Shown: positions 1 through 64,000 of the stretch, one piece after another | How positions within the stretch are numbered: position 1 is the first letter of the stretch | How the letters are laid out: each line of letters opens with the position of its first letter | NCBI GenBank assembly: GCA_051294375.1 | Contig: CM119263.1 | Span: 1 to 64,000, forward strand | Source of the DNA: Paraspadella gotoi | Taxonomy: Eukaryota; Animalia; Chaetognatha | Length of the DNA stretch: 64,000 nucleotides | Direction of reading: 5' to 3' | The notes under the pieces: generated by a model | Database searches by the model: none | The model's input: only the letters and a program-made list of their open reading frames with translations | Told to the model about the DNA's origin: nothing | Translations under genes and position numbers: made by a program

Positions 1-190
1 AGCGAATCTCAATCACACACTTCCCTACCAGCACACAAAATTTCATTCCAATCCATCCATGCAATCACGAGTAATTGGTGTTTTTTGCTAAGGACGGACG
101 GACGAGACGGACGGACATCAATATTTTTGCATAATTTATCATAATTCGATGTTCTGACATGATATAAGTTACGTGCCCGACAATATTGAG
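1..190. mobile_element. Interspersed repeat with (GGAC)n microsatellite, DINE-1/Helentron-associated-like; related copies at ~27430-27650 and ~48560-48930
   Basis: Shared block AATCACACACTTCCCTAC...AAAATTTCA...GTAATTGG...GGACGGACGGACAT in three loci; the class is assigned only from the microsatellite resemblance. Confidence 0.5.
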
Positions 191-409
191 GGGCGGACCG
201 ACGGACCGACAAAGTGAGTTATAGAGTCGGGATCTGGCTGATAAGCAGATCCGACTAAAATCGTTGCAAGGTTTTTTTTTCATAAAGAACGTTTAAATAC
301 GAACAGAATAAACACCTTTCCGCTAACCGTTTAATAACATAAAAATATTGTTTTTCTTTAATTTCGTTGCGATATCTGTTTTGAGCTAGAAAATAATTTT
401 TTTGTTTAC

Positions 410-790
410 GTACAATGAGTTTTATTAAAAAACAAATTTCGGACATGTTTCGGCGCAAAAAATGAATTGATAATAGATTTGTGAAACAAATATTTTAACA
501 GACTTTGAAGTTTGAAGATAGAGAGAGATTTGTTTCACAAATCCAATTCGCTTTTTGCGCTTATGAAGGCTTACATTGAAGCTGAAACCTGTCAGAAATT
601 TATGTTTCTTAATAAAACTCGTATATAAACAATTCATTTTCTACCTAAAAACATATGACCATTTGACCACTATTTGGAAACTTAGCGCGCGCTCTCTCTC
701 TCTTTCTGTCAAATTAATAATTCGAACTTATGAAGGCTCACAAATAGAGCCGAAACATGTATATACGTTTCTTATTGAAAATAAAAAAAA
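410..790. repeat. Degenerate hammerhead-like / Penelope pLTR-like relics (two direct copies, one inverted partial copy)
   Basis: CTTATGA-AGGCTC-acaaata-GAGCC-GAAACATGTA at 727-761; CTTATGA-AGGCTT-acattg-AAGCT-GAAACCTGTC at 560-593; inverted CCGAAACATGTCC at 441-453. Confidence 0.5.
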
Positions 791-1287
791 TCGTTGTTGT
801 AAAACATTTCAAACGACTCTTCTAAATACCTAAAACATAAAAATAGCGATTAAAATAAATTTAAAACAATTATTATTTATTATAAAATTTTTAAATTTGT
901 ATTATGCGCAAAAAAATGCGTATTACTGCGCAAACTGAGACTCGACGCAAGAGGGAAAATAAAATTAAATGGATTAACAAAGCACCGACCGGTGGTACCT
1001 AAGGTTGGTTGCGGTCGTCGTGGGCAGATCTGGCATATTCTGCTCAAACTTGGTTTTTTTTCCCCCCTTTTTTTTAGATGTTACAAAGATATATCTATTC
1101 TCATAACCAGTAATATTGAGCATATAAAAATTAAGTCATAGTCTACAATTTTACCTTTATTAAAAAACGATACAAGATCAGAGGTTTTGCGAAAATTTAA
1201 CAACTTGAAGTTTACGTTAAACGTACATAATTTTCCGCAAAACTAGTGGACGACATCTCGCATTAGTCATTAATGATAAAACCCCCA

Positions 1288-3447
1288 TCAATCTTGATCT
1301 GCTGCCGTTTGGTTTTTGTTGTCGGATTCAGTTCCCATGACAACGAACTTGAAATTTTTGTGAACGGTGGCGGCGACTTTGTGGCTTCCGAGTTGAGTCT
1401 CCTCTTCTTTCTTAGCGCTGTCTTCTCCTCCAACGACTAAGATGCTATTCTTAGCGAGAAACTTTTCCTCTTTAATCGTGTCTTTCTCGTCATTGTCGGA
1501 TATCTAAACGTTTTTATATTACTTGAATAATGAATATGTTGCTGGCGTTATATTCACACGCCTCACGTCCACCATCCGTCAGCCAAATCCATTGGCTCAG
1601 AGGGGGAACACACCATCCCAGGCGTAGTGTTCCATCCACAGTCCTAACAACTTCCCTCTGCGTTGGCAAAGCGAGACCGTCCTAGGGTAACCGCGCCAGT
1701 GACTGGAGGCGTCACTGAGGGTCGGAAGCCCCCAAAGCCAACAGTGAGATGCCCCATCCAATGGGCATCACAGGCAACCCGGCTGTTGCCAAACTATAAG
1801 CGGTGAGCCCTACTATCGACAGCACGCCAACTTCTCGAGGCCGTACGCTACGACAAAAACGGCCTATGCCCTGCGCGGACTGTCGGGTACGCTCACACAA
1901 GCAACGCCCTCTATGCCCCTGGGGTACGCCTACGACAAAACGCCTATGCCCCCACAACTCGCGCTCTCTCTCTCTTCTCCCACTATGGTAACATCTTGTC
2001 AGACACCTCTCAGCTTGAGGAACCTGAGTGATGTCTTAGCCCGGGCGATTCCTGTGGCGGTATATTCACACTGCCTCACGTCCACCATCCGTCAGCCAAA
2101 TCCATTGGCTCAGAGGGGGAACACACCATCCCAGGCGTAGTGTTCCATCCACAGTCCTAACAAACTTCCCTCTGCGTTGGCAAAGCGAGACCGTCCTAGG
2201 GTAACCGCGGCAGTGACTGGAGGCGTCACTGAGGGGGTCGGAAGCCCCCAAAGCCACAGTGAGATGCCCCATCCAATGGGCATCACAGGCAACCCGGCTG
2301 CTTGCCATTAATGTATTATGTTAAACAAATCGATAAATAAATTCTTGTGGCGATATATCAACAGTCTTACCTCTTCAGCCAATCCCAACGGGTCAGAGGA
2401 GGTATGCACCATCCCAACCGTGCGTTCCTTCCACAGTTAGAACACTTGTCCCTGCGCTGGCACGAGCGAGACCGACCTAAGGTAACCCGGCCAGTGGGAG
2501 GCGGTGCCACTGAGGGTCGGAAGCCCCTAACGCCAACAGCCGACATGCCCCACCCAGCTGTGAATCACAGCCAACCCGGCTCTTTCAATATTCTCATTTT
2601 AAAGAGACCGAGAAGAAAGGGGATAGCCCAACAAGGGGACCAGAAAGGTCTAAGATTTTTCCGTTAGTTGCACTGCTTTTCGGAACTACAGATGGTTTAA
2701 CTAACTGGTGGTTTAACCGGTCGATAATTCAGTTGCAAGGACCGTTTCTACTACGGTTTGAACCCGGGGCCCATTAGTACGGAGACACATACACACATAC
2801 ACTATTACCTACAGCCTTTCCCGACAATCATAGCCGACTCTTTTATATCCAATGAAAAGAGGAAAAACAGAATCGCCAGGATTTCCACAATTAGCCGTAG
2901 CCAGGAAAATTCACCTTTCTTACACCCTCGACACTTTGCTTCTGGGATTCTGCCAGATCGACGATCGTTTGTATGACATTGCTGTTGACTCGTTCGGCGC
3001 CGCCTATTTCCGTGGCGGAAGTCTTGGCGGGACTGACGACTTTCCCTTTGACGCTTCGACTGGGGATCGGCGGTTCTATGAGGCCGACGAGCGAATTGCC
3101 GGCACCGAAGAATTGCTCCTCAACGTCGTCGCCAAAGGGACCGAGAGGATCGTCCACGTCATTCTTGACGATCTTTTCTATGTCAGGCTCTAGGGTGACA
3201 GAGAGAGAGAGACCTTCTGGATAACATCCCACGGAATATTGCTCAGAAAAAAATATTATTATTGAAATAAGGTTACCCGAAAAATCAGCCGTCATTGCCC
3301 AACAGGATGATTTTCAGGAAACGTGGGGAACAAAATATATTAAATTTAAAATATCATTAAAGAGGAAAGATGAAACGAACCTGAAAGACTTTTAGAATAG
3401 ACAGCAGTCACGACGACGAAGAATAGTAATAATAATCCGCATGACAT
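1288..3447 (-). CDS. Small secreted acidic protein of unknown function; 3 exons (~3447-3381, ~3242-2915, 1503-1288)
   Basis: Exon 1 reads MSCGLLLLFFVVVTAVYSKSLS (signal-peptide-like) followed by a GT donor; exon 2 lies in ORF 2891-3295 and ends VRK|GTGAA; exon 3 starts after TTAG in phase 0 (ISDNDEKD...AADQD*). The exon 2 acceptor is approximate. Confidence 0.6.
1662..1742 (+). ncRNA. Twister ribozyme, type P5 permutation (family A, 5' LTR); predicted cleavage 1688/1689
   Basis: P5 GTTGGC/GCCAAC; P2 GCG/CGC; GA-CC-G; short P1 TCCTAGGG; TAA; GCC; P3 AGTGAC/GTCACT; P4 GGG/CCC enclosing TCGGAAGC; pseudoknot CC:GG. Confidence 0.85.
2176..2257 (+). ncRNA. Twister ribozyme type P5 (family A, 3' LTR); predicted cleavage 2202/2203
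   Basis: Same elements as 1662-1742 with small indels and a substitution (GGC for GCC). Confidence 0.8.
2346..2590 (+). mobile_element. Diverged solo LTR related to family A
   Basis: Starts TGTGGCG, ends ...CAATA, TSD TTCT (2342-2345 / 2591-2594); colinear with the family A LTRs. Confidence 0.8.
2456..2537 (+). ncRNA. Twister ribozyme type P5 in the diverged solo LTR (P2 imperfect)
   Basis: GCGA-GA-CC-G-ACCTAAGG-TAA-CCCG-GCC-AGTGG...CCACT-G-AGGG-TCGGAAGC-CCCT; P3 sequence changed while pairing is retained. Confidence 0.7.
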
Positions 3448-4928
3448 ATTAGTAAAAAAATACTGTTACATTATTTATATAATTCGAAAGGCCTGGCTTA
3501 AAAAAAAGTGGCCGACCCAATGTACGGTTATTTTTTATTAGAAAACTTGGTAAAATCGAAAAATACATTGATTTTGTAAAGTGAAAACGATACAAAACCT
3601 TCTTGTAACTCAAACCTTAATTTCTTGCATGTGAATAAAACAATCTCAATCTAACTTTTTATAAACTACCTAATAGTTATAACTCTTTGGCTGACCTAGT
3701 AAAAAAATGAGAGGCAATGTAAGTGACACAATTTTGCGTCAAACTTTATATCCTAAATCATTTTACAAACAAAAATTGTTAGCAGGATATTTATACGCTA
3801 AATGCGTAACCAAATCGCAGTGTAAACATTTCAAATGACTAAAAGAAATTAAACTCATTACATAGATTTAAAATTTCTTAAAGAAAGCTTCTTCGGCCGT
3901 AGCTAAAAGGAAAAGTCAAAGATGTTATGGTTTTCTCCTCTATATGAACGAAGTGTACACAACTTTACATCGTTTAGAGTGAAATGTAAAGTCGAATATT
4001 AAATAACTAACAGGTTGGTTTTAAATCATGGAACAGTACAAAGGCATATAACGTTAAGCATGAATCATACTAGGAAACCAACTTAAATGTACGAACAATT
4101 TCAGACATTCAACTTCATTCAATCATGCTTTGCAATTCACAGCAGAGAACGAAATACATTAAGATAAAAAAATAAACTTATTCTTAATTTCAATTCACCA
4201 TTGTTTTTTCAAAAACCTTATAAATATAATTGGTTTTAAAATGTTAATATCGCGAGTAAACTACACGGCACAACCAAACGTCTTCCCCCATTACACTCCA
4301 AATTCTTAAAATTAACTCTACAATTTTTTTATTAATTAAATTAAAAGCATGGAACTAAAAAAATATAATGTTCATTAAAATATATGTGGGAAATAAATGG
4401 CGGTCGAGTTGTATTTTAAGCTTCTTTTAAAACCTCTAATAATGAGTATTGCGAAAACAGGGCAGTCATCTTCATTCCTGACTTTTTTAAAGCGAAAAAA
4501 CATTCACGTCCAATCGAAAAATCTTTTCATGAGCACTATTTTAAAATAAATCGGTAAACCGTGGCACAGGATCTAATTACATTTGAGATAAAATATCGGC
4601 AGGAAAAATAATATTGATTAACGATTTAAAACAGAGCAAGAGGTTTCTAGTAATAACGTAAAAAGAGAACAATCAACTTTATACTTATATATAATTAAAT
4701 AAATAAAAAAAAGACCCTCAAAAAGAGTTACTAAAAGTTTTTTTAATTTATTGCGCGATTAGCCCTCGATTTTTTTGCAACGCGTCCTCAATCTCTTAAT
4801 GAAAATCGAACGCTGTTGGAGTCGCAAAGCATCCCTAAAGGCTACTAGTCAATCAGACGCTCAAACACATCATACTAAAAACGAAAAAAAGGGGACACAA
4901 CCGCGCGCGCGCGAGAGAGAGAAGATCA

Positions 4929-7900
4929 TCAGTACATGCCATAGGGTCCGCCAGAACCGCTGCCGGCCGAGTTGATGCTGGTCGGGTGAGAGGGGGCAGC
5001 ACCGCCCTGGAGCGGGCCTAAGGGATTGTTGGCGGCGGAGGTGGCGATGGCGGCGGTGGAGGCGGAGAGGGGGCCGCCGCCCGCGGCGGATTGGCTTGCC
5101 TTCCGCAAATTTTCTTTGGGTTTTAAATATTCGTCGTCGCCGAGGGCAAGTGCGTCGACGCGCTCTTCCTTGCGGTACTTGAGGCATTTGCGAATAAAGT
5201 TTTTCGCTTCGGGCGAGACGACTGGTTTGGCGGGGAACGTGACCTCCGTGGCCTTGAGGATGGTGTTCTCCTCCAAGATGGTCGCCTGCGACAGGTTGTG
5301 GCCGAAGGGCTTTTTACCGAACAAGCACTGGTAAAAAATGACGCCGACGCTCCACACGTCGACTTTGGAAGAAATCTTTGGGGGATTTTTGCCGACGACG
5401 AAGCACTCAGGCGGGAGATACCAGTACGTGCCGGCGCCCTGCGACGTTAAGTCCATACCCAGTTCCGGCGTGTAGTTGTCGTCGTCCATGATTTTTGAAA
5501 GACCAAAGTCGGTTATCTTAATCTCGCCGGCGTTGGAGGCTTTGCCCAGCAGAATGTTACCCGGCTTCAAGTCGTAATGAATGACGGGCGGTTTGATTTC
5601 GTTGAGATACTTTAGGGCCGCCACCGTTTGCATTATGATCGAACGGGCTTCCTTCTCGGGAAGAGACTTGTGTTGCTTTAAATGAAAGTCCAAGTCGTTT
5701 CCATCACAGTATTGTAACACAGTACAGAAAGAGTTGTTATCTATCTCGAAGACGTCATACAGCTTCACGATTCTGGCGTGGTCGAGCTGCTTGTGGATGT
5801 TGTACTCTCGTACGGCGTGTTTGATGTAGTTGGCCTTTTTTTCGTCCTTCCAGTCCTTGTTGAGTTGGTGGATCTTGCAGGCCGTGTACCTTTGTTCTTT
5901 GAGGTCGTAAGCCTTGTGAACCTCGCTGAATCCCCCTTTGCCGAGAAGGGTAAGCAACAAGTAGCGATCGTTTAGCGTCGTGTGATCCTTGAAGCGCGAA
6001 TTGTCCTCGTTCTGGATGCGTTTCAACTCGCGAATGTGCAGGTTGCGCTCGCGTTCGAGCTGCTCCAGCTGCAACTGCAGATCAGTGTCCTCTTTTCGCA
6101 AACACATTTGCCGTAATTTTAGAATTTCGTCTTGCTCGTGGTATTCGAGTAGCGTCATCTGGTTGGCTTCAGGTCCGTCTGTAGGGGGTGGCCCCATGTT
6201 ACCCTGAAAAAAATTAGGTCGAATCTGTTACGATAATTGATGTTTGTAAATTTTCTTTTTTATTACTACTTTCATCACGATTCCTCGATTAATCCGGGGT
6301 ATCAAAAAAAAATATTTTATCACGTTTAAAATTTAAAATCTGACCTTGTTTTTGGGCACCCTGTGGTTAATGGGTTTGTCGGCGGGTTTCCTCTTGACGA
6401 GGATTTTTCTGCATTTTTCTATTTCATCTTTTTCACGAGCGATTCGTTCCTGCTGCTTCTGAATCTCTTGGAATGCGTATCCGTCCGTCCAATTCTCTAC
6501 GAAAGTCGCTCCTTGTCGTTGGGTCACAAACTGGGGAACAATAGAGAAAGATGGTTCGAGGAAAAAATAATGAGACAACAGACAACAGACCCTAATGACA
6601 ACTACCGTGGCTGCCAAAAATGTTGGCCAATCGTGGTATTTGATAAATCGGAAATGATTTACCTGTCCGAGTCTGAGCCGATTTTCCATCGTCTTGTGCC
6701 TCGTCTCTTTCTTCTCGAAATTAGACTTTTCTATGAGGAGATCCCGAATCATGGCGATGCACTTGAAGAGTCCTTCCTTCTGCTTATCGATGAGTCTCGT
6801 TTGCGCGGTGATTTGCCGATTGAGCTCCTCGTTCTGCCGCGAGAGTTCGTCGATACGCTGATCCTTTTGGTCGAGGTCGCCGGCGTTGGCGGCGCTTACC
6901 ACCAACTGCTCCATGTTCTCCCGACCGATCTCAGTCTGCGCAGTCTTGGAGGAGAGGACGGGAGCGAGCGTCCCGCCGGGAAGTCTGGGCAACATGGGGT
7001 CGACCAGATGGAACGGGGGACCCATGTGATGAGGGATGGTGTGAGGGTGGTAGTTGCCTTGGGTACGAGTTTGGAGGAAGAATGAGCGTGAGGGGGCGGA
7101 TAAAAAAAAGCTTTTAATAAAAATACGTAAGGCTGAACAGTGAACACGGTTATTTTAGAGCTAATATAACCTTTCGATGACTTTTGCCTTAATCAAAGTC
7201 AAAGGTACAAATATGAATTTTATAATTGCACCTTAAAATTAAAGCTCTATATCTGGCCAGAATGACTTCACCGAAAAACTGCATAATCTACGTCCACAGT
7301 AGAATGTTTTGACATCAAAACAGACTGTGGAAAATTGGGTTTTTCGTGAACTACATGGCCCCTTTTTCTTTACGTGCGTACAATGTAAAAGAGATGTAGA
7401 CCTAGCCTATTTTGGACTTATCTCTAGCTCCAATAAAAATTTAGAGACAGCTCCAAATAATAGTTACTGTTGCTTCTAATGTTACATTTAAATGAATCCT
7501 AATTTTTTTAATGTTTATTAACTTACTCGGCTTTACTCGCTAATAAGTAAAAATAATTTATGAACACGTAACACTTTTTAGAAAATATTTCGTATTTAAA
7601 ACAAGCGAGTTTATAATAGGACAGCAGAAAATGGGTTTTTAGGTCAGAAATCTTTAGCTATAACAATTGTCCGAGCTAAGTGTCTTTCGTTATAAGCTTC
7701 ATGGTGTTCAAACATTTGTTTGAGTACAACAAAGTTTATTAATTATTTACTTTTTTATTGATATGATATTGGATCAAGTATTACCTAAAAAAGTTATCTT
7801 TTTGACTGAATCTAGTTTTAAAAAATATGTTAATAGTTACTTTAACATTTTTATAATTATTATTATTATTATGAATTTGGTACAACCAATATAAAAATTA

Positions 7901-10900
7901 TCCATTCATTTAATAAATAAGCTATCTTGCCCCTGACTTTAGACAGGCTTTGGTGGTTTAAGGCCTACATCACTCTTACAAGATAATAACATAGCAGGTT
8001 TCTGCAAGCTTTCAATCAAGACTCTCTCAGTCTCGTTTATTCACTCCCAGAGTACCTGGCTTCCCTATCAATGAAGTGGTATAATATTTCAAAGAAGGTC
8101 TAAATTGTATGAAAAGACCACCCCCTTAAGTATTAGATCGGGGAATAATATATTGCACTCAGTATTGTACCCAGCATTATTATAAAATTTTGTTATTTCC
8201 AAAATTATTTTTAGAGCAGAAGTGAAACTTTTTTCAGCCCACTCCAGCTCCAGCCGAGATGAAAACTCAGCTCCAGTTAGAAAATATATTCAGCTCCAGC
8301 TCTAGCTCTACATCATTTCAATGTACATATAAATGAATGACCATAGAACTTCAAGGCATTTCATAATACCAACAGAGATACGAAAATAAATGGCTCGGAC
8401 CGTATGTCATCGAAGTACAACTTTCTCAATAAATAAATCTGGCCCCAAAGCTAGAGCCAAACTTTGTCAATGGGGTGGGTAAGAAATTTGATTTGGGAAC
8501 CTTCCCAAATAAAACTTCATACAATTCTGAGAAAACTTTCAATGGACCAAAATTTTCTACAATGGCTAGAAGCACTAGTAATTAGTTTTTTAATATTTCT
8601 TTATAGGACACGATGCAAGTTAACGTGGCGAAACCTACCCATGCAAATTTTTAGCATATTTTTTTATCTGTGAGCCAAACTTAAAGCTTTATATTAATAA
8701 TACTGCACGCGTTTGGTTTTACCAAACCTTTACTTTTACCATAACCCTCACTTATCAACAAAAAAGGAAAATTAATAAAAAGGCAGTTAGAAGCAGACTC
8801 GTGGTGGCAAAAATTTATTTTATAATTTTGAATTTAGAAAATATAAATTTTAGATCAATCAATTTGGAAACTAAATGACGAATTTTTTCCCCCACTTTTT
8901 CAAGATTTGACTTTCTTTTTTTACTGTATTCCTCCTGGGTTGAGGCAAAGAATAAGGAAGACATTTTGAGTTAATTCATGTTATTGTAATCATATATGTA
9001 TATTTTGAAACAGTTCGGACTACAACTTCTATACCATTATGGTGGACTAAAATCCACCAACCGTTCATCAGCGGCCATTGGTGCCGGAGGCAAGTCATTC
9101 GCCTCCCAACCCAAAGGTCCGGGGTTCTAGCCCGGTGGTCGTCTGGCAGTTAAGAGGGACGGGGCGCTTAACCCGCCTGTAACATGGTGTTACAGCCTGA
9201 TCCGAAGCTCAGGGACTGCTTATATTGAACGGTTCTGTCATTAACACTTATCAATAATTACTGTCTCTTCACCATTTTTATTTCTTAAAAAATTAGGAAA
9301 AAAACATTTTAGAAAAACAAATTTTGAGCATTGAGAATTTTAGATCTGAAAATAGAGAACAAATTTTGAATTTTTTAAAAAATCAGCTTTTAACTATTTT
9401 ATTTTGCTATAATCTAAATTTTTTTTTTTGATATCTTTTATTTTAGAGTAGAAATAAAATTCTCAATGAGCATAGGTCAGTTCATTTTTTTTTTAATTTT
9501 AAAAAAAGATTTAATATTTTTTTTATTTAAATTAATATTTATACTTTTATGAATAAAACAAAGCTCATATGAATGTATAAAGATATAGGAGATGAATTGG
9601 AATGGTAAAAGTATAAAAAGTAAGAAGCTTGGAAAAAGCGTAAGTTAAGAATGAAAGATCAAAAAGGAAAACTAGAAATAGATTGATAGAGAGAAAGAAA
9701 AAAAATAAAGAGGGATATTGAATAAGAAAAAGAAAGAGTCATTGTTGTTATTATGTTTATACTTATTATTGTTGTTATTATTATTATATATTTTTATTTT
9801 TTAAAATGAAAAAATAATTAGTTAAAATTTTTTTTTATTTAAATTAATTTTTACCAGAATGATTTTGTCCAAACTTAAGATTAAGCTCAATCAACCTCTT
9901 TTCTGGCCACACACTAAATTTCAGATCAATCCATCAATTTACTAAAGTGTAATGATAGGTTAAAGTTACTGATGGATGGACAAATAAATAAATGTATAGA
10001 AAAAAGGAAGGATTCAATTTTTTTGGATAATTTTTTATAAATCAGTATTCTGAAGAGACAGTAATTATTGTAATGTTAGTGACAGAACCGTTCAATATAA
10101 GCAGTCCCTGAGCTTCGGATCAGGCTGTAACACCGTGTTACAGGCAGGTTAAGCGCCCCGTCCCTCTTAACTGCCAGACGACCACCAGGCTAGAACCCCG
10201 GACCTTTGGGTTGGGAGGCGAATGACTTGCCTCCGGCACCAATGGCCGCTGATGAACGGTTGGTGGATTTTAGTCCACCATAATTCTAAGATAAACCAAG
10301 TAATTTACTAACAAAATATAAGGGGTGGACAGATAAATGGATAAAATGGTTTATAGACTATTATAAAAAAAAAAATATATTAATTTTTTTTATTATCCTA
10401 TATTTTGTTATATCCTAACTACCAAATATTTTTTTGCATTGATTTTTTTTCATATATGAAGAAAACCATGATGTTTCATATAACCTATTCAGAGATAACA
10501 ATTTCAATCACCGATTTTTTTTTTTATGGCTGCATACACTACGCCACGCAAACTTGCATCGTGTCATAGATAGTAAATGTCAAAACTTTTTTTTAAAATT
10601 TTGCATTTTTAAAAGCAGATTCATATATTGTCTACACAAAGTATAATTCTTTGTTTAATATTTTAATGATAAGTAGGTCAAATTTAAGAAAAACCAGAAA
10701 AAATCATCCGATGATTTTAGCAGTTTTTGCTAATTTTCAGTAATAAAACATCAAAAGTTTAAAAAGTTGTAATTGTTTGCTTAACTTTTTGAGTTCTACC
10801 AGAATCAATTTAAAAAACTTAAAATATCCAAAAAAATTTTTTTACATTATATAATGATTTTAATTGGCGAATTACTCATGGTTCGGTACATTTTTAAAAA

Positions 10901-11823
10901 AAAAAGATTTAACAAAATAACTAATACCAATAATGGATAAGTTTAATACTGTTCCAATTAAAATTTGAATTTGGTCGGCTACCGCTTCCAAAGCCAGCTG
11001 AACCGAAAGGACAAATTATTTTATATCCTTAAATTATACCTACAGTTAGATTTCAAAAGTGAGAAACAGTATGAAACGAGTTACCTTGTGCTCCAGGAGA
11101 GCCGGGCGTATTTCTAGGGAAGTATTCGCTAATCTTTTTGGCGGCGCCGCCCGCTTTTCCGCAGTCCATCGCGCCGCGCTGCCCGTCGGAGCCGCTGTCT
11201 TGATTCTTTCTTTTGCGACGCCGCTCGCCGGGCGTTTTCTTTTCGGCGCTTCCGGTGGTGGCGGGTGGCGCCTCGCGCGGGGGCTCTTGCATGCCGTGGT
11301 TAATCTCGTCGCTGTTTCGCGACCCGTTGCTCTGGTTCGAGTTTCCGTCCACGAATCCGACTCCGCCGATTCCTGGGGGGGGAATGTTGGATAGTTATCA
11401 CTGGGCGAATGAGGAGCGATAGCGGAGAGGGGATAAGACTTTCGGTCAAAGCCCAAATATAAATTAAAAACCTTTATGGTCCGAAGCTAAGGGACTGCTT
11501 ATATTGAACGGTTCAGTCATTAAATCATATCTATAATTACTGTCTCTTCACCTTTTTCAATTAACATATTTCTTTCTACGTAGTACTTAAAAAACTCAAT
11601 AAAAGAATTAATTCATCAAATTTTTCGGCCAAACGAAAAGGAAGTGATAAAACAACTGACCGCCTTGAGCGTGAGCGTTAACTCCATGGCTCGGCGCCGA
11701 CGGATTGGAGACGTTCATCTGGTTGGAGGGAATTGCCGGCCTCTGAACTCCCTCGAAGCGCGCCTCGAGGAGAGCCTGACGCCGGGCATCAATCTGAGGA
11801 CTGATGTGAGTTACTCCATCCAT
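4929..11823 (-). CDS. TLK: Tousled-like serine/threonine kinase; exons 11823-11661, 11372-11085, ~7090-6663, 6530-6345, 6203-4929
   Basis: N-terminal [12 protein letters not shown]; KKISEYF; [26 protein letters not shown]; kinase motifs [36 protein letters not shown]; GT-AG boundaries. Confidence 0.96.
9038..9271 (-). mobile_element. Family C solo-LTR-like element (TGAAGAGAC...CCACCATA) with antisense tRNA-like module
   Basis: TSD CCAT on both sides; near-identical copies elsewhere in the window. Confidence 0.8.
9071..9142 (+). pseudogene. tRNA-derived (Gly-CCC-like) module inside family C
   Basis: Acceptor GCGGCCA/TGGTCGY, T-arm-like CGGGGTTCTAGCCCG, CT-CCC-AA anticodon loop; anticodon stem broken. 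Confidence 0.55.
10051..10282 (+). mobile_element. Family C solo-LTR-like element
   Basis: TSD ATTC; the empty site is visible in the paralogous host repeat near 39475-39490. Confidence 0.85.
11475..11550 (-). mobile_element. Internally deleted family C element
   Basis: Both termini retained with TSD CCTT. Confidence 0.75.
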
Positions 11824-13573
11824 GTTAGGACGAATTGACCGAGAGAATTTCGCCGGGTCTCCTTCCTTTTACCGAAGGAGCGACTTCTCCCCCTTGGAGA
11901 AGGAAATCCAAAGAGATCCAGAGGATGCAGTATTTTGTGTAGCTCGTCGTTGGGCGAAGGTGAATCCAATTGCAGCTGATCTTTACTGTTGCTGCAGCAG
12001 CTTAATGACTTCCAAAATTTAAGATGGCGGAAGCCTTCTCTCAGTGACTCGGGGGGGGAAAAAAAAAAGAGAATGGATAAGAAGGGAGAGAATGGGATGA
12101 GTTTTTTTTCTCGAGCCGCCGCCGCCGTCGGACCTGGTCTCTGTCTCAGTCCGTGTCCATTTCCACGGGGGCGGGTCCGACAGCTTCCCCGGGATGGTTA
12201 TTTCCCGCTATCCATCGGCGCGGGTCTCTCGATCGATGGGAAATTGGGTAAAAATGTCCGGAAGTGACCAGGCGGCCATAAGCAGTTGGGCGATCACTTT
12301 CCAGAATTGTTGCACAGATATCGTTGCAAAGGTCCCGACGTTATGAGGAACCTGAAAAAAGAAAAGAGCATCCGAACGTGTGAAGAATCGAGTCCATCAT
12401 TAAAGATTAAAGAGATTTCAGGCTTCAAAGACGACCATAACTTCCGCCGCGGAAAATCTACTCGACTTTCCGGCGTCACCGACGAAAACGACTCGAATTT
12501 AGCGATGATACAAAGTGAATAAGCGGTTAAAGTCCTCCAGTTATTAAACAGTAAATTGCACGGGTTCGCGAAGAAAGAGGAGGGAGTGGGAGAGAGATGT
12601 TGAAAATGGCTCCGCACGAATCGAGCCGCGCGACCTCTCTCGCCGCTTCCATTCTATAAATGAGCATTCCAGCTCATGGTCGTCGTCGTCGTCGCCGCCT
12701 TTGGCAGCGTGCACGTTATTTAATAAGGAACGAGAAATGAGGACTTCCATTCATGAAAAAGCTTTAAAGAAACGAATGAATGATTAAGAGTGAATATCGA
12801 GATCAAGAGACCTGGTACAGAATTATTATGCAATTGTAGGTGGCAATTAGTACCAAACGTACGTTACGTTACGTTACGTAGAAACAAAACAGTTTGTTTA
12901 GATATCATTTACAAGTTAGACAATTCTTCAAATTTTTGGTGATATATTAATTTATGGAGCGTATAAATAAAATTGTTGCTAGAAAATTTTCTCAAGAAAG
13001 TAGTTTTAAATATTAAACATACTTTAAAAACGTATAGATGTTTACACAAACCCTAACTCACTTTAATTAGTTAATTTTTTTAAAGCTATTTAAAATTTTT
13101 TTAAAGAATTTCTTAGCCAATTCCTACTCGGTACATATTTTCTTGTTACAACACATCTGACATTTTTGTCGTCAAAATAACTAATATTTTTTTTTCAATT
13201 TTAACGGTTCTGACTATATCGTTTGAGTAAAAATTTCAAATTTAAATAATATTCTTCAGTAAACGTCTTTATAGTAATTTTATGGCATAAATGATATTAA
13301 CACATTTTACGGAGTCAAATCAAAAATTAGGAAACCAATATGATAAAAATAAAATCATAAAAATAATGAAGAAAAGTTTACAAAGCGATGATCTAAAAAA
13401 TATATCATCGCTGCCTATAAGCTAAGAAAATGACTTTCAATTTCATGCAAAAAACGCGATGCATTCAAATCATCTGAAAGATAGAGAAGACAATCAGACC
13501 GGAGGAAGAGTTAGAAAGAGAAAGGGGGACGAACAGACGAGACAAATTCCACCCGTTGGTTCTCTCCTTTTTT

Positions 13574-16500
13574 TCACGATTTGTTTCCACTTTTGCGACG
13601 AGATTTCGTCTTGTTGGACTTTTTCCTCTCGACTCTCGGCTTCGATTCAACTTGGACGCCGTCGCCTCCTCCTTCAGAACCGTGGTCGGCAGAGAGTCCC
13701 GTGTTTCCGGCGACCTCGACTTCTCTCGCGGGCGACGGCGACGCAATCTGATCGATTTGTGGCTGCTCCGTGCTTTCCGTCGGAGAAAAGCATCTGGGCG
13801 GATCTGGCTCGCGAACCTCGTGGAAGGAGGGTGAGAAGCAGCCCATCTTGTAGAGGACGTCGAGTTCGTCGTTTTCGAAGTCGCGGAGGACGGCGTTAAA
13901 GCCGAAGCGAGCGACGCCACCGTCATGAGTGGAGGAACGGTACTCTGTCGTCAAGGGGACGATCACATGCGCCTCTTTCTTCCATTCGTTTTCAGGCTCG
14001 CCGTCGGTGCTAAAGGTCGGATCGTCGGCGAGGCTTTCCAGAATAGTTCTCCTTTGTCGCTTGGGGCGTTTGCGGGGCGACTTGGACGCCGATGCCGCGA
14101 GATCTTCCTCAGAGGAAAAGTCTGACCTTTCCACAATAGGTTCTTGAAGGGGTGACGCTCCCGGGGGCCGTGGACGATCGTCAAATAAATTTTGTTGCGA
14201 TGTGTCGACGGGCGCTTCGCCGGATTCCCAGCGAATCTTGCTCATCTGCTTGGTGCGAGACTTGGATTTTTTGCGCTTGCTTAATGAGTTCCCTTCTTTG
14301 ACCTCCTCGACCAACTCGGCGAAGTCGTCGACCGGCTCCGGCTTGACCTCGGAATCCTTTTTCTTGCACGCTCTGGCCTTTTTCGGTTTTGAAGGCGGAC
14401 TGGCCCAGGGGAGATCCAAGTCTTTTCCTAAAAGATCAACGTCGTCGTCTCCATCATCGACGACGCGTTCCGAGGTCGTCTCGATGTACAGTCCGTCGTC
14501 GGAATCTACCTCGAGGGAGGCTTTTGATTTTTTACTTTTGTTTTTCTTGGAGGATTTCTTTTTGGCCTTTGGTTCGTCGATTCGTTTATCAACTTGGAGA
14601 TCGAGAGGATCGGCTGCATCGATTTCAGATTTTAATTTCCTCTCCCCAACGTTATCTTCATCGATGGAAGATCTTTGAAGGTGGTCCACTATCGGACGAG
14701 TGGAAGAAACACTTTTGCCTTTGCTATCTTTCCTCTTGTTTTTGGAAGTCTTTTTACGAATCGGCTTAAGGTCTTCTTTACTTTCTTTCCTTAGGAAATG
14801 CTCCGCTTCCCGCTCGCGTTTGATCGTCTCCTCATTAAAAACTTGGTCGTGATTTAGGTCGATGTTGTGGAAATCCTCACCCAACGAGATTTTCGAATAT
14901 ATTTCCCTTCCGTCCGTTTTTTCTGGTTGTTCTTTGAAAGAGATAACACCTTTCTTTTTGTTCTTCTTCTTAGTCTCAGAGGGCAAATCGGACGAGTCCT
15001 CGCACTTTTTTGGTCGCTTTTTATAGGAGATTCCATCGGAGAGAACCTCGTGAGTATCTTGGAATTTCCTTGGTCGTCTCCTCTCCGATGAAGCATCCGT
15101 TGAATCCTCGTAAATCCCATCTCCTTTAGGACGCTTCTTCTCCGAACGATTTTCCAAAGCTGAATTCTCTTCGCTTCTTTTCGTTCGTCTCCTCGAGGAA
15201 ACTGGGGCCGCGTCTGCGCCATCATCTTCCCTTCTCAATCTTCTTCTCTCCGCTTCGTCCTCCGAATCTGATCCGGCGTTGGGCGCCATCTTCTGCTTCT
15301 TTTTCGTCTTCAGCTTTTTCCTCGGGTTCGAGTGTTTTTTCGATTCGCGAAAACCCGGGTCGACGTCACTCTCGAAGGGAGTCTCGTTTCCGGTGGAGAG
15401 CGGCTCCCTCTCAGAGGACGCGTCGCCCGACTTTCTTCTCGGACTCGTCACCCTCCTCGCCACCCTTGCCTTTTTCCTTCGTCCTCGATCCTCCTTGGAG
15501 TCGAGGGCGTCGCCGGATTCGTGCGTCGTCCCGTCTTCGGGCCGCTTTTCGAACGCCTCGTCCAACTCCGCCCCTGCGTTTCCTTCCTCCGCGAAGACCG
15601 CGTCCTTAGAGGATTCGCCAGAATCGCTGGCGAGGGATTTGGCAGCGGCGGCCGCGCCCGGCCGAGATTCCTCGCTAGATTCTGACACAGTTTTGCGACG
15701 AGACTTGGGTTTGGGATTTTCCGGAGTGGAGACGACGTCGAGATCCTCGCCGTCGACGGTTTGGTCCTTGGAATTGTCTAGCGCGTGAGTCGAAGCGTCG
15801 GCGTCCCCCTCGAAGCTGCTGTTCTTGGAAGCGTCCTTGTTGAAGTAGTGCGCGTGATAGTCTGTTTTCGATCGCTTGGGGCGAAAGAGATAATTCTCGA
15901 AAAACTCCATCGTCCTTCTCTTCTTCCCGGATCCGCAAGGGATGAGGAAGCCTCTCTCGGTCAAAAGGATTCCACTCTCATCGTTGGCTTCAGGCTCCGT
16001 CGTTCGGTCCTCCTCCTCCTCCTCCTCCTCGCTTTCCCTCTTCAACTTCTTTCCCTTCTCGCGGACTTTGGCGGAGGCGAGGGGATTTTCCAGCGAGGAA
16101 CCGTCGTCGCCGGACCCTCCGTTGAAGCCAGCCTCTGCGCCTTGGAGTTCCCCCTCAATCTGTGGCGGCGACGGTCTTCGCTTCTTCCTTTTTTCCGCGC
16201 CTTTGAGCTTCTGGGCGGCGTTGGTCTCGTTGTCGGTGCTGTCAGAAACGCTAGAGTCTTTTGCCAATTGGTGCTCCGAAATGGCCGAAGGTTTAGGGTT
16301 TCCTCGAGCGAGAGAGTCGAGAACTTGTTCCAAACTCTTTCGCTGTTCCTTCTTTTTCGTTTGGACAGGATGAGGTTGAAGGACAACGTCCTCGTCGTCG
16401 TCGTCGTCGTTCTCAGATTTCTTGTCCTCTGGACGAGGTTTTGATTTCCCAGCTTTTCCATCTTTGTCCAATGATTCGAAATAAGCGTCCTCTCTGAAAA

Positions 16501-19500
16501 AATATGCCAAAAATTAAAAAAAAGCAAAAATAAATACCGTCATTAAGTCTTAATTTAAATGATGGATGGACTTTAATCTGGAGTGATACGAAAGAACTTG
16601 TAATATCATCAAAATTAAGATCAATCAGGTTATGAAAGTTTTTATCCTGGTAGAAAAATACTGAATTTTTTTTCTCAATCAATTCCCAACATTCTAGCTT
16701 GGCTAATTTCCTTTTTTCGATAGAGTAAATTTCTGAAGAGGCTTAATTTTTACTAATGAAGAAGGCTCCAATTAAAATAATAAATAATTTCTTTTAATAA
16801 AGAAGGCTTGACTTTTAATCTTTCAGCTCCAATTAAAATAATAAATAATTTTTTTTAATAAAGAAGGCTTGACTTTTAATCCTTCAGCTCCAATTAAAAT
16901 AATAATTTTTAATAATTTTCAATAATTCTCAAAATCTGCAAATAATTTTAATTTTGATCCCACACCTGATTTAATGTCCTCCAATAGTATTTTGAACGCG
17001 TTACATAAACCAAACGAAACAGTTTTCTTACTATTATTTTACAGTAACTGCATCTCCGTACTACGATATGGCCGTTTAGTTAAAGACTTTCGTTGTAAAT
17101 ATATGTACCAACTAAATGTAGCCATTAATAATGGAATTCGTAAGATCTTTGACTGGCATAGATGGGACTGCGTCAGAAACCTTAGACCTTAGTTAGAGAA
17201 TGTTTTGGATACCCTGACATTAATCATATTTTTATCGAAAATAAGTCATGAACGATTCATGAAACCATTTAAGTATGTAGACAGTGATTTCAACATGAAA
17301 CCAAAGTGGCTTTTATTCTTAAAAAAGTTACAAGCAAAGACGGTGTCAGAATTAACTGACGAAAAATAAAATTTTGTCTTATTTCTATGAAAATTAAATA
17401 TAAATAGAAATGATCTCGTAGATTAGTTTTTCTTCGCGTTAACCTCTTAATTCTATTTTTATTTGTTTGGTTTATTTTGTTGCTGATGTATGCTACTTTA
17501 CTAGTAGTTTTTTAACTAATAAATTTTATAAAAATCATACAGACTAAAAGGATTGAGTTTAATCAAGTCTTTTCGTATCACTGAAAAATACCTAAAGTCC
17601 GTGTAAATACCATGACGGAAAAATTTTTTTATAAAAATCGGTTAATTTCATTATCGAATATATTTTTAGCCAATAAATAAGTTTTAATATATAAAATAAC
17701 CTCCCTAGGACTGAATAAAAAGATTATTTTTAACAGCATAGAATTATTTAATGCATACAAATACTTAAAAAAAAAAGGTTATCTGATAATACATCCAGAA
17801 ATAAATAAAAATAATAATTTTACAGAAAGGTTACCCGGAACCTTATAAATTTTATTGATACTTTACAATATAAAAATAATATTCTGGAATAGCATCAATA
17901 TATATGAATTAAGATTCATCCATAAATTTATCCTTATGGAGATGATGCAATAACCATTTGACATGAGACTGAGAAAATATAAAGATTTTTAATAATAATA
18001 ATTTAATTAAAAAACCTATAAATTAATATAAATTAAAAATATATATATAAAAAGGATAAAAAGAAGAAAATATTTTTGTATGGAACTTCTTATATTTTTT
18101 GTCGTACATAAATAAGATGCAGCTATCACAAGAAACCAAAACTTCTCGATATTTAAATTTAATTTTTTGATTCTTACATTAAAATACCAAAAAATAGCTG
18201 AAAAGAACCGCGACAATTTTTTTTTTCCATCATGGTATCTACAGGAAAAAGGAAAAAAAGAAAAGGTTAAAAGATTAAAATGGAAAAATTGTTCACCTGT
18301 AATCGACTTTCTTGGTTCGACAATTCCGCCGCAGCGGTTGTTCGAGCCTCGCTTTTTCCCCGTCCTTCGCTCTGCTCTCTTTGCTCTTTTTAGTCTTGCA
18401 CTTTTTCCCTTTGGCCTTAACCTCATCTCCGTCCAAAGCCTCGATGGTTTTGGAAAGGCGCTCCGTGATTTTCGACAAGGGTTCGTCATCGTCGTCGTCG
18501 CTATAAACGTCGCTGACCCGCTGCTTCTTCCCGCCTCCGGTTTTAGATTTGACATCCGGGGCCTTTTTGCTGCGAAGATTCTCTACGGGTGAGAGGACGA
18601 AGAGGCCGGCCTTCTTCAACTCTTCCTCGTCCTCGAAGAAGGCGTAGGGATCTCGCTCGTCGACGCCGGGTTCCGTCTCGGCTTCGCTAACGTCGCCGCC
18701 GACACCCTCTTCAATTTCCTTCATCTCCGTCGTCTTCGTCTTTCCCTTCTTCGTCTTCTTCTCTTTCCGCACGACGCTCTCATCACTTCCGGCTGCGGCC
18801 GCCTTTTTCCCCGCCTTTTTGCCGACGGAGCTTTTGGCTTTGGGCTTAAGTTTCTTCGCCTTCTTCACCTTTGGCGATGAAGTCTTCAGGGCCGACGTGT
18901 CATGTTCCGAAGATTTCGATTCCTCCCCGTTGGGTTCGTCGGCGGAGATTTTGATGGAATCGGTTTCTCGTCGAGAGGAATCTCTTCTCCGTCCTCTGGG
19001 ACTCCCCGACCCGTTTCGGTCGGCGGCAGGGGATTGGCGCTCGCTTACCTTTTTTTGCCTCGACTTTCTAGTTTTCTTTGAGGGCGGAAGAGTCACGGAT
19101 TCGCCCGACGCGTCGGCTGCGTCGGTCGGCTCCGGTTTCCCGACAGAAACGGACTCTTCAACAACCGGCTCCTCCATTGTTCTCGGCGCCTCTTCCGCTT
19201 TCTGTTCTTCTAGTTCGACTTCCGGCGCAATTTCCGGCCAATCCAACCGTCGGTCCGTGAGGCTCGATTCGCCGGAGACGACTTGGCGAGGCGATCGCAC
19301 TTCGTTGGATATCTCTGCGTCGGATGGATACTCTGTCAAACTTTCGTCCTGCTTCGTGACGGCATTGTCCGATCGGCTTGACTTGGATGGACTGTGAATC
19401 AGATTAGGTTCTAGGTTGATGCTCAATCTGACTTCGCCGTCGTCGCTATCGTCGTCATCATTGACGTTGTCATCTTCGGAGCCGGAAGCGGCCTCCTTGG

Positions 19501-22500
19501 GCTTCTCGACGTTGACTACGCTCAAAAAGGGCATGGGTTCTCCGCCGGAAAGGGACGACTCCTCCCTCCGCGGTTCCATCTCCGGCAGAATTTGATCCTT
19601 AAGTCCGTTGTGCTCGGACGGCATCATGGTGAGGAGATTGATTGGCGCAGGCGCCTGACTAGGGTTGTTGCTGAATAGTTTTGAAATGTTGTGCATCCGG
19701 TCGAGGGCGCTGAGATCCTCCTCGCCCATTTTCCCGCGCTTTTTGGCTTTGGCGGGAGAGTTGAGTTTAGAGTCGGCCTCTTTGGGCGGCTCCTCTTTTT
19801 TGGCGATCCGCGGACGAAGGTTCTTGGCACGCGTCTGCGCCTCGTCGGCGTCCTTGACAGAGACCCGAGCCTCTTCGTCGCTTTCGTCGTTACTTTCGCT
19901 CTTAGTGGACGGGGCCACATGATGTCGATGCTTCTTCTTTTTCTTCTTTCGTTTCGATTCTTCTTCTTCGCTTTCGTCTTCGATCAATTTGGATGATTTG
20001 GTTCGACCTCGTGGGCGACCTTTGGTCTTCTTCGGCGCCGACGCTTCTTCCGGATCCTCTTTGCCGAGACTTCCGCTTCCCCCGCCGATGCTGCTGGCGC
20101 TGCTGGATCGGATAAGACCGTCGCTCTTTCGTTTCGCGTTGGGCTTGGCGCCGAGCGAGCCCGATTCTTCGTCGTCTTGGGGTTGGTCCTTGGGTTCCAC
20201 GTCTTCGGATCTCGTTTCGACGGGGGTCTTGGGCGTCGCCGGCGTCTTTGGTGTGGCCGGAGTCTTGGGCGGAGTCTTAGGCGGCGTCTTGCCGTCTGGG
20301 GAACAGATCTGAAGTCTATCGGCGTCGCTGTCCTCGGAGTCAGAGTCGTGATGGGAAGATGGAGCTGGCGTCAATGAGGCGGCGCCGGAATCGATGCCTT
20401 TCTGCGGACTGTTGGCGCCTCCAACGCTGAGGGGGCCGCTACTGGCGTTGCTGTTAGGATGGGCGTCGCTATCGTCTTTCTCCGATTTGCTTGACGTCGA
20501 TCCGCACGAATGGGGAGGTGTCGCCGGTTTACCCTGAGAGTGTTTATTGGGTTAAGTGATAGTTGTTCAATAAAAATCAAAATACGAAAAAATATCTTTA
20601 GATATAATGACAGATTTAAATTCCTTATAAATTTTTTTAAAAAATTTTTATAATTTAGTTAAATATAAGAAAAACTTCTATGCTGAAAATTTGGAATATA
20701 ATCTAAAAGATTTTTAAAGTGGGCGTTTAAAGATATGAGAAAATATGAGATATCAAACTTCATTCATCCTAATTTTACTGTAAAAAAGTAAAATAAATTA
20801 ATGTTGATAACGTTTTTCTATTATATAAGCTTACTTGTCGGAAATAATTTTTTTTATAGTAATAGGTACGTTTAGCGGTAAGCAGCGAATCAGATTCTAA
20901 GTAATGATAAATCTTGCAATTTCTTTTTTATTTGTTACAATTCATCAACAATATTTATAATTTGAAGTTATTTTTTATGGGATAGTCGTTTTAATTCAAG
21001 TAATATTGCAAATTATGGTCGTTATGGTAAAAGGTGGTTATAGTGGTTATGACGCAGAGACAGATCACGCTGAATTTGCTTCCCACCCTACTTATGATCA
21101 TTTTTACTTCACTCGGTCGCCATATTTGATTCATAATCTTTTAGTTATAGTTGTTGTTTGGTACTCGGAGACCTAAGGTACTGTCTCCATGAGTGTCAAC
21201 CGCCCGAAAGAAGGGCAATAGGGTCAGGAAAAGAAGAAAGCTGACAAAAAGTCCAGAAAAATGCTTACAAAAAATTGTAGTAGCGTTATGTTAAGAGCCT
21301 TGGTTACCTTACCATTGGTCAAGTCGAATATTTTTTCCAAATCTTTAAAAAAGTTTTGCTCAAATTGAGAATATTATATGTTTTATATAAAAAAATGATA
21401 AAAGCTTGAAATAAAATAAAATTTAAAAAATATATGTTTGTATTTGTATCTATTTAAAATATTGTAATATGATAAACAAGCAGTGGGTCAAGCTTTTTGT
21501 TTCCAGTTAAAAATAATGAAAATGATTATTTTTTTTTCACAGATAAAAAGGTAGACAACCAAACTGTTTCTATTAAACTGAAAATAACTTTTAATTTATA
21601 ATTTACATAATTAAAAATAACATTTTATCATGCTACTATATGTGTTTTTGCTTGTTTTTTACTTTAACTAAAAAATACAGCAAATTTATGGAGTAAAAGA
21701 GCTTTATTGGTAATCAAAATGTAATTCAGTCTTTCTTTTTCCAAATCCAAAGAAGAAAAATCTTAAAAAGTATAAAGATCGTCGCAATCGCATAAGAAAA
21801 GTCTGGATTGACGACAAATTTTGATACTAAACAAATCAAATTTAAAAAAAATAAAGAAAATAAAAATAAAATAAAAAAGAAATAAAATAAAATAAAAGAA
21901 TAATAAATATTAAAACAGTAAATAACTTATTTTCGAGTTTAATTTTTAGCAAGTGCTAAGTCTGGAAAAACATTATTGAAGGTACTTTTGTTTTACTTTT
22001 AGCCCGCATAAGCGAGCAGTTTGATCGAATGCGACAAAAGACAAAAGCAAAGTGAAACTTGAATCAGACTGACGAAGTGAAAGCTAAAGGACTAAAGTGA
22101 AGTAAAGTGAAATAAAGTAAAATAAAATAATAAAGTAAAATTAGACACATTTGAATCCGACAAAGTTTTAATTAGATAACCAGTCTGGCTGTCATTCTGT
22201 TCGTTTTTTCCAAGCTCTTTTTAACTAAAAAAGTTTTATTTAAAAAAAAAACTTTTTCGCCCGAGCCAGGGGTGTTGAAGAGTCAAAATATAAAAATTCA
22301 CCATTTTTTAGTATTTTTAGCTTTTTCCAGTTAATTTTTTTAATATAATAACTTTAATCAAGTTAATTACTTCTTGATAATGATTTTAATTTATCTTATT
22401 TAACTGTTTTTAAAACATTCATTAAAAAATTTAATTTTTAGCTTAAGCCAAGGGTGTTGAACAGCTAAAATATTTAAATATTTTTTTTTAATATTTATAA

Positions 22501-25500
22501 ATTATAATTTATTATTTTTTAAAGATAACTTATTTTAATTATATGGTAATAAAAATATTTGATATCTTTAAATGCTTTGAGGCGACTTACCACAGCTTTA
22601 ACTTAATCAATTAATTTAATGATGTTTTTTAAAACTGAAAACCCCAAAAACTTCTATGATCCAAAGCAATTAATTTTAATTTTTAATCATAAAATGTAAT
22701 TGTTACAAGATAAAATTATTTAAATAATATTCGGATATTACTATAAAAAATATATTTACTTTATACTATAAATATAATTTTATTTAAAAAATAATATCTG
22801 CATATAAATTTTGTATGAATAAGAGTAATAGTTTGGTTTAACTCTATATACAAATATTTTGTTATTGAATAAAATAATTTTTTTTTAATATACAATAATT
22901 TAAAAAAAAATAATTAGTTGGTTTTTACTTTTTTCATTAAATAATTGTTTAACAAAGAAGTTTTGTTTTTCTTACTAAATCTAAAAACAAGGAAAAAAAA
23001 GTTATGATTTATAAAATTAAAAATAACTACCTCTTATAATCCGATTCATATATTTAAATTAATTCATAAATTCATTTAGATACTATTTTACTATATAATA
23101 ATATTGTTAATTAATTTACTTGATTAGCAAATTATTACAAGTTTAAAGTATAAACATTGTGTTGAACTTTTTTATTACATTTTTAGATTAAAAAAAAATT
23201 TATATTAACAAAAAATTTAATGAATTTGTTAGTAATTTTATTTTTATCGTTGTTAACAAATTCATAAAATTTTTTTGTAATCTTTGTAATCAACAGATCA
23301 AACTATGAATACGTTAACAAACATTTTTTTAATAAAAAAAAGGTTTTTTTTAAGTTTAAATTAATAATTTTAATTAAAATATAAATCATTTCTATCCTAG
23401 CATCCCACGTAATTCCCTCCACTAGCCCTAGCCTCCGCTTTGCATTTAAGGCCAAGCATGAACCTCGAACCTATCATCGCACATAAAACTTTTCCCATCT
23501 GTAAGTTGGGTATAACTACAACAACCTTGTTGATCGTAATGCTAACTTTTACTTATTCATCCTGAATTACAACTACCTCAAATGTTAAAACTAAACACTA
23601 ACCCTTAACCTAATTTTAGTAAAATTGCCATAACTAGAACATTAGTTTCAGTTCATTAACAAAATTATTATTTTCTATGCGATATCGCATAAAATCTGGA
23701 TAGTGGAGATCATTTGAATAATTATATCTTTTTTGTAACAATTTCATTATATGATTAAAAAATTTTATGAATTGCTTTGTTTTAAAGAAGAATCTTTAAA
23801 AAAAAAAAATTTTTAGAAATAGGTCACAATAGTTTTTAATGCTTTTAATTATAAAAAATTAATTAACTATATTAATTAACTTAAAAAACCATTTAAAATT
23901 ATCAAATGTTTTTCACGGTAGGGCAGAGAGGATGTGAAAGAAACAAAAAAAGTGCCATCTCTGAAACCTATAAAATCTTAAAGTATACCCATGAGACACT
24001 TAATGTGGTAGGTCAGTAAAATTCGATAAAGGCAGGTTTTTTTTAAATGCTCATTAAAGTTTTTGAAAATTTTTTATAAAATTTTTAAAATAGTTTAGTC
24101 TAAATGCTTACAATTTTAATGTCTATACATCTATCATTATCTACAGAGCATAAGCTTTAATTTGAGACCTCTCCCAACTTTTTACGATTTTTTGTTATTG
24201 AATTATAAGTAAAAATCATAATTTAAAAAAAAAAATTAATAATCAATCAGTTCTTTCAAACGGATTATTTCTTAAAAATAAAAGTACAAATAGGTTCTCA
24301 AAATGCAGTTCTACTTATTAAGCCCTAAAAACAAATTTTTAAAAAAATTTATATAAATTTATTATGAAAAATAAATAATATAGATAATTAATTTTATTTT
24401 TTTAAGAAAAATATGTAATATTTAATTAAAACTTAATCTCAAATAAAATAACAGATAAATATTAGTTGAGCACTTTAATTCAAAATCATATCCAGCTTTA
24501 AAAAGTAATTATATAATTTATTACTTATCAAAAAAAAATTTTATTCTTAAAATTATATTATAATAATAACTCACTCAATATTTGATATATATTATTAATA
24601 GACAAATGTATAAAAATATTAACAAACATAATGCTTTAACTTTTAATTCTTAATTAGAGTATATATTAATATTTTTCAAAATATTTTTTTCATTTTTAAA
24701 ATTTTTTATATTAAAATTATTATTAATTAAAAAAAAACTTATTTTGAAGCCTAATAAGTAGATGGTGATAATAAAAGCTTTTTGAGGGAAAAAATTAATC
24801 ATAGACAGAGAGAGAGAGAGAGAAAGAAGCCAAATCGTTTTCAACAGCAGAGGCACCCAGAAAAAAAGAAAGAAATCAAAAGGCAGCAACAGAAGCAGCA
24901 CGAGAAAAGAGAAAAAAAAAAGAGCCCCTGCAGAGCCAGCTGCAGAGAAAGAAATCAAAAGGCCGTAGCAGAAGCAGCAGGAAAAAAGAGAAAAAGAATA
25001 AGCCACTGCAGGGCCAGCTGCAGACTCGTTTTTTTTCCTTTCTCTATGAATCAGTGACTAGGGAAAAGAGAGAGGGAGAGAGACATGTAATTAAGAGAGA
25101 AAAGAGAGAGAGAAAGAAATATAAAAATAAAAGAGAGAAAATTTGTTTTTGATAAAACGTAAACAAAACATATTTAATATCTGTCCAGACTCAATTTTAA
25201 GAGGAAAGGTCATTCAGCATAACAATACGTAATCATTGATGTATTAGAGCTAATACATCGAGAAATTCATTATAATCATCAAATTTGAGAAAATAAAATA
25301 AAATTATAAACAAAGAAAAATTCTATTTTGCGATAGTACGGAAGAAAATTAAAGTTACAGTTTCTGAAAAATACAAAATGATAACATGCACGAATGCGAT
25401 GCCTAATTTTACGAGTTCAATCCTAATTCAATTTTTTTTTAATAAAAACGCAGAGAGAGAGAAAAGAAAGAAATCAAAAGGCAGCAGCAGAAGCAGCAGG

Positions 25501-28500
25501 AGAAAAGAGAGAAAAAGAATAAGTCCCTGCAGAGCCAGCTGCAGGCTCGTTTTTTTCCCTATGATTATGAATCAGTGACTAGGGAAAATAAAGAGGGAGA
25601 GAGACATGTAATTAAGAGAGAAAAGAGAGAGAGAAAGAAATATGAAAATAAAAGAAAGAAAATTTGTTTGTTTTGATAAAACGTAAACAAAACATATTTA
25701 ATAACTGTCCAGACTCAATTTTAAGCACATCGATGATAAGCTGTATATAAATTTTCAGCTTCATACACCCAAATTTAATCATAAAAAAGGCGATCTATAA
25801 TTTGGAACGCCGACGACAACAACAACGCCGACGACGCCACTTATGGGCAAAAGCGATACAATATCGTCGCAAACGCTAAGCGATTGCGACGATAACAAAA
25901 AAATTTATATGCCTTCATTAAAATTTTTAACTCTGAAAACTGTTATACTTTTAACAAGGTTTTAAACAAATCCTAACTTAACATTTTTGGATAAAATTTA
26001 TAGAAACTAGTTCAGAAAGGTGCCCCATGATTAGGGCTTTAATTTGATACCTTGCCCACCATCCTATCTTTTTTCTTTCAAAAGTTATACAAAAAAATAA
26101 CTTTTTTTATCATCGGAGAACTAAGGATTTGAACTACGCAGTACAAATCTTTGTTAAATAAAAGTTTCAGCAAAGCGGGAGTATCTCAATTTATCCTATT
26201 TGTATAATAACTAAATTTCAAAATAAAAATTAAAAAAAAAATTTCAGTTATACCCATCGTCTTACTCGTTTATCAGAGAGAGATGAGAGGAGTCGCCAAC
26301 AAGTTACAGCACTGAAAAAGGCACACGCCAGAAGAGAGGCGAAGAGGCATAAAACGTAAGGAGCGGCTTGCAGAGACAGCTGCAGGCTCGTTTTTTTCCC
26401 TGGATGATGATAGAGTAAGTGACTTAGGGAAATAAGAGGGAGAGAGACATGTAATTAAGAGAGAAAAGAGAGAGAGAAAGAAAATATGAAATAAAGAAAG
26501 AAATTGTTTGTTTTGATAAAACGTAAACAAAACATATTTAATACTGTCGCTGCACTCTTTAACCGCACATCGATGATAAGCTGTATATAATTTCAGCTTC
26601 ATACACCAATTTAATCATAAAAAAGGCGATCTATAATTTGGAGCCGACGACAACAAAACGGCGCGACGAGCACTTATGGGCAAAAGTCGATTACAATATC
26701 GTCGCAAACGCTAAGGATTGCGAGCGATAACAAAAAAATTTATATGCCTTCATTAAAATTTAATCTGAAAACTGTTATACTTTTTAACAAGGTTTTAAAC
26801 AAATTCCTAACTTAACATTTTTGGATAAAATTTAAGAAACTAGTTCAGAAAGGTGCCCATGATTAGGGCTTTAATTTGATACCTTGCCACCATCCTATCT
26901 TTTTTCTTTCAAAGTTATACAAAAAAAATAACTTTTTTTATCATCGGAGAACTAAGGATTTGAACTACGCAGTACAAAATCTTTGTTAAATAAAAGTTTC
27001 AGCAAAGCGGGAGGTATCTCTTTTATCCTATTTGTATAATAACTAAATTTCAAAATAAAAATTAAAAAAAAAAATTTCAGTTATACCCATCGTCTTCATC
27101 CGTTATGGCTTATGGTTTAAGAATTCAGAGAAACAAAGTATCTAGTCCAAATTTCAACTTTTACACTGTACTTTTACTGTTATTCTAGGCCGAATCATAT
27201 TTTGCATGTATTTGTTCAGCATAACCGTCAGGAAAGGGATGGCTTGTTAGTACAAATGGTCAAAGTAAATTCATGAGCGATAATTTTTTTTCCGTGCACA
27301 TGAAATTAAGCGTGATCTGTCTGCGTCTTATGGTAGTTGTGGTGGTAGTTGTGAATATAGTGTTTGTTATAATTGTAATTGTTGTTGCAACTACATTTTT
27401 TTTCATATAAAAAAAACAAGCAAAATAAAATACATGTTAAGCGTAATTATTGTTTTTTTCCACCAACTCATTTCCACTCAGACGATTCCACCGAAACTTG
27501 ATTTCCAGCTTAATCACAATGCTTCACAACCAACACACAAAATTTCAGGTTAATCACCCTATCCACGCATGAGTAATTGGCGTTCCAAGCTGGTGGGACG
27601 GACGGACATGGATTTTTTTTGCATAATTTTATAAAAATTCGAAGATTAGACTTACGGACAAAGTTTAAACCATTTTTAAAAAGTCATTAAGTTCGCCAAA
27701 AATATTGAAAACTGGTTTTTTGTACTGATTTTTAATTTTCAGATTATGAATATAGTTTTTTATAATTTTGACTAACTTAATGACAAAATTTTCAAAAATA
27801 GCTTATACTTTCTAAAATCAATTATTTGTCAGGAATACAAATCCGTTCTTAAAATTGAAAAATTATCATTGATTGGTAAACGATCGCCACATATACTTAT
27901 ACATAGGATTTTTAATATACAAAATTTTAATAGGTTCTTATTTTCAATTTTTTATAGGTTAAATGTTAATTCTATAACATTTTATTTCACCCTACAGTAT
28001 TTACCCAATTTTAATAATATGTTTATACTTCAAACATGGACATTTCCGACAATAACAAGAAATTTTTGTATAAAATCATCATCACCATTACATTATTCGG
28101 ACTTTTTACCCTAAAATTTTCATGAATGAAGTTTGATATCTATATTTTGATTATTATATTTTTTTATAATATTTAGGTTTGGGTTAGGTTGATTCTCCTG
28201 CGATGTTACGAAAATACGTATAAATTGCAATGAGCGTTTGGAATGAAATGAGTTTGNNNNNNNNNNNNNNNNNNNNNNNNNAAGTTTACTAGATACAGTC
28301 ACAGTGATACTATAAGGGGGTTATGTTGCCTGTGATAAGATATGCATATAACTAGGTACCAAAAGGTTCAGTGTTCAGAACTAACATCAAAATCCAAAAT
28401 GAAATTAGACACATTTAGATTCAATACTGCAATATGTAAATGAGATTGAGAGATTCAATCTCATTTAAGATCATATTAAATAATCATCTCTTACAATACT

Positions 28501-31500
28501 GCTTCTTAAAAAATCATTATCAAAAATACCTGAGAAATATTTTGTTGATTCGGCGCCTGCGGACTGTCCCGCTTCCCCGCTTCCCCGCCTCCTTTTCCTT
28601 TTCCTGTGGCTTCGTGAGAGGCGCTGCGGTGTCGATCCGCGGGTCGACGAAAGGCGAGCAGCGTTGAGAAAATCTCGCCCACGGGTTTATTTCCCAAAAG
28701 CGACTCCTGCGATTGAGTCTTGGGCGGTTCCGACTTCGATCCTCGAGGACTCGTGTCGTCCTTCTGGAAGAGGGCGCCGAGTGGGCGAGAGCCCGAAAAC
28801 AGGGCGCCGGTCGGTCGATTCTTGCCCAAAAGGAAGGAAGTGGTGGGTCGCCCGGAGCCGCTCGTCGACGTGGACGCCTCGGATCCAGAAGGGTCGCGGC
28901 GCTGTGCCTCGCTTTTGGGGGCGCAGGCAGCATCGGCGTCTAGAGGTTTTCCATTAGGAGATTCCGAGTAGAAGCTCGGCAGCATTGGAGGACGAGAGTC
29001 ACCGGACGAAGAGGATGGTGGTTGGTTGGGTGGGGAAGGGCCGGGAATGCCGGAGGTAGGGTAGGGCGAGGTGGGCTGAGGTTGATGAGGGGATGGAAGG
29101 TAGTTGGGTTGAGCTTGAAGAGGAGATTGGAGAGGTTGGATGGGAGACAGATGCGGTTGAGATGGAGACGGCTGAGGTTGTATCGGAGATTGCTGAGGAT
29201 GATTCAACGGGGAATGTTGCGGGTGCATGGGCGAATGTTGTGGTTGCATAGGGGAATGCTGAGGGTGCATTGGCGAATGTTGAGGATGCATAGGAGAATG
29301 CTGGGGATGCATAGGAGAATGTTGGGGAGGCATAGGAGAATGTTGAGGATGCATAGGAGATTGGTGCGATTGCATAGGTGATTTGTGAGAATGGCCAGAG
29401 TCGGTCTGCGGCGAGCGAGAGGCCGCCATTTTGTAATGGGCGGTCTCCTGCTTTTCAGAGGGAAAAGGAAGTGTTTCGACGACGGAGATTCCGCGTTCTA
29501 AGTCTGTCGTTCGAATCTTGATGGGCGGGACGCGACCCTCCATCGCCGGGCGGTCGTCGTTCTCCCTCTTTAAATGCTGAATTACTTGGTAGATCTTTTC
29601 GGGTTGCGGACTGCGATGATCCCTCACTTCTGCTTTGAATGTCAACTCGTTGGTCAGCTTGTTCTTCAGCATGTGGTGCGGCGATGGGTGAGCGTCGATG
29701 TCGGTCTTGGCGCCCGGTAGCGGCGGAGTGCAAAGCTGCGGAGAGTGGGAGACTTTACGGCCATCGGCGCCGCCGACGCCCTTGTCCGAAGACGGGGCCT
29801 TGATCACCTGTGCGTCTCTCGGTGATGGAGAAGGAACGGGCGAAATGAACTGATAGGCGGCGCTGACCGGAGGAGTCGTCAGTTGTCGAGGGGAACCAGG
29901 CGCGCCACCGAGGGCGTTGTTACGGACAATGAGATCCAAGAGGTCGGACCCGTCCGAAGTCTCTTTGATCGACTCGAAGTCGCTCTGAATCTCGCTGGAC
30001 AACGCGGGTGACTCAGAAGTCGGCGGCGTCGACGAGGTCGAACCCTGGAATCACAAATGTTCTTCACTTGTAAGTTTTAATAATAATTGACAAAGTTGCA
30101 CATTCAAAACTAGTATGAAATGTTTTCGTTTAGACGCATAAATCATTAAAAATTACTAAATCTCTATCAAGAATAATGAAGAAATTAATATAATGTGGTG
30201 AATCCTAAATTCGCCTCCCGTATAGCTTGGTGAAACTCAGCTCGTCCCATTGGCTTGGACAGCTAAGTACTCGTTCACCAACCGTGAGTTCCGGGTTCAA
30301 TCCCCTCACGGTCACGCTGGTTAAAGTGTGATGGTGTCGGCATAAACACGCCAGTGACATGGGGTGGTCACTGCAGGTCCAAAGCCAGCTGGCAGGAGAT
30401 GCCTCACACCCCAGGCATCGCACATGTCCCTCCGTTGCCATAAGTGGTTAGCCCTACTATCGAACACGCAACCGCTGCGTACCGTCGTTCACGTCGTCGC
30501 TTAAGGGTATGCATCCCACGCCTATGCCCTACTTCTCGCTCGCTCTCTATGGCAATGAGTCTGTCTACTCTCAAGACAGTCACTCTGGGCTTGGTCACCC
30601 CAGTGTGCTGTCTTGGGGGGGGCATGTGTGGTGAATCTTAAATTCGCCTCCCGTATAGCTTGGTTAAACTCAGCTCGTCCCATTGGCTTGGACAGCTAAG
30701 TACTCGTTCACCAACAGTAGGGCGTTGAAAAATAACGAAATATAACAGATCAAATGAGGTACATAGCTATTTTAGTGTAATAAAGTCTAGAATTCGATGA
30801 TATAACCATTTTTTTGTATAGTCTCATCTTCTTTGTCGGAAATGGCGATTTTTGCAGCATATAAGGTGCTATTAAAATGGAGCAAACATTGTAGAGTATA
30901 AGAAACTAAAATTATTAAGATTTTATAAAGCTATATTTAACTTATATAATATAAAAATAAAGCCCCATATAAATATTTTGGTAAGTTTATTTACAAATTT
31001 TATATTTTATTAATAGTTTGTTAGCTATATTTATTAATAAATAATAATAAAAAATAAGCTAAAGTGAAAAAATAAAAAAATTCAAATTTTAAAACCGGAT
31101 TTGAATTCCTTACAAAAAGTTGATATAAGAAAGTATAATCCATTTTAAAAAATTCATTCATTAAGTAGGTTAAAAATATTAAAAACTATTTTTTATTTAA
31201 TTTTTCAGTTTTTGGCTTAAAATTATAGTTTTTCTGATTTGACCAACTTAATGACATAATTTTTGATATAAAAATTATATTTTCTTATATCAACTTTTTA
31301 CAAAGAATCGCAAATCCATGAAAAAAATTTTGAAATTATTATTTTTTTAACTTTAACCTAATTTTTACTCATAATTATTATAAATATAGATAATTAAATT
31401 TTATAAAAAACATAAATTTAGAAATAAACTTAACAAAATATTTTATAAGTCTTTATTTTTATATTTCAAAGCTCATATAAATTTTATAAAATTTTATAAT

Positions 31501-34500
31501 TTATTTATCATAAATTATATGGTTTTGCTTTTTTAAACATTTTATATACATTAAAAACCGTCATTTCCGACAAGAAAGATAAAATTATACAAAAACATGG
31601 TCATCACCATCGAATTCTACAGACTACATTACACTAAATAGCTATGTACCTCACTTGATTGTTATATTTTATTTATTTTTCAACCTCTAACCACGTGAGT
31701 TCCGGGTTCAAATCCCCTCACGGTCACGCTGGTTTAAAGTGTGATGGTGTCGGCATAAACACGCCAGGGACATGCGGTGGTCACTGCAGGTCCAAAGCCT
31801 GAGCGCCAGCTGTCGGGAGATGCCTCACACCCCAGGCATCGCACATGTCCCTCCGTTGCCATAATAATTCCAATCTATTTAAAAGAGAATTGAGAGATAA
31901 AAGATAAAGATAAGTAGGAACCGGAATAATCAGTGGAATGGAGCTCTCGAGGCCCCAAATTTTGATTAATGAAATATAAGACACAAAATATTTTACTCTT
32001 ATTCTGAGGGAACCAAACAGATCATAATACAGGGACTCCTGTCAGGGAGTCCAGCTTTATCGGTATCTTAAGCTCAAGAGCGATTTTAAGATGGAAAAAA
32101 ATTATTGGGAAACTGGAAGCCTAAATTTGACCCAAAAATTGTCCGTAATTTTTTCTATCACAATTATTCTTTTTTAATTTTTAATAAAATTTAAAAAAAT
32201 AATATAGGAAACAACCAGACTTGTCGCCTCAGTTCTCCTGACTGTGATCCCTAAACTTTTATTAGCCAAACTTCGTTCAATGGGGTGGGTCAGAAGTTTG
32301 TTTGGGAACCTCATACATTTCTGAGAAACTTTCAATGGAGCAAAATTTTCTAAATGGCAAGAAGCATTAGTAATTAATTTTTTAATATTTATTTATAGAT
32401 AGGAAATGTCAAAAATTTTTTTTTGAATTTTTTATTTTTAAAGCAGATTCAAATAGCTTATGAAAAGTTATCTACACAAAGTATAATTCTTTTTTCAATA
32501 TTTTGGGTTTAAATTGAAAAAACCTTAAAAAATCATCATCATCATCATCATCCGATGATTTTAGCAGTTTTTACTAATTTTAGTAATAAAACATCAAAAT
32601 TTTTAAAAGATTGTAATTATATTTTTTGCTTAACTTTTTAAGCTCTATCAGAATCAATTAAAAAAACTTAAAATATCCAAAAAAATTTTTGACATTATAT
32701 AGCAATAAAATAATATTAATTAGCGAATTACTCATGGTTCGGAACATTTTTGTAAAAAAATATTAACACAATAATTAATACCATAATGGATTAGTTTAAT
32801 GCTGTTCCCATTAAAAATTGAATTTGGTCGCTACCTCTACTTTTATGAAAGGGAGTTACTTAAGCCAGAAGTCAAAAGTGTCTCCTGCATAATAAATAGT
32901 TATTAACCATCCATTCTCCCGAATGCAGCCATAGTGGTAGGACTGGAGGCTTTCCTACCGGGTTCGCAAAAGCTTGCTCAAAGCTTCTGTGGGTGCTTGC
33001 AAAGGTTTTTCAAGGCAGTCCAAATGTGAAAAATAAATGATATGAGTCTATTAGAGATGACAAAGTTTTTTTTATATAAATAATTCGTGCAAACAAAAAC
33101 TTTGTCAATCTCTAAACATTTCGAACAACGAAAAGAAAGGATTAACACAATAAGATATGAGTCAAAGGAAATCAGAGAGGGAGAGAGTGAGAGAGAGAGG
33201 AAGAGAGTGAGGGCAAAAATTCAAAAAGAGGAAAAAAGAAAAGTTAGACAAAAAAAAAGTTTTTCAGATGTTCTCAGCGTAAAAAATAGGAAAAAAGTCT
33301 AAATTCATAACTTTTTGACTCGTTTTATTCATTTTTCACATTTTTTCATATTAATGGTTTGAATTTTATAATTAAAGGCAGCATATAAATATTCTCATCT
33401 CTCAATCTTTCAATTCCTCCAACCTAATAATTATTAAGTCTCTGCGGTTTTGAAATACGGATGAATCTAACGAGAAGAAAACACTTATCAAAATATAAAA
33501 TAATAATAAATTGTTAAAAACGAACCTGAGACGTTGAGACTTTTATTCCTCCTGCCGCCGTTGCCGAAGCGGCGTGGCTCCCTCTCAATGAGCTTAATGG
33601 CGGCGCGGGCGGCGTCTCTATTCGAGAGGACACCGCGTTGGGTGGCTTCATGGCTTGCGTCGGCGGAGAAGGACTGTAGTGCGGGGAGAGCTGCATAGAA
33701 GGATGGCTCGGAAGCCGCGGGGGCATGTGCGTCGTCGGCTTTGTCGACGGAATAGCCGGAGAGCTTTCTGGACGGCCGGCGATGTGCATTGAGACCGCAT
33801 CGGTCGACGGCGTGACTCCCTGAAGCGTGCGGCTCATATGTTGCAGATTCGCCAGAGCGGGGTTAGACCCCATGCTCTTGCTATTGGGCGGAAGATGATA
33901 CCCCGCCGCGATAATGTCCTGAGGTTGTATGGGAGTATGTCCGGATGTCTCCGCAGTGTGGTTCGTCCCGGACCGAGATTTAAAGTTGTTTGATTGATCG
34001 ACGCTCGTCGCCGTCTCGGGGGACGTCAACGAAGATTCTGGGGGCCTCAGATGTTTTCTCGACTCCGCCTGCTGATGTTGCAAATGATGTTGCTGAAGGT
34101 AATGTAATTGCTGTTGCCGGAAGGCGGCGTGGGAGAGATCTTGGGACGCGGAGCGTGGAATGGGATCCCTGGAGGCAGCGGCGGCGGCGGCCGACTGGGA
34201 TTCGTGGCGGGAAGAAGAGGACGAAACTGTGGAGGGAGCGGAGGCGGAGGACGCCGGCGACGACAGATATTGACGGATGAGATTCGAGGATGAGGAAGAT
34301 GGCGTCGAACGCGACGCGGAACCTCCGTGAATTCGGACCAGATCCGGAACGGGCAACATGTCTTTACCAGGCGGGTAGCCTTGGTAGCCTTCCACGTTGG
34401 ATGTCGAAGGCTGAAAAGTAATACGATGGTTTAAAATTGATCAAAGAATCATCTCCCTCTCTCCCTCCCCGCCTCTACAGATTATAGACGAATTTCAGTT

Positions 34501-36507
34501 GTCTCCTATGAGATAATTATGGCCCACCTGCGATGTCACGGAAGGACCGGCGCTCGAAATTCGGGCGGCGGCACTCAAAGCAGACGACAGCGCCGACTCT
34601 TTCTGGTAGTACTGCGCCGCGGAAGCAATCTCGTTCCTGTCGGAAATGGCCGAATGATGCAGGGGCGCAGGGTAGGACCGTTCCGGGGCCCTCGAGTTGG
34701 CGTAAGAAGATAGAGGGGCCCCGCGCGACGACTCCGGTGTCGCCTTTGATGCGTGATAACCGCTTGTGGCGGCGGTTGACGCAGCCGCCGCCGCCGCCGC
34801 AGCCGCCGCGGCGTGGCTCTCGGCGGAAGAGGGCGGAAGGTCGCGAGGGTAAGGAGATTGCGAAGGGCGAAGACCGGCCGCTGCCGCCGCCACCGCCGCC
34901 GAGGGTCGGAAGAAATCGTGATTTATCGGAGAGGAGTAACTCGGGTGAGGAAGAGGAAAGGAGAGCGGATGACCGGGAAGCAGCGGCATCGAGGGATGGT
35001 GTTGGCCCAAGAGTTCGTGCGGCGGGAAGACGTGGTAAGGAGGAGGAAATCGATGCGGAGAAGCAGCAGCAGAATGGTGGGACGAGGAATGGTGGTGAGG
35101 GGTTCGAGCGTAACCCTGAAAGAGAAGACAAAATTATATTCTATTCTGACAATCGGAGCGAGAATGTGAGAATGAGAGAATGTGAGAATGAAAAAATGTG
35201 AGAATGAGAAAATGTTAAAATATGAGAATGAGACAATTAGAGAATGTAAGAAAGTCTTACCTCTCTAGAAGAACCGGCCCTTGAAGAAGAATGGGCGGGC
35301 GGTGGCGCAGGGAAAGGGCTAGGACTCTGGCTAAGAAGCTGCGGTGACGGCGGAGCGACAGGATGAGAGTTGCTGAGGAAAAAGAAATCGATTAAAATGA
35401 GTTTTAAAATAAAACTTGATTTTTGAAACAAAATTGGAGGAAGAAAAAAACCTTCTGTGATGAGGGTGGCCTCCGATGGCCGCCGCCGCCGCAGCAGCAG
35501 CAGAATTCGCGTCGTGATTGAGATAAGGAAAACCGTGATGGGTGCCTTTATAATTAGAATATAATATTATAATTAAAATATAGAATCGAAAAAAGGTGTT
35601 ATATGCTAAATAGTTAACCTGGCAAGCCGAGGCCACCGGACATCGCTTGAATTCCTGGATGAAAAACGGAAGGAGGAATGACCGGAGGAGCGGGAGTGGA
35701 CCCACTTCGATGCGCCTGATAATAATTCAAAATTAAGGAAAGTAGGAAAGTAGGAAAGTAGGCTTGGAATATTAATTTCGCTTTTCGATAATCAGATATT
35801 AATCTAATTTTATCTAACCCGAAAAAGTAAAATCCATCTTGTTTTGATGAACATCATAAGCTAAGTCTGTGTAAACCGACAGAAATATTAAATGAAAAAT
35901 ATTACTAGCAAATTTCTCAGGGAGAAAAAAACATCCTAGAAGGATCAAATTAAAATTTGAAAACATATAACATTTAATGTTTTGTTCAGAGATTTGAGGA
36001 TTCAATTTCGAATAAAAACAAAATTTTTAACTTTAATAGTAGACCGAGTTTTAAAAAGAGTAAGACAAAGACCTGATAAGACGTCCCCGAGGGTGCGTTG
36101 GAGGCGTTTTTCCGACCATCGTTAACGCCATCTAGCTGAGGAATGTCAGGATCACACTGATGGCTGGAAAATACGTTCTTCCCAACTTTCATAGTCATCG
36201 CGGCATCGTCCTCATTATCGAGGGAGAACCGAGCAGTTTTGTCCAATGTCCAGCTCATTTCCCAATCCCTTTCACTTTTTCCTTCCATATTCGGCGCAAC
36301 GGAAGTCTCAGTACCATAAATTACCCGATGCGACATTAAGGTGGAAAATGAATGTGAATGGGTGACCTGGGTGGATCTCCCCCAGCTTTGTGGTGGGGAG
36401 GCTGTTCCACTTTCGTTGTCAGTTGAGTTTGTTAACTCGATGAGTGAAGTTTCGCGCAGAGAATCGCGAAGTGACGCGTAAGCCCCTCCATAATCATCCG
36501 GTTCCAT
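13574..36507 (-). CDS. Very large low-complexity, probably nuclear protein; exons ~36507-36072, 35716-35619, 35546-35452, 35371-35281, 35114-34528, 34410-33526, 30045-28529, 20534-18297, 16493-13574
   Basis: Long GC-rich ORFs (978, 693, 498, 293, 173 aa) bounded by GT/AG; compatible junction YR|EDAYF; many K/R-rich NLS-like tracts; no globular domain recognised. Confidence 0.7.
16760..16905. repeat. ~60-bp tandem repeat, about 2.4 copies
   Basis: GCTCCAATTAAAATAATA...AATAAAAGAAGGCTTGACTTTTAATC repeated. Confidence 0.8.
21051..27327. mobile_element. Putative ~6.3-kb decayed TIR DNA transposon in an intron
   Basis: Imperfect TIRs GACGCAGA(GA)CAGATCACGCT(G/T)AATTT at both ends; TTAT on both flanks; no transposase ORF seen. 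Confidence 0.6.
24860..27105. repeat. Tandem duplication (partial unit ~24860-25200, units ~25450-26272 and ~26360-27105); part is inverted-homologous to 37045-37280
   Basis: Repeated GCAGAGCCAGCTGCAG...GAGAGACATGTAATTAAGAG and GCCGACGACAACAAC...CAAACGCTAAG blocks. Confidence 0.8.
29160..29390 (-). repeat. Coding heptad repeat (HSPMHPQ)n
   Basis: About 8-10 units of 21 nt in ORF 28506-30002. Confidence 0.9.
30316..30389 (+). ncRNA. Twister type P5 (family B, 5' LTR), probably inactivated by a 9-nt deletion of the P4 3' strand
   Basis: Lacks CTGAGCGCC relative to the copy at 44417. Confidence 0.7.
30718..31689. mobile_element. Foldback MITE (hAT-like) inserted in the family B 3' LTR
   Basis: TAGGGCGTTGAAAAATAA.../...TTATTTTTCAACCTCTA with several hundred bp of inverted symmetry; imperfect ~8-bp TSD ACCAACAG / ACCACG. 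Confidence 0.8.
31728..31810 (+). ncRNA. Twister type P5 (family B, 3' LTR); predicted cleavage 31756/31757
   Basis: GCTGG..GTGT-GA-TG-G-TGTCGGCA-TAA-ACAC-GCC-P3-CAGG-TCCAAAGC-CTG..CCAGC; one C short in P4. Confidence 0.75.
32260..32835. repeat. Interspersed repeat, homologous to 8450-8610 and 10575-10985
   Basis: CAATGGGGTGGGT...GAGAAAACTTTCAATGG and GCGAATTACTCATGGTTCGG shared. Confidence 0.7.
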
Positions 36508-37439
36508 AATGATAATCTATCGGTCTTCCAATATCGCGGTAAAGAAAAGTCTATTTTTCATCTTGGTGCAGAATGAGTTTTTTCTCCAGGTACAATAAAC
36601 GCTATAAAACCGAAACATTATTTAGTATTTAGTATTTAAAGCAATTAGTTCCAACAAAATTTCTTTTTCCATAAAAACCTGAGAAATTAACATTTTGAGT
36701 TTACTTTTAAAAACAAAAAGTAACGGCCACAAAAAATCGGTATTTAATCCCAGCAAAACGAGGAAAATAGTTGAATAAACAAATATAAACAAATAATCTT
36801 GGAATTTTCTTAATTAAAATTAGCTGCGGTCGTAGCGCCAGATATGGCGACTACGAAACATCTCCCCCAGTGCATACGTTAACATCACAGAGCTCGTAAG
36901 GATGTGATACGGAGATGCCACATCCGTGTTTCCAGAATTCACAGAACGAGGCTCACACCCGCTTGTTTTTTTCACTTTTCTCTTCATGCAAGAAAAACTC
37001 ATCTTCGGGAGCCTGAATTAAGCGACCTCCATATTTTTATCTTTTGTTTTTTTATCGTCGCAATCGCTAAGCGTTTGCGACGATATTGTAACGCTTTTGC
37101 GCATAAGTGGCGTCGGCGTCATCGTTGTTGTCGTCGGCGTTCCAAATTATAGATCGCTTTTTTTATGATTAAATTTGGGTGTGTGAAGCTGAAAATTTAT
37201 ATACAGCTTCTCATAATCGATGTGCTTAAAATTGAGTCTGGACAGTTATTAAATTTGTTTTGTTTACGTTTTATCAAAAACATAAAAACCAAAAAAAATT
37301 GACCGGAATAAAACTCACAAGAGCGATCAAATGATAGAGTACTATTTTGGAGGTGTTTGAACCTAAGAATTTATAGGAACTTTTAAGATAAAATCGATTT
37401 TAACTAATATTTTTGATAATTTTAGTACAGATTTTTAAA

Positions 37440-39300
37440 TAGTATCATAATTATAATTATTATTAATATTTATTTTATTATTATTATTAATATTATAAAT
37501 AATAATTTTATTATTATACTGATTAAATTTAATTACACTTACTTATTTACCTATTTATTGGTAAATTTTTTTGTTATTTGGCTTAACCTTAACCCTATCT
37601 CATATTAAACATGGCAAGTAAGTTTACTTTTCTTAACTTTGAAGTTTTATTAAATAATACTTAGTAATAAAGGTTAATAAGTAATAAATATAAAACAAAA
37701 ACATTTTTGTTTCTTATTTATAGAATAATTTTTTTTAATAAAAATTCTTTTTTAAATAAATTCTTGGAAAAAATAAATAAATTTAAATTCAGGTAAAATA
37801 CTATTTATTACTTTGCATTAAATACGTATCTGAATTGATTTAATATGTCTTGGTCTTTTGCTGTTTTTATCGCTTTTTCAGCTTTTTTATTGAGAATCTT
37901 TATTGTGCAAATCATTCAAATTAAATTATTGCTTAAAAAAAGGTTTTGCAGAAGCTAAGGATAATATTTTGTAAAAACTTATTTTACTATTTTCATTTCA
38001 CCAATAATTTATTTATCCAAAACATTTATTCATGATTTGATACTTATTTAATATTTACGTCATTTTAAAATCTTTGCTTTAAATTAAAAGCAGCTATATA
38101 AAAATAGAATATGAGAAAGAGTTTAAAATAATTCTATAACAATTTATTTTTAACAGTGGACATGTTTCGACTTTGATTCAAGTCTTCATCAGCACTTGTG
38201 AATTGACAGACAATTTCAAATTACAGGAAATGTGAGATAGAGAGAGAGCGAGAGAGAGAGAAAGAAAAGAGAGAGGGAAAGGTTACCAACAAAGATTTTG
38301 ACACACACACACACACACATTTCCTGTAATTTGAAATTGTCTGTCAATTCACAAGTGCGCAATACCCGACTAAATGCCCCCCAGATTGTAACCCACCCTA
38401 TACTGTTTTCAGTAGAGAGAAGGGAGCAATCTTCAGCAAGTCTAGGAGCCTGGAATAAGGTCAGAATACACTCGACAGGATGAGTTTACCAGTGTGGATA
38501 GTGTGCTAAAGATTTTTATCCATATCTTTTGTGCCACCTCTGCAGAAATAGATTAGGTCCTAAGCTTTGAACCAGGCTCAAATATTTAGTCATTAATTTA
38601 TTTGTTTTTTTTTATCTCCCAATAATGTACCTTGCTGCCTTTAATATAAGGGAAATATTTTAAAATGATATAAATATCAAATAAGTAATAACAAATTATG
38701 AATATGTGTTTTGAATAAATAAATTAATAACGAAATGAGAATCATCTAATGTATTTTTAAACAATATTTGGATTCAGGCTACATATTATCTTTAGATCCT
38801 GTTTAACCTTTTAGGTAAGAATTTAATTTGAATGATTTGCACAAAAGAGTTTCGCACAAAAAAGCAGAGAAAGCGACAAAAACAGTGAAAGACCAGTTAA
38901 GAATAAATAAATTTCAGATACTGATATAATTCAAGGTTCAAGGTTATATATTCTTTTTTACTTGAATTTAGATTTATTTATTTTATAATTAATATTTTTA
39001 ATTTTCAAGAATTAATTTAAAAAATAGTTTTATCAAAAATTAAAAATTTATTTTGTTATATCTCATATTTATTACTTATTAACATTTATTACTAAGTATT
39101 ATAAAGGTTTGTTTAATAAAACTTAAAATTTAAGTAAAACAGGCTGAATGGCCATGTTTAATATGAAATAGGGTAAAGGGTAAGCCAAATAAAAAAATTA
39201 TTATTAAATAAGTTAATAAACAAATTTAATAAATTTAGTCAATATAATAATATTATATTATTATATAAAATTATTAAAATTAATAGTAATTATGATACTC
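37440..39300. mobile_element. Large degenerate foldback element with long inverted arms
   Basis: ATTAAACATGGC/GCCATGTTTAAT, TGTGCAAATCATTCAAATTAAATT/AATTTAATTTGAATGATTTGCACA and other mirrored blocks. Confidence 0.65.
38155..38196 (-). ncRNA. Minimal type-I hammerhead ribozyme (Penelope-like); predicted cleavage after GUC, 38159/38158
   Basis: Minus strand AGTG-CTGATGA-A-GACTT-GAATCA-AAGTC-GAAAC-AT-GTC-CACT: intact core, stems I and II, palindromic minimal stem III. Confidence 0.88.
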
Positions 39301-40167
39301 TATCTATGAAAAAAATTAGTATTTGGTAGTTAGGATATGACTAAATACAGGATAATGAAAAAAATTAATATATAATTTTTTTTTCTTTTTTTATAATAGT
39401 TTAATTTTATAAACCATTTTATCTGTTTATCTGTCCACCCATCATATCTTGTTGGTAAATTACTTGGTTCATCTTAGAATACTGATTTATAAAAAATTAT
39501 CTAAAAAAATTGAATCTTTTCCTCTTTCCATATATTTATTTGTTTGTCCATTCATCTGTAACTTTTACCTATCATTACACTTGAGTAAATTGATGGATTG
39601 ATCTGAAATTTTGTGTGTGGCCAAAAAAGAGGTTGATTGAGCTTAATCTTAAATTTGGACAAAATCATTCTGGTAAAAATTAATATAAATAAAAAAATAA
39701 AAAATAATTTTAACTATTTATTTTTTTATTTTAAAAAATAAAAATTTATAACAACAATAATAAGTATAAACATATTAACAACAGTTACTTTTTCTTTTTC
39801 TCACTCACTATCCCTCTTTATTTTTTTATTTTTTTCTCTTTCAATCCATTTTACATTTTCCTTTTTGATCTCTCATTCTTAACTTACCTTTTTTCCAAAC
39901 TTTTTACTTTTTGTACTTTTACCATTCTAATTTATTTTCTCTATCTTTATACATTCATGTGAGCTTTGTTTTAGTCATAAAAGTAGAAATATTAATTTAA
40001 ATAAAAAAAATACTAAGTATTTTTTTAAAAATAAAATAAGAAAATAAGAAAATGAACTGACCTATGCTCATTGAAAATTTTATTTTTACTCTAAAATAAA
40101 AGATATAAAAAATAAATATGTTTATGGTACAGAAGTTGTTGTCCGAACTGTTTCAAAATATATATAT

Positions 40168-40403
40168 TATGGTGGACTAAAATCCACCAACCGTTCAACA
40201 GCGGCCATTGGTGGCGGAGGCAAGTCATTCGCCTCCCAACCCAAAGGTCCGGGATTCTAGCCCGGTGGTCGCCTAGCAGTTAAGAGGGACGGGGCGCTTA
40301 ACCCGCCTGTAACACAGTGTTACAGCCTGATCCGAAGCTCAGGGACTGCTTATATTGAACGGTTCTGTCACTAACACATATCAATTATCACTGCCTCTTA
40401 TCA
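40168..40403 (-). mobile_element. Family C solo-LTR-like element
   Basis: High identity to 9038-9271; TSD unclear. Confidence 0.8.
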
Positions 40404-40840
40404 TTGTTTCTAAGTTTTTTTATTTTATTTACAAGCAGCAGCAACAAAAGTCAGGTATGCTCCAGAGGGGATCAATTTCTACCACTGCTTGCCAAGAACC
40501 ATTTCTCACCTAAAATCCGACAAAAAATATCATGTCAGAGATAAAATGTTAACAATACTGTTAATTGTCTACTCAATCTAAAAGAAAAACGTACGAACCT
40601 CTAATCTATTTTTTTTAAATCAAAGATGTTGTGCAAAAAACATGAAAAATATTTGCATATTCTATTTCCTCTGAGTTTGTTGTTGGTAATTATCATGAAA
40701 AGCGGTGAATTATAATGAGCTGTGGCTTATTTTCCTAAAACTAACGGAGTAAAATTCATTGCTTTATGTCTTCATGGGCTAGTATTTCAAATTTAGTTAC
40801 ATACTTTATATTTCGTCAAACGTGAAAGAATGTTTGTGAA

Positions 40841-41353
40841 TTAAGCAAATTCCGTATAAAAAATCTGGTTATCGCCGCCATTGTGTTCCCATAAGTGCAA
40901 AAGCACACCCATTTCTGGTGAGCAATCTGGTACATCGATAGCTCTCCCGCCTTCCATCGCCGACACGATGAACCACGAGTTGCTGCCATCGCCAGCTGGC
41001 TTGAACCTCCACTGTTGATTGACGCCGCCGTGCAGATCATATTTGCAGATAGAGGCTCCGTTTTCGTTCGCTCCCCATTCCACGTCCAAGACTTTTCCGT
41101 CCTTTACACTAACGATGTGGAAAATATCATCCTCCACATGAACCAAGCGGAACATTTGATGAGGCTCCTCGTTTCTTTCCCACTGGCATAGCTGAGTTTC
41201 TGGTCCACCGTCAATCACATGCTCCGAACATTTGTTACGTAGAAACACCACTTTAGGAGAGTAAATATTGCAAAAGGTTGAATTTATTGGGTAAAATGAT
41301 CCCTCTAAACCTATTACATTAGCTTGAAGTTGAACTTTTATCTTTTTTACCAT
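40841..41353 (-). CDS. Ricin B-type (beta-trefoil) lectin domain protein; 5' end uncertain
   Basis: GKVLDVEWGANENGASICKYDLHGGVNQQWRF, GRAIDVPD, LWEHNGGDNQIF (QxW-type repeats). Confidence 0.85.
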   Translation of the reverse strand: MVKKIKVQLQANVIGLEGSFYPINSTFCNIYSPKVVFLRNKCSEHVIDGGPETQLCQWERNEEPHQMFRLVHVEDDIFHIVSVKDGKVLDVEWGANENGASICKYDLHGGVNQQWRFKPAGDGSNSWFIVSAMEGGRAIDVPDCSPEMGVLLHLWEHNGGDNQIFYTEFA

Positions 41354-41629
41354 ACAATCATTCAAGTAGGTAGACGATGCAATAAAAGTTCAATTTCGTT
41401 AGATTCAAATTTGAACTAAGGTACAAATTTTGTACACTTTAATATTGTTTATTATTTATGCAAAGACGTTTTGATGTAAAGAATGCAAAAATATAACAGT
41501 AAAGTTAGTTACTTATAGATAATCACCAAAGATATAGTTATTCACCAAAGATATAATTTCATATTGTTCTGCTATAAACTAAAAAAGCTTCCTTTTATAA
41601 AATTTACTCTCCTTGATCATGCAATCTGT

Positions 41630-42300
41630 CCAAGCGATGACGTCGACGACGACGATTACGACGACGACGACGTCTTCTTTCCTCTTCTTCCGCTTCTTCA
41701 TCATCTTCATCCTCATCATCTTCTCCATATTCATCAAATCTCTTCTTCATCACTGTCTTGACGACGCTGACGACGACGCCGATTACGACGACGACGATGT
41801 CTTCTCTCTTCCTCATCCGCTTCATCATCATCTTCATCTCATCATCTTCTCCATATTCATCAAAATCTTCTTCTTCATCACTGTCTTGATGACGCCGACG
41901 CACGACCCGATTAGACGACGACGATGTCTCTCTCTTCTCTCATCCGCTTCATCATCATCTTCATCCTCATCATCTTCTCCATATTCATTCAAAATCTTCC
42001 TCTTCATCACTATCTTTATGACGCCGACGACGACGCCGATTACGACGACGACGATGTCTTCTTCTCTCTTCCTCATCCGCTTCATCATCATCTTCGTCCT
42101 CATCCTCTTCTCCATATTCTTGTTCATCAAACTCTTCCTCAACATCACTGTCTTGATGACGCCGACGACGACGATTACGACGCCGCCGTCGTTTTCTCTC
42201 ATCTTCATCCACTTCTTCATCATCTTCATCTTCATCATCTTCTCCAAAATCTTCAAAATCTTCTTCTTCGTCGCTTTCTTCATCGTCGCATTCTTCATTT
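41630..42300. repeat. Compound (GAC)/(TCA/TCT) minisatellite, ~125-bp unit
   Basis: Recurring GATTACGACGACGACG...CCGCTTCATCATCATCTTC...CTCCATATTC. Confidence 0.85.
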
Positions 42301-42391
42301 TCGAATTCTATTGGGCTTTGAAAAGAATTGTTAAGGATATAATATTTTTACTAATTTTATTTTTTTACTTGGATGTTGATAGTTTAAAGAC

Positions 42392-44933
42392 TTACTCGTT
42401 TCCTTCTACGAGCTTTATAAGCAAGATTCCGAGATGGTCCGAGTCTCCGAGATCGTCTTCAATCCTTTTTCTCAATGTTGTTTCGAATTTTCTTTCGTAT
42501 TCTTCTCTTATTTTAGCTAAATCGATCTGAATGAGTAATCAATAAATATATTGAAATTATTCGTTAAATTTTCTTTAGTAACGTGTTATGGATTTACATA
42601 AACGATGTCCGAGTTAAAATTTTTAGAATTTGTAAGGGACTTTATCTTTAGTTTTGGCTTAAGATACAGAATTATTGATAATTAGGAGCGTTACCTCGCA
42701 ACGTCGAACAATGGTGTACCACAGACGATATTCGCTTGTCCCAATTCCACACATACAATCTTCTAAAAGCTCAGCGAAGTAGCTGACAGGATCCTTAGCG
42801 TATTTCACTATAAATTTTGCAAAACTATGTATGACTTGCTAATTTTTAGTTGCGCCGCGAGTACTCGCGAAGCAACTCTATAAGAACACTTGGGTTTCCT
42901 TCGGTCGGTCCGAATGTCTGTCTGTCCATCAATCTATCTTACTTACATTAAAAAAAAACTCATAACTCGGGCAATACCATATCAATTAAGCTCCTTGAAC
43001 TAGCCGGTTCTTGTTTTATTTGAAATTCCATTTGATTGCGCCCGACTTATTTTTACCAACGGTTAGTGAAGGGGGGGGGGGAAAGGGGGCTTTTTTCTTT
43101 TTCCCCCGGCTAGGGGGACCGGGAACCTCTTGCAAAATAAGACACTTTGGGGGGGGCCCCCGGACTGTCCTTGTCCCCTTCCCCATTTTCTTCCAAGATA
43201 CAATCGTACATTTCCACCATTTTCCTCAGTTGTTTCCACGATCGCGTCATGAAACACGGACATGAATGCTGTTTCGTCAGTTCCAATTTTTCCTTCGCCT
43301 TAAAACATCGAGTAAACACTCTTAATGCTATTAATAAAAAGTCCAAGAGCACAAATACTTTCATTCACGTTCTACAGTGATTAATAATAGTGTCATGAAG
43401 CAAACTCACAATGACAACAGACAACAGTCACAAAAACGTTGACAATCACCTGCTTCGTAAATCTTTTTGGCGTCTTCTCGGGCCATATCTTCGTCCACCT
43501 TCTTGCTCTCGCTCCTTCCGCCGGATAATATGGAAATCATGAATCTCTCGAAGTAGCCGCCCAAATCAGAGCTAATAGCTTCTTGAAGTTCTTCCTCGAA
43601 GACTGAAAAAAAAAGAAGCAATGGCATTCCATATGTGATATGTCATTCAATGGGAAGACAAGTTCTTTTCTCACGTTCTTTGTATTTCTCCTTCAGCTTT
43701 TCCACTTCTTTCGGACGAATCGTCCCGAAGACATCGACTAGTACTTCTTCGGATGTGCCTGCACCTTTGAGGGCGTCGCGAACGAGTTGCGCCAAAAATT
43801 CCGTTCTTTCCTGAAAAAATTTAATGAAAATCATAGAAAAAAATTAAATATAGAAGAATCAATTATTTCAAAATATACCAATTGTATAGTGTAAAACTAT
43901 ACTATAACTGTTAACTGTGTAATGGATAAATAAATTGCATACAACCGTAAGCTAATAGCTACTCACTCTAACGAGACCAATGGCGCAGTCCTCAAAATGA
44001 CCATGGGCTTCCTTTCGAATGTCCTCAATCAAATCCTACTTAAATCAAAAAGTTGATAAAGCATATCCGGATCTAGGCATAACATATCTGTAACATAACA
44101 TACTCGACCGTAGAGAGCGGTGTACTGAGTGGAGATTTCTTGTATCTGTTTGTTTGAGTGGGAACCTAGCACGGCGCCGATTCTGTCTTCGTCCGTGCCC
44201 ATGCCTTCCATCGCCCCACGGAGTTCCTCCGCAGCTGCTTGTGATTCGAAGTCTCGAGCTTTGCCGATTGAAGCCTTAAATAAGAATTAGAAAAGTGTGG
44301 CGAATCCTAAATTTGCCTCCCGTATAGCTTGGTGAAACTTAGCTCGTCCAATTGACTTGGACAGCTAAGTACTCGTTCACCAACCGTGAGTTCCGTTTCA
44401 ATCCCCTCACGGTTATGCTGGTTCAAGTGTGATGGTGTCGGCATAAACACGCCAGTGACATGGGGTGCTCACTGCAGGTCCAAAGCCCTGAGCGCCAGCT
44501 GTCGGGAGGTGCCTCACACCCCAGGCATCACACATGTTCCCCGTTGCCATAATAGTTTTAATTTAATTATGGCGACGGCCTCAGTTTAAAAATTAAACAA
44601 TCTTTAAAAATAGAAGGAAAATATTGATTTAGGCCCGAAAATATTTACTCATTAGGAGCCTTTTAAAACAATATGGTGATGAGACAGTAATTATTGTTGT
44701 GAGCTTTGGATCAGGCTGTAACAGCGTACTACAGGCGGGTTAAGCGCCCCGTCCGTCTTTACTGCTAGACGACCACTGGGTTAGAACCCGAGACCTTTGT
44801 GTTGGGAGGCGAATGCATTGTCTGCAGCACCAAAGGCCGCTGATGAACGGTTGGTTGATTTTAGTCACCATAAAGAAATATTTTAGACTCTCATTTTAAA
44901 ATTTCAGCAAAAAATTGTCAAAAAACTTACCAT
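42392..44933 (-). CDS. Annexin (paralog 1), about 7 exons
   Basis: ATG|GTAAG first exon; AMEGMGTDE, ALKGAGTSE, SDLGGYFE, CVGIGTSEYRL, IEDDLGDSDHLG; the third repeat is not clearly found. Confidence 0.85.
44296..44551 (+). mobile_element. Family B solo LTR in annexin intron 1
   Basis: TGTGGCG...TTGCCATA; near-TSD AAAG/ATAG. Confidence 0.88.
44417..44499 (+). ncRNA. Best-preserved twister type P5 ribozyme (family B); predicted cleavage 44444/44445
   Basis: P5 GCTGG/CCAGC, P2 GTGT/ACAC, GA, pseudoknot TG:CA, P1 TG-TCGG-CA, TAA, GCC, P3 AGTGA/TCACT, P4 CAGG/CCTG around TCCAAAGC. Confidence 0.9.
44677..44872 (+). mobile_element. Diverged, internally deleted family C element
   Basis: TGATGAGACAG...TTAGTCACCATA, colinear with 10051-10282. 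Confidence 0.75.
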
Positions 44934-45576
44934 ATTTTGCTGGTAAATTGAGAGAATGTGATTCTGAGGATAGGTCGGGAAAAAGTTAAGGATCCCGAAC
45001 CGGTCTATCCAGTTGGGTTTCTTTGCGACCGGCAAATCAAGGCCCACCCATTCAAACAAAAAAACAATTCAAAAACTGTCTTTTCAACCGAACTCGATAA
45101 ATTAAAGCTGTTGTATGACGTTGCATTTGAATATAACCGAAATCGTTACTCGAACTGTTGTCATTTATTGAGCGCTTTAAGTCTTTAAGTCTTCTGTCAC
45201 GCCACAATAAAAAAAAACTATGAAATAAACTATGCAATAAACTATGAAATGCTATCCGCGAAAAACTGATTGGAATGCCCACTATCCACTCGGCACTCGA
45301 AATATTTCTTTTTCCAGCTTTTGGGCGTGATCATTATCCATATGAGCCATCGACTAGGGTCTTGGCGTTTGGCTAGTCAGTGACTTAAAAATCCTAGCGG
45401 TTGAGCTAGCTATGTCCGTAAACAAAGAATCTCTCTCTACCAGGTCCAGTGAGTAAGTTTAGGTAAAATTTCAAATTGAGCTCGTATGTCTTTATTGTAA
45501 AATGACAATTATTTTAAGATACCAATCCAAATAAGGTATTCATTAAGTAGACGTTTAATCGTGACTTTACGGGTCA

Positions 45577-46264
45577 CTAATTCCCGCTGACGAGTCCTTT
45601 GAGAAGATCACCGAAATCTCCGCCGACGTCGCTGTCGACCATTTCCAAGAGGGGCATCCCGTCCTCGTTCTCCGGCAGACCCGGGAACGCCTCGCGAATA
45701 TCGGCCAGGTCCACCTGGAATTAAGGAGAGCGTCATGTTAAGTTAAGTTAAGTTAAGTTAAGTTAAAGTTAAACCATCAACTCGAACCTCGCTGTGTTGA
45801 ATGATGTTGTACATTAGTTCTTTCTCGCTCGTACCCGCACCCTTCATGCAGCGGAATAAAACCCAAGCTTTATAGGAGTGTCGGTCGATGGCATGTCTCA
45901 CTGTAAGTTTGTTTATATTTATATTATTTACTATGCTACCATAGTTCATAAATATTTTATAATAAATATCGTCATTATTAGGTCTCAGTAAATAGCAAAG
46001 CCGAAACAAGATGTTCCGAATTGATATAGTATTTATCTCTTTCTGTGCATTTATAATTTATTCTATAATTGAATTAAATACGGACCGATGGATTTGAGCA
46101 GAAAGGCCAAATAGTCATTCCCGAATTCGCTAGTCGATGACGTCGAGCAAAGTCTTTCCTTCCTCCATCTCGTCGTAGATTCGGCGACGCGACGAAGGCT
46201 CGACCACGAGCGACGCATGATCACGTCCATGAAGCCCTCCTCGTCAGTGCCGAGGCCGTCGGCT

Positions 46265-46348
<84 letters not shown>

Positions 46349-47711
46349 AATAAAAGAAAAGTGAAAAGAAGAGATAGTGAGAGAAAAGAAAGAAAGAAAG
46401 CAAGCAAGCAAGCAAGCAAGCGAGCCTACCCGCGTTGTAAAGTTTCTCTGCGTCTTCCCTTGCGCAGTCGTCGTCGACGTCGTCGTCGCCACCTTCGTTA
46501 CGTCCTCCAGCCAAGAGCGACTTCATGAAACGCTGCAAGTCTCCGCTAACGTCACTTTCAATTTTGTCGTCAAGACTTTCTTCGAACGCTGAAAAGATGG
46601 AGGAAAGATGCTAAGAGAATATTCACATATTCTTCGCCTAACCCTAAACAGTTTTTATGGTCACTTGGGTTAACAACAATGAGCTAACAATGTTGGCAAA
46701 ATCATAGACAATGGATGAGAACCTTATTGTTCACTTCGTCATTTTAATCAATTGATCGTAACATTAAATAAACTGTATAAACGCCACGTACTAAAAATGG
46801 GATATAAACGGGTTAGAACACATAAAAAGAAAATTCTATTTTAACACTATAATAATTTAATAATTTGTCAAACTAACTTTCTGAGTACTTATCCTTGACG
46901 CATTGCAATTCATCAGAGTTGAGTGGCGTGAGGATGTCGATCAACAGGTTCTCGTTCGTCCCGCCGCCGCTGAGGGCGTCGTGAAGCGTCTCCACCCTAA
47001 ATTCATCTCGATCCTAAGAAGATGAGATTCTTTTAATGGGGGGGGGGACGCGAATGCAGCGCTTTTATTACTTTGAGGAGAGCGAGACAACCGTCTTCAA
47101 AGGACCCTTTCGTTTCTGAGCACAGTTCGTCGACCAAGCTCTGAGGGAGGGAGTGAGAAAGAGAGAGAGAGATAGAGAGTCATCGTTGTAATCATTCACA
47201 ATTGCGGTCCTGTAATCACGAAATCACGATGCCGCTCACCTCGCCGAAAAGTGACTGGTAGTTCTTTTCGATTTCCTGCCGCTGTTCCAAGTTGTGAGAG
47301 GTAAGGACTTGGACGAGATCAGACTCTCGGGTTCCGATTCCCTTCATCGCATCTCGAAGAACTTGAGCGGCTGCGTCCGCATCGAAGTCAGGGTTAGGAC
47401 CAATGGTCGCCTTAAATAAATATAAATGCATTAAAATGTAGACAAACAAGTAAGGTACAACAGATTTAGGTCCTTCTGACTCGAAGACCGTTTGGTCTAG
47501 ATGTGCGGCACTTGAAATGAAATAATTTTTAGCTCCTCGGAAAGAGATATTTACTACTAAATAAGGCTTGATTGTAATTATAGGAGGAGCGCATTTAAGA
47601 ATACACAACTCATATTCATTGGCGGGAATTTAAACTACCAATAATCTTTTTTTCGAGATTATGAGATTATGCTTACCGGCGAGAATTTAGTCGTAAAAAG
47701 ATTCTTACCAT
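45577..47711 (-). CDS. Annexin (paralog 2), about 8 exons, with apparent small frameshifts
   Basis: AMKGIGTRE, ALSGGGTNE, ADGLGTDEE, CMKGAGTSE, DVGGDFG; ATG|GTAAG first exon. Confidence 0.85.
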
Positions 47712-47842
47712 CAATTAAATTCAGAAAACGGGAGTTTAAATTGTTTACTCTTCCTCGACTCTTCCTCGACTCTTTCTCGACTCTTCCTCGAATCTTTCTC
47801 GACTCTTCCTAGACTCCACCCTACGATCCTGATAACAAGAAT

Positions 47843-47898
47843 AGAAGAAGAAGAAGAAGAAGAAGAAGAAGAAGAAGAAGAAGAAGAAGAAGAAGAAG
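47843..47898. repeat. (GAA)n microsatellite
   Basis: Direct reading. Confidence 0.95.
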
Positions 47899-47967
47899 AT
47901 AAACGACAGAAGTGAATTGGGGAACCACGAGAAGCAAAGGTTGAATAAAGGGCGAAAACCTAAAATA

Positions 47968-48163
47968 AGACTGATTAGGAAAAGACTTGCTTATTTTGAC
48001 AAAACTGAATCAGGACTGATTAGGAAAAGACTTGCTTATTTTGACAAAACTGAATCAAGACTGATTAGGAAAAGACTTGCTTATTTTGACAGAACTGAAT
48101 CAGGACTGATTAGGAAAAGACTTGCTTATTTTGACAGAACTGAATCAGGACTGATTAGGAAAA
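47968..48163. repeat. 45-bp minisatellite, about 4.3 copies
   Basis: GACTGATTAGGAAAAGACTTGCTTATTTTGACARAACTGAATCAR repeated. Confidence 0.92.
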
Positions 48164-49724
48164 CTCGTCTAAAGAAAAACAAGAAAAACCCGACTATCAA
48201 GGCCTTTGATTCGAGGGTCGACCCGACCTAACTCTATTTTGTTCAGTGGGGGGGGGGGTTAGAAAGGACTGACATCGACGAATCAGAGCGTTTTAAACAA
48301 TGTCGAAGCTGCCCACGATCATTAGCGGTAATTAATTAATTTGATCCGAAATGTTTGTTTTTGGGTCTTTTCGTCACTGACCACGACAAAAGCAACGACG
48401 ACGATAATGGCGACGATGACAATAATGCCGATAACGATTGACTTAATTAATTGACTAATTGATTAATTAACTGTTTAATTATTTGTTTAATTAATACATC
48501 TTGTATTTACATATAATATAAAAAAAAGCATAACCAACAAGAATTAGTGAAAAAGGTTTTTTTATTTCCATTTAAACTCATTTCCACTCAAACGATTCCA
48601 TCGAAACTTGATTTCCAGCTTAATCACACACTTTCCTATCCACATACAAAATTTCAGGTCAATTGCCCCATCCACTCATAAGCAATTGGTGTTCAAATAG
48701 TGAAATATATTTTTTCGTTTTTTCCATTTAAACTCATTTCCACTCGCACGATTCCATCGAAACGTCATATAGAGCTCAATCACACACTTCCCTACACGCA
48801 CACATAAAATTTCATTACAATCCATTTATCCAATCACGAATAATTGGAGTTTTTTGCTAAGGTGGACAGACGGACGGACGGACGGACATTATTTTTTTTG
48901 TTTAATTTATCATAATTCGATGTTCTGAGGGGGAGAAATAGAGTGAAGAAAAAGCAACATTAAAAAGAATAATTTGACTTTGACATAAGTTGTAGTAAGT
49001 CACCAAAAAAGTTATAGAACGAAAAGGTGAAATATATTCCGATCTTCTTTCCTCTTCACACCCAAAAAAATTGCGTGATTCCTTTGATGAGTCACTCGAT
49101 GATTCACTTGAATGTGATTTAGACGAAACTCATTTTCGGTTCCACAAAAAAGGGATGCCATTTGACCATATGTTTTCATTATAAGATGAAATTGTTACAA
49201 CCAATATATAAATTAAGGCTTCTATCACTCATAAAAGATGATAAGATAACAGAACCATGCAAGCTTTCAATTAAAGGTATCACAGTCCCGTGTACCCGGC
49301 TTCCCTATCAATGAAATAATATAATATTTCAAATAATGTTATATTTGTATAAAATGACCATTCAACTTAGTATAAGGTCGGAGAATACTACAATGTACAA
49401 TGTACTCTTAAGTTTTGAGAGAAATTTATTTTTTGATTCTCGAAATTTAAATAATCTTACGATTGCTTTCATAGATTGTCCAAAAACAGAAGAAAACATT
49501 TTTTCAGCCAAAGACCAAAAAAAATACTTTGCTGCACTAAATTCACTTAAAACACGAAATTATAGGTTCGGCAACTGCCCTTATAGGTCATAAGAAATAT
49601 TTATTTATAGTTGATTGTTACACTATAATAAATAGAAAGGTTACAGAACTGCTAAGTCATTATCTTGTAAGAGTGATGGAGGCCTTAAACAAACAAGGCC
49701 TGTCCAAAGTCGGGGGAAAGACAG

Positions 49725-49958
49725 TGAAGAGACAGTGATTATTGTTATGTTTTAGTGACAGAACCATTCATTATAAGCAGTCCCTGAGCTTCGGATCAGG
49801 CTGTAACACCATGTTACAGGCGGGTTAAGCGCCCCGTCCCTCTTAACTGCTAGGCGGCCACCAGGCTAGAACCCCGGACCTTTGGGTTGGGAGGCGAATG
49901 ACTTGCCTCCGGCACCAATGGCCGCTGATGAACGGTTGGTGGATTTTAGTCCACCATA
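49725..49958 (+). mobile_element. Family C solo-LTR-like element
   Basis: Near-TSD ACAG/ATAG; empty site (AAG-ATAG-CTT) in the related repeat near 7920. Confidence 0.85.
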
Positions 49959-51360
49959 ATAGCTTGGCTTTCTTAACAATGAGAGAGAGAGGTTAACTCG
50001 AGTCGCCATAATAGATAATTTATTAAATGAATAGATAATTTTAATATTGTTGAACCAAAGTTAGACTTAATATTATCTGGAAACAAAATACCCACTTATA
50101 TACCATCTTAGTAATTAATTGCCAACAGCGAAATTCTAAAAAATAGGAAAATTGGCAGAAAAGAGATGAAAGATTTCGGGAGGCGACGGGAAAAGGAAGA
50201 TGAGTCACCATTGAAGTTTTATCCAAATCGAATTTCACTTGGATGTGATATTTTGATGTCACTTAGATGTAACAGTGTTATTGTTACTGCAGTTTAATAA
50301 TTCAAGAAAAAAATTTTTTGCGCTCGCGGGTTGAATGAAATAGTAAATTTACGTTAGTAAAATACAAAACAAAAATAAAAATGCATAATCTAAGGTAACA
50401 TTAGTTACAACATGGCCAAGCTTAGATAATCGAAAGGTTAACCGAATTATTTGATAATGACGTCGTGAATGAAACAACTAGCGACGCTTATTAACTACTA
50501 ATTGACTAATATGGTGAGATATTATACACTTGGATTGTGAAATATATTAAATTTAGTACTCACCATTTTGCTTGACGTCAAAGTCGATGAGACGGTGAAG
50601 TATTTTCTGGGTTCGGCACTTTGGCAATTGATATTCGCTTCGAAGTAAGTTTCTTCCCGGTCTTTTACTTTCCTCTTCCTCCTCAACTTCCTCCTCCTCC
50701 TCTTCTTTCCTCCTCCTCTTCATCCTCCTCCTCTTCTCTCAACTCTCAAACGCAAAAATCTCGTACAACGAGTTTTCATTTATTTAGCTCAAATTAATTT
50801 CGTATTCAGATCTGACTTGTTTCTTTTCAGTTAAGAGAGATTAACGGAAAAAAATTCATTTTTTTATTCCTTTATTCGAATTCTATAGTAAAACAAGAAC
50901 AACTGACAGTAGTGTATTATTAGTGATGATTGATGCGTTGATGAGTTTTACTTTTAAAAAGTTTTTGCTGCTGAATTTTCAAACTGTTTTATTTAAATTT
51001 AATTCTTCATTATTTAATATTTAACTTTAATCCCGAATACGTTGAATATCGAAAACTGCGATAATGAGTCCAGCAAAGAATTCAACAGACATTGATGTGG
51101 TTAAGATAGAATTAGTTAGTTTGAATGAGATGATTCGTCAAAGATGAAAAGTTAAATTCGTACAGGGAGAATAGGTTAATCTGTTTGAGCGGGATACTGA
51201 TATAATTATTCGCGGATTCACAATTCGTATCAAAACAAAAACAGAAAAAAGGCATTTTTTTATTGTTCCAAAGAGGAACCGTCAATAATACTGAATTTGT
51301 ATTACAATAATGACAATAAACACTATCATCATACCGTAATACAACGCAGATTCTCAGCCC

Positions 51361-52372
51361 TCAGCTGATCAAACCCAGCCGGGTGCCCAGCCACCTGCAC
51401 TTGGCCTGCACCTCCTCCTGCATGAGATTAAAGCACATGGCCAGCAGGGCAAGGCCAACCATGATGTAGAGATTGCAAAGGACGAACTTTTCTTGGTTCT
51501 CCTTCGATTGGAGGTTAGCGCCGGGTACGAAGTCACCGAATCCGATCGTCGACAGGGTGATGAAGCAAAAGTAAGTTCCGTCCAGGAGGGACCAGTTCTG
51601 TTGGGGATGCGGGGAGGAAGAGTTTGGAAGTTTAAAGCTCATGTGATATAGACGAAAGATTAATGATTTAATTATACTCACAGAAATGTGTTATTGCGTT
51701 TTAGTCTAGTACTATTGCTTTGTATTTATTCGTCTGTCTGTCCGCTCGTGTAATAAATAATAGAAAAGTTTTCGTTGTTCGTCAATTACTCGTTTTAATA
51801 TATTCATTTTATAATTTATTACTATATTAAATAAATGTTTATAAAATATAACTTGCCTCCCAGACAGAGAATAGAATGGCGCCGCTGAAGACGTAAGTAG
51901 AGAGAACGACAAGAGTCAGCGTGATTGGAACCGTCACAAGTTCTTCATCTTCATCGCCTCCTAAGAAGCCGTTATTCAATAATCAAAATATCAACATTGG
52001 TTTCGGGACGATATTGTTTCCAATTTCATGTCTCAACTAAAATTAAGCGTCGACCATTTAATTATTTATTTTACTAACCTCCTCCCATTTCCGGTTCTAC
52101 TGGAATGATGGCGCCCGCGGTCGCAGGGGACTGTATTATAACCTTAAGCGAAAAAATTAATAATCGAATTCAGCGCAAAATCGAATACGAGAAACTTTTC
52201 TTTGATAAACAAAAGAAGTTCCACAAGCCTAGGCATGCCTGTCCTCTCTCGGGGAAAATGAAGATGAAAAAGAGTAAAAGAACAAAAGACAAACAAATTT
52301 AACTTCAGGATTCATGACACGAATATTACCTGAGCAATTTGCCCGTCGGCCGTGATGACGGTTTTCTTATTA

Positions 52373-52403
<31 letters not shown>

Positions 52404-52800
52404 CGTGATTAGCGTCGCCCGTGTGGACGTGATTCAATTTAAGATCTTGTGAGACCGAGGAAGGAACTGAATATCGAAAAGACTTTCGGTTAAATTTTAA
52501 CTAAAAATCCACAAATACAGATTTCATCCTTTACTAATAATAGAAATATTTCAACACTTTTTGAAAACATTTATAAAAGATACTAAAAGTAAACTTTGTA
52601 TCTGAAATTATTTACTAACGATATTAGTGAATGGTTATTATCAATTTTTTATCATACATTAAAAATAGAGTTATCGTAACTCGCCCGAATTGAGTATGAG
52701 AGTTTCCGCGTCCGTGTTTGTGAGCGGATGCAGCCTCGACAGCGGCTGCGCGACGGCGACGTCGGCGGTTCTGTCCGNNNNNNNNNNNNNNNNNNNNNNN

Positions 52801-52837
<37 letters not shown>

Positions 52838-53130
52838 ATGTTACAGTCTTCTTTAACATACAGAAAGAAAAACAGAGATAAACAAATAAAACCCGCAATA
52901 AACTACAATGGATCCCAACGAGTAAAGTTTGGCACCACCGCCCAGTCACTCACCCCATCCTCTCCTCACCAAGCCCCCCGCTAACCCCACCCCGATTCCA
53001 TACCTAAAAATGGTTGCCATGACTTCGCCGATGTTAGAGAGAAAAAGCAGAGTTAGCGGAATTCCTACGATCGCGTAAAGGATTGTCACGATTTTCCCGG
53101 CGTCCGTCTTAGGAGCGATGTGACCATAGC
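51361..53130 (-). CDS. Two-pore-domain (K2P/TWK-like) potassium channel, 3' exons; 5' exons not identified
   Basis: [26 protein letters not shown]; [25 protein letters not shown]; [26 protein letters not shown]; [16 protein letters not shown]. Confidence 0.92.
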
Positions 53131-54135
53131 CTGGGAGGTCAGTACGAAAGGTAATGAGTATCGGACAAGTAGGGAATTGTTTTTTAATGAGTCAATGGAT
53201 TAAACGCTAGAGGGATCGTTAAAATTGTATCGAGACAAAAGATAATCTCAAACTTCCATGATTCGTTTAAACTGAGAAATGACTTTCGTTCTGTTCTCAA
53301 TATTTTCTAGATATTAAAGTTGTATACACTTACTACACAACCGTTGAATTATATATATTATTATATATATACACTTACTGTACAACCGTTGAATTATTTT
53401 TGATTGAATAAATCATTTCGAATAGTAAGTAGATATATTTTCGGATAATCAACGTCGACCCCCAATAGCTAAAATGTCAAAAAAGATTATTGCTTTTCCG
53501 AAGTCTAATTCGAGACAAACCGCTTCTGTTATCTTTCCTTTCCTTTTGTCTCTCCTTCCGTTTTCGACTCTAAAAAATAATATCCTCATTGTAACATTTG
53601 CATTTTTATCGTCTGCTCCTCCTCCTCCTCCTCCTTCTCCAACTCCTCCTCCTCCTCCTAAAACCTCTTTCCACAATTTTCCCGCCGAAAATCTGCCTTC
53701 AGAGTCTAGAAATATATTGGCGCAGTAATGGCGCCGAGCGATGGTCTCTTTCGAGAGATAAAGACGATTTCCGGTTCTACCGAAGCGAACGTCCCGCCTT
53801 CTGCGCGCCCTTCCGGCCATTCCCGTTTCCGAGCCTTTCTTTTTCAACTCCACTCCACTCCACTCACTCCACTCCACTCCACTCCACCGACTGCACTCTA
53901 CTTTACTCTACCCTACTCTACCCCACTCCACTCCACTCCACACCACTCCAATCCACTCCACGCCCAATCCTACAAAGATACCTCATCTTTACCGTCGTGG
54001 TTCCGAGCCACAATGAAACTTCCGTGGACTATCACAAAATTCACGCTCTCCCACTATATTCGCGAAGAACCCCGTCTCTAAAAAAATCTCTCTCTTCCAC
54101 CTACAGTAAATTCTCCGTCTTTGAAACCAAGGAAA

Positions 54136-55170
54136 ACCTAATTTTAACTCTGCCACTCTTTTTCACTCTTCTCTAAGGCACAGTCCTTTTCTAATTTAAC
54201 TCTGCCACTCTTTTCACTCTCTCTAAGCCACAGTCCTTTCTAATTTTAACTCTGCCACTCTTTTCACTCTTCTCTAAGCCACAGTCCCTTTCAATTTTTA
54301 ACTCTGCCACTCTTTTTCACTCTTCTCTTAGCCACAGTCCTTTTCTAATTTTAACTCTGCCACTCTTTTTCACTCTTCTCTAAGCCACAGTCCTTTCAAT
54401 TTTAACTCTGCCACTCTTTTACTCTTCTCTTAGCCACAGTCCTTTCTAATTTTAACTCTGCACTCTTTTTCACTCTCTCTTAGCCACAGCCCTTTCAATT
54501 TTTAACTCTGCCACTCTTTTTCACTCTTTCTTAGCCACAGTCCTTTTCTAATTTTAACTCTGCCACTCTTTTTCACTCTTCTCTAAGCCACAGTCCCTTT
54601 CAATTTTAAACTCTGCCACTCTTTTACTCTTCTCTAAGCCACAGTCCTTTTCTAATTTTAACTCTGCCACTCTTTTTCACTCTTCTCTAAGCCACAGTCC
54701 TTTTCTAATTTTAACTCTGCCACTCTTTTTCACTCTTCCTAAGCCACAGTCCTTTTCTAATTTTAACTCTGCCACTCTTTTTCACTCTTCTCTAAGCCAC
54801 AGTTCCTTTCAATTTTAACTCTGCCACTCTTTTTCACTCTTCTCTAAGCCACAGTCCTTTCTAATTTTAAATCTGCCACTCTTTTTCACTTCTCTAAGCC
54901 ACAGTCCTTTTCTAATTTTAACTCTGCCACTCTTTTTCACTCTTCTCTAAGCCACAGTCTCTTTCTATTATAACTCTGCCACTCTTTTTCACTCTTCTCT
55001 AAACCACAGTCCTTTTCTAATTTTAACTCTGCCACTCTTTTTTCACTCTTCTCTTAAGCCACAGTTCTTTCAATTTTTAACTCTGCCACTCTTTTTCACT
55101 CTTCTTTAAGCCACAGTCACTTTCTATTTTTAACTCTGCCACTCTTTTTCACATTTCTCTAAGCCACAGG
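54136..55170. repeat. ~51-bp minisatellite, about 20 copies
   Basis: TTTTAACTCTGCCACTCTTTTTCACTCTTCTCTAAGCCACAGTCCTTTTCTAA repeated. Confidence 0.95.
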
Positions 55171-56063
55171 CCTCTTCTTCCTTATCACACCCATAATTCC
55201 CAAGACCAATTTTCACTCCCACTTTTGCCCACAAAACCCAAAGTCCCTTGAGACCAAAGTTGAAACTTTTCACTTGGTCAGTTTGCCCTTTCATCCACCG
55301 GCCACGCCCATCTCGAGTTGAACCACTCGGACGCGACTCACCCCGCCACCCACCCCGCCATTCACCCCGCCCTTCCCTTTAATCTCTTACCTCCTACCCT
55401 ACCCTCTTATTCCCTGCATCCACCACCGCCCCCCAAAAAAAGAACCATAAAAGGGGAAGTGGTGCCTTGATTTATCTTGCATCATTTTCCTCCAACGTCG
55501 GTTTTAAAAGACAGCGATAACAATAACAAGGGCGACGACGACAACGACGACGACGACGAGGGCGACGATGGACAAAAACCCGAACGACAATAACCGATAA
55601 ACCCTAAAAAGAAAACAACAACAACGACAATGTCCAAATAGCCAACAATGGGGGACAATGAGCCGTGACTTTTGGAAGGCAGCGATGGAAAAAAAACAGC
55701 TTTATGAGATGAAACCAGCTGCGGTTGGACCCGGCAGCGGCTGCAGTTGGACCCGGCAGCGGCTGCGGTTGGACCCGGCAGCGGCTTCGGGTGCGGCTTC
55801 TGAAAAAAATACATACTTCTTTAAGATCGGAGGGGATTTAAATTTTGACTGTCATTATCATCGCAGGAGATTAATCTCACCAGAATCGAAAACGAATTGG
55901 TAGATCGGGCAATCGCCGCCAGAGTGGAATCGCCGAATGCTGATTGGCTGAGCCGGAACCGGAATCGACCAATCAGCTTGTAAGAACCATTGAACTGTCA
56001 AAATCGCTCTTGCCTCTGATCCTCTCTCTCAGATATAAATAGACTGAGCTTTCCTTAGTTTCA

Positions 56064-56124
56064 GTATTAATATTATTATTATTATTAATATTAATATTAA
56101 TATTATTATTATTATTAATATTAA

Positions 56125-56212
<88 letters not shown>
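56064..56212. repeat. (TAT)n microsatellite
   Basis: Direct reading. Confidence 0.95.
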
Positions 56213-56914
56213 TCAATGTTATTTTAACACTCATCATCATTAACGAAATGTTACAACATCCCTCTCAGAAAAAAAAAGTTGGAGCAGTTTTACGGAATAA
56301 CAAGCATGCATAAAAAAAGAGGCCAGATCGGAATTTTCTTTTCACAAAAGAGTGAAACATGTGAGAGACGTGAAAGTTTTGGTTGAAAGCGAAGATGGTT
56401 TTTCTTTTTTTAAGATGAATAACAGACTCGCGTCTCTCGATCACTTTTAACGCGGAAGAGAAAGAAAAACACAAAGCCAACCGGGGCTGTCGACATTGCC
56501 AGGATGGAAAAGCGGCGTGCCATGAAGGCGGCGTGAAATGACGGCGGCTTGCCATGACGGCGGTTTGCCATGACGACGGCGTGACATGACGGCGATGTGC
56601 CGTGACGGCTTTGAATTGGATGCATCCCTCACCGATCGGTGAGGTGGGAGTTGAAAGAAATAGCGTTTACTAGAAATAAGAAAACAAAAGATAAATACAT
56701 AAAGTCGAAAGTGAAATTTTGAAGAAGAAATAAACCGAAAAAGCGAAATGAAAATTATGACGTTGAGATTCGATTGAATAAAAGGGAAAAAAAGGAAAAA
56801 AAGGAAAATAGAAAGAGGTTAAGTAAGGAATAAGGAAATTTAAAAAAAGGAAAAAGAAAGACAGAAAATTGATACAAAAGATGAATGAGAAAGAAAAGGA
56901 AAAGAAAGAAAGAG

Positions 56915-56916
56915 CG

Positions 56917-56948
<32 letters not shown>

Positions 56949-57041
56949 ATTCCGCCTGTGTCGATTCAGTCTTACCTCTCCTCCCCCAGTCTCTCTTTCT
57001 CCTCTCTCATCTCTTCCTCTCTCTTCCATCTCTCTCTCTCT

Positions 57042-57074
<33 letters not shown>

Positions 57075-57146
57075 GTTCTCTCTCTTCTATCTCTGCTCTC
57101 TCTTCTCTACTCTCTCATCAATTCCGCTGGTCGATTCGTTACGCTA

Positions 57147-57179
<33 letters not shown>

Positions 57180-57432
57180 TCTTTCTCTCTCATCTCCTGG
57201 TCGTTTATCTCTCTTTTCCCTCCTTTCCTCTCTCTCTCTCTCTCTCCATCTCATCAATTCCGCCTGGTCCGATCGTTACCGGTCTCCTCTCGTCTCGTTC
57301 TCTCGTTCTCTCGTCTTCGGTTCTGCTCCATGCTCTCTCTCTCTCTCCATGCAATTCCGCCTGGGTTCGATTCGTTTAGCGTCTGCTCTCTCTCTCTCTC
57401 TCTGATCTGCTCTCTCTTTCTCTCTCTCTCTG
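56915..57432. repeat. (CT)n-rich compound repeat with recurring CAATTCCGC..TCGATTCG
   Basis: Four degenerate units separated by CT tracts. Confidence 0.8.
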
Positions 57433-59166
57433 TCTTTTTCAGGTTAACTTTCACAACGACGATGTTTTTGTTTTGTTTTTCCTTTACGTTCGAATTAGCG
57501 CCGCGACGTCGATTACAGGCGGCGTCGTCGTCGTCGTCATCGTCATCGTCGTCGTCATCGTCGTCGCCGTCTTTGTTGGCCCGTCACGCGCGAGTCGGAA
57601 ATGCTGCCTGACGGAGACCAAACAACCAAATAAAGAAAAACAGAGGAACATCTGCGCCTCAGGGGTTGAAAGGAACGACGTCTCGGCCACGCCCCCTTTA
57701 CGAGTCCAGTGCGTCACCGCCAACAGAATTTTGACACTTAAGCTTTTTTTTGTTTCCAAGTTTGTTTTTTTTTTTGTTTTAGTTTTTTTTTGTGTCGAGG
57801 GAATTTTCGATTCTTTCTTTTTTTTTTAAAATAATTTAAAGTCCTAATATACTTCACTCGAGAAAATGCTTTTCTTTACAAACGTAGTTATTAATTAATA
57901 AAGTAGAAATAAATTCAACGAAAAATTATACTCAGATTTGGTTTAACCAAAAAATTTATGAAAAGTGAGTTGTCAGAGCTGACTATCGCTAAAAATTTCT
58001 TTTTTTCTACATGCGCTTCAATGCCGACTGACAGTATTTTTACTACCCATAAAAAGCCAAGCTTTCTCCCGTTCACAACTCGGCCCATGATCTCACGGCC
58101 AACTTTTCTCCTTTTCAACTTTCCTCGAATTTCTACTCTCAACTTTGCCCTAAGGCTCAGTCACGTCGTCGTGTGTGGACACCGATTCTCGCGTTTGAGA
58201 GGAAAAGGACTTAGTTTTAAACCTCGAATATGAATTTAAAAAAAACAACTTTATTTTAATCGCTGGAAAAACTTTGAATTTTTAACGAACAATGAATATT
58301 GAGTTAGCGACATTGTTCTCTCGGGGGAGAGAAAGAATTAGTTGCTCTGCGAAGGATAAATAATCGGAAACGCGGAATAAAAAGAGATGATTAGGTTTAA
58401 GATTTGCGATATTTTGTGTTTCTTCATGTGTTTATTTTAGTTTTTTAGTTTTAAACAATAAAAATAATCGTTCATTATATAATTTATTAATTAACAAGTA
58501 CGAACACCCTGTTGTACTCTCTCGCTCGATCAATATATATTTCTCCCAGTTTTTAGAGACACGCGATTTCATGACACATGATGACACATGATGACAATCC
58601 AAAATATTAATCATTTGTCAAACTGAAAGAGCCGAAAAGGACGACGGTTCATGGCCGAGGTTGACTAGGATGACGGGTCAAGGCCGATAATCCCAGATTC
58701 CCTGACATTGTATTCAAGGCAAAATTACAAAATGATGTATGTCTATTAGCAAAAAGTGTGAAATAATGTTAAAATGATAAAAAGAGTTATTTAACCTTGT
58801 GTTTTATAGATGCTCCCTTTATGTCCAGAAGACAACACTAACATCCTTTTTCCAGAAAATGAAATACAAAAAATAAATAAAACTTAGAAAAAATATAATA
58901 TATAAACAAAAATGTAAATGAAAAGATAGTACTTTAAATATTAAATTTTATAAAATCTATAAAACAATAAAATGTCTTTGTCGACGTCCTCGTCATAATC
59001 GTCGTCATCATCGTCGCCATCATCGTCTTCTTCTTTCTTTTATGGTTTAAAAGGGCCGGATCAAAAGGCCGGATGCCGGGAACATCTGTCCGGTCCTCTG
59101 GGTTTTCCTTTTTACGCCTTCAAACTTTCATTCTATTCTGATTTTCTTTATAGAGTTACATCTTTG

Positions 59167-59239
<73 letters not shown>

Positions 59240-60134
59240 CCTCGGGTTCCATGATTTTCTAAGGAAACGACTTCCGTTTTTCGCGTTTTTTTCTTCTTAT
59301 TTTTGGTTTTGATTTCAGTTTTTGTCCCGAGAATATTTTTTTTACAATCGGACCGGAGAAGTTTTCAATTGAAACTTTGAAAATTATTTTATTTTTTAAA
59401 TGTTTGTTTCAAATACTATATAAGCACTTTTGTATTTCTGGAATTTTTTCACGATATAGTTGGTAATTTCATTCACGAAATTATTTTTTTAAATTTATTA
59501 TTTATGAAACAACATCAAATATTGGGTTGAAATGTCGGCAAATCATTATCCTGATCTAGAAGGCGGAGGATGCTTACCTTGGGGAACGATACTTCAGCCC
59601 TCGGGTAAGTTCGCCATTGGAATGAATTGATAATAAATTGTAGCTCAAAGTAGAGATGTTGTGAAGATGAGAAAATAAGTCCGTTAATTTTTGAGTGAAG
59701 TTAAAAATGAGAGGGTCTTTGCCAAGATTTTCTATTAAAATATTAATATTTTAATTTTGAGAAGTGACCGAAAGGATCTTAAATCTGATTATCAAAAAAA
59801 AGATCAATTAATTGGGTTGAAGACTTCGACAACGACGAAAAGTCAAAAGATGGCGTCTTAAGGATGTACACACTTTTTTCATTTTTATCTTTCCATTTTT
59901 ATTCATTCATACTTTTTACAATTTATTTACATACGTATTTTTCCGGTGTTTTGTTTTTATTTTCCAACTTTTCTTATTCTTTTCTTTCGACTCTCTCTTT
60001 TTCTCTCTCTCTTTTTCTCTTTTTCTCTTTTTCTCTGTTTCTCTTTTTCTCTTTGGGTTCAACCTCCCCCCCGAACCCATTCCCTTCGTCTCGTGATTCA
60101 TATTCAAACTGTTTTCTTCTTCTTCCTGATTTTC

Positions 60135-61295
60135 TCGTTCCCTGCTTTTTTCACTTCTCCTCTTTTCCCTGCTTTTTTCCCACTTCTCCCCTTTTCCATG
60201 CTTATTCACCACTTCTCCCCTTTTCCCTGCTTTTTTTCACTTCTCTTCTTTTCCCTACTTTTTTCCCACTTTAGCTCACTGCTTTTATTTCCGACACTTC
60301 TCCTTAATCTCCCTGGCTCTTTTTTCACATCCTCTCCCCTTTTCCCTGCTTTTTTCCCAACCTCTCCCTCTTTCCCTGCTTTTCTTTCCCATTCTTATTC
60401 TCCCCTATTTCCAAGCTGCTCTTTTCCCACTCTACCCCTTTTTCCCTGCTATTTTCCCCACACTCTCCCTTTCCCTGCTTTTTCCCACTCGTCCCCCTTT
60501 TCCCTGCTTTTTTCCCACCTCTCCCTTTTCCCTGCTTTTTTCCCACCTCTCGCACCTTTCCCTGCTTTTTCTTCCACCTCTCCCTTTTCCCTGCTATTCT
60601 CCCACCTCTCCCTTTTCCCTGCTTTTTTCCACCTCTCCCCTTTTCCCATGCTTTTTTCCCACCTCTCCCCTTTCTCCTGCTTTTCCACCTCTCTCCCCTT
60701 TTCCTGCTTTTTTTCCCACCTCGCCCCTTTTCCCTGCTTTTTTCCCACCTCTCCCTTTTCCCTGCTTTTTCCACCTCTTCCCCTTTTCGTTTCCACCTCT
60801 CCCCTTTTCCTGCTCTTTTTCCCTCTCCCTTTTCCTCTGCTTTTTCCCCTTCCCCTTTCCCTGCTTTTTTCCCACCTCTCCCCTTTCCCTGCTTTTTTCC
60901 CACCTCTACCCCTTTTCCCTGCTTTTTCCCACCTCTCCCCTTTTCCCTGCTTTTTTTCCCACCCTCCCCTTTTCCCTGCTTTTTTCCACTCTTCCCCTTT
61001 TCCTGCTTTTTTCCCACCTCTCCCCTTTTCCCTGCTTTTGTCCCACCTCTCCCCTCCCTGCTTTTTTCCCACCTCTCCCCTTTCCCTGCTTTTTTCCCAC
61101 CTCTCCCTTTCCCTGCTTTTCCCACCTCTCCCCTTTTCCCTGCTTTTTTACACCTCTCCCCTTTTCCCTGCTTTTTTCCCACCGTCTCCCCTTTTCCCTG
61201 CTTTTTCCCACCTTCCCCCTTTTCCCTGCTTTTTTCCCACCTCTCCCTTTCCCTGCTTTTCTTGCCCACCTCCGCCCTTTTCCCTGCTTTTTTCC
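60135..61295. repeat. ~27-bp pyrimidine-rich minisatellite
   Basis: TTTTCCCTGCTTTTTTCCCACCTCTCCCC repeated; this explains the long spurious ORFs. Confidence 0.95.
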
Positions 61296-64000
61296 CGCGA
61301 CAGACATGAAGCTAGGATTTCAAGAAGGAGGAGCGGAAGTGGAAAAAGCCGTCGTCACACGACTATTCAAGGTTTTGACTTGGTGATAGATTATCATAAT
61401 AATCTAATATAAATAACATTAGATTTTAATATTTTGCATTTAAAAATGATTGAAATAGATTTGATAATTGCGTAAATCCAGGTCAATAAAATGAATGAGC
61501 GTTTTATAAATAATAAATAAAGAATCGTTAAAACAAAATACAATTTATGAAATAACATAGTAGTATATTTACACTTACCTATGTATATTTATGATTTAAT
61601 TGAGAGATTTGCATAGAGATGGTTACAACTTAAAAAACTAGCCAAACAAAGAAGGGAGCCAGTTTTCGCTAAAAACGAGATAAAATATCGTTAAATCCGA
61701 AAATTCGCTTTATCAAAAAAAAACTTGGGTTAGGTGAAGATGATTTCGTCGAGACGAGAAGAGGAGGCGCCCTCTCGGTGGAAGGGAACTTCAAGGGAAA
61801 TTCCCAAACCTCTCGTCCATCAAATGGTGAGACCAGAAATGTTCTATCGTCGGCTCTCATCTCTCTCTCTCTCTCTCTCTAAAATTATGAAAAAATATTA
61901 CTGTATCGTTTTTAAATGTTTTTTGTTAAACAATTTTCACTTTTGCTGCTATATATATAGGAGTCTTTATAAATTTATATAATAATTTTTTTATTATTTT
62001 TTTATTTCTCACAAATCATTTTTGTTACAATCAAACTCTCTCTCTCTCTCTCTATCTCCAGGTGGACAGATTATCTTTCCTCCCCCCCGAGAAAGCGTTG
62101 ACCCCTGAAACCTACGGGCGGTTTTTCGAAAATCCCCATGGCTTCTGAGCCGGAATCCAATCAGAGAGAAAGTGGGGGAAGACCGGGGTAACATTCTGCG
62201 GGACCGACCAATTCCGGCGCAACGTCCCGTCCACCCAGCAGACCAAACAATTTCAAACGCCCCCTCACTCCTCATCCCTCGTCCAAAGCTTCGCGGATTC
62301 GACGAGAGAGGGAGAAACTGATAAAAAAAAAGAGCATCCAAAATTATAAAAGAGGCAACCAAAAAAAAAAGATCTCATGGAAAAAAATAAACATCTTAGT
62401 TTTTTATCTTTATAATTCCGTTACTCACTTTAATACTCAGTGTTTCCTGGTTGTCCAATTTTTTCAGCAATTTTTTTCATACAATGTAAAGTGTAGTAAG
62501 AAGTAAGAACATTACTTTTTGGATTTGTCAAGCACAACTGAAATGCCCTTAGTTGAAACGCAGCTCTAAGACAAGAGACTAGTAAAAACTAGCCTTAACT
62601 ATAAAATTAGAATTGCTAGAGATTTAACAATCCAGTAGAATTAGATATAGCTCAAGCGTTTAAAATTTTTATATTCATAAATCATGAAATAATTGTGCCA
62701 TAATATTTTGGCGTTGATTTAATTTTTTTAACCTGGATTTGACATAAGCTATTTGACTATATTTATATATACTGTAACCATTTCAAGTTAGAAGTGTATT
62801 GTTAAATGTTCAGTGAAATTCAAGAGAAAGAAAATTCTCTTTCTTAAAATCTCCAACTCAACCTTCGCCGATCATTTTTCTCTCTCCATCGATTCAAGAC
62901 TTTCCGCGTTTTTACGACGAATTCGTCTCATTTTTCGTCTCATTTTTCGCCTTATCTGCGGCGGCGATCTCCTCTCGGCGCCGTGACGCCGTCTGTTCGA
63001 CCGATAACCGTCGCCGGGTTTTCATCCGGCCGCCGCTGCCGGAGAGGAGAGCGGCCGAAGTCGAAAGAGGCGAGGAATCCGGCCGAAGAGGAATACAAAT
63101 GCCGAATCTTGCAAATGAAAAAATCTCTGAATGTTTTTGAATCTTAGCTGATGAATTATTATCATCAATATTATTATATTATCAGCAACAAAATGAGGCA
63201 GTAGGTACTTTGTACCGTTTTCTAAATGATACTGAAACTGACAGATACTATGGACATTTGGTTGACCAATCCCAATCGACAAACGAATACCGCTTCCCGA
63301 AAATCCTTAGTGGAAACAAAACAAAAGGGACAGGTTATCAGCCGAGACTTAGGAATTTTTTATTAACGCTTCGGCTATAAACAAGAAAGGGTGCAAAACT
63401 CTGCGAGGGAAAGAAAAGAGCGGAAATTTGCATGGAAAGAGAAAAGGCTTCAAAGCTAATCCTCCTCGCGGGCCGAAGCCACACCATTTTTATTTATTTA
63501 TAACCATAAGTCAAGAGTCGCCAAGAATCTTTTACGACAATAACAAAACATAAACCACGCAAATCTAGAAAAAAAAATGCGCACATTATCTACAAGAGAT
63601 ATAAACAGCAATAAAAAGTGACAAATAAAACGCATAACTATAAAAGAAACAACTACGAAACTCGTGAAAAAAAAATACTAGAAAAAAACGCCGTGATATC
63701 AAGTATATCAAATCTTTCTCCCTAGTATACATTCATTACTTACTACTATCATACTTACTTTTAAACTAATCGAAGGCTAAAAAGAGCACATTTTAAACAT
63801 ATTACAACTTAACTCTTAATATTTTAAAACAATTATATTACTAGCGGAGTGATTAAGTACCGATATTATATTTTATATGTACATAGAATCCAATAAAATT
63901 GTATATTGTTAGATTGTTTTCTTAGTCTGCATTGATAGGCGGCTGGTTTGTGTTTTAAAATTCCACTTCCTTTTTACCATTTATGAAGATAATATAACTG

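What the first reader, a model, noticed from the sequence alone, without database searches (positions are those of the whole stretch)
1540..2310. Miniature LTR retroelement with a twister ribozyme in each LTR: candidate animal 'twister LTR retrozyme'
Seen: two ~255-bp LTRs, a ~260-bp non-coding interior, a 4-bp TSD, and in each LTR a complete type-P5 twister fold (TAA cleavage strand, GCC, P4 loop TCNNAAGC, GA-NN pseudoknot partner). Known: LTR retrozymes are described in plants with hammerhead ribozymes, where tandem self-cleavage releases an RNA that circularises and is mobilised by Ty3/gypsy machinery. Inference: this is the same strategy using a twister in an animal. Cleavage at 1688/1689 and 2202/2203 would release a 514-nt monomer that could circularise. 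I am not aware of this combination being described, but I cannot search the literature.
Basis: partly seen in the sequence, partly recalled or inferred. Interest (0 to 1): 0.95.

Follow-up and report, generated by a model that had tools for sequence, protein, structure and literature searches.

The report
Twister-ribozyme LTR mini-retrotransposons in an animal
This is a small non-coding jumping gene of an invertebrate, present at this site in some individuals and absent in another, whose end repeats carry a predicted self-cutting "twister" RNA that would likely release a circular RNA copy, a strategy so far described for this kind of element only in plants and with a different ribozyme.

Summary
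1540-2310 is an LTR-interior-LTR mini-retrotransposon with a 4-bp target duplication. Contigs from four runs fix both LTR ends at the same bases across many loci, and one individual carries the empty site. The interior starts with a tRNA-Trp-complementary primer site.

The 5' LTR holds a complete type-P5 twister fold. The 3' LTR, as assembled, has one core change. The window holds two more twister-bearing repeat families: a second full element and several solo LTRs. Their stems and T1 pseudoknot differ in sequence but still pair; 1,184 shuffled windows gave 1 strict hit. Rfam misses all of them. The host is an invertebrate animal.

Shown: mobile LTR element, conserved twister fold. Inferred: cleavage, a circle of about 0.5 kb, Ty3/gypsy mobilisation and possibly Pol III transcription. 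The predicted monomer is not strongly folded (z -1.9).

Seven paper searches found no animal LTR retrozyme and no twister-bearing LTR element. Verdict: a new variant of the LTR retrozyme kind.

The parts
1536..1539 (.). Left target-site duplication, ATGT
   Evidence: contig 8 of run X5 joins 1539 to 2316 without the element
1540..1798 (+). 5' LTR of family A (TG...TA termini)
   Evidence: contigs end at 1791 with loose flanks that begin TA (table 7)
1662..1742 (+). Type-P5 twister fold 1: P5 1662-67/1737-42, P2 1671-73/1692-94 (plus C1691.A1674), G1675-A1676, T1 1677-79/1723-25, 2-bp P1 hairpin 1680-87, predicted cut U1688/A1689, GCC 1695-97, P3 1698-1703/1711-16, P4 with loop 1722-29
   Evidence: Rfam consensus lines
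1801..1836 (+). Extended primer-binding site complementary to the 3' half of tRNA-Trp; starts CGG instead of TGG in family A
   Evidence: 10 of the first 13 positions match as assembled (hand count)
1799..2052 (+). Non-coding interior with three short subrepeats; shares several short blocks with the family C interior; no clear polypurine tract in this copy
2053..2310 (+). 3' LTR of family A
   Evidence: contigs with loose left flanks start at 2053 (table 7)
2176..2257 (+). Twister fold 2, predicted cut U2202/A2203; G2210 and a missing P5 base as assembled
   Evidence: fails the descriptor
2311..2314 (.). Right target-site duplication, ATGT
2346..2590 (+). Diverged solo LTR of family A (78% identity) with its own TTCT duplication; twister with broken P2 and compensatory changes in P3
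1504..2914 (-). Host intron (GT..AG on the minus strand) that holds the element antisense
   Evidence: splice joint 1503-2915 in one contig of run X9, depth 492 (table 5)
30194..31863 (+). Second full element (family C): ATAA duplication, TG...TA termini, tRNA-Trp primer site 30445-30473, G8 polypurine tract 30615-30622; 3' LTR split by a ~975-bp insertion; both twisters damaged as assembled
44296..44551 (+). Family C solo LTR with an intact twister fold (predicted cut after U44444); duplication 3 of 4 bases; antisense between annexin exons
9038..9271 (+). Family B solo repeat (TA...CA termini, CCAT duplication) with a P5 twister fold, predicted cut after U9169
10051..10282 (-). Family B solo repeat, GAAT duplication, intact twister fold; empty paralogous site near 39480
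40168..40401 (+). Family B solo repeat with twister fold; no clear duplication
49725..49958 (-). Family B solo repeat with twister fold; duplication 3 of 4 bases; empty paralogous site near 7925
44673..44873 (-). Degenerate family B copy (T1 and P2 broken, P5 deleted), sense to the annexin gene

Best explanation
This is a non-coding miniature LTR retrotransposon (TRIM) that is polymorphic between individuals and whose LTR carries a conserved type-P5 twister fold, predicted to cut the transcript once in each LTR and release a unit of about 0.5 kb that is likely ligated into a circle and likely copied back into the genome by a Ty3/gypsy-type partner. Steps and my odds: (1) insertion as LTR-interior-LTR with a 4-bp duplication: shown; that an LTR integrase does it is inferred (0.95). 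(2) Twister fold under selection: shown by covariation (0.93). (3) Self-cleavage of young copies: inferred (0.85). (4) Priming by tRNA-Trp: inferred from complementarity (0.85). (5) Circle as template: inferred (0.6). Two cuts at the same LTR position leave no terminal repeat, so minus-strand DNA could only continue if the 5'-OH and cyclic-phosphate ends are joined. (6) Transcription by RNA polymerase III from an internal promoter upstream of the cut: inferred (0.45); otherwise host read-through or a Pol II promoter.
For: Fixed ends (table 7): loose flanks behind 1791 in 117/96/66/25 contigs and before 2053 in 88/74/63/23 contigs of runs X1/X5/X6/X9; flank consensus fits a TA end plus an ATAT-like target. 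Empty allele: one X5 contig at single-copy depth (21.6) runs 1100-1539 then 2316-2538, while X1 and X6 hold the filled right junction (table 8). Exact 4-bp duplications at 5 of 8 assessable insertions in the window, 3 of 4 bases at 2 of 8. tRNA-Trp complement printed in 10.1101/400127 and PMC5737633: family C matches 25 of the first 32 positions, including TGG and a 12-nt exact run (hand count); G8 tract before its 3' LTR. Twister: T1 is CGG/CCG, CCA/TGG and CCG/CGG in families A, C and B, and P2, P3, P4 and P5 also change on both sides. The descriptor without the P5 rule finds 2 of 2 Rfam-confirmed phage P5 twisters and 0 of 10 other loci. P1 is dispensable for cleavage (PMC6154101 passage). 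Cut-to-LTR-end distance is about 102-110 nt in all three families. No TTT on the twister strand in the A, C and B units (mononucleotide shuffle P 0.038, 0.003, 0.032); B-box-like motif in C and B.
Against: No cleavage or circle was observed. Family A has C.A at the first P2 pair, where 49 of 51 distinct natural P1 twisters pair. LTR2 fails the descriptor as assembled, and both twisters of the family C full element are damaged. The nested twister fold lies 12-15 kcal/mol above the minimum-energy fold, pseudoknots not counted. The predicted 514-nt circle is 57% paired, z -1.9, against over 70% reported for animal retrozyme RNAs (PMC4918200 passage); window errors may lower this. Family A's primer site begins CGG and it has no clear polypurine tract. 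Termini are TG...TA and TA...CA, not TG...CA. The T-run signal is post hoc and weaker under dinucleotide shuffling (P 0.15, 0.10, 0.016); family A has no match to my B-box pattern. No autonomous partner was found in the window (0 RT or integrase hits in 73 ORFs). The empty allele rests on one contig, and its 1-base offset is explained only by an inferred window error.
Confidence: 0.6

Rival explanations
1. An active twister on a linear RNA: only one of the two sites cuts in the molecules that get packaged, which leaves a terminal repeat of about 105 nt, so reverse transcription follows the ordinary LTR route with no circle. The ribozyme would stand in for a transcription start or a terminator.
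For: Weakly folded monomer; no AATAAA on the twister strand of any LTR tested; suboptimal P2 in families A and B could slow cleavage; twisters form 5' ends of linear Perere-3 RNA (PMC8501958 passages).
Against: Both LTRs give the ribozyme the same local sequence, so both should cut alike; plant elements of the same anatomy make circles (PMC4918200, PMC7761336 passages).
Confidence: 0.25
2. An ordinary TRIM whose twister is an inactive relic carried along in the LTR.
For: C.A in P2 of family A, damaged twisters in several copies, no Rfam gathering hit.
Against: Three families with little sequence likeness keep the catalytic bases and change both sides of T1, P2, P3, P4 and P5; family A is recent enough to be polymorphic.
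Confidence: 0.1
3. A Penelope-type pseudo-LTR or tandem non-LTR retrozyme (a 1.5-unit tandem of a 514-bp monomer) with a twister instead of a hammerhead.
For: Animal retrozymes described so far are non-LTR and Penelope-derived (bioRxiv 10.64898/2026.07.22.740005, part 1); an unchecked scan note reports a twister in a Naiad tail in another genome (e1-7769516).
Against: Both ends are fixed, solo LTRs have their own 4-bp duplications, and there is a tRNA primer site and, in family C, a polypurine tract; animal non-LTR retrozymes lack LTR, PBS and PPT.
Confidence: 0.04
4. An assembly artefact that duplicated one repeat.
For: The window has indel errors inside the element (table 4).
Against: Contigs run from LTR into interior and from interior into LTR in several runs, and an independent full element of family C has the same anatomy. 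No listed contig spans the whole element.
Confidence: 0.01

Closest known systems
Plant LTR retrozymes (Cervera, Urbina, de la Pena 2016, PMC4918200; review PMC7761336; passages read)
   Same: Non-coding LTR-interior-LTR, 4-bp duplication, ribozyme inside the LTR, tRNA primer site, many solo LTRs.
   Different: Animal host; type-P5 twister instead of type III hammerhead; tRNA-Trp instead of tRNA-Met; smaller (LTR ~250 bp, unit ~0.5 kb); non-TG...CA ends; circle and cleavage not shown; monomer not strongly folded.
Animal TRIMs, Helenus and Ajax (TRIMp3; Kojima 2024, PMC10886601; parts 1-3 of 6 and supplement passages read)
   Same: Under 1 kb, two LTRs, primer site (tRNA-Trp used by some wasp Helenus and Gypsy-32_NVi), 4-bp duplication in animal Helenus, Gypsy partner inferred, possible Pol III boxes in the LTR.
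   Different: The word ribozyme occurs only in that paper's reference list. Here no tRNA or 5S-derived segment was detected, only box-like motifs.
Twister T-variants at the 5' end of Perere-3 (RTE clade) in Schistosoma mansoni (Liu et al. 2021, PMC8501958; passages read)
   Same: Twister used by an animal retroelement, with a weak P1.
   Different: That element is an autonomous non-LTR element with one ribozyme at its 5' end; here the fold is a P5 permutation repeated in both LTRs.
Animal non-LTR retrozymes and Penelope pLTR hammerheads (PMC7761336 passages; bioRxiv 10.64898/2026.07.22.740005, part 1 of 5)
   Same: Animal, non-coding, two ribozymes one unit apart.
   Different: Those are tandem repeats with type I hammerheads and no LTR, PBS or PPT.
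Type-P5 twister ribozyme (Rfam RF02684)
   Same: Strand order P2'-GA-T1'-P1-UAA-P2-GC-P4 with loop UCNNAAGC.
   Different: Adds a 5-7 bp P3 and shrinks P1 to 0-2 bp; T1 sequences differ from the CCC/GGG consensus; scores below the Rfam threshold.

Membership tests
TRIM (non-autonomous miniature LTR retrotransposon) | Two LTRs, under 1 kb, non-coding | tested here: met
   771 bp
TRIM (non-autonomous miniature LTR retrotransposon) | Fixed termini and 4-6 bp target duplication | tested here: met
   tables 7 and 8; 5 of 8 exact duplications
TRIM (non-autonomous miniature LTR retrotransposon) | TG...CA termini | tested here: not met
   TG...TA (A, C) and TA...CA (B); both types are known variants among lotus Copia elements (PMC9804982 passages)
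TRIM (non-autonomous miniature LTR retrotransposon) | Primer-binding site | tested here: met
   tRNA-Trp complement: 25 of 32 positions in family C; family A starts CGG, 10 of the first 13
TRIM (non-autonomous miniature LTR retrotransposon) | Polypurine tract | tested here: inconclusive
   G8 in family C; only a short G run in family A
LTR retrozyme | Hammerhead ribozyme (type III) in the LTR | tested here: not met
   No hammerhead hit; a twister fold sits there instead, so it works like a retrozyme but is not a member by the published definition
LTR retrozyme | Self-cleavage at both LTRs | not testable with these tools
   needs an in vitro assay or raw RNA reads
LTR retrozyme | Abundant circular monomer RNA | not testable with these tools
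   only contigs were available
LTR retrozyme | Highly self-paired monomer | tested here: not met
   57% paired, z -1.9, on an error-bearing copy
LTR retrozyme | Ty3/gypsy partner sharing terminal boxes | not testable with these tools
   no genome held; none among the window ORFs scanned
Twister ribozyme, type P5 | Conserved UAA, GA, GC and loop UCNNAAGC with T1 pseudoknot in P5 strand order | tested here: met
   LTR1, C solo and B 10k pass the strict descriptor; three more B copies pass with 2 of 3 P2 pairs
Twister ribozyme, type P5 | Covariation of the stems | tested here: met
   three families with different, complementary T1, P2, P4, P5
Twister ribozyme, type P5 | Rfam gathering score | tested here: not met
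   the model lacks P3
Twister ribozyme, type P5 | Catalytic activity | not testable with these tools
   bench assay needed
Helenus / TRIMp3 | tRNA- or 5S-derived Pol III promoter in the LTR | tested here: inconclusive
   no tRNA by ARAGORN or Rfam; B-box-like motif in C and B, A-box-like motif in A, T-run depletion
Penelope pLTR / non-LTR retrozyme | Tandem units without LTR ends, PBS or PPT | tested here: not met

The most novel reading that the evidence does not exclude
[quoted passage not shown] This would be the first animal LTR retrozyme and an independent invention of the plant retrozyme life cycle with an unrelated ribozyme.
Probability: 0.35. Interest if true: 0.85.

Novelty: new variant of a known kind. 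Interest (0 to 1): 0.72.

Why it matters
The papers read place LTR retrozymes mainly in plants with hammerheads and describe animal retrozymes as non-LTR. A twister version in an animal would show that the LTR-plus-ribozyme strategy arose more than once and does not depend on the ribozyme class. It gives a biological role to type-P5 twisters, about 1% of annotated twisters (PMC6154101 passage), and shows a P3-bearing, short-P1 form that Rfam misses, so such elements may be overlooked in other animal genomes. Young, polymorphic copies in three families make it testable whether a circular RNA is the real template of an LTR element. Hundreds of intronic self-cutting inserts would also shape host transcripts.

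Tried and rejected
Rfam at gathering score: 0 hits in 64 kb. Permissive scans gave only weak twister matches, including a Twister-P5 match at 49672-49714 (21.5 bits, E 4) that I did not follow up.
No whole genome is held, so no copy count and no partner search.
Pattern search for this twister variant: 0 hits in viral contigs; 8 hits in metagenome contigs, none with similarity to the element or passing the descriptor, read as chance.
Two attempts to fetch a eukaryotic tRNA-Trp gene from viral contigs: 4 and 12 loci, no tRNA in any; the primer test was then made against published sequences.
No RNA holder listed. Run X9 behaves as RNA by one splice joint and has contigs over LTR and interior, but contig depth cannot show level, strand or ends, and intron read-through or DNA carry-over could explain it. 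'Goes back' joints occur in DNA runs too and reflect the two LTRs, not circles.
Family-wide variation inside the ribozyme and the presence of the element in organisms B and C remain open.
The strict descriptor missed both Rfam-confirmed phage P5 twisters because of its P5 rule; without that rule it finds them, at 4 strict-P2 chance hits in 927 shuffles.
Repeat pair 24946-25725 (519 bp apart) was checked as a possible further element: no twister loop and no LTR termini seen.
Scan notes held nothing by place or sequence.
The original twister paper could not be opened.

Full report
1. Observation. The window shows two direct repeats, 1540-1798 and 2053-2310, 96.9% identical over 254 aligned bases, around a 254-bp interior, with ATGT on both sides. 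A third, 78% identical copy follows at 2346-2590 with its own TTCT duplication. The predicted cut sites lie 514 nt apart.

2. It is a mobile LTR element. Nine public runs from 3 studies hold the stretch; I laid 4 of them. Contigs leave the repeat at the same bases: behind 1791 in 117, 96, 66 and 25 contigs and before 2053 in 88, 74, 63 and 23 contigs of X1, X5, X6 and X9. The loose flanks differ from each other. Their consensus begins TA then ATAT on the right and ends ATAT on the left in three of the four runs, which gives TG...TA termini and an ATAT-like 4-bp target. One X5 contig at single-copy depth runs from 1539 straight to 2316, so that individual lacks the whole unit; X1 and X6 hold the filled right junction. 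The empty allele is one base shorter than the window predicts. The X1 junction contig has 3 gaps and no mismatch against the window, so I infer window insertion errors. X1 may be the sample the window came from. At least 117 distinct right junctions exist in X1. One interior contig in X6 has depth 4,375 against 17-26 for single-copy flanks, which suggests a few hundred full elements; the tool warns that depth is no copy number, so this is rough. A splice joint in X9 (1503 to 2915, CT..AC) puts the element antisense in an intron of a minus-strand gene.

3. Host. A neighbouring kinase exon matches human TLK2. Among the 120 best homologues listed, every named one is from an animal, nearly all invertebrates at about 70-83% identity, with one entry flagged as contamination. 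The host is an invertebrate; I did not identify it further.

4. The twister. Rfam finds nothing at gathering score and only weak twister-P1 matches. The Rfam P5 consensus has no P3 stem and a long P1, unlike this fold. I wrote a base-pair descriptor from the Rfam consensus lines. In the window it finds LTR1 and, unexpectedly, copies in two other repeat families: strict hits at 1675, 44431 and 10162 (minus), and hits with 2 of 3 P2 pairs at 9158, 40288 and 49838 (minus). 1,184 shuffled windows gave 1 strict hit. Without the P5 rule it finds 2 of 2 Rfam-confirmed phage P5 twisters and 0 of 10 other loci, with 4 strict-P2 and 10 relaxed chance hits in 927 shuffles. Across families A, C and B the T1 pseudoknot reads CGG/CCG, CCA/TGG and CCG/CGG; P2 reads CGC/GCG, ACAC/GTGT and CCY/AGG; P4 reads AGGG/CCCT (A solo), CAGG/CCTG and CTGA/TCAG; P3 and P5 also change on both sides. 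This covariation is the main evidence that the fold is selected.

5. Results against a working ribozyme. Family A has C.A at the first P2 pair, where 49 of 51 distinct phage P1 twisters pair (96 loci fetched, 51 distinct parsed). P1 is 0-2 bp, though P1 is reported to be dispensable (PMC6154101). LTR2 has G2210 as assembled and passes no descriptor setting; contigs carry both bases there, so this locus's 3' twister may be impaired. The A solo, both LTRs of the full C element and one B copy are damaged.

6. Sister elements. Family C has a full element at 30194-31863 with ATAA duplication, the same GTTGCCATA end, a 184-bp interior and a G8 tract before the 3' LTR, which a ~975-bp insertion splits; there is also a solo LTR at 44296-44551. 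Family B has four whole solo copies, one degenerate copy and one fragment, with TA...CA ends. No full B element is in the window, so its LTR status rests on termini, duplications and alignment to A and C. Of 8 assessable insertions, 5 have exact 4-bp duplications, 2 have 3 of 4 bases and 1 has none; the degenerate B copy and the fragment were left out. For 3 of 3 B copies checked, a paralogous repeat elsewhere in the window carries the 4-mer once, cleanly for two of them. TGTA and TACA ends are known among lotus Copia elements (PMC9804982).

7. Primer site. Two bases after the 5' LTR, A and C share a block complementary to the 3' half of tRNA-Trp as printed in 10.1101/400127 and PMC5737633 and in the Helenus supplement. 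By hand count family C matches 25 of the first 32 positions (4 mismatches, 3 gaps), with TGG and a 12-nt exact run. Family A starts CGG and matches 10 of the first 13. The comparison is to human and bee tRNA; the host's own tRNA was not available. Animal Helenus with such sites and 4-bp duplications are ascribed to Gypsy elements (PMC10886601).

8. Mechanism. Inferred: a transcript crossing the element is cut in each LTR about 105 nt from its 3' end. That leaves a unit with 5'-OH and cyclic-phosphate ends and no terminal repeat. Minus-strand DNA primed by tRNA-Trp would run out after about 105 nt unless the ends are joined, so a circle is the simplest template, as proposed for plant retrozymes. 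The partner's integrase would then insert LTR-interior-LTR, and recombination would leave solo LTRs. The circle is not shown, and the monomer folds only slightly better than shuffles (z -1.9, 57% paired, 60 shuffles). A linear route with one cut stays open. For transcription, no LTR tested has AATAAA or TTTT on the twister strand, families C and B have a B-box-like motif, and the A, C and B units have no TTT at all. This hints at Pol III, but the test was post hoc and weaker under dinucleotide shuffling.

9. Novelty. Seven full-text searches listed no paper on a twister in an LTR element or on an animal LTR retrozyme. A 2026 preprint still assigns LTR retrozymes mainly to plants with type III hammerheads. 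What I saw: passages of PMC4918200, PMC7761336, PMC6765202, PMC8501958, PMC11722881, PMC5680766, PMC6154101, PMC9804982 and 10.1101/2022.07.19.500677; parts 1-3 of 6 and supplement passages of PMC10886601; part 1 of 5 of 10.64898/2026.07.22.740005; one passage each of 10.1101/400127 and PMC5737633; all others as search listings only. PMC7761336 mentions unpublished work on insect type III hammerhead elements and on RTE twisters. Subscription journals, Repbase, Dfam, bioRxiv supplements and the original twister paper with its sequence lists were not seen and could hold such elements, with or without the ribozyme recognised.

10. Verdict. A real, recently mobile TRIM with a selected type-P5 twister fold, one of three such families in 64 kb. 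It works like an LTR retrozyme by anatomy but fails the published definition (hammerhead), and cleavage and circles await the bench. New variant of a known kind; interest 0.72.

Noticed in passing
window 30716-31691: A ~975-bp insertion with imperfect terminal inverted repeats and a possible degenerate 8-bp duplication splits the 3' LTR of the family C element; it looks like a hAT-type non-autonomous DNA transposon (class label recalled).
   Followed up: partly
window 44032-47629 (minus strand): Annexin gene. Between its exons the intact family C twister is antisense, while the one sense-oriented family B copy has a broken twister; a single case that fits selection against cutting the host pre-mRNA.
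   Followed up: partly
window 49672-49714 (+): Weak Rfam Twister-P5 match (21.5 bits, E 4) just outside the family B copy; not examined.
   Followed up: no
window 1791/2053 in runs X5, X6, X9: Contigs join an LTR end to an LTR start (table 5): tandem or nested LTRs, or interior-deleted elements.
   Followed up: no
window 1743-1770 and the same place in family C: A second hairpin follows the twister in families A and C, just before the LTR end; possible packaging or folding signal.
   Followed up: no
window 1840-1950: Three ~40-bp subrepeats in the family A interior; one related block occurs in the family C interior.
   Followed up: partly
window 4929-7154 (minus strand): Tousled-like kinase gene with the whole kinase domain in one open frame.
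   Followed up: partly
window 40841-41389 and 51364-53191 (minus strand): A ricin-B-type lectin domain ORF and two ion-channel (Ion_trans_2) exons.
   Followed up: no
window 24864-27096, 37044-37282; 54138-55178; 41636-42283: Other repeats: an unclassified dispersed family with a local duplication, a ~52-bp tandem array and a ~127-bp tandem array.
   Followed up: partly
L003 and L004, 148-213: Phage type-P5 twisters with a 3-bp P2, the same shortening as in family B.
   Followed up: partly

Follow-up and report, generated by a model that had tools for sequence, protein, structure and literature searches.

Repeated elements at the locus

The DNA analysed here, referred to throughout as the window, is a stretch of 64,000 nucleotides from one contig (CM119263.1) of the chaetognath Paraspadella gotoi. 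It contains a tousled-like kinase gene on the minus strand (4929-7154), whose best named relatives, at 82-86% over 4929-6227, are from molluscs, chelicerates, and annelids, and an intron of a minus-strand host gene (1504-2912, CT..AC on the plus strand) that is supported by the spliced run X9. Three long terminal repeats (LTRs) of one repeat family, A1, A2, and A3, lie within this intron, antisense to the host pre-mRNA. Together with three further families, B to D, they are found at the following positions:

1540-2310, plus strand: family-A element of 771 bp, arranged as LTR-internal-LTR and flanked by ATGT on both sides
1540-1798, plus strand: its 5' LTR (A1); a box-A-like 11-mer lies about 53 nt into it, and read ends fall at about 1559 and 1791
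1799-2052, plus strand: its non-coding internal region, starting with a PBS-like motif common to family B
2053-2310, plus strand: its 3' LTR (A2), 99% identical to A1
2346-2586, plus strand: diverged LTR (A3), 79% to A1, with P2 mostly unpaired and low read depth
30194-31863, plus strand: two-LTR element of family B, flanked by ATAA on both sides, about 680 bp without its insertion
44296-44551, plus strand: solo LTR of family B with an intact core (twister-P1 E value 0.034) and box A/B-like motifs
9038-9271, plus strand: solo LTR of family C, flanked by CCAT on both sides, P1 segment at 9163-9168
10051-10282, minus strand: solo LTR of family C, flanked by GAAT on both sides, P1 segment at 10152-10157
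40168-40403, plus strand: solo LTR of family C, P1 segment at 40293-40298
49725-49958, minus strand: solo LTR of family C, P1 segment at 49828-49833
44677-44872, minus strand: decayed copy of family C, found by eye, P1 segment unchanged
7920-7988, minus strand: core of family D (D1) with a mini P3 and a P5 of 8-9 bp, in a very high-depth repeat at about 7890-8160
49655-49724, plus strand: core of family D (D2) with T1 fully paired, in the repeat 49632-49724

In families A and B a ribozyme motif lies in both LTRs, around a non-coding spacer. Families C and D occur as single units only, with no two-LTR copy of either in the window. A 4-bp target duplication is exact in four of eight elements, agrees at three of the four bases in two, and is absent from the remaining two, and an empty site at about 39472 confirms the insertion of the family-C copy at 10051-10282. 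Fixed ends and 4-bp duplications led to the rejection of a Penelope-type (non-LTR) origin. The internal region of family A has no clear polypurine tract, and a G-rich tract before the 3' LTR is found in family B only. The 3' LTR of family B is split by a MITE-like insertion of about 975 bp with inverted ends (30717-31693). Motifs resembling tRNA boxes A and B lie upstream of the ribozyme, both of them in B1 and a box B with a loose box A in family C; the family-A LTR has box A only and family D has neither. ARAGORN and Rfam called no tRNA. The end motif with which family C starts (9038-9271) matches the 3' end of A and B (30194-30442) in reverse complement, and the family-C ribozyme may be oriented opposite to its LTR ends.

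The assembly carries many small indels relative to the reads at 1540-2310 and 30194-30442, so defects confined to a single copy, in A2 and B1, may be errors. The diverged copy A3 was itself considered as an assembly error and this was rejected on the read support in DNA runs, two of which read its P1 segment with 0 differences. A further copy of family D lies at 49195-49410. Other repeats of the window comprise one of about 235 bp that has no twister core (25671-25903, 26511-26738, and 37044-37279) and minisatellite arrays of about 52, 29, and 45 bp (54138-55178, 60130-61340, and 47956-48180, respectively); the remaining repeats of the window yielded no further twister family.

Contig depth summed over the family-A LTR reaches 0.8-2.0 million, compared with a depth of about 200 on single-copy DNA of that run, a contrast that should not be taken as a copy number. 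Together with the five to six copies of family C in 64 kb, this depth indicates that the repeats are very abundant. Depth on the LTR exceeds that on the internal region, so most copies seem to be solo LTRs or to have other internal parts. Internal positions 1792-1863 are near single-copy depth in DNA runs and reach 2200-5000 in the spliced run X9, where the tousled-like kinase contig has a depth of 64; this higher depth in X9 hints, but no more than hints, at good expression of the full element.

A twister-like core within the LTRs

The layout of the core is illustrated by the copy in the 5' LTR of family A:

1662-1742, plus strand: type-P5 twister-like core A1, with a weak match to Rfam twister-P1 (E 6.8)
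1662-1667 and 1737-1742: P5
1671-1674: 3' strand of P2
1675-1676: GA
1677-1679: T1
1688-1690: UAA, with the predicted cut at 1688/1689
1691-1694: 5' strand of P2
1695-1696: GC
1697-1717: P3
1719-1732: P4/L4

Stems P2 and P4 and a closing P5 are present, with P1 at the position of an internal hairpin, which is the architecture of a type-P5 twister. P2 has two to four pairs and includes a C-A mismatch in A, D, and most copies of C. Both pseudoknots are present and covary: T1 is formed as CCG/CGG, UGG/CCA, or CGG/CCG, and the short pseudoknot of 2 bp is GC/GC in families A to C and AC/GU in D. The catalytic residues UAA, GA, and U...AG in L4 are conserved. A twister descriptor matched seven times in the window, whereas 100 shuffled versions gave 0.9 matches on average and never more than 4. 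The segment following T1 is P1 of a type-P5 twister-like core carried in the LTRs of small non-coding retroelements.

At gathering scores, Rfam gave no match in the window. The best score was 21 bits against a gathering threshold of 67.2, to the twister-P1 model, which matches the 3' halves of the cores weakly (E 0.034-6.8); family C was not matched, and no hammerhead was found in the window by Rfam. Every copy therefore falls below the gathering threshold, and families of this kind have probably been overlooked elsewhere. For family D, assignment as a twister is credible in view of its covaried AC/GU pseudoknot, its 8-9-bp P5, the paired T1 of D2, and the read depth, most of which differs from D1 at its two T1 mismatch positions.

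A palindrome in the place of P1

The initial annotation placed a minimal P1 at 1680..1688. The segment itself covers 1680-1687; the U at position 1688 already belongs to the UAA cleavage loop. The P1 segments are:

1680-1687, plus strand: family A, 5' LTR, TCCTAGGG, an 8-nt quasi-palindrome
2194-2201, plus strand: family A, 3' LTR (A2), TCCTAGGG
30335-30342, 31748-31755, and 44436-44443, plus strand: family B, TGTCGGCA
Positions given above: family C, GGCGCT (RNA GGCGCU), 6 nt, fully self-complementary
7961-7966 (minus strand) and 49680-49685 (plus strand): family D, AGGCCT (RNA AGGCCU), 6 nt, a perfect palindrome

The segments of families A and B, TCCTAGGG and TGTCGGCA, are both placed between the 3' strand of the T1 pseudoknot and UAA, as in the layout of type-P5 twisters. 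Folding energies bear out the earlier description of these two segments as self-complementary and, as hairpins, limited to 2 bp and a loop of 4 nt. The hairpin is unstable (dG +2.7 kcal/mol in A and +2.9 in B), whereas the self-duplex pairs at all eight positions, with two G-U each, and has a dG of -11.0 (A) and -9.5 kcal/mol (B). Across the families, P1 can form 1-2 bp in cis with a dG above 0 and 6-8 bp between two copies. Formation of a hairpin accounts for the outer P1 pairs only and leaves the inner pairs unexplained, and the G-U pairs in three families point to pairing of RNA rather than of DNA.

The central dinucleotides of P1 in the four families are UA, CG, CG, and GC, which are always complementary and unable to pair in cis. 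The inner two pairs are complementary in all four high-depth families, with a chance probability of 0.0004 (local composition) to 0.0014 (segment composition), rising to 0.002-0.006 when A3 is counted as a fifth, failing case. Families C and D were found after the hypothesis had been stated and both are palindromic (out-of-sample P about 0.02). The z scores show kinship between A and B (9-15) and between B and C (3-7), with none detectable for D; the P values for the inner pairs are therefore optimistic, although the P1 segments have no sequence in common. The 8-mer by itself is within chance for a 64-kb window (10 of 100 shuffles reach three matches), and its remaining matches, at 59533 and at 17703 on the minus strand, have no ribozyme context. 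The signal resides in the position of the 8-mer inside the ribozyme and in the recurrence across families. There are two exceptions: A3 carries ACCTAAGG at 2475-2482, which is not palindromic in register, and one P1 base differs in a truncated family-D copy near 49213.

Within P1 of family A, the only variants at a level of at least 2% in read contigs are 1683 T>G, 1684 A>C, and 1684 A>T, with contig counts in run X1 of 27, 39, and 35, respectively. The first two together change the centre from UA to GC and keep the palindrome; they are phased in one contig and otherwise unphased. Their shares differ between runs, tenfold in run X5, and 1684 A>T disrupts the centre. This variation is suggestive, but not strong, support for central pairing having been kept. 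Taken across the families, the pattern makes it probable that P1 has been selected for pairing between two copies.

Comparison with natural type-P5 twisters

Natural twisters conserve P1, yet in vitro they can do without it. As a comparison, 57 of 94 prokaryote and phage loci from scans for the P5 type were kept, giving 34 distinct P1 segments, all from twisters with a GGG/CCC T1. These bacterial, archaeal, and phage twisters have the same permutation and conserved core as those in the window. They differ in P1, which is a stable hairpin of 15-34 nt with an ordinary loop in the controls and a self-complementary segment of 6-8 nt in the window: among the 29 control segments with a full P2, all are within this longer range and 28 form stable hairpins. 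Both inner pairs are complementary in none of the 25 control segments of even length, a set that was not filtered for type-P1 closure downstream and in which one member is the 6-nt spacer of a tandem phage twister; a complementary centre occurs in 10 of the 25, mostly from one related group. The P1 segments of the window are thus outliers among these natural P5 twisters.

Folding of single and paired copies

Energies were computed without pseudoknots. In this framework, a strand-swapped double twister is a nested, feasible fold, and its energy relative to two cleavage-compatible monomers is -11.7 to -14.3 kcal/mol in families A to D, compared with -0.2 kcal/mol for A3 and +1.0 to -6.2 kcal/mol for 30 controls. 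Closure of the internal loop within one transcript costs about 6.4 kcal/mol net, and the dilution cost for a dimer in trans is 8.5 kcal/mol at 1 uM and 11.3 at 10 nM. With these costs, pairing in cis retains a gain of about 5-8 kcal/mol per pair, and pairing in trans at low levels retains little. The cleavage-compatible monomer is separated from the free minimum by 3.7-9.1 kcal/mol (by 13.8 in D2), the control median being 3.1, and monomers are predicted to misfold, with the P1 segment pairing into core strands. Free cofolding found the P1:P1 duplex unaided for B3 and D1 and did not give the double twister for A1 and C2.

The initial annotation proposed that the two LTR ribozymes of one transcript could swap strands to form an 8-bp P1, in which case full-length elements would cleave better than solo LTRs. 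The nested fold and the recurrence of the palindrome in four families favour this proposal, but in the natural span from A1 to A2 the pseudoknot-free model gives the P1:P1 duplex a probability of only 0.02.

A possible copy-dependent ribozyme

We suggest, with a probability of about 0.5, that the palindrome pairs with a second copy, giving a strand-swapped double twister whose cleavage would be faster than that of a single copy. The precedent is found in hammerheads, where ribozymes with a palindromic minimal stem III were put forward as dimer cleavers; this agrees with the literature, in which they are reported to cleave better as dimers (PMC6765202, PMC7761336, PMC7229834). The corresponding feature, a palindromic minimal stem beside the cleavage site, is present in all four families and lacking in A3. 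For twisters, published accounts of P1 vary. A review states that twisters without P1 cleave at near wild-type rate (PMC5408937), and for 1948 natural twisters of type P1, scored at a 3-h endpoint, P1 length, stability, and mismatches are described as having no effect on cleavage (PMC11662667). Elsewhere, cleavage of P1-less twisters is called inefficient and P1 sequence is said to affect activity (PMC8501958), and aptamers placed at P1 of a permuted, engineered twister of the P3 type are reported to switch output 6- to 35-fold (PMC5052635). The earlier claim that cleavage depends on dimers is therefore only partly sustained. Pairing between copies looks selected, but twister P1 is reported as dispensable, unlike hammerhead stem III, so monomers may cut anyway. 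Whether pairing of P1 between copies controls cleavage is, in our estimate, an even bet, and a strict requirement for a dimer is less likely than that, and on balance improbable.

In the proposed mechanism, an internal promoter of Pol III type in the 5' LTR, or read-through, would yield a transcript with both LTRs. P5, P2, and P1 would then pair across the two copies in a nested fold, from which the internal region protrudes as a loop, and two cuts would free a unit of 514 nt (A) or 433 nt (B). A host ligase could circularise this unit, with a junction identical in sequence to the LTR, and the circle would be slow to recut because its single core lacks a stable P1. Full elements and solo LTRs might be copied from the circle by a Gypsy-type helper. 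The whole scheme, from transcription onward, is inferred. Lone copies would be leaky rather than dead, and the scheme would favour cutting of two-LTR transcripts while sparing circles and solo copies. In its most far-reaching form, which we consider rather doubtful, these would be the first natural obligate or near-obligate dimeric twisters, in Pol III-driven animal LTR retrozymes, with P1 acting as a copy counter through which two-LTR transcripts are cut and the circle and the thousands of solo LTRs in host transcripts are spared; twisters and hammerheads would in that case have reached one solution independently.

The simplest alternative is that the ribozyme cuts as a monomer and P1 has shrunk because it is dispensable, the palindrome being a by-product of a minimal hairpin (a closing pair with a C-N-N-G-like mini loop) and of GC-rich sequence. 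The dispensability of P1 in vitro and the truncated yet active twisters at retrotransposon 5' ends are in keeping with this, as is the loss of the palindrome in A3. On geometric grounds, a link of 6-8 nt, as n bp plus 4 nt, should close the core without strain, and the family-A element lies antisense in a host intron, as expected were sense copies harmful. Such a mini loop, however, needs no complementary centre, and the centre is Watson-Crick in all four families (P 0.004). The UA/GC covariation in family A, the retention of long P1 hairpins in natural P5 twisters, and the energetic distance of the cleavage-compatible monomer from the free minimum also argue against it, and we regard monomeric cleavage with an incidental palindrome as fairly unlikely.

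Selection could also have acted on dimerisation of the RNA for another purpose, such as co-packaging into a helper particle or template switching, with cleavage being monomeric; the dimer signal of retroviruses is an analogue. This would account for all of the covariation and fits a dispensable P1, and once cleavage has taken place the palindrome would form the free 3' terminus of the unit RNA. It is harder to see why the palindrome should then fill exactly the P1 slot between T1 and UAA in four families, it lacks a flanking stem that would expose it as a kissing loop, and no helper element was found in the window. We judge this reading to be unlikely. An origin of the palindrome as a DNA site for a dimeric protein (a transcription factor or integrase) would suit the segment of family D and, in family A, the inner 6 bp, which are perfect DNA palindromes, but the four sequences have no common motif and full symmetry depends on G-U pairs in A, B, and C, making it very improbable. 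For the preferred reading of pairing between two copies, the P1 covariation goes beyond what a single strand explains, and a cheap assay can therefore test P1 as a switch.

Relation to known elements and ribozymes

To our knowledge, the natural roles of twisters are mostly unknown. Our literature search, in which some primary twister papers were known second-hand only, found no report of dimeric twisters or of twisters in LTRs, and the available parts of PMC10085705, PMC5680766, and bioRxiv 10.64898/2026.07.22.740005 contain nothing on twister dimers. The closest functional parallel is with the minimal type-I hammerheads of Penelope-like elements and amphibian retrozymes (PMC6765202, PMC7229834, PMC7761336), which, as described there, likewise have a stem of 1-2 bp, a palindromic loop, and tandemly repeated termini; they are reported to be poor as monomers and better as dimers, with unit RNAs accumulating as circles. 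They belong to another ribozyme class in which stem III is part of the core, in contrast to the reportedly dispensable P1 of twisters, and the elements described here differ from those retroelements in their LTR-type ends and 4-bp duplications.

The organisation of the elements is more like that of the LTR retrozymes of plants, which are reported to be non-coding, with an LTR-internal-LTR arrangement, a ribozyme in each LTR, a 4-bp duplication, and many solo LTRs (PMC4918200). In that account the plant ribozyme is a type-III hammerhead that cleaves from a single-LTR construct; here it is a putative twister, in an animal host and in shorter LTRs (230-270 bp). The tRNA-Met PBS described for the plant elements was not recognised, and a PBS-like motif directly follows the 5' LTR instead. 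Helenus (TRIMp3) elements, described as two-LTR TRIMs of 311-1263 bp whose LTRs carry tRNA-derived boxes A (TRGCY, YGG) and B (GGTTC) (PMC10886601), are similar in size (A 771 bp, B about 680), in tRNA box-like LTR motifs, which are clear in B and C and reduced to box A in A, and in the 4-bp duplication, which animal Helenus also has; family D differs from them in lacking the boxes. Twisters are not mentioned in the available text of the Helenus paper, and comparison of five L4 8-mers with its supplement, in which line wraps could hide some matches, gave three, none in a twister context. The elements of the window resemble both Helenus TRIMs and plant LTR retrozymes without having all features of either. 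A weak or missing P1 in an animal retroelement is also described for the Perere-3 T-variant twisters of Schistosoma (PMC8501958). These are of type P1, occur singly at the 5' end of an element of the non-LTR kind, and form P1 with the insertion site; the accessible portion of that paper makes no mention of a palindrome or dimer.

The finding is an extension of the known theme of retrozymes and dimeric ribozymes. If the preferred reading of pairing between copies is correct, gating of cleavage by dimers would be extended from hammerheads to a second ribozyme class, and the LTR retrozymes of plants would have a counterpart in animals that uses a twister. The tolerance of a genome for very many repeats with ribozymes would also be explained, and a ribozyme gated by two copies would be a useful engineering part.

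Searches for relatives

Related eukaryotic twisters may be available from the CHiTA supplement and Roth's alignments. Pattern scans of viral contigs for relatives of the LTR families gave one chance locus in one scan and none in another, and a scan of viral contigs for the P3 type returned 37 loci with no usable P3 twisters. The corresponding scan of metagenome contigs for LTR-family relatives gave 27 loci, none of which had P2, T1, and P4 all paired; eight of these (L056, L061, L063, L066, L067, L070, L071, and L076) look like one type-P1 twister-like family. In three viral contigs (L034, L046, and L050), two type-P1 twisters are arranged head to tail with a common 6-nt spacer, which would leave the second twister with little P1 of its own. 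Two other loci, L069 and L074, carry related putative twister-like motifs with a 6-nt segment and an imperfect T1.

Follow-up and report, generated by a model that had tools for sequence, protein, structure and literature searches.

A non-coding mini LTR element of the chaetognath Paraspadella gotoi with predicted type-P5 twister ribozymes in its LTRs: a possible animal counterpart of plant LTR retrozymes

Introduction

The literature consulted divides retrozymes into LTR elements with type III hammerhead ribozymes in plants and non-LTR elements with type I hammerheads in animals. A repeat at positions 30194–31863 of the 64,000-nt stretch of P. gotoi DNA that was analysed (contig CM119263.1; hereafter the window) raises the question of whether an animal LTR element may make use of a different ribozyme, the twister. 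A first-pass annotation had presented this repeat as a second family of LTR elements with a twister, here named family B.

A damaged copy of a short LTR element

The repeat is a non-coding LTR element with TG...TA ends, the parts of which, an inserted transposon excepted, are read from the forward strand. It is flanked by the ATAA target-site duplication that had been proposed, at 30190–30193 on the left and 31864–31867 on the right; such a 4-nt match is expected by chance in about 1% of cases at the local base composition. The ends are fixed independently, since those of a solo LTR and of sequencing contigs (see below) agree with them. The termini are short inverted repeats, and the 3′ terminus is TA instead of the CA usual for TRIMs.

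The 5′ LTR (30194–30442, 249 nt, TG...TA) lacks 8 nt at about position 30386 relative to the 3′ LTR, and is followed by a non-coding internal region of 184 nt with predicted hairpins (30443–30626). The 3′ LTR is split. Its left part (30627–30717) matches the 5′ LTR at 89 of 92 nt, its right part (31690–31863) carries a twister fold, and between the two (30718–31689) lies a MITE, an AT-rich palindromic DNA transposon of 972 nt with inverted ends that start with TAG and a degenerate 8-bp duplication. By general criteria, we take this MITE to be hAT-like. Repeated measurement gave the same LTR-to-LTR period of 433 nt as before; since 8 nt are gone from this 5′ LTR, the period of an undamaged element would be about 440 nt (256 + 184). 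Without the insertion, the element with its two direct LTRs measures about 690 nt, i.e. less than 1 kb, and its longest ATG-started frame of 78 amino acids marks it as non-coding. The repeat at 30194–31863 is thus a damaged copy, with two impaired twisters and one insertion. The split 3′ LTR, the 8-nt loss, the P5 permutation of the twister, the solo LTR and a third family (C) were all absent from the first-pass annotation. A DIRS-type element was rejected on the basis of the direct LTRs and the 4-bp duplications, the features of DIRS elements being taken from general knowledge.

The LTRs carry type-P5 twister folds

The twister folds of the LTRs represent the P5 permutation and not the P1 permutation, and they include an extra P3 hairpin. 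In the 5′ LTR, the fold spans 30316–30389 (predicted cut at 30343/30344); here P4 is broken and the P5 descriptor is not matched. The fold of the 3′ LTR (31729–31810; predicted cut at 31756/31757) misses one P4 base and has one P3 mismatch. An intact fold is present on the forward strand in the solo LTR (44417–44499; predicted cut at 44444/44445), and most contigs keep the part of P4 that is missing from the 5′ LTR, so that the twister core of family B appears intact. The conserved core (G-A after P2′, N-A-A at the cut site, and the U-NNN-A-A-G-C loop) was found in the solo LTR, the 3′ LTR of the family B element and the 5′ LTR of a family A element. The P5 descriptor matched three times in 128 kb, always within LTRs of families A or B, and not once in 30 shuffles. 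As previously proposed, the twister occupies an equivalent position in the two families, its closing stem ending about 52 nt (B) or 50 nt (A) from the LTR end.

The Rfam Twister-P5 model aligns over its positions 1–58 with zero broken pairs and counts the P3 hairpin as an insertion; its score of 19.2 bits (E 0.02, in a scan of 81 nt) stays below the gathering score of 37.6 bits. The Rfam scan of the whole window returned no ribozyme match, and no hammerhead family was detected in the Rfam scans. For family A, Rfam gave only a partial P1 match, and for family C none. A type-P1 twister was rejected: the Rfam alignment to it breaks P2, the P1 descriptor has no matches, and the 3′ strand that it would need is engaged by a downstream hairpin in A as well as in B.

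Comparative data point to conserved pairing. Over six copies, 90.8% of the cells pair, versus 31–46% in slid controls, and 6 of the 20 twister pairs differ on both sides, including two of the three pairs of the T1 pseudoknot; these covariation cells are not independent events, because the copies represent essentially two lineages. All 18 cells of the T1 pseudoknot pair, two of its pairs being compensatory, and the pseudoknot shows compensatory changes between families A and B. P2, P4, T1 and T2 are all present with covariation, apart from the broken P4 of the 5′ LTR. A model built from families A and B only recovered five copies of family C (E 1.5e-7 to 7e-5). Its weak matches at 29754, 7929 and 49668 (E 0.3–1.4) were not accepted, those at 7929 and 49668 being part of another repeat. 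P1 comprises 2 bp only, and P2 of family A has a C-A mismatch. The minimum-energy folds of the isolated ribozymes were not better than those of shuffles (z 0.7 to −1.3) and did not reproduce the full ribozyme fold. These data show a type-P5 twister core with covariation in the LTRs, and the fold is predicted to self-cleave.

Three related families in the window

The solo LTR of family B (44296–44551, forward strand, 256 nt, flanks AAAG/ATAG) contains the intact twister described above. Family A is represented by an element at 1537–2308 (forward strand) with two twister LTRs, a period of about 510 nt and a probable ATGT duplication, after which a diverged third LTR follows at 2346–2588. The identity between A and B amounts to 53% in the 5′ half of the LTR (z 2.9), which had been singled out as different, 64% in the twister (z 7.2), 59% at the 3′ end (z 3.9) and 49% in the internal region (z 6.4). 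The internal regions of both families are short, non-coding and homologous, with motifs and hairpins in common. The first-pass annotation was right in that family B has diverged from family A and bears a twister, but the window contains three such families rather than two. Family C has five copies: a unit of about 235 nt at 9039–9272 (forward strand) with TA...CA ends, a CCAT duplication and a twister-like fold at 9146–9219, further copies at 10051–10281 (reverse), 40168–40399 (forward) and 49725–49957 (reverse), and a decayed one at 44667–44873 (reverse). Exact 4-bp duplications flank B and two of the four copies of family C that were examined, whereas that of A is probable.

Family B is dispersed

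Contigs that start at the first base of the LTR and have unrelated flanks number 70 in the DNA run X4 and 71 in the DNA run X3; those that pass the GCCATA end into AT-rich DNA number 59 and 61, respectively. About 70 contigs with unrelated flanks per DNA run indicate a dispersed element, and together with the target-site duplications they led us to reject a segmental duplication. The presumed abundance of the family is supported along with its dispersal over many loci. As to the old age that had been proposed for the radiation, the families lie far from one another, but family B itself is homogeneous, as 1997 of 2450 X4 contigs are at least 90% similar to the solo LTR. Summed contig depth on the LTR is far above that on the internal region of this particular copy, which is not a measure of copy number. 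The few contigs contributed by a further run, X10 (5 and 3), are not taken to indicate a habitat or a relative. Run X9 is RNA by guess only and consists of contigs with no bearing on expression or circles; no joints running back across the element were seen among the matches listed. As side observations, the PBS-like block is also seen in contigs with internal variants downstream of it that differ from this copy, and one internal variant shows high contig depth in X9.

Priming and promoter-like motifs

Family B had been credited with full retroelement hallmarks. This view is less well supported. The PBS-like block (30445–30463) has a fitting position, its TGG standing at 30445, 2 nt (AG) past the 5′ LTR as reported, and it is conserved in family A (17 of 18 nt at 1802–1819). 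No primer tRNA was found among the tRNA ends inspected, the best matches being 10–11 of 13 nt, and CGG takes the place of TGG in the family A copy. The end of honeybee tRNA-Trp matches at 10 of 13 nt (PMC10886601, Fig. S2), or at 11 of 13 nt if position 30449 takes the majority contig letter. A metagenome scan with the block gave two matches, both in unrelated GC-rich DNA where neither a twister nor an LTR was present; viral scans gave 0 and 4 matches, and no twister accompanied any of these.

The G8 tract was likewise confirmed at 30615–30622, followed by CATG (4 nt) and the 3′ LTR at 30627. It is PPT-like by position, but it is also a predicted partner of the LTR 3′ end, is variable among contigs, and its counterpart in family A is not a purine tract. 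The arm at the LTR 3′ end (30423–30442) is predicted to form 20 pairs with 30548–30556 and 30616–30626. Swapping the purine-tract arm discriminates in family B (−20.8 versus −5.8 kcal/mol) and hardly in family A (−12.1 versus −10.5 kcal/mol). Self-priming by the cleaved 3′ end was rejected, as no complementarity common to A and B was seen by eye.

Putative tRNA-type Pol III box-like motifs occupy 30223–30304 on the forward strand, as judged by published motif definitions (PMC10886601): A-like boxes at 30223 and 30251, and a B-like box at 30294 with a T-arm-like hairpin. Family B has A- and B-like motifs, family C a B box only, and family A no B box; ARAGORN found no tRNA. None of the nine segments has TTTT on its ribozyme strand, which alone is not significant (P 0.18 and 0.46), and a TTT test chosen post hoc gave dinucleotide P values of 0.09, 0.18 and 0.007.

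Possible life cycle and alternative explanations

We regard it as rather probable that 30194–31863 derives from a non-coding mini LTR retrotransposon with one twister per LTR that moves via an RNA circle of about 440 nt. The best reading is that it corresponds, in an animal and with a twister, to the LTR retrozymes of plants, and that Pol III may drive its transcription. With a predicted self-cleaving twister in each LTR, an intact copy is likely to yield unit-length RNA: the two folds would cleave its transcript, and the product of about 440 nt would be circularised before a helper retrotransposon reverse-transcribes it. Solo LTRs would result from recombination or from short cDNAs. No helper was found among the long window ORFs examined. 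More tentatively, at least three families may be viroid-sized circular RNA retroelements that depend on Pol III transcription, twister cleavage, host ligation and a Gypsy-type helper.

An unlikely alternative is that an active twister cuts only some transcripts, or mainly the 3′ LTR, and thereby sets the RNA 3′ end; a repeat of about 100 nt from the transcription start to the cut site would be kept for ordinary LTR strand transfer, with no circle. Predicted alternative folds would mask the ribozyme, and the two ribozymes lie in different contexts, since the 5′ LTR copy precedes the internal region with its pairing to the LTR end. However, both LTRs of an intact copy contain the same P5-type fold, which is local and spans about 83 nt, so that either ribozyme should be capable of cleavage; the ribozyme in the 5′ LTR of plant retrozymes does cleave (PMC4918200). 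It is very unlikely that the solo units are LTRs of an autonomous, twister-carrying Gypsy-type retrotransposon of which the 690-nt element is an internal-deletion derivative. The excess of LTR contig depth, with the above reservation on copy number, and the other internal variants would fit this idea, but A and B share short, non-coding, homologous internal regions (z 6.4), and no gag or pol was seen among the long window ORFs examined.

Less probable again is that the element is a Pol III TRIM of the Helenus kind and carries its twister fold along as an inactive passenger. The A- and B-box-like motifs of the family B LTR match those of Helenus, animal Helenus elements also generate 4-bp duplications (PMC10886601), and the Rfam scores are low. 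Against this, all three families retain the core and the pseudoknot, with compensatory changes, although the LTR around them has drifted to about 50% identity. The least probable of these explanations invokes Penelope-type pseudo-LTRs or a non-LTR retrozyme, i.e. tandem partial copies made by target-primed reverse transcription instead of an integrase substrate. Animal retrozymes so far described are such elements in the sources consulted, but the idea is largely refuted already by ends fixed at many loci; short inverted termini, 4-bp duplications and the conserved block after the LTR end also disagree with it, and no tandem array was seen in the window.

Comparison with known systems

The proposed twister-and-circle route has its closest parallel in plant LTR retrozymes, for which a circle model was demonstrated and which are non-coding, with one ribozyme per LTR and PBS-like and PPT-like boxes (Cervera, Urbina and de la Pena 2016, PMC4918200). 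Family B shares these features, as well as the 4-bp duplication, solo LTRs and a stable predicted monomer fold. It differs in its animal host and in having a twister instead of a type III hammerhead. It is also smaller than the Jatropha retrozymes (LTR 256 versus about 330 nt; monomer about 440 versus 700–780 nt), and has tRNA-type promoter box-like motifs and no PBS for tRNA-Met, the PBS type of plant retrozymes (PMC4918200). Plant retrozymes accumulate as RNA circles, which for family B are a prediction.

With the Helenus TRIMs, or TRIMp3 (Kojima 2024, PMC10886601), family B shares a short TRIM organisation, tRNA-like A- and B-box motifs in the LTR, the 4-bp duplication of animal Helenus elements and the size range. 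It differs by its twister, and family A by the absence of a B box; the parts of that paper searched describe no ribozyme and contain no mention of ‘twister’. Eleven short motifs gave four matches in the Helenus supplement, and the two seen within sequences lay in internal regions with no twister context. The LTR twister resembles the type-P5 twister (RF02684, PMC5408937) in strand order, catalytic G and A, L4 loop, T1 and T2 pseudoknots, and P2, P4 and closing P5 stems; it differs by an additional 7-bp P3 hairpin, by a P1 of only 2 bp that closes a loop of 4 nt, and by a score below threshold.

A self-cleaving ribozyme type in an animal retroelement is also known from the Perere-3 T-variants of Schistosoma, which are LINEs with a single 5′ twister (PMC8501958), and from metazoan non-LTR retrozymes. 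The latter consist of tandem hammerhead repeats and have no LTR, PBS or PPT (PMC7229834; bioRxiv 10.64898/2026.07.22.740005), and family B lacks such tandem type I hammerhead repeats. In mammalian cells, twisters together with RtcB yield circles, as exploited in the synthetic Tornado system (PMC7697609), where two twisters flank the RtcB-circularised RNA; family B, as modelled here, is a candidate natural and mobile version of it. No animal LTR element with a twister was found described in the literature searched, and the ribozyme-plus-LTR-circle strategy appears, by this comparison, to be described only in plants, with a different ribozyme.

An animal LTR element with a twister departs from both retrozyme rules, the one that ties LTRs to the host and the one that prescribes a hammerhead. 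If our reading is true, a natural Tornado system exists, and the life cycle of LTR retrozymes, with retrotransposition by ribozyme and circle, was invented independently in another kingdom with a catalyst of another ribozyme class. Genomic twisters would thereby gain a second testable role beyond the trimming of LINE 5′ ends. The LTR twisters are natural P5-type twisters with a P3 and a minimal P1 that escape detection by Rfam, and comparable elements may therefore be overlooked in other genomes.

Anatomy of the element and its surroundings

The family B copy at 30194-31863 (element B) comprises a 5' LTR (30194-30442), an internal region (30443-30626) and a 3' LTR that starts at 30627, is interrupted at 30718-31689 and ends at 31863. 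This confirms the observation made at this locus in the first-pass annotation, and the ATAA duplication claimed there is indeed present on both sides of the element. The interruption is an AT-rich insertion of 972 nt that is 74% identical to its reverse complement; its ends are inverted, and the 8-bp duplication around it is degenerate. With its relatives near 27660-28052 it forms an AT-rich palindromic MITE family. Further long inverted-repeat elements are located at 37475-39289 and at 9418-10443 / 39302-40119, the latter being interrupted by a copy of a third family, family C. Comparison of the two LTRs of element B, excluding the insertion, shows 7 substitutions, three gaps of 1 nt and one of 8 nt, some of which resemble homopolymer errors of long reads, errors and mutations not being separable at this locus. 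A solo LTR (44296-44551; 256 nt) shows 90% identity to the element B LTR. The longest ATG-started frame of element B encodes 78 amino acids. Since a long exon-like ORF on the minus strand (28506-30050) has its boundary about 150 nt from the element's start, element B probably lies within a host-gene intron, in antisense orientation.

Evidence for a twister fold

Element B is very probably a TRIM with a twister fold. A Rfam scan over the whole window gave no ribozyme match. In narrow scans, twister-P1 scored 21 bits with P2 broken, and Twister-P5 scored 19.2 bits with the whole model covered, no broken pair and the P3 hairpin as an insertion. Read as P5, the solo LTR shows the order P2' (44427-30), G-A (44431-32), T1' (44433-35), a 2-bp P1 hairpin, the predicted cut site (44444/45), P2, T2, the P3 hairpin, P4 and the L4 loop; according to PMC5408937, twisters do not need P1 for activity. 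A descriptor built on this arrangement had 3 matches on both strands of the window versus 0 in 30 shuffles, and a looser twister descriptor had 8 versus an average of 0.27 over 200 shuffles. Such controls overstate significance, because the six family A and B copies represent two lineages plus one diverged copy, and slid controls are fairer. Pairing was retained in 90.8% of 120 cells in these six copies versus 31-46% in the slid controls, with both sides changed in 6 of 20 pairs; the T1 pseudoknot is CCA/UGG in family B versus CGG/CCG in family A. The isolated ribozyme folds were no more stable than shuffles, which counts against the twister reading. Isolated folds of pseudoknotted RNAs usually show no gain in stability over shuffles.

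Family A, represented by 1537-2308 and a diverged LTR at 2346-2588, is homologous to family B along its whole length, with an identity of only 49-64%. A covariance model built from both recovered every family C unit in which the region persists, five in all (9039-9272, 10051-10281, 40168-40399, 44667-44873 and 49725-49957; E-values from 1.5e-7 to 7e-5); a family C fragment lies at 11477-11557. The family C fold has a compensatory P3 and a CCG/CGG T1; its P2 is short and its P1 almost absent. These units are of LTR type, occur within the window only as solo units, and have TA...CA ends, mirroring family B with its TG...TA ends. The 4-bp duplications, assessed in four copies, are exact in two; a third copy agrees at 3 of 4 bases, and the end of the fourth is unclear. 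Altogether, 11 twister-like loci are present in 64 kb, 6 of which are training copies of the model. The second diverged family proposed earlier is supported, but the count of two was too low, as three families are present. Another dispersed repeat (7922-8158, 49213-49398 and 49632-49724) adjoins a family C copy; weak covariance-model matches within it were not counted as twisters.

State, abundance and mobility of family B

The 5' LTR of element B fails the twister descriptor because P4 is broken, and the 3' LTR lacks one P4 base and carries its insertion upstream of the twister. This copy is therefore probably dead; the family as a whole is not evidently so. Contigs leaving the 5' LTR at 30386 into its missing stretch numbered 71 and 56 in the DNA runs X4 and X3, and 12 and 2 in runs X9 and X10. 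These runs come from different studies, and the assembly may itself derive from one of the runs. Among the 40 of 101 differences listed, the DNA runs deviate from the solo LTR in the twister core at no more than about 1% of depth; the exception is a single position in P3, at which the solo LTR carries the minority letter. Difference rates outside the core were similar, and this therefore shows homogeneity of family B, not selection.

The solo LTR was matched by 2450 contigs of X4 and 1493 of X3. Contigs starting exactly at 44296 (70 and 71, respectively) have AT-rich flanks unlike one another (agreement 0.44), and the GCCATA end is crossed into AT-rich DNA by 59 and 61. Summed LTR depth, which is not a copy number, exceeded that of unique flank by three orders of magnitude and that of the element B internal region some 50-fold. 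We take this only to mean that family B is very abundant and that many of its copies are solo or filled differently; the abundance claimed earlier is supported. The fixed ends, together with the 4-bp duplications, point to integrase action, an origin established for Gypsy-type elements (PMC4918200, PMC10886601). At 30433-30537, contigs of X9, X10 and X4 follow the same PBS-like block with a different internal variant, which one X10 contig joins to a mostly unlike LTR; this suggests further families.

Putative priming and RNA signals

The PBS-like block after the LTR is identical at 17 of 18 nt between families A and B (2 matches versus 0.03 expected). Conservation of its sequence, as opposed to pairing, would fit a partner outside the element, for instance a primer. 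Its best agreement with the tRNA ends in Fig. S2 of PMC10886601 was 10-11 of 13 nt, for tRNA-Trp, and the family A copy starts with CGG. The G8 tract reported earlier as a polypurine tract is present, but appears to be at least partly structural, because predicted pairing joins the final 20 nt of LTR B to 30548-30556 and to the G tract with its adjacent CATG, and family A has a complementary but non-purine segment at the equivalent position. The predicted long-range clamp would set the LTR 3' end beside the start of the second LTR, using different sequences in family B (30423-30442 with 30548-30556 and 30616-30626) and family A (approximately 1778-1792 with 1985-1993 and 2038-2045). A short GCCTATGCCC-type motif, possibly a packaging signal, occurs in hairpins once in the B internal region (30500-30550) and three times in A (1850-1960). 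Upstream of the twister, LTR B contains motifs resembling the A and B boxes of Helenus; the B box is absent from family A, and four T in a row were found on the ribozyme strand of none of the segments examined, with weak statistics.

Relation to retrozymes and a possible RNA route

Eukaryotic twisters are reportedly listed in the supplement of Roth et al. (2014). Element B likely works like the plant LTR retrozymes, but has a twister fold in place of their hammerhead and is therefore not classed among them. A July 2026 preprint still recognises two hammerhead types of retrozyme, plant LTR and animal non-LTR (bioRxiv 10.64898/2026.07.22.740005). Neither a twister in an LTR nor an animal LTR retrozyme is described in the literature searched, including passages of PMC7761336, PMC7229834, PMC8501958, PMC6765202, PMC13725137, PMC11721086 and bioRxiv 10.1101/2022.07.19.500677; a prior mention, for instance in subscription journals or in Repbase, is possible. 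The interpretation as an old and abundant radiation with full retroelement hallmarks is supported in part.

If both twisters cut, normal strand transfer would fail, because the resulting RNA would have no terminal repeat. Circularisation would overcome this, as argued for plant retrozymes (PMC4918200), and in mammalian cells RtcB accepts twister ends as substrates (PMC7697609). Folded as a circle, the natural 433-nt period gave a z of -4.85, and family A one of -1.64 (40 shuffles). We regard a circular route for the element RNA as reasonably probable; a linear route seems rather unlikely.

Other features of the window

A tousled-like kinase gene (4929-7154, minus strand) is about 80% identical to named animal proteins. 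Among the 120 matches listed for 4929-6227, the best named ones have 78-82% identity and belong to chelicerates, molluscs and insects, and one further match reaches 88%. The window is eukaryotic, and these matches indicate that the host is an invertebrate animal, none of the named relatives listed being close. An ORF with a ricin-type beta-trefoil lectin domain is located at 40841-41389 (minus strand), and minisatellites occupy 54120-55240 (period about 52 nt) and 60130-61340 (period about 29 nt).
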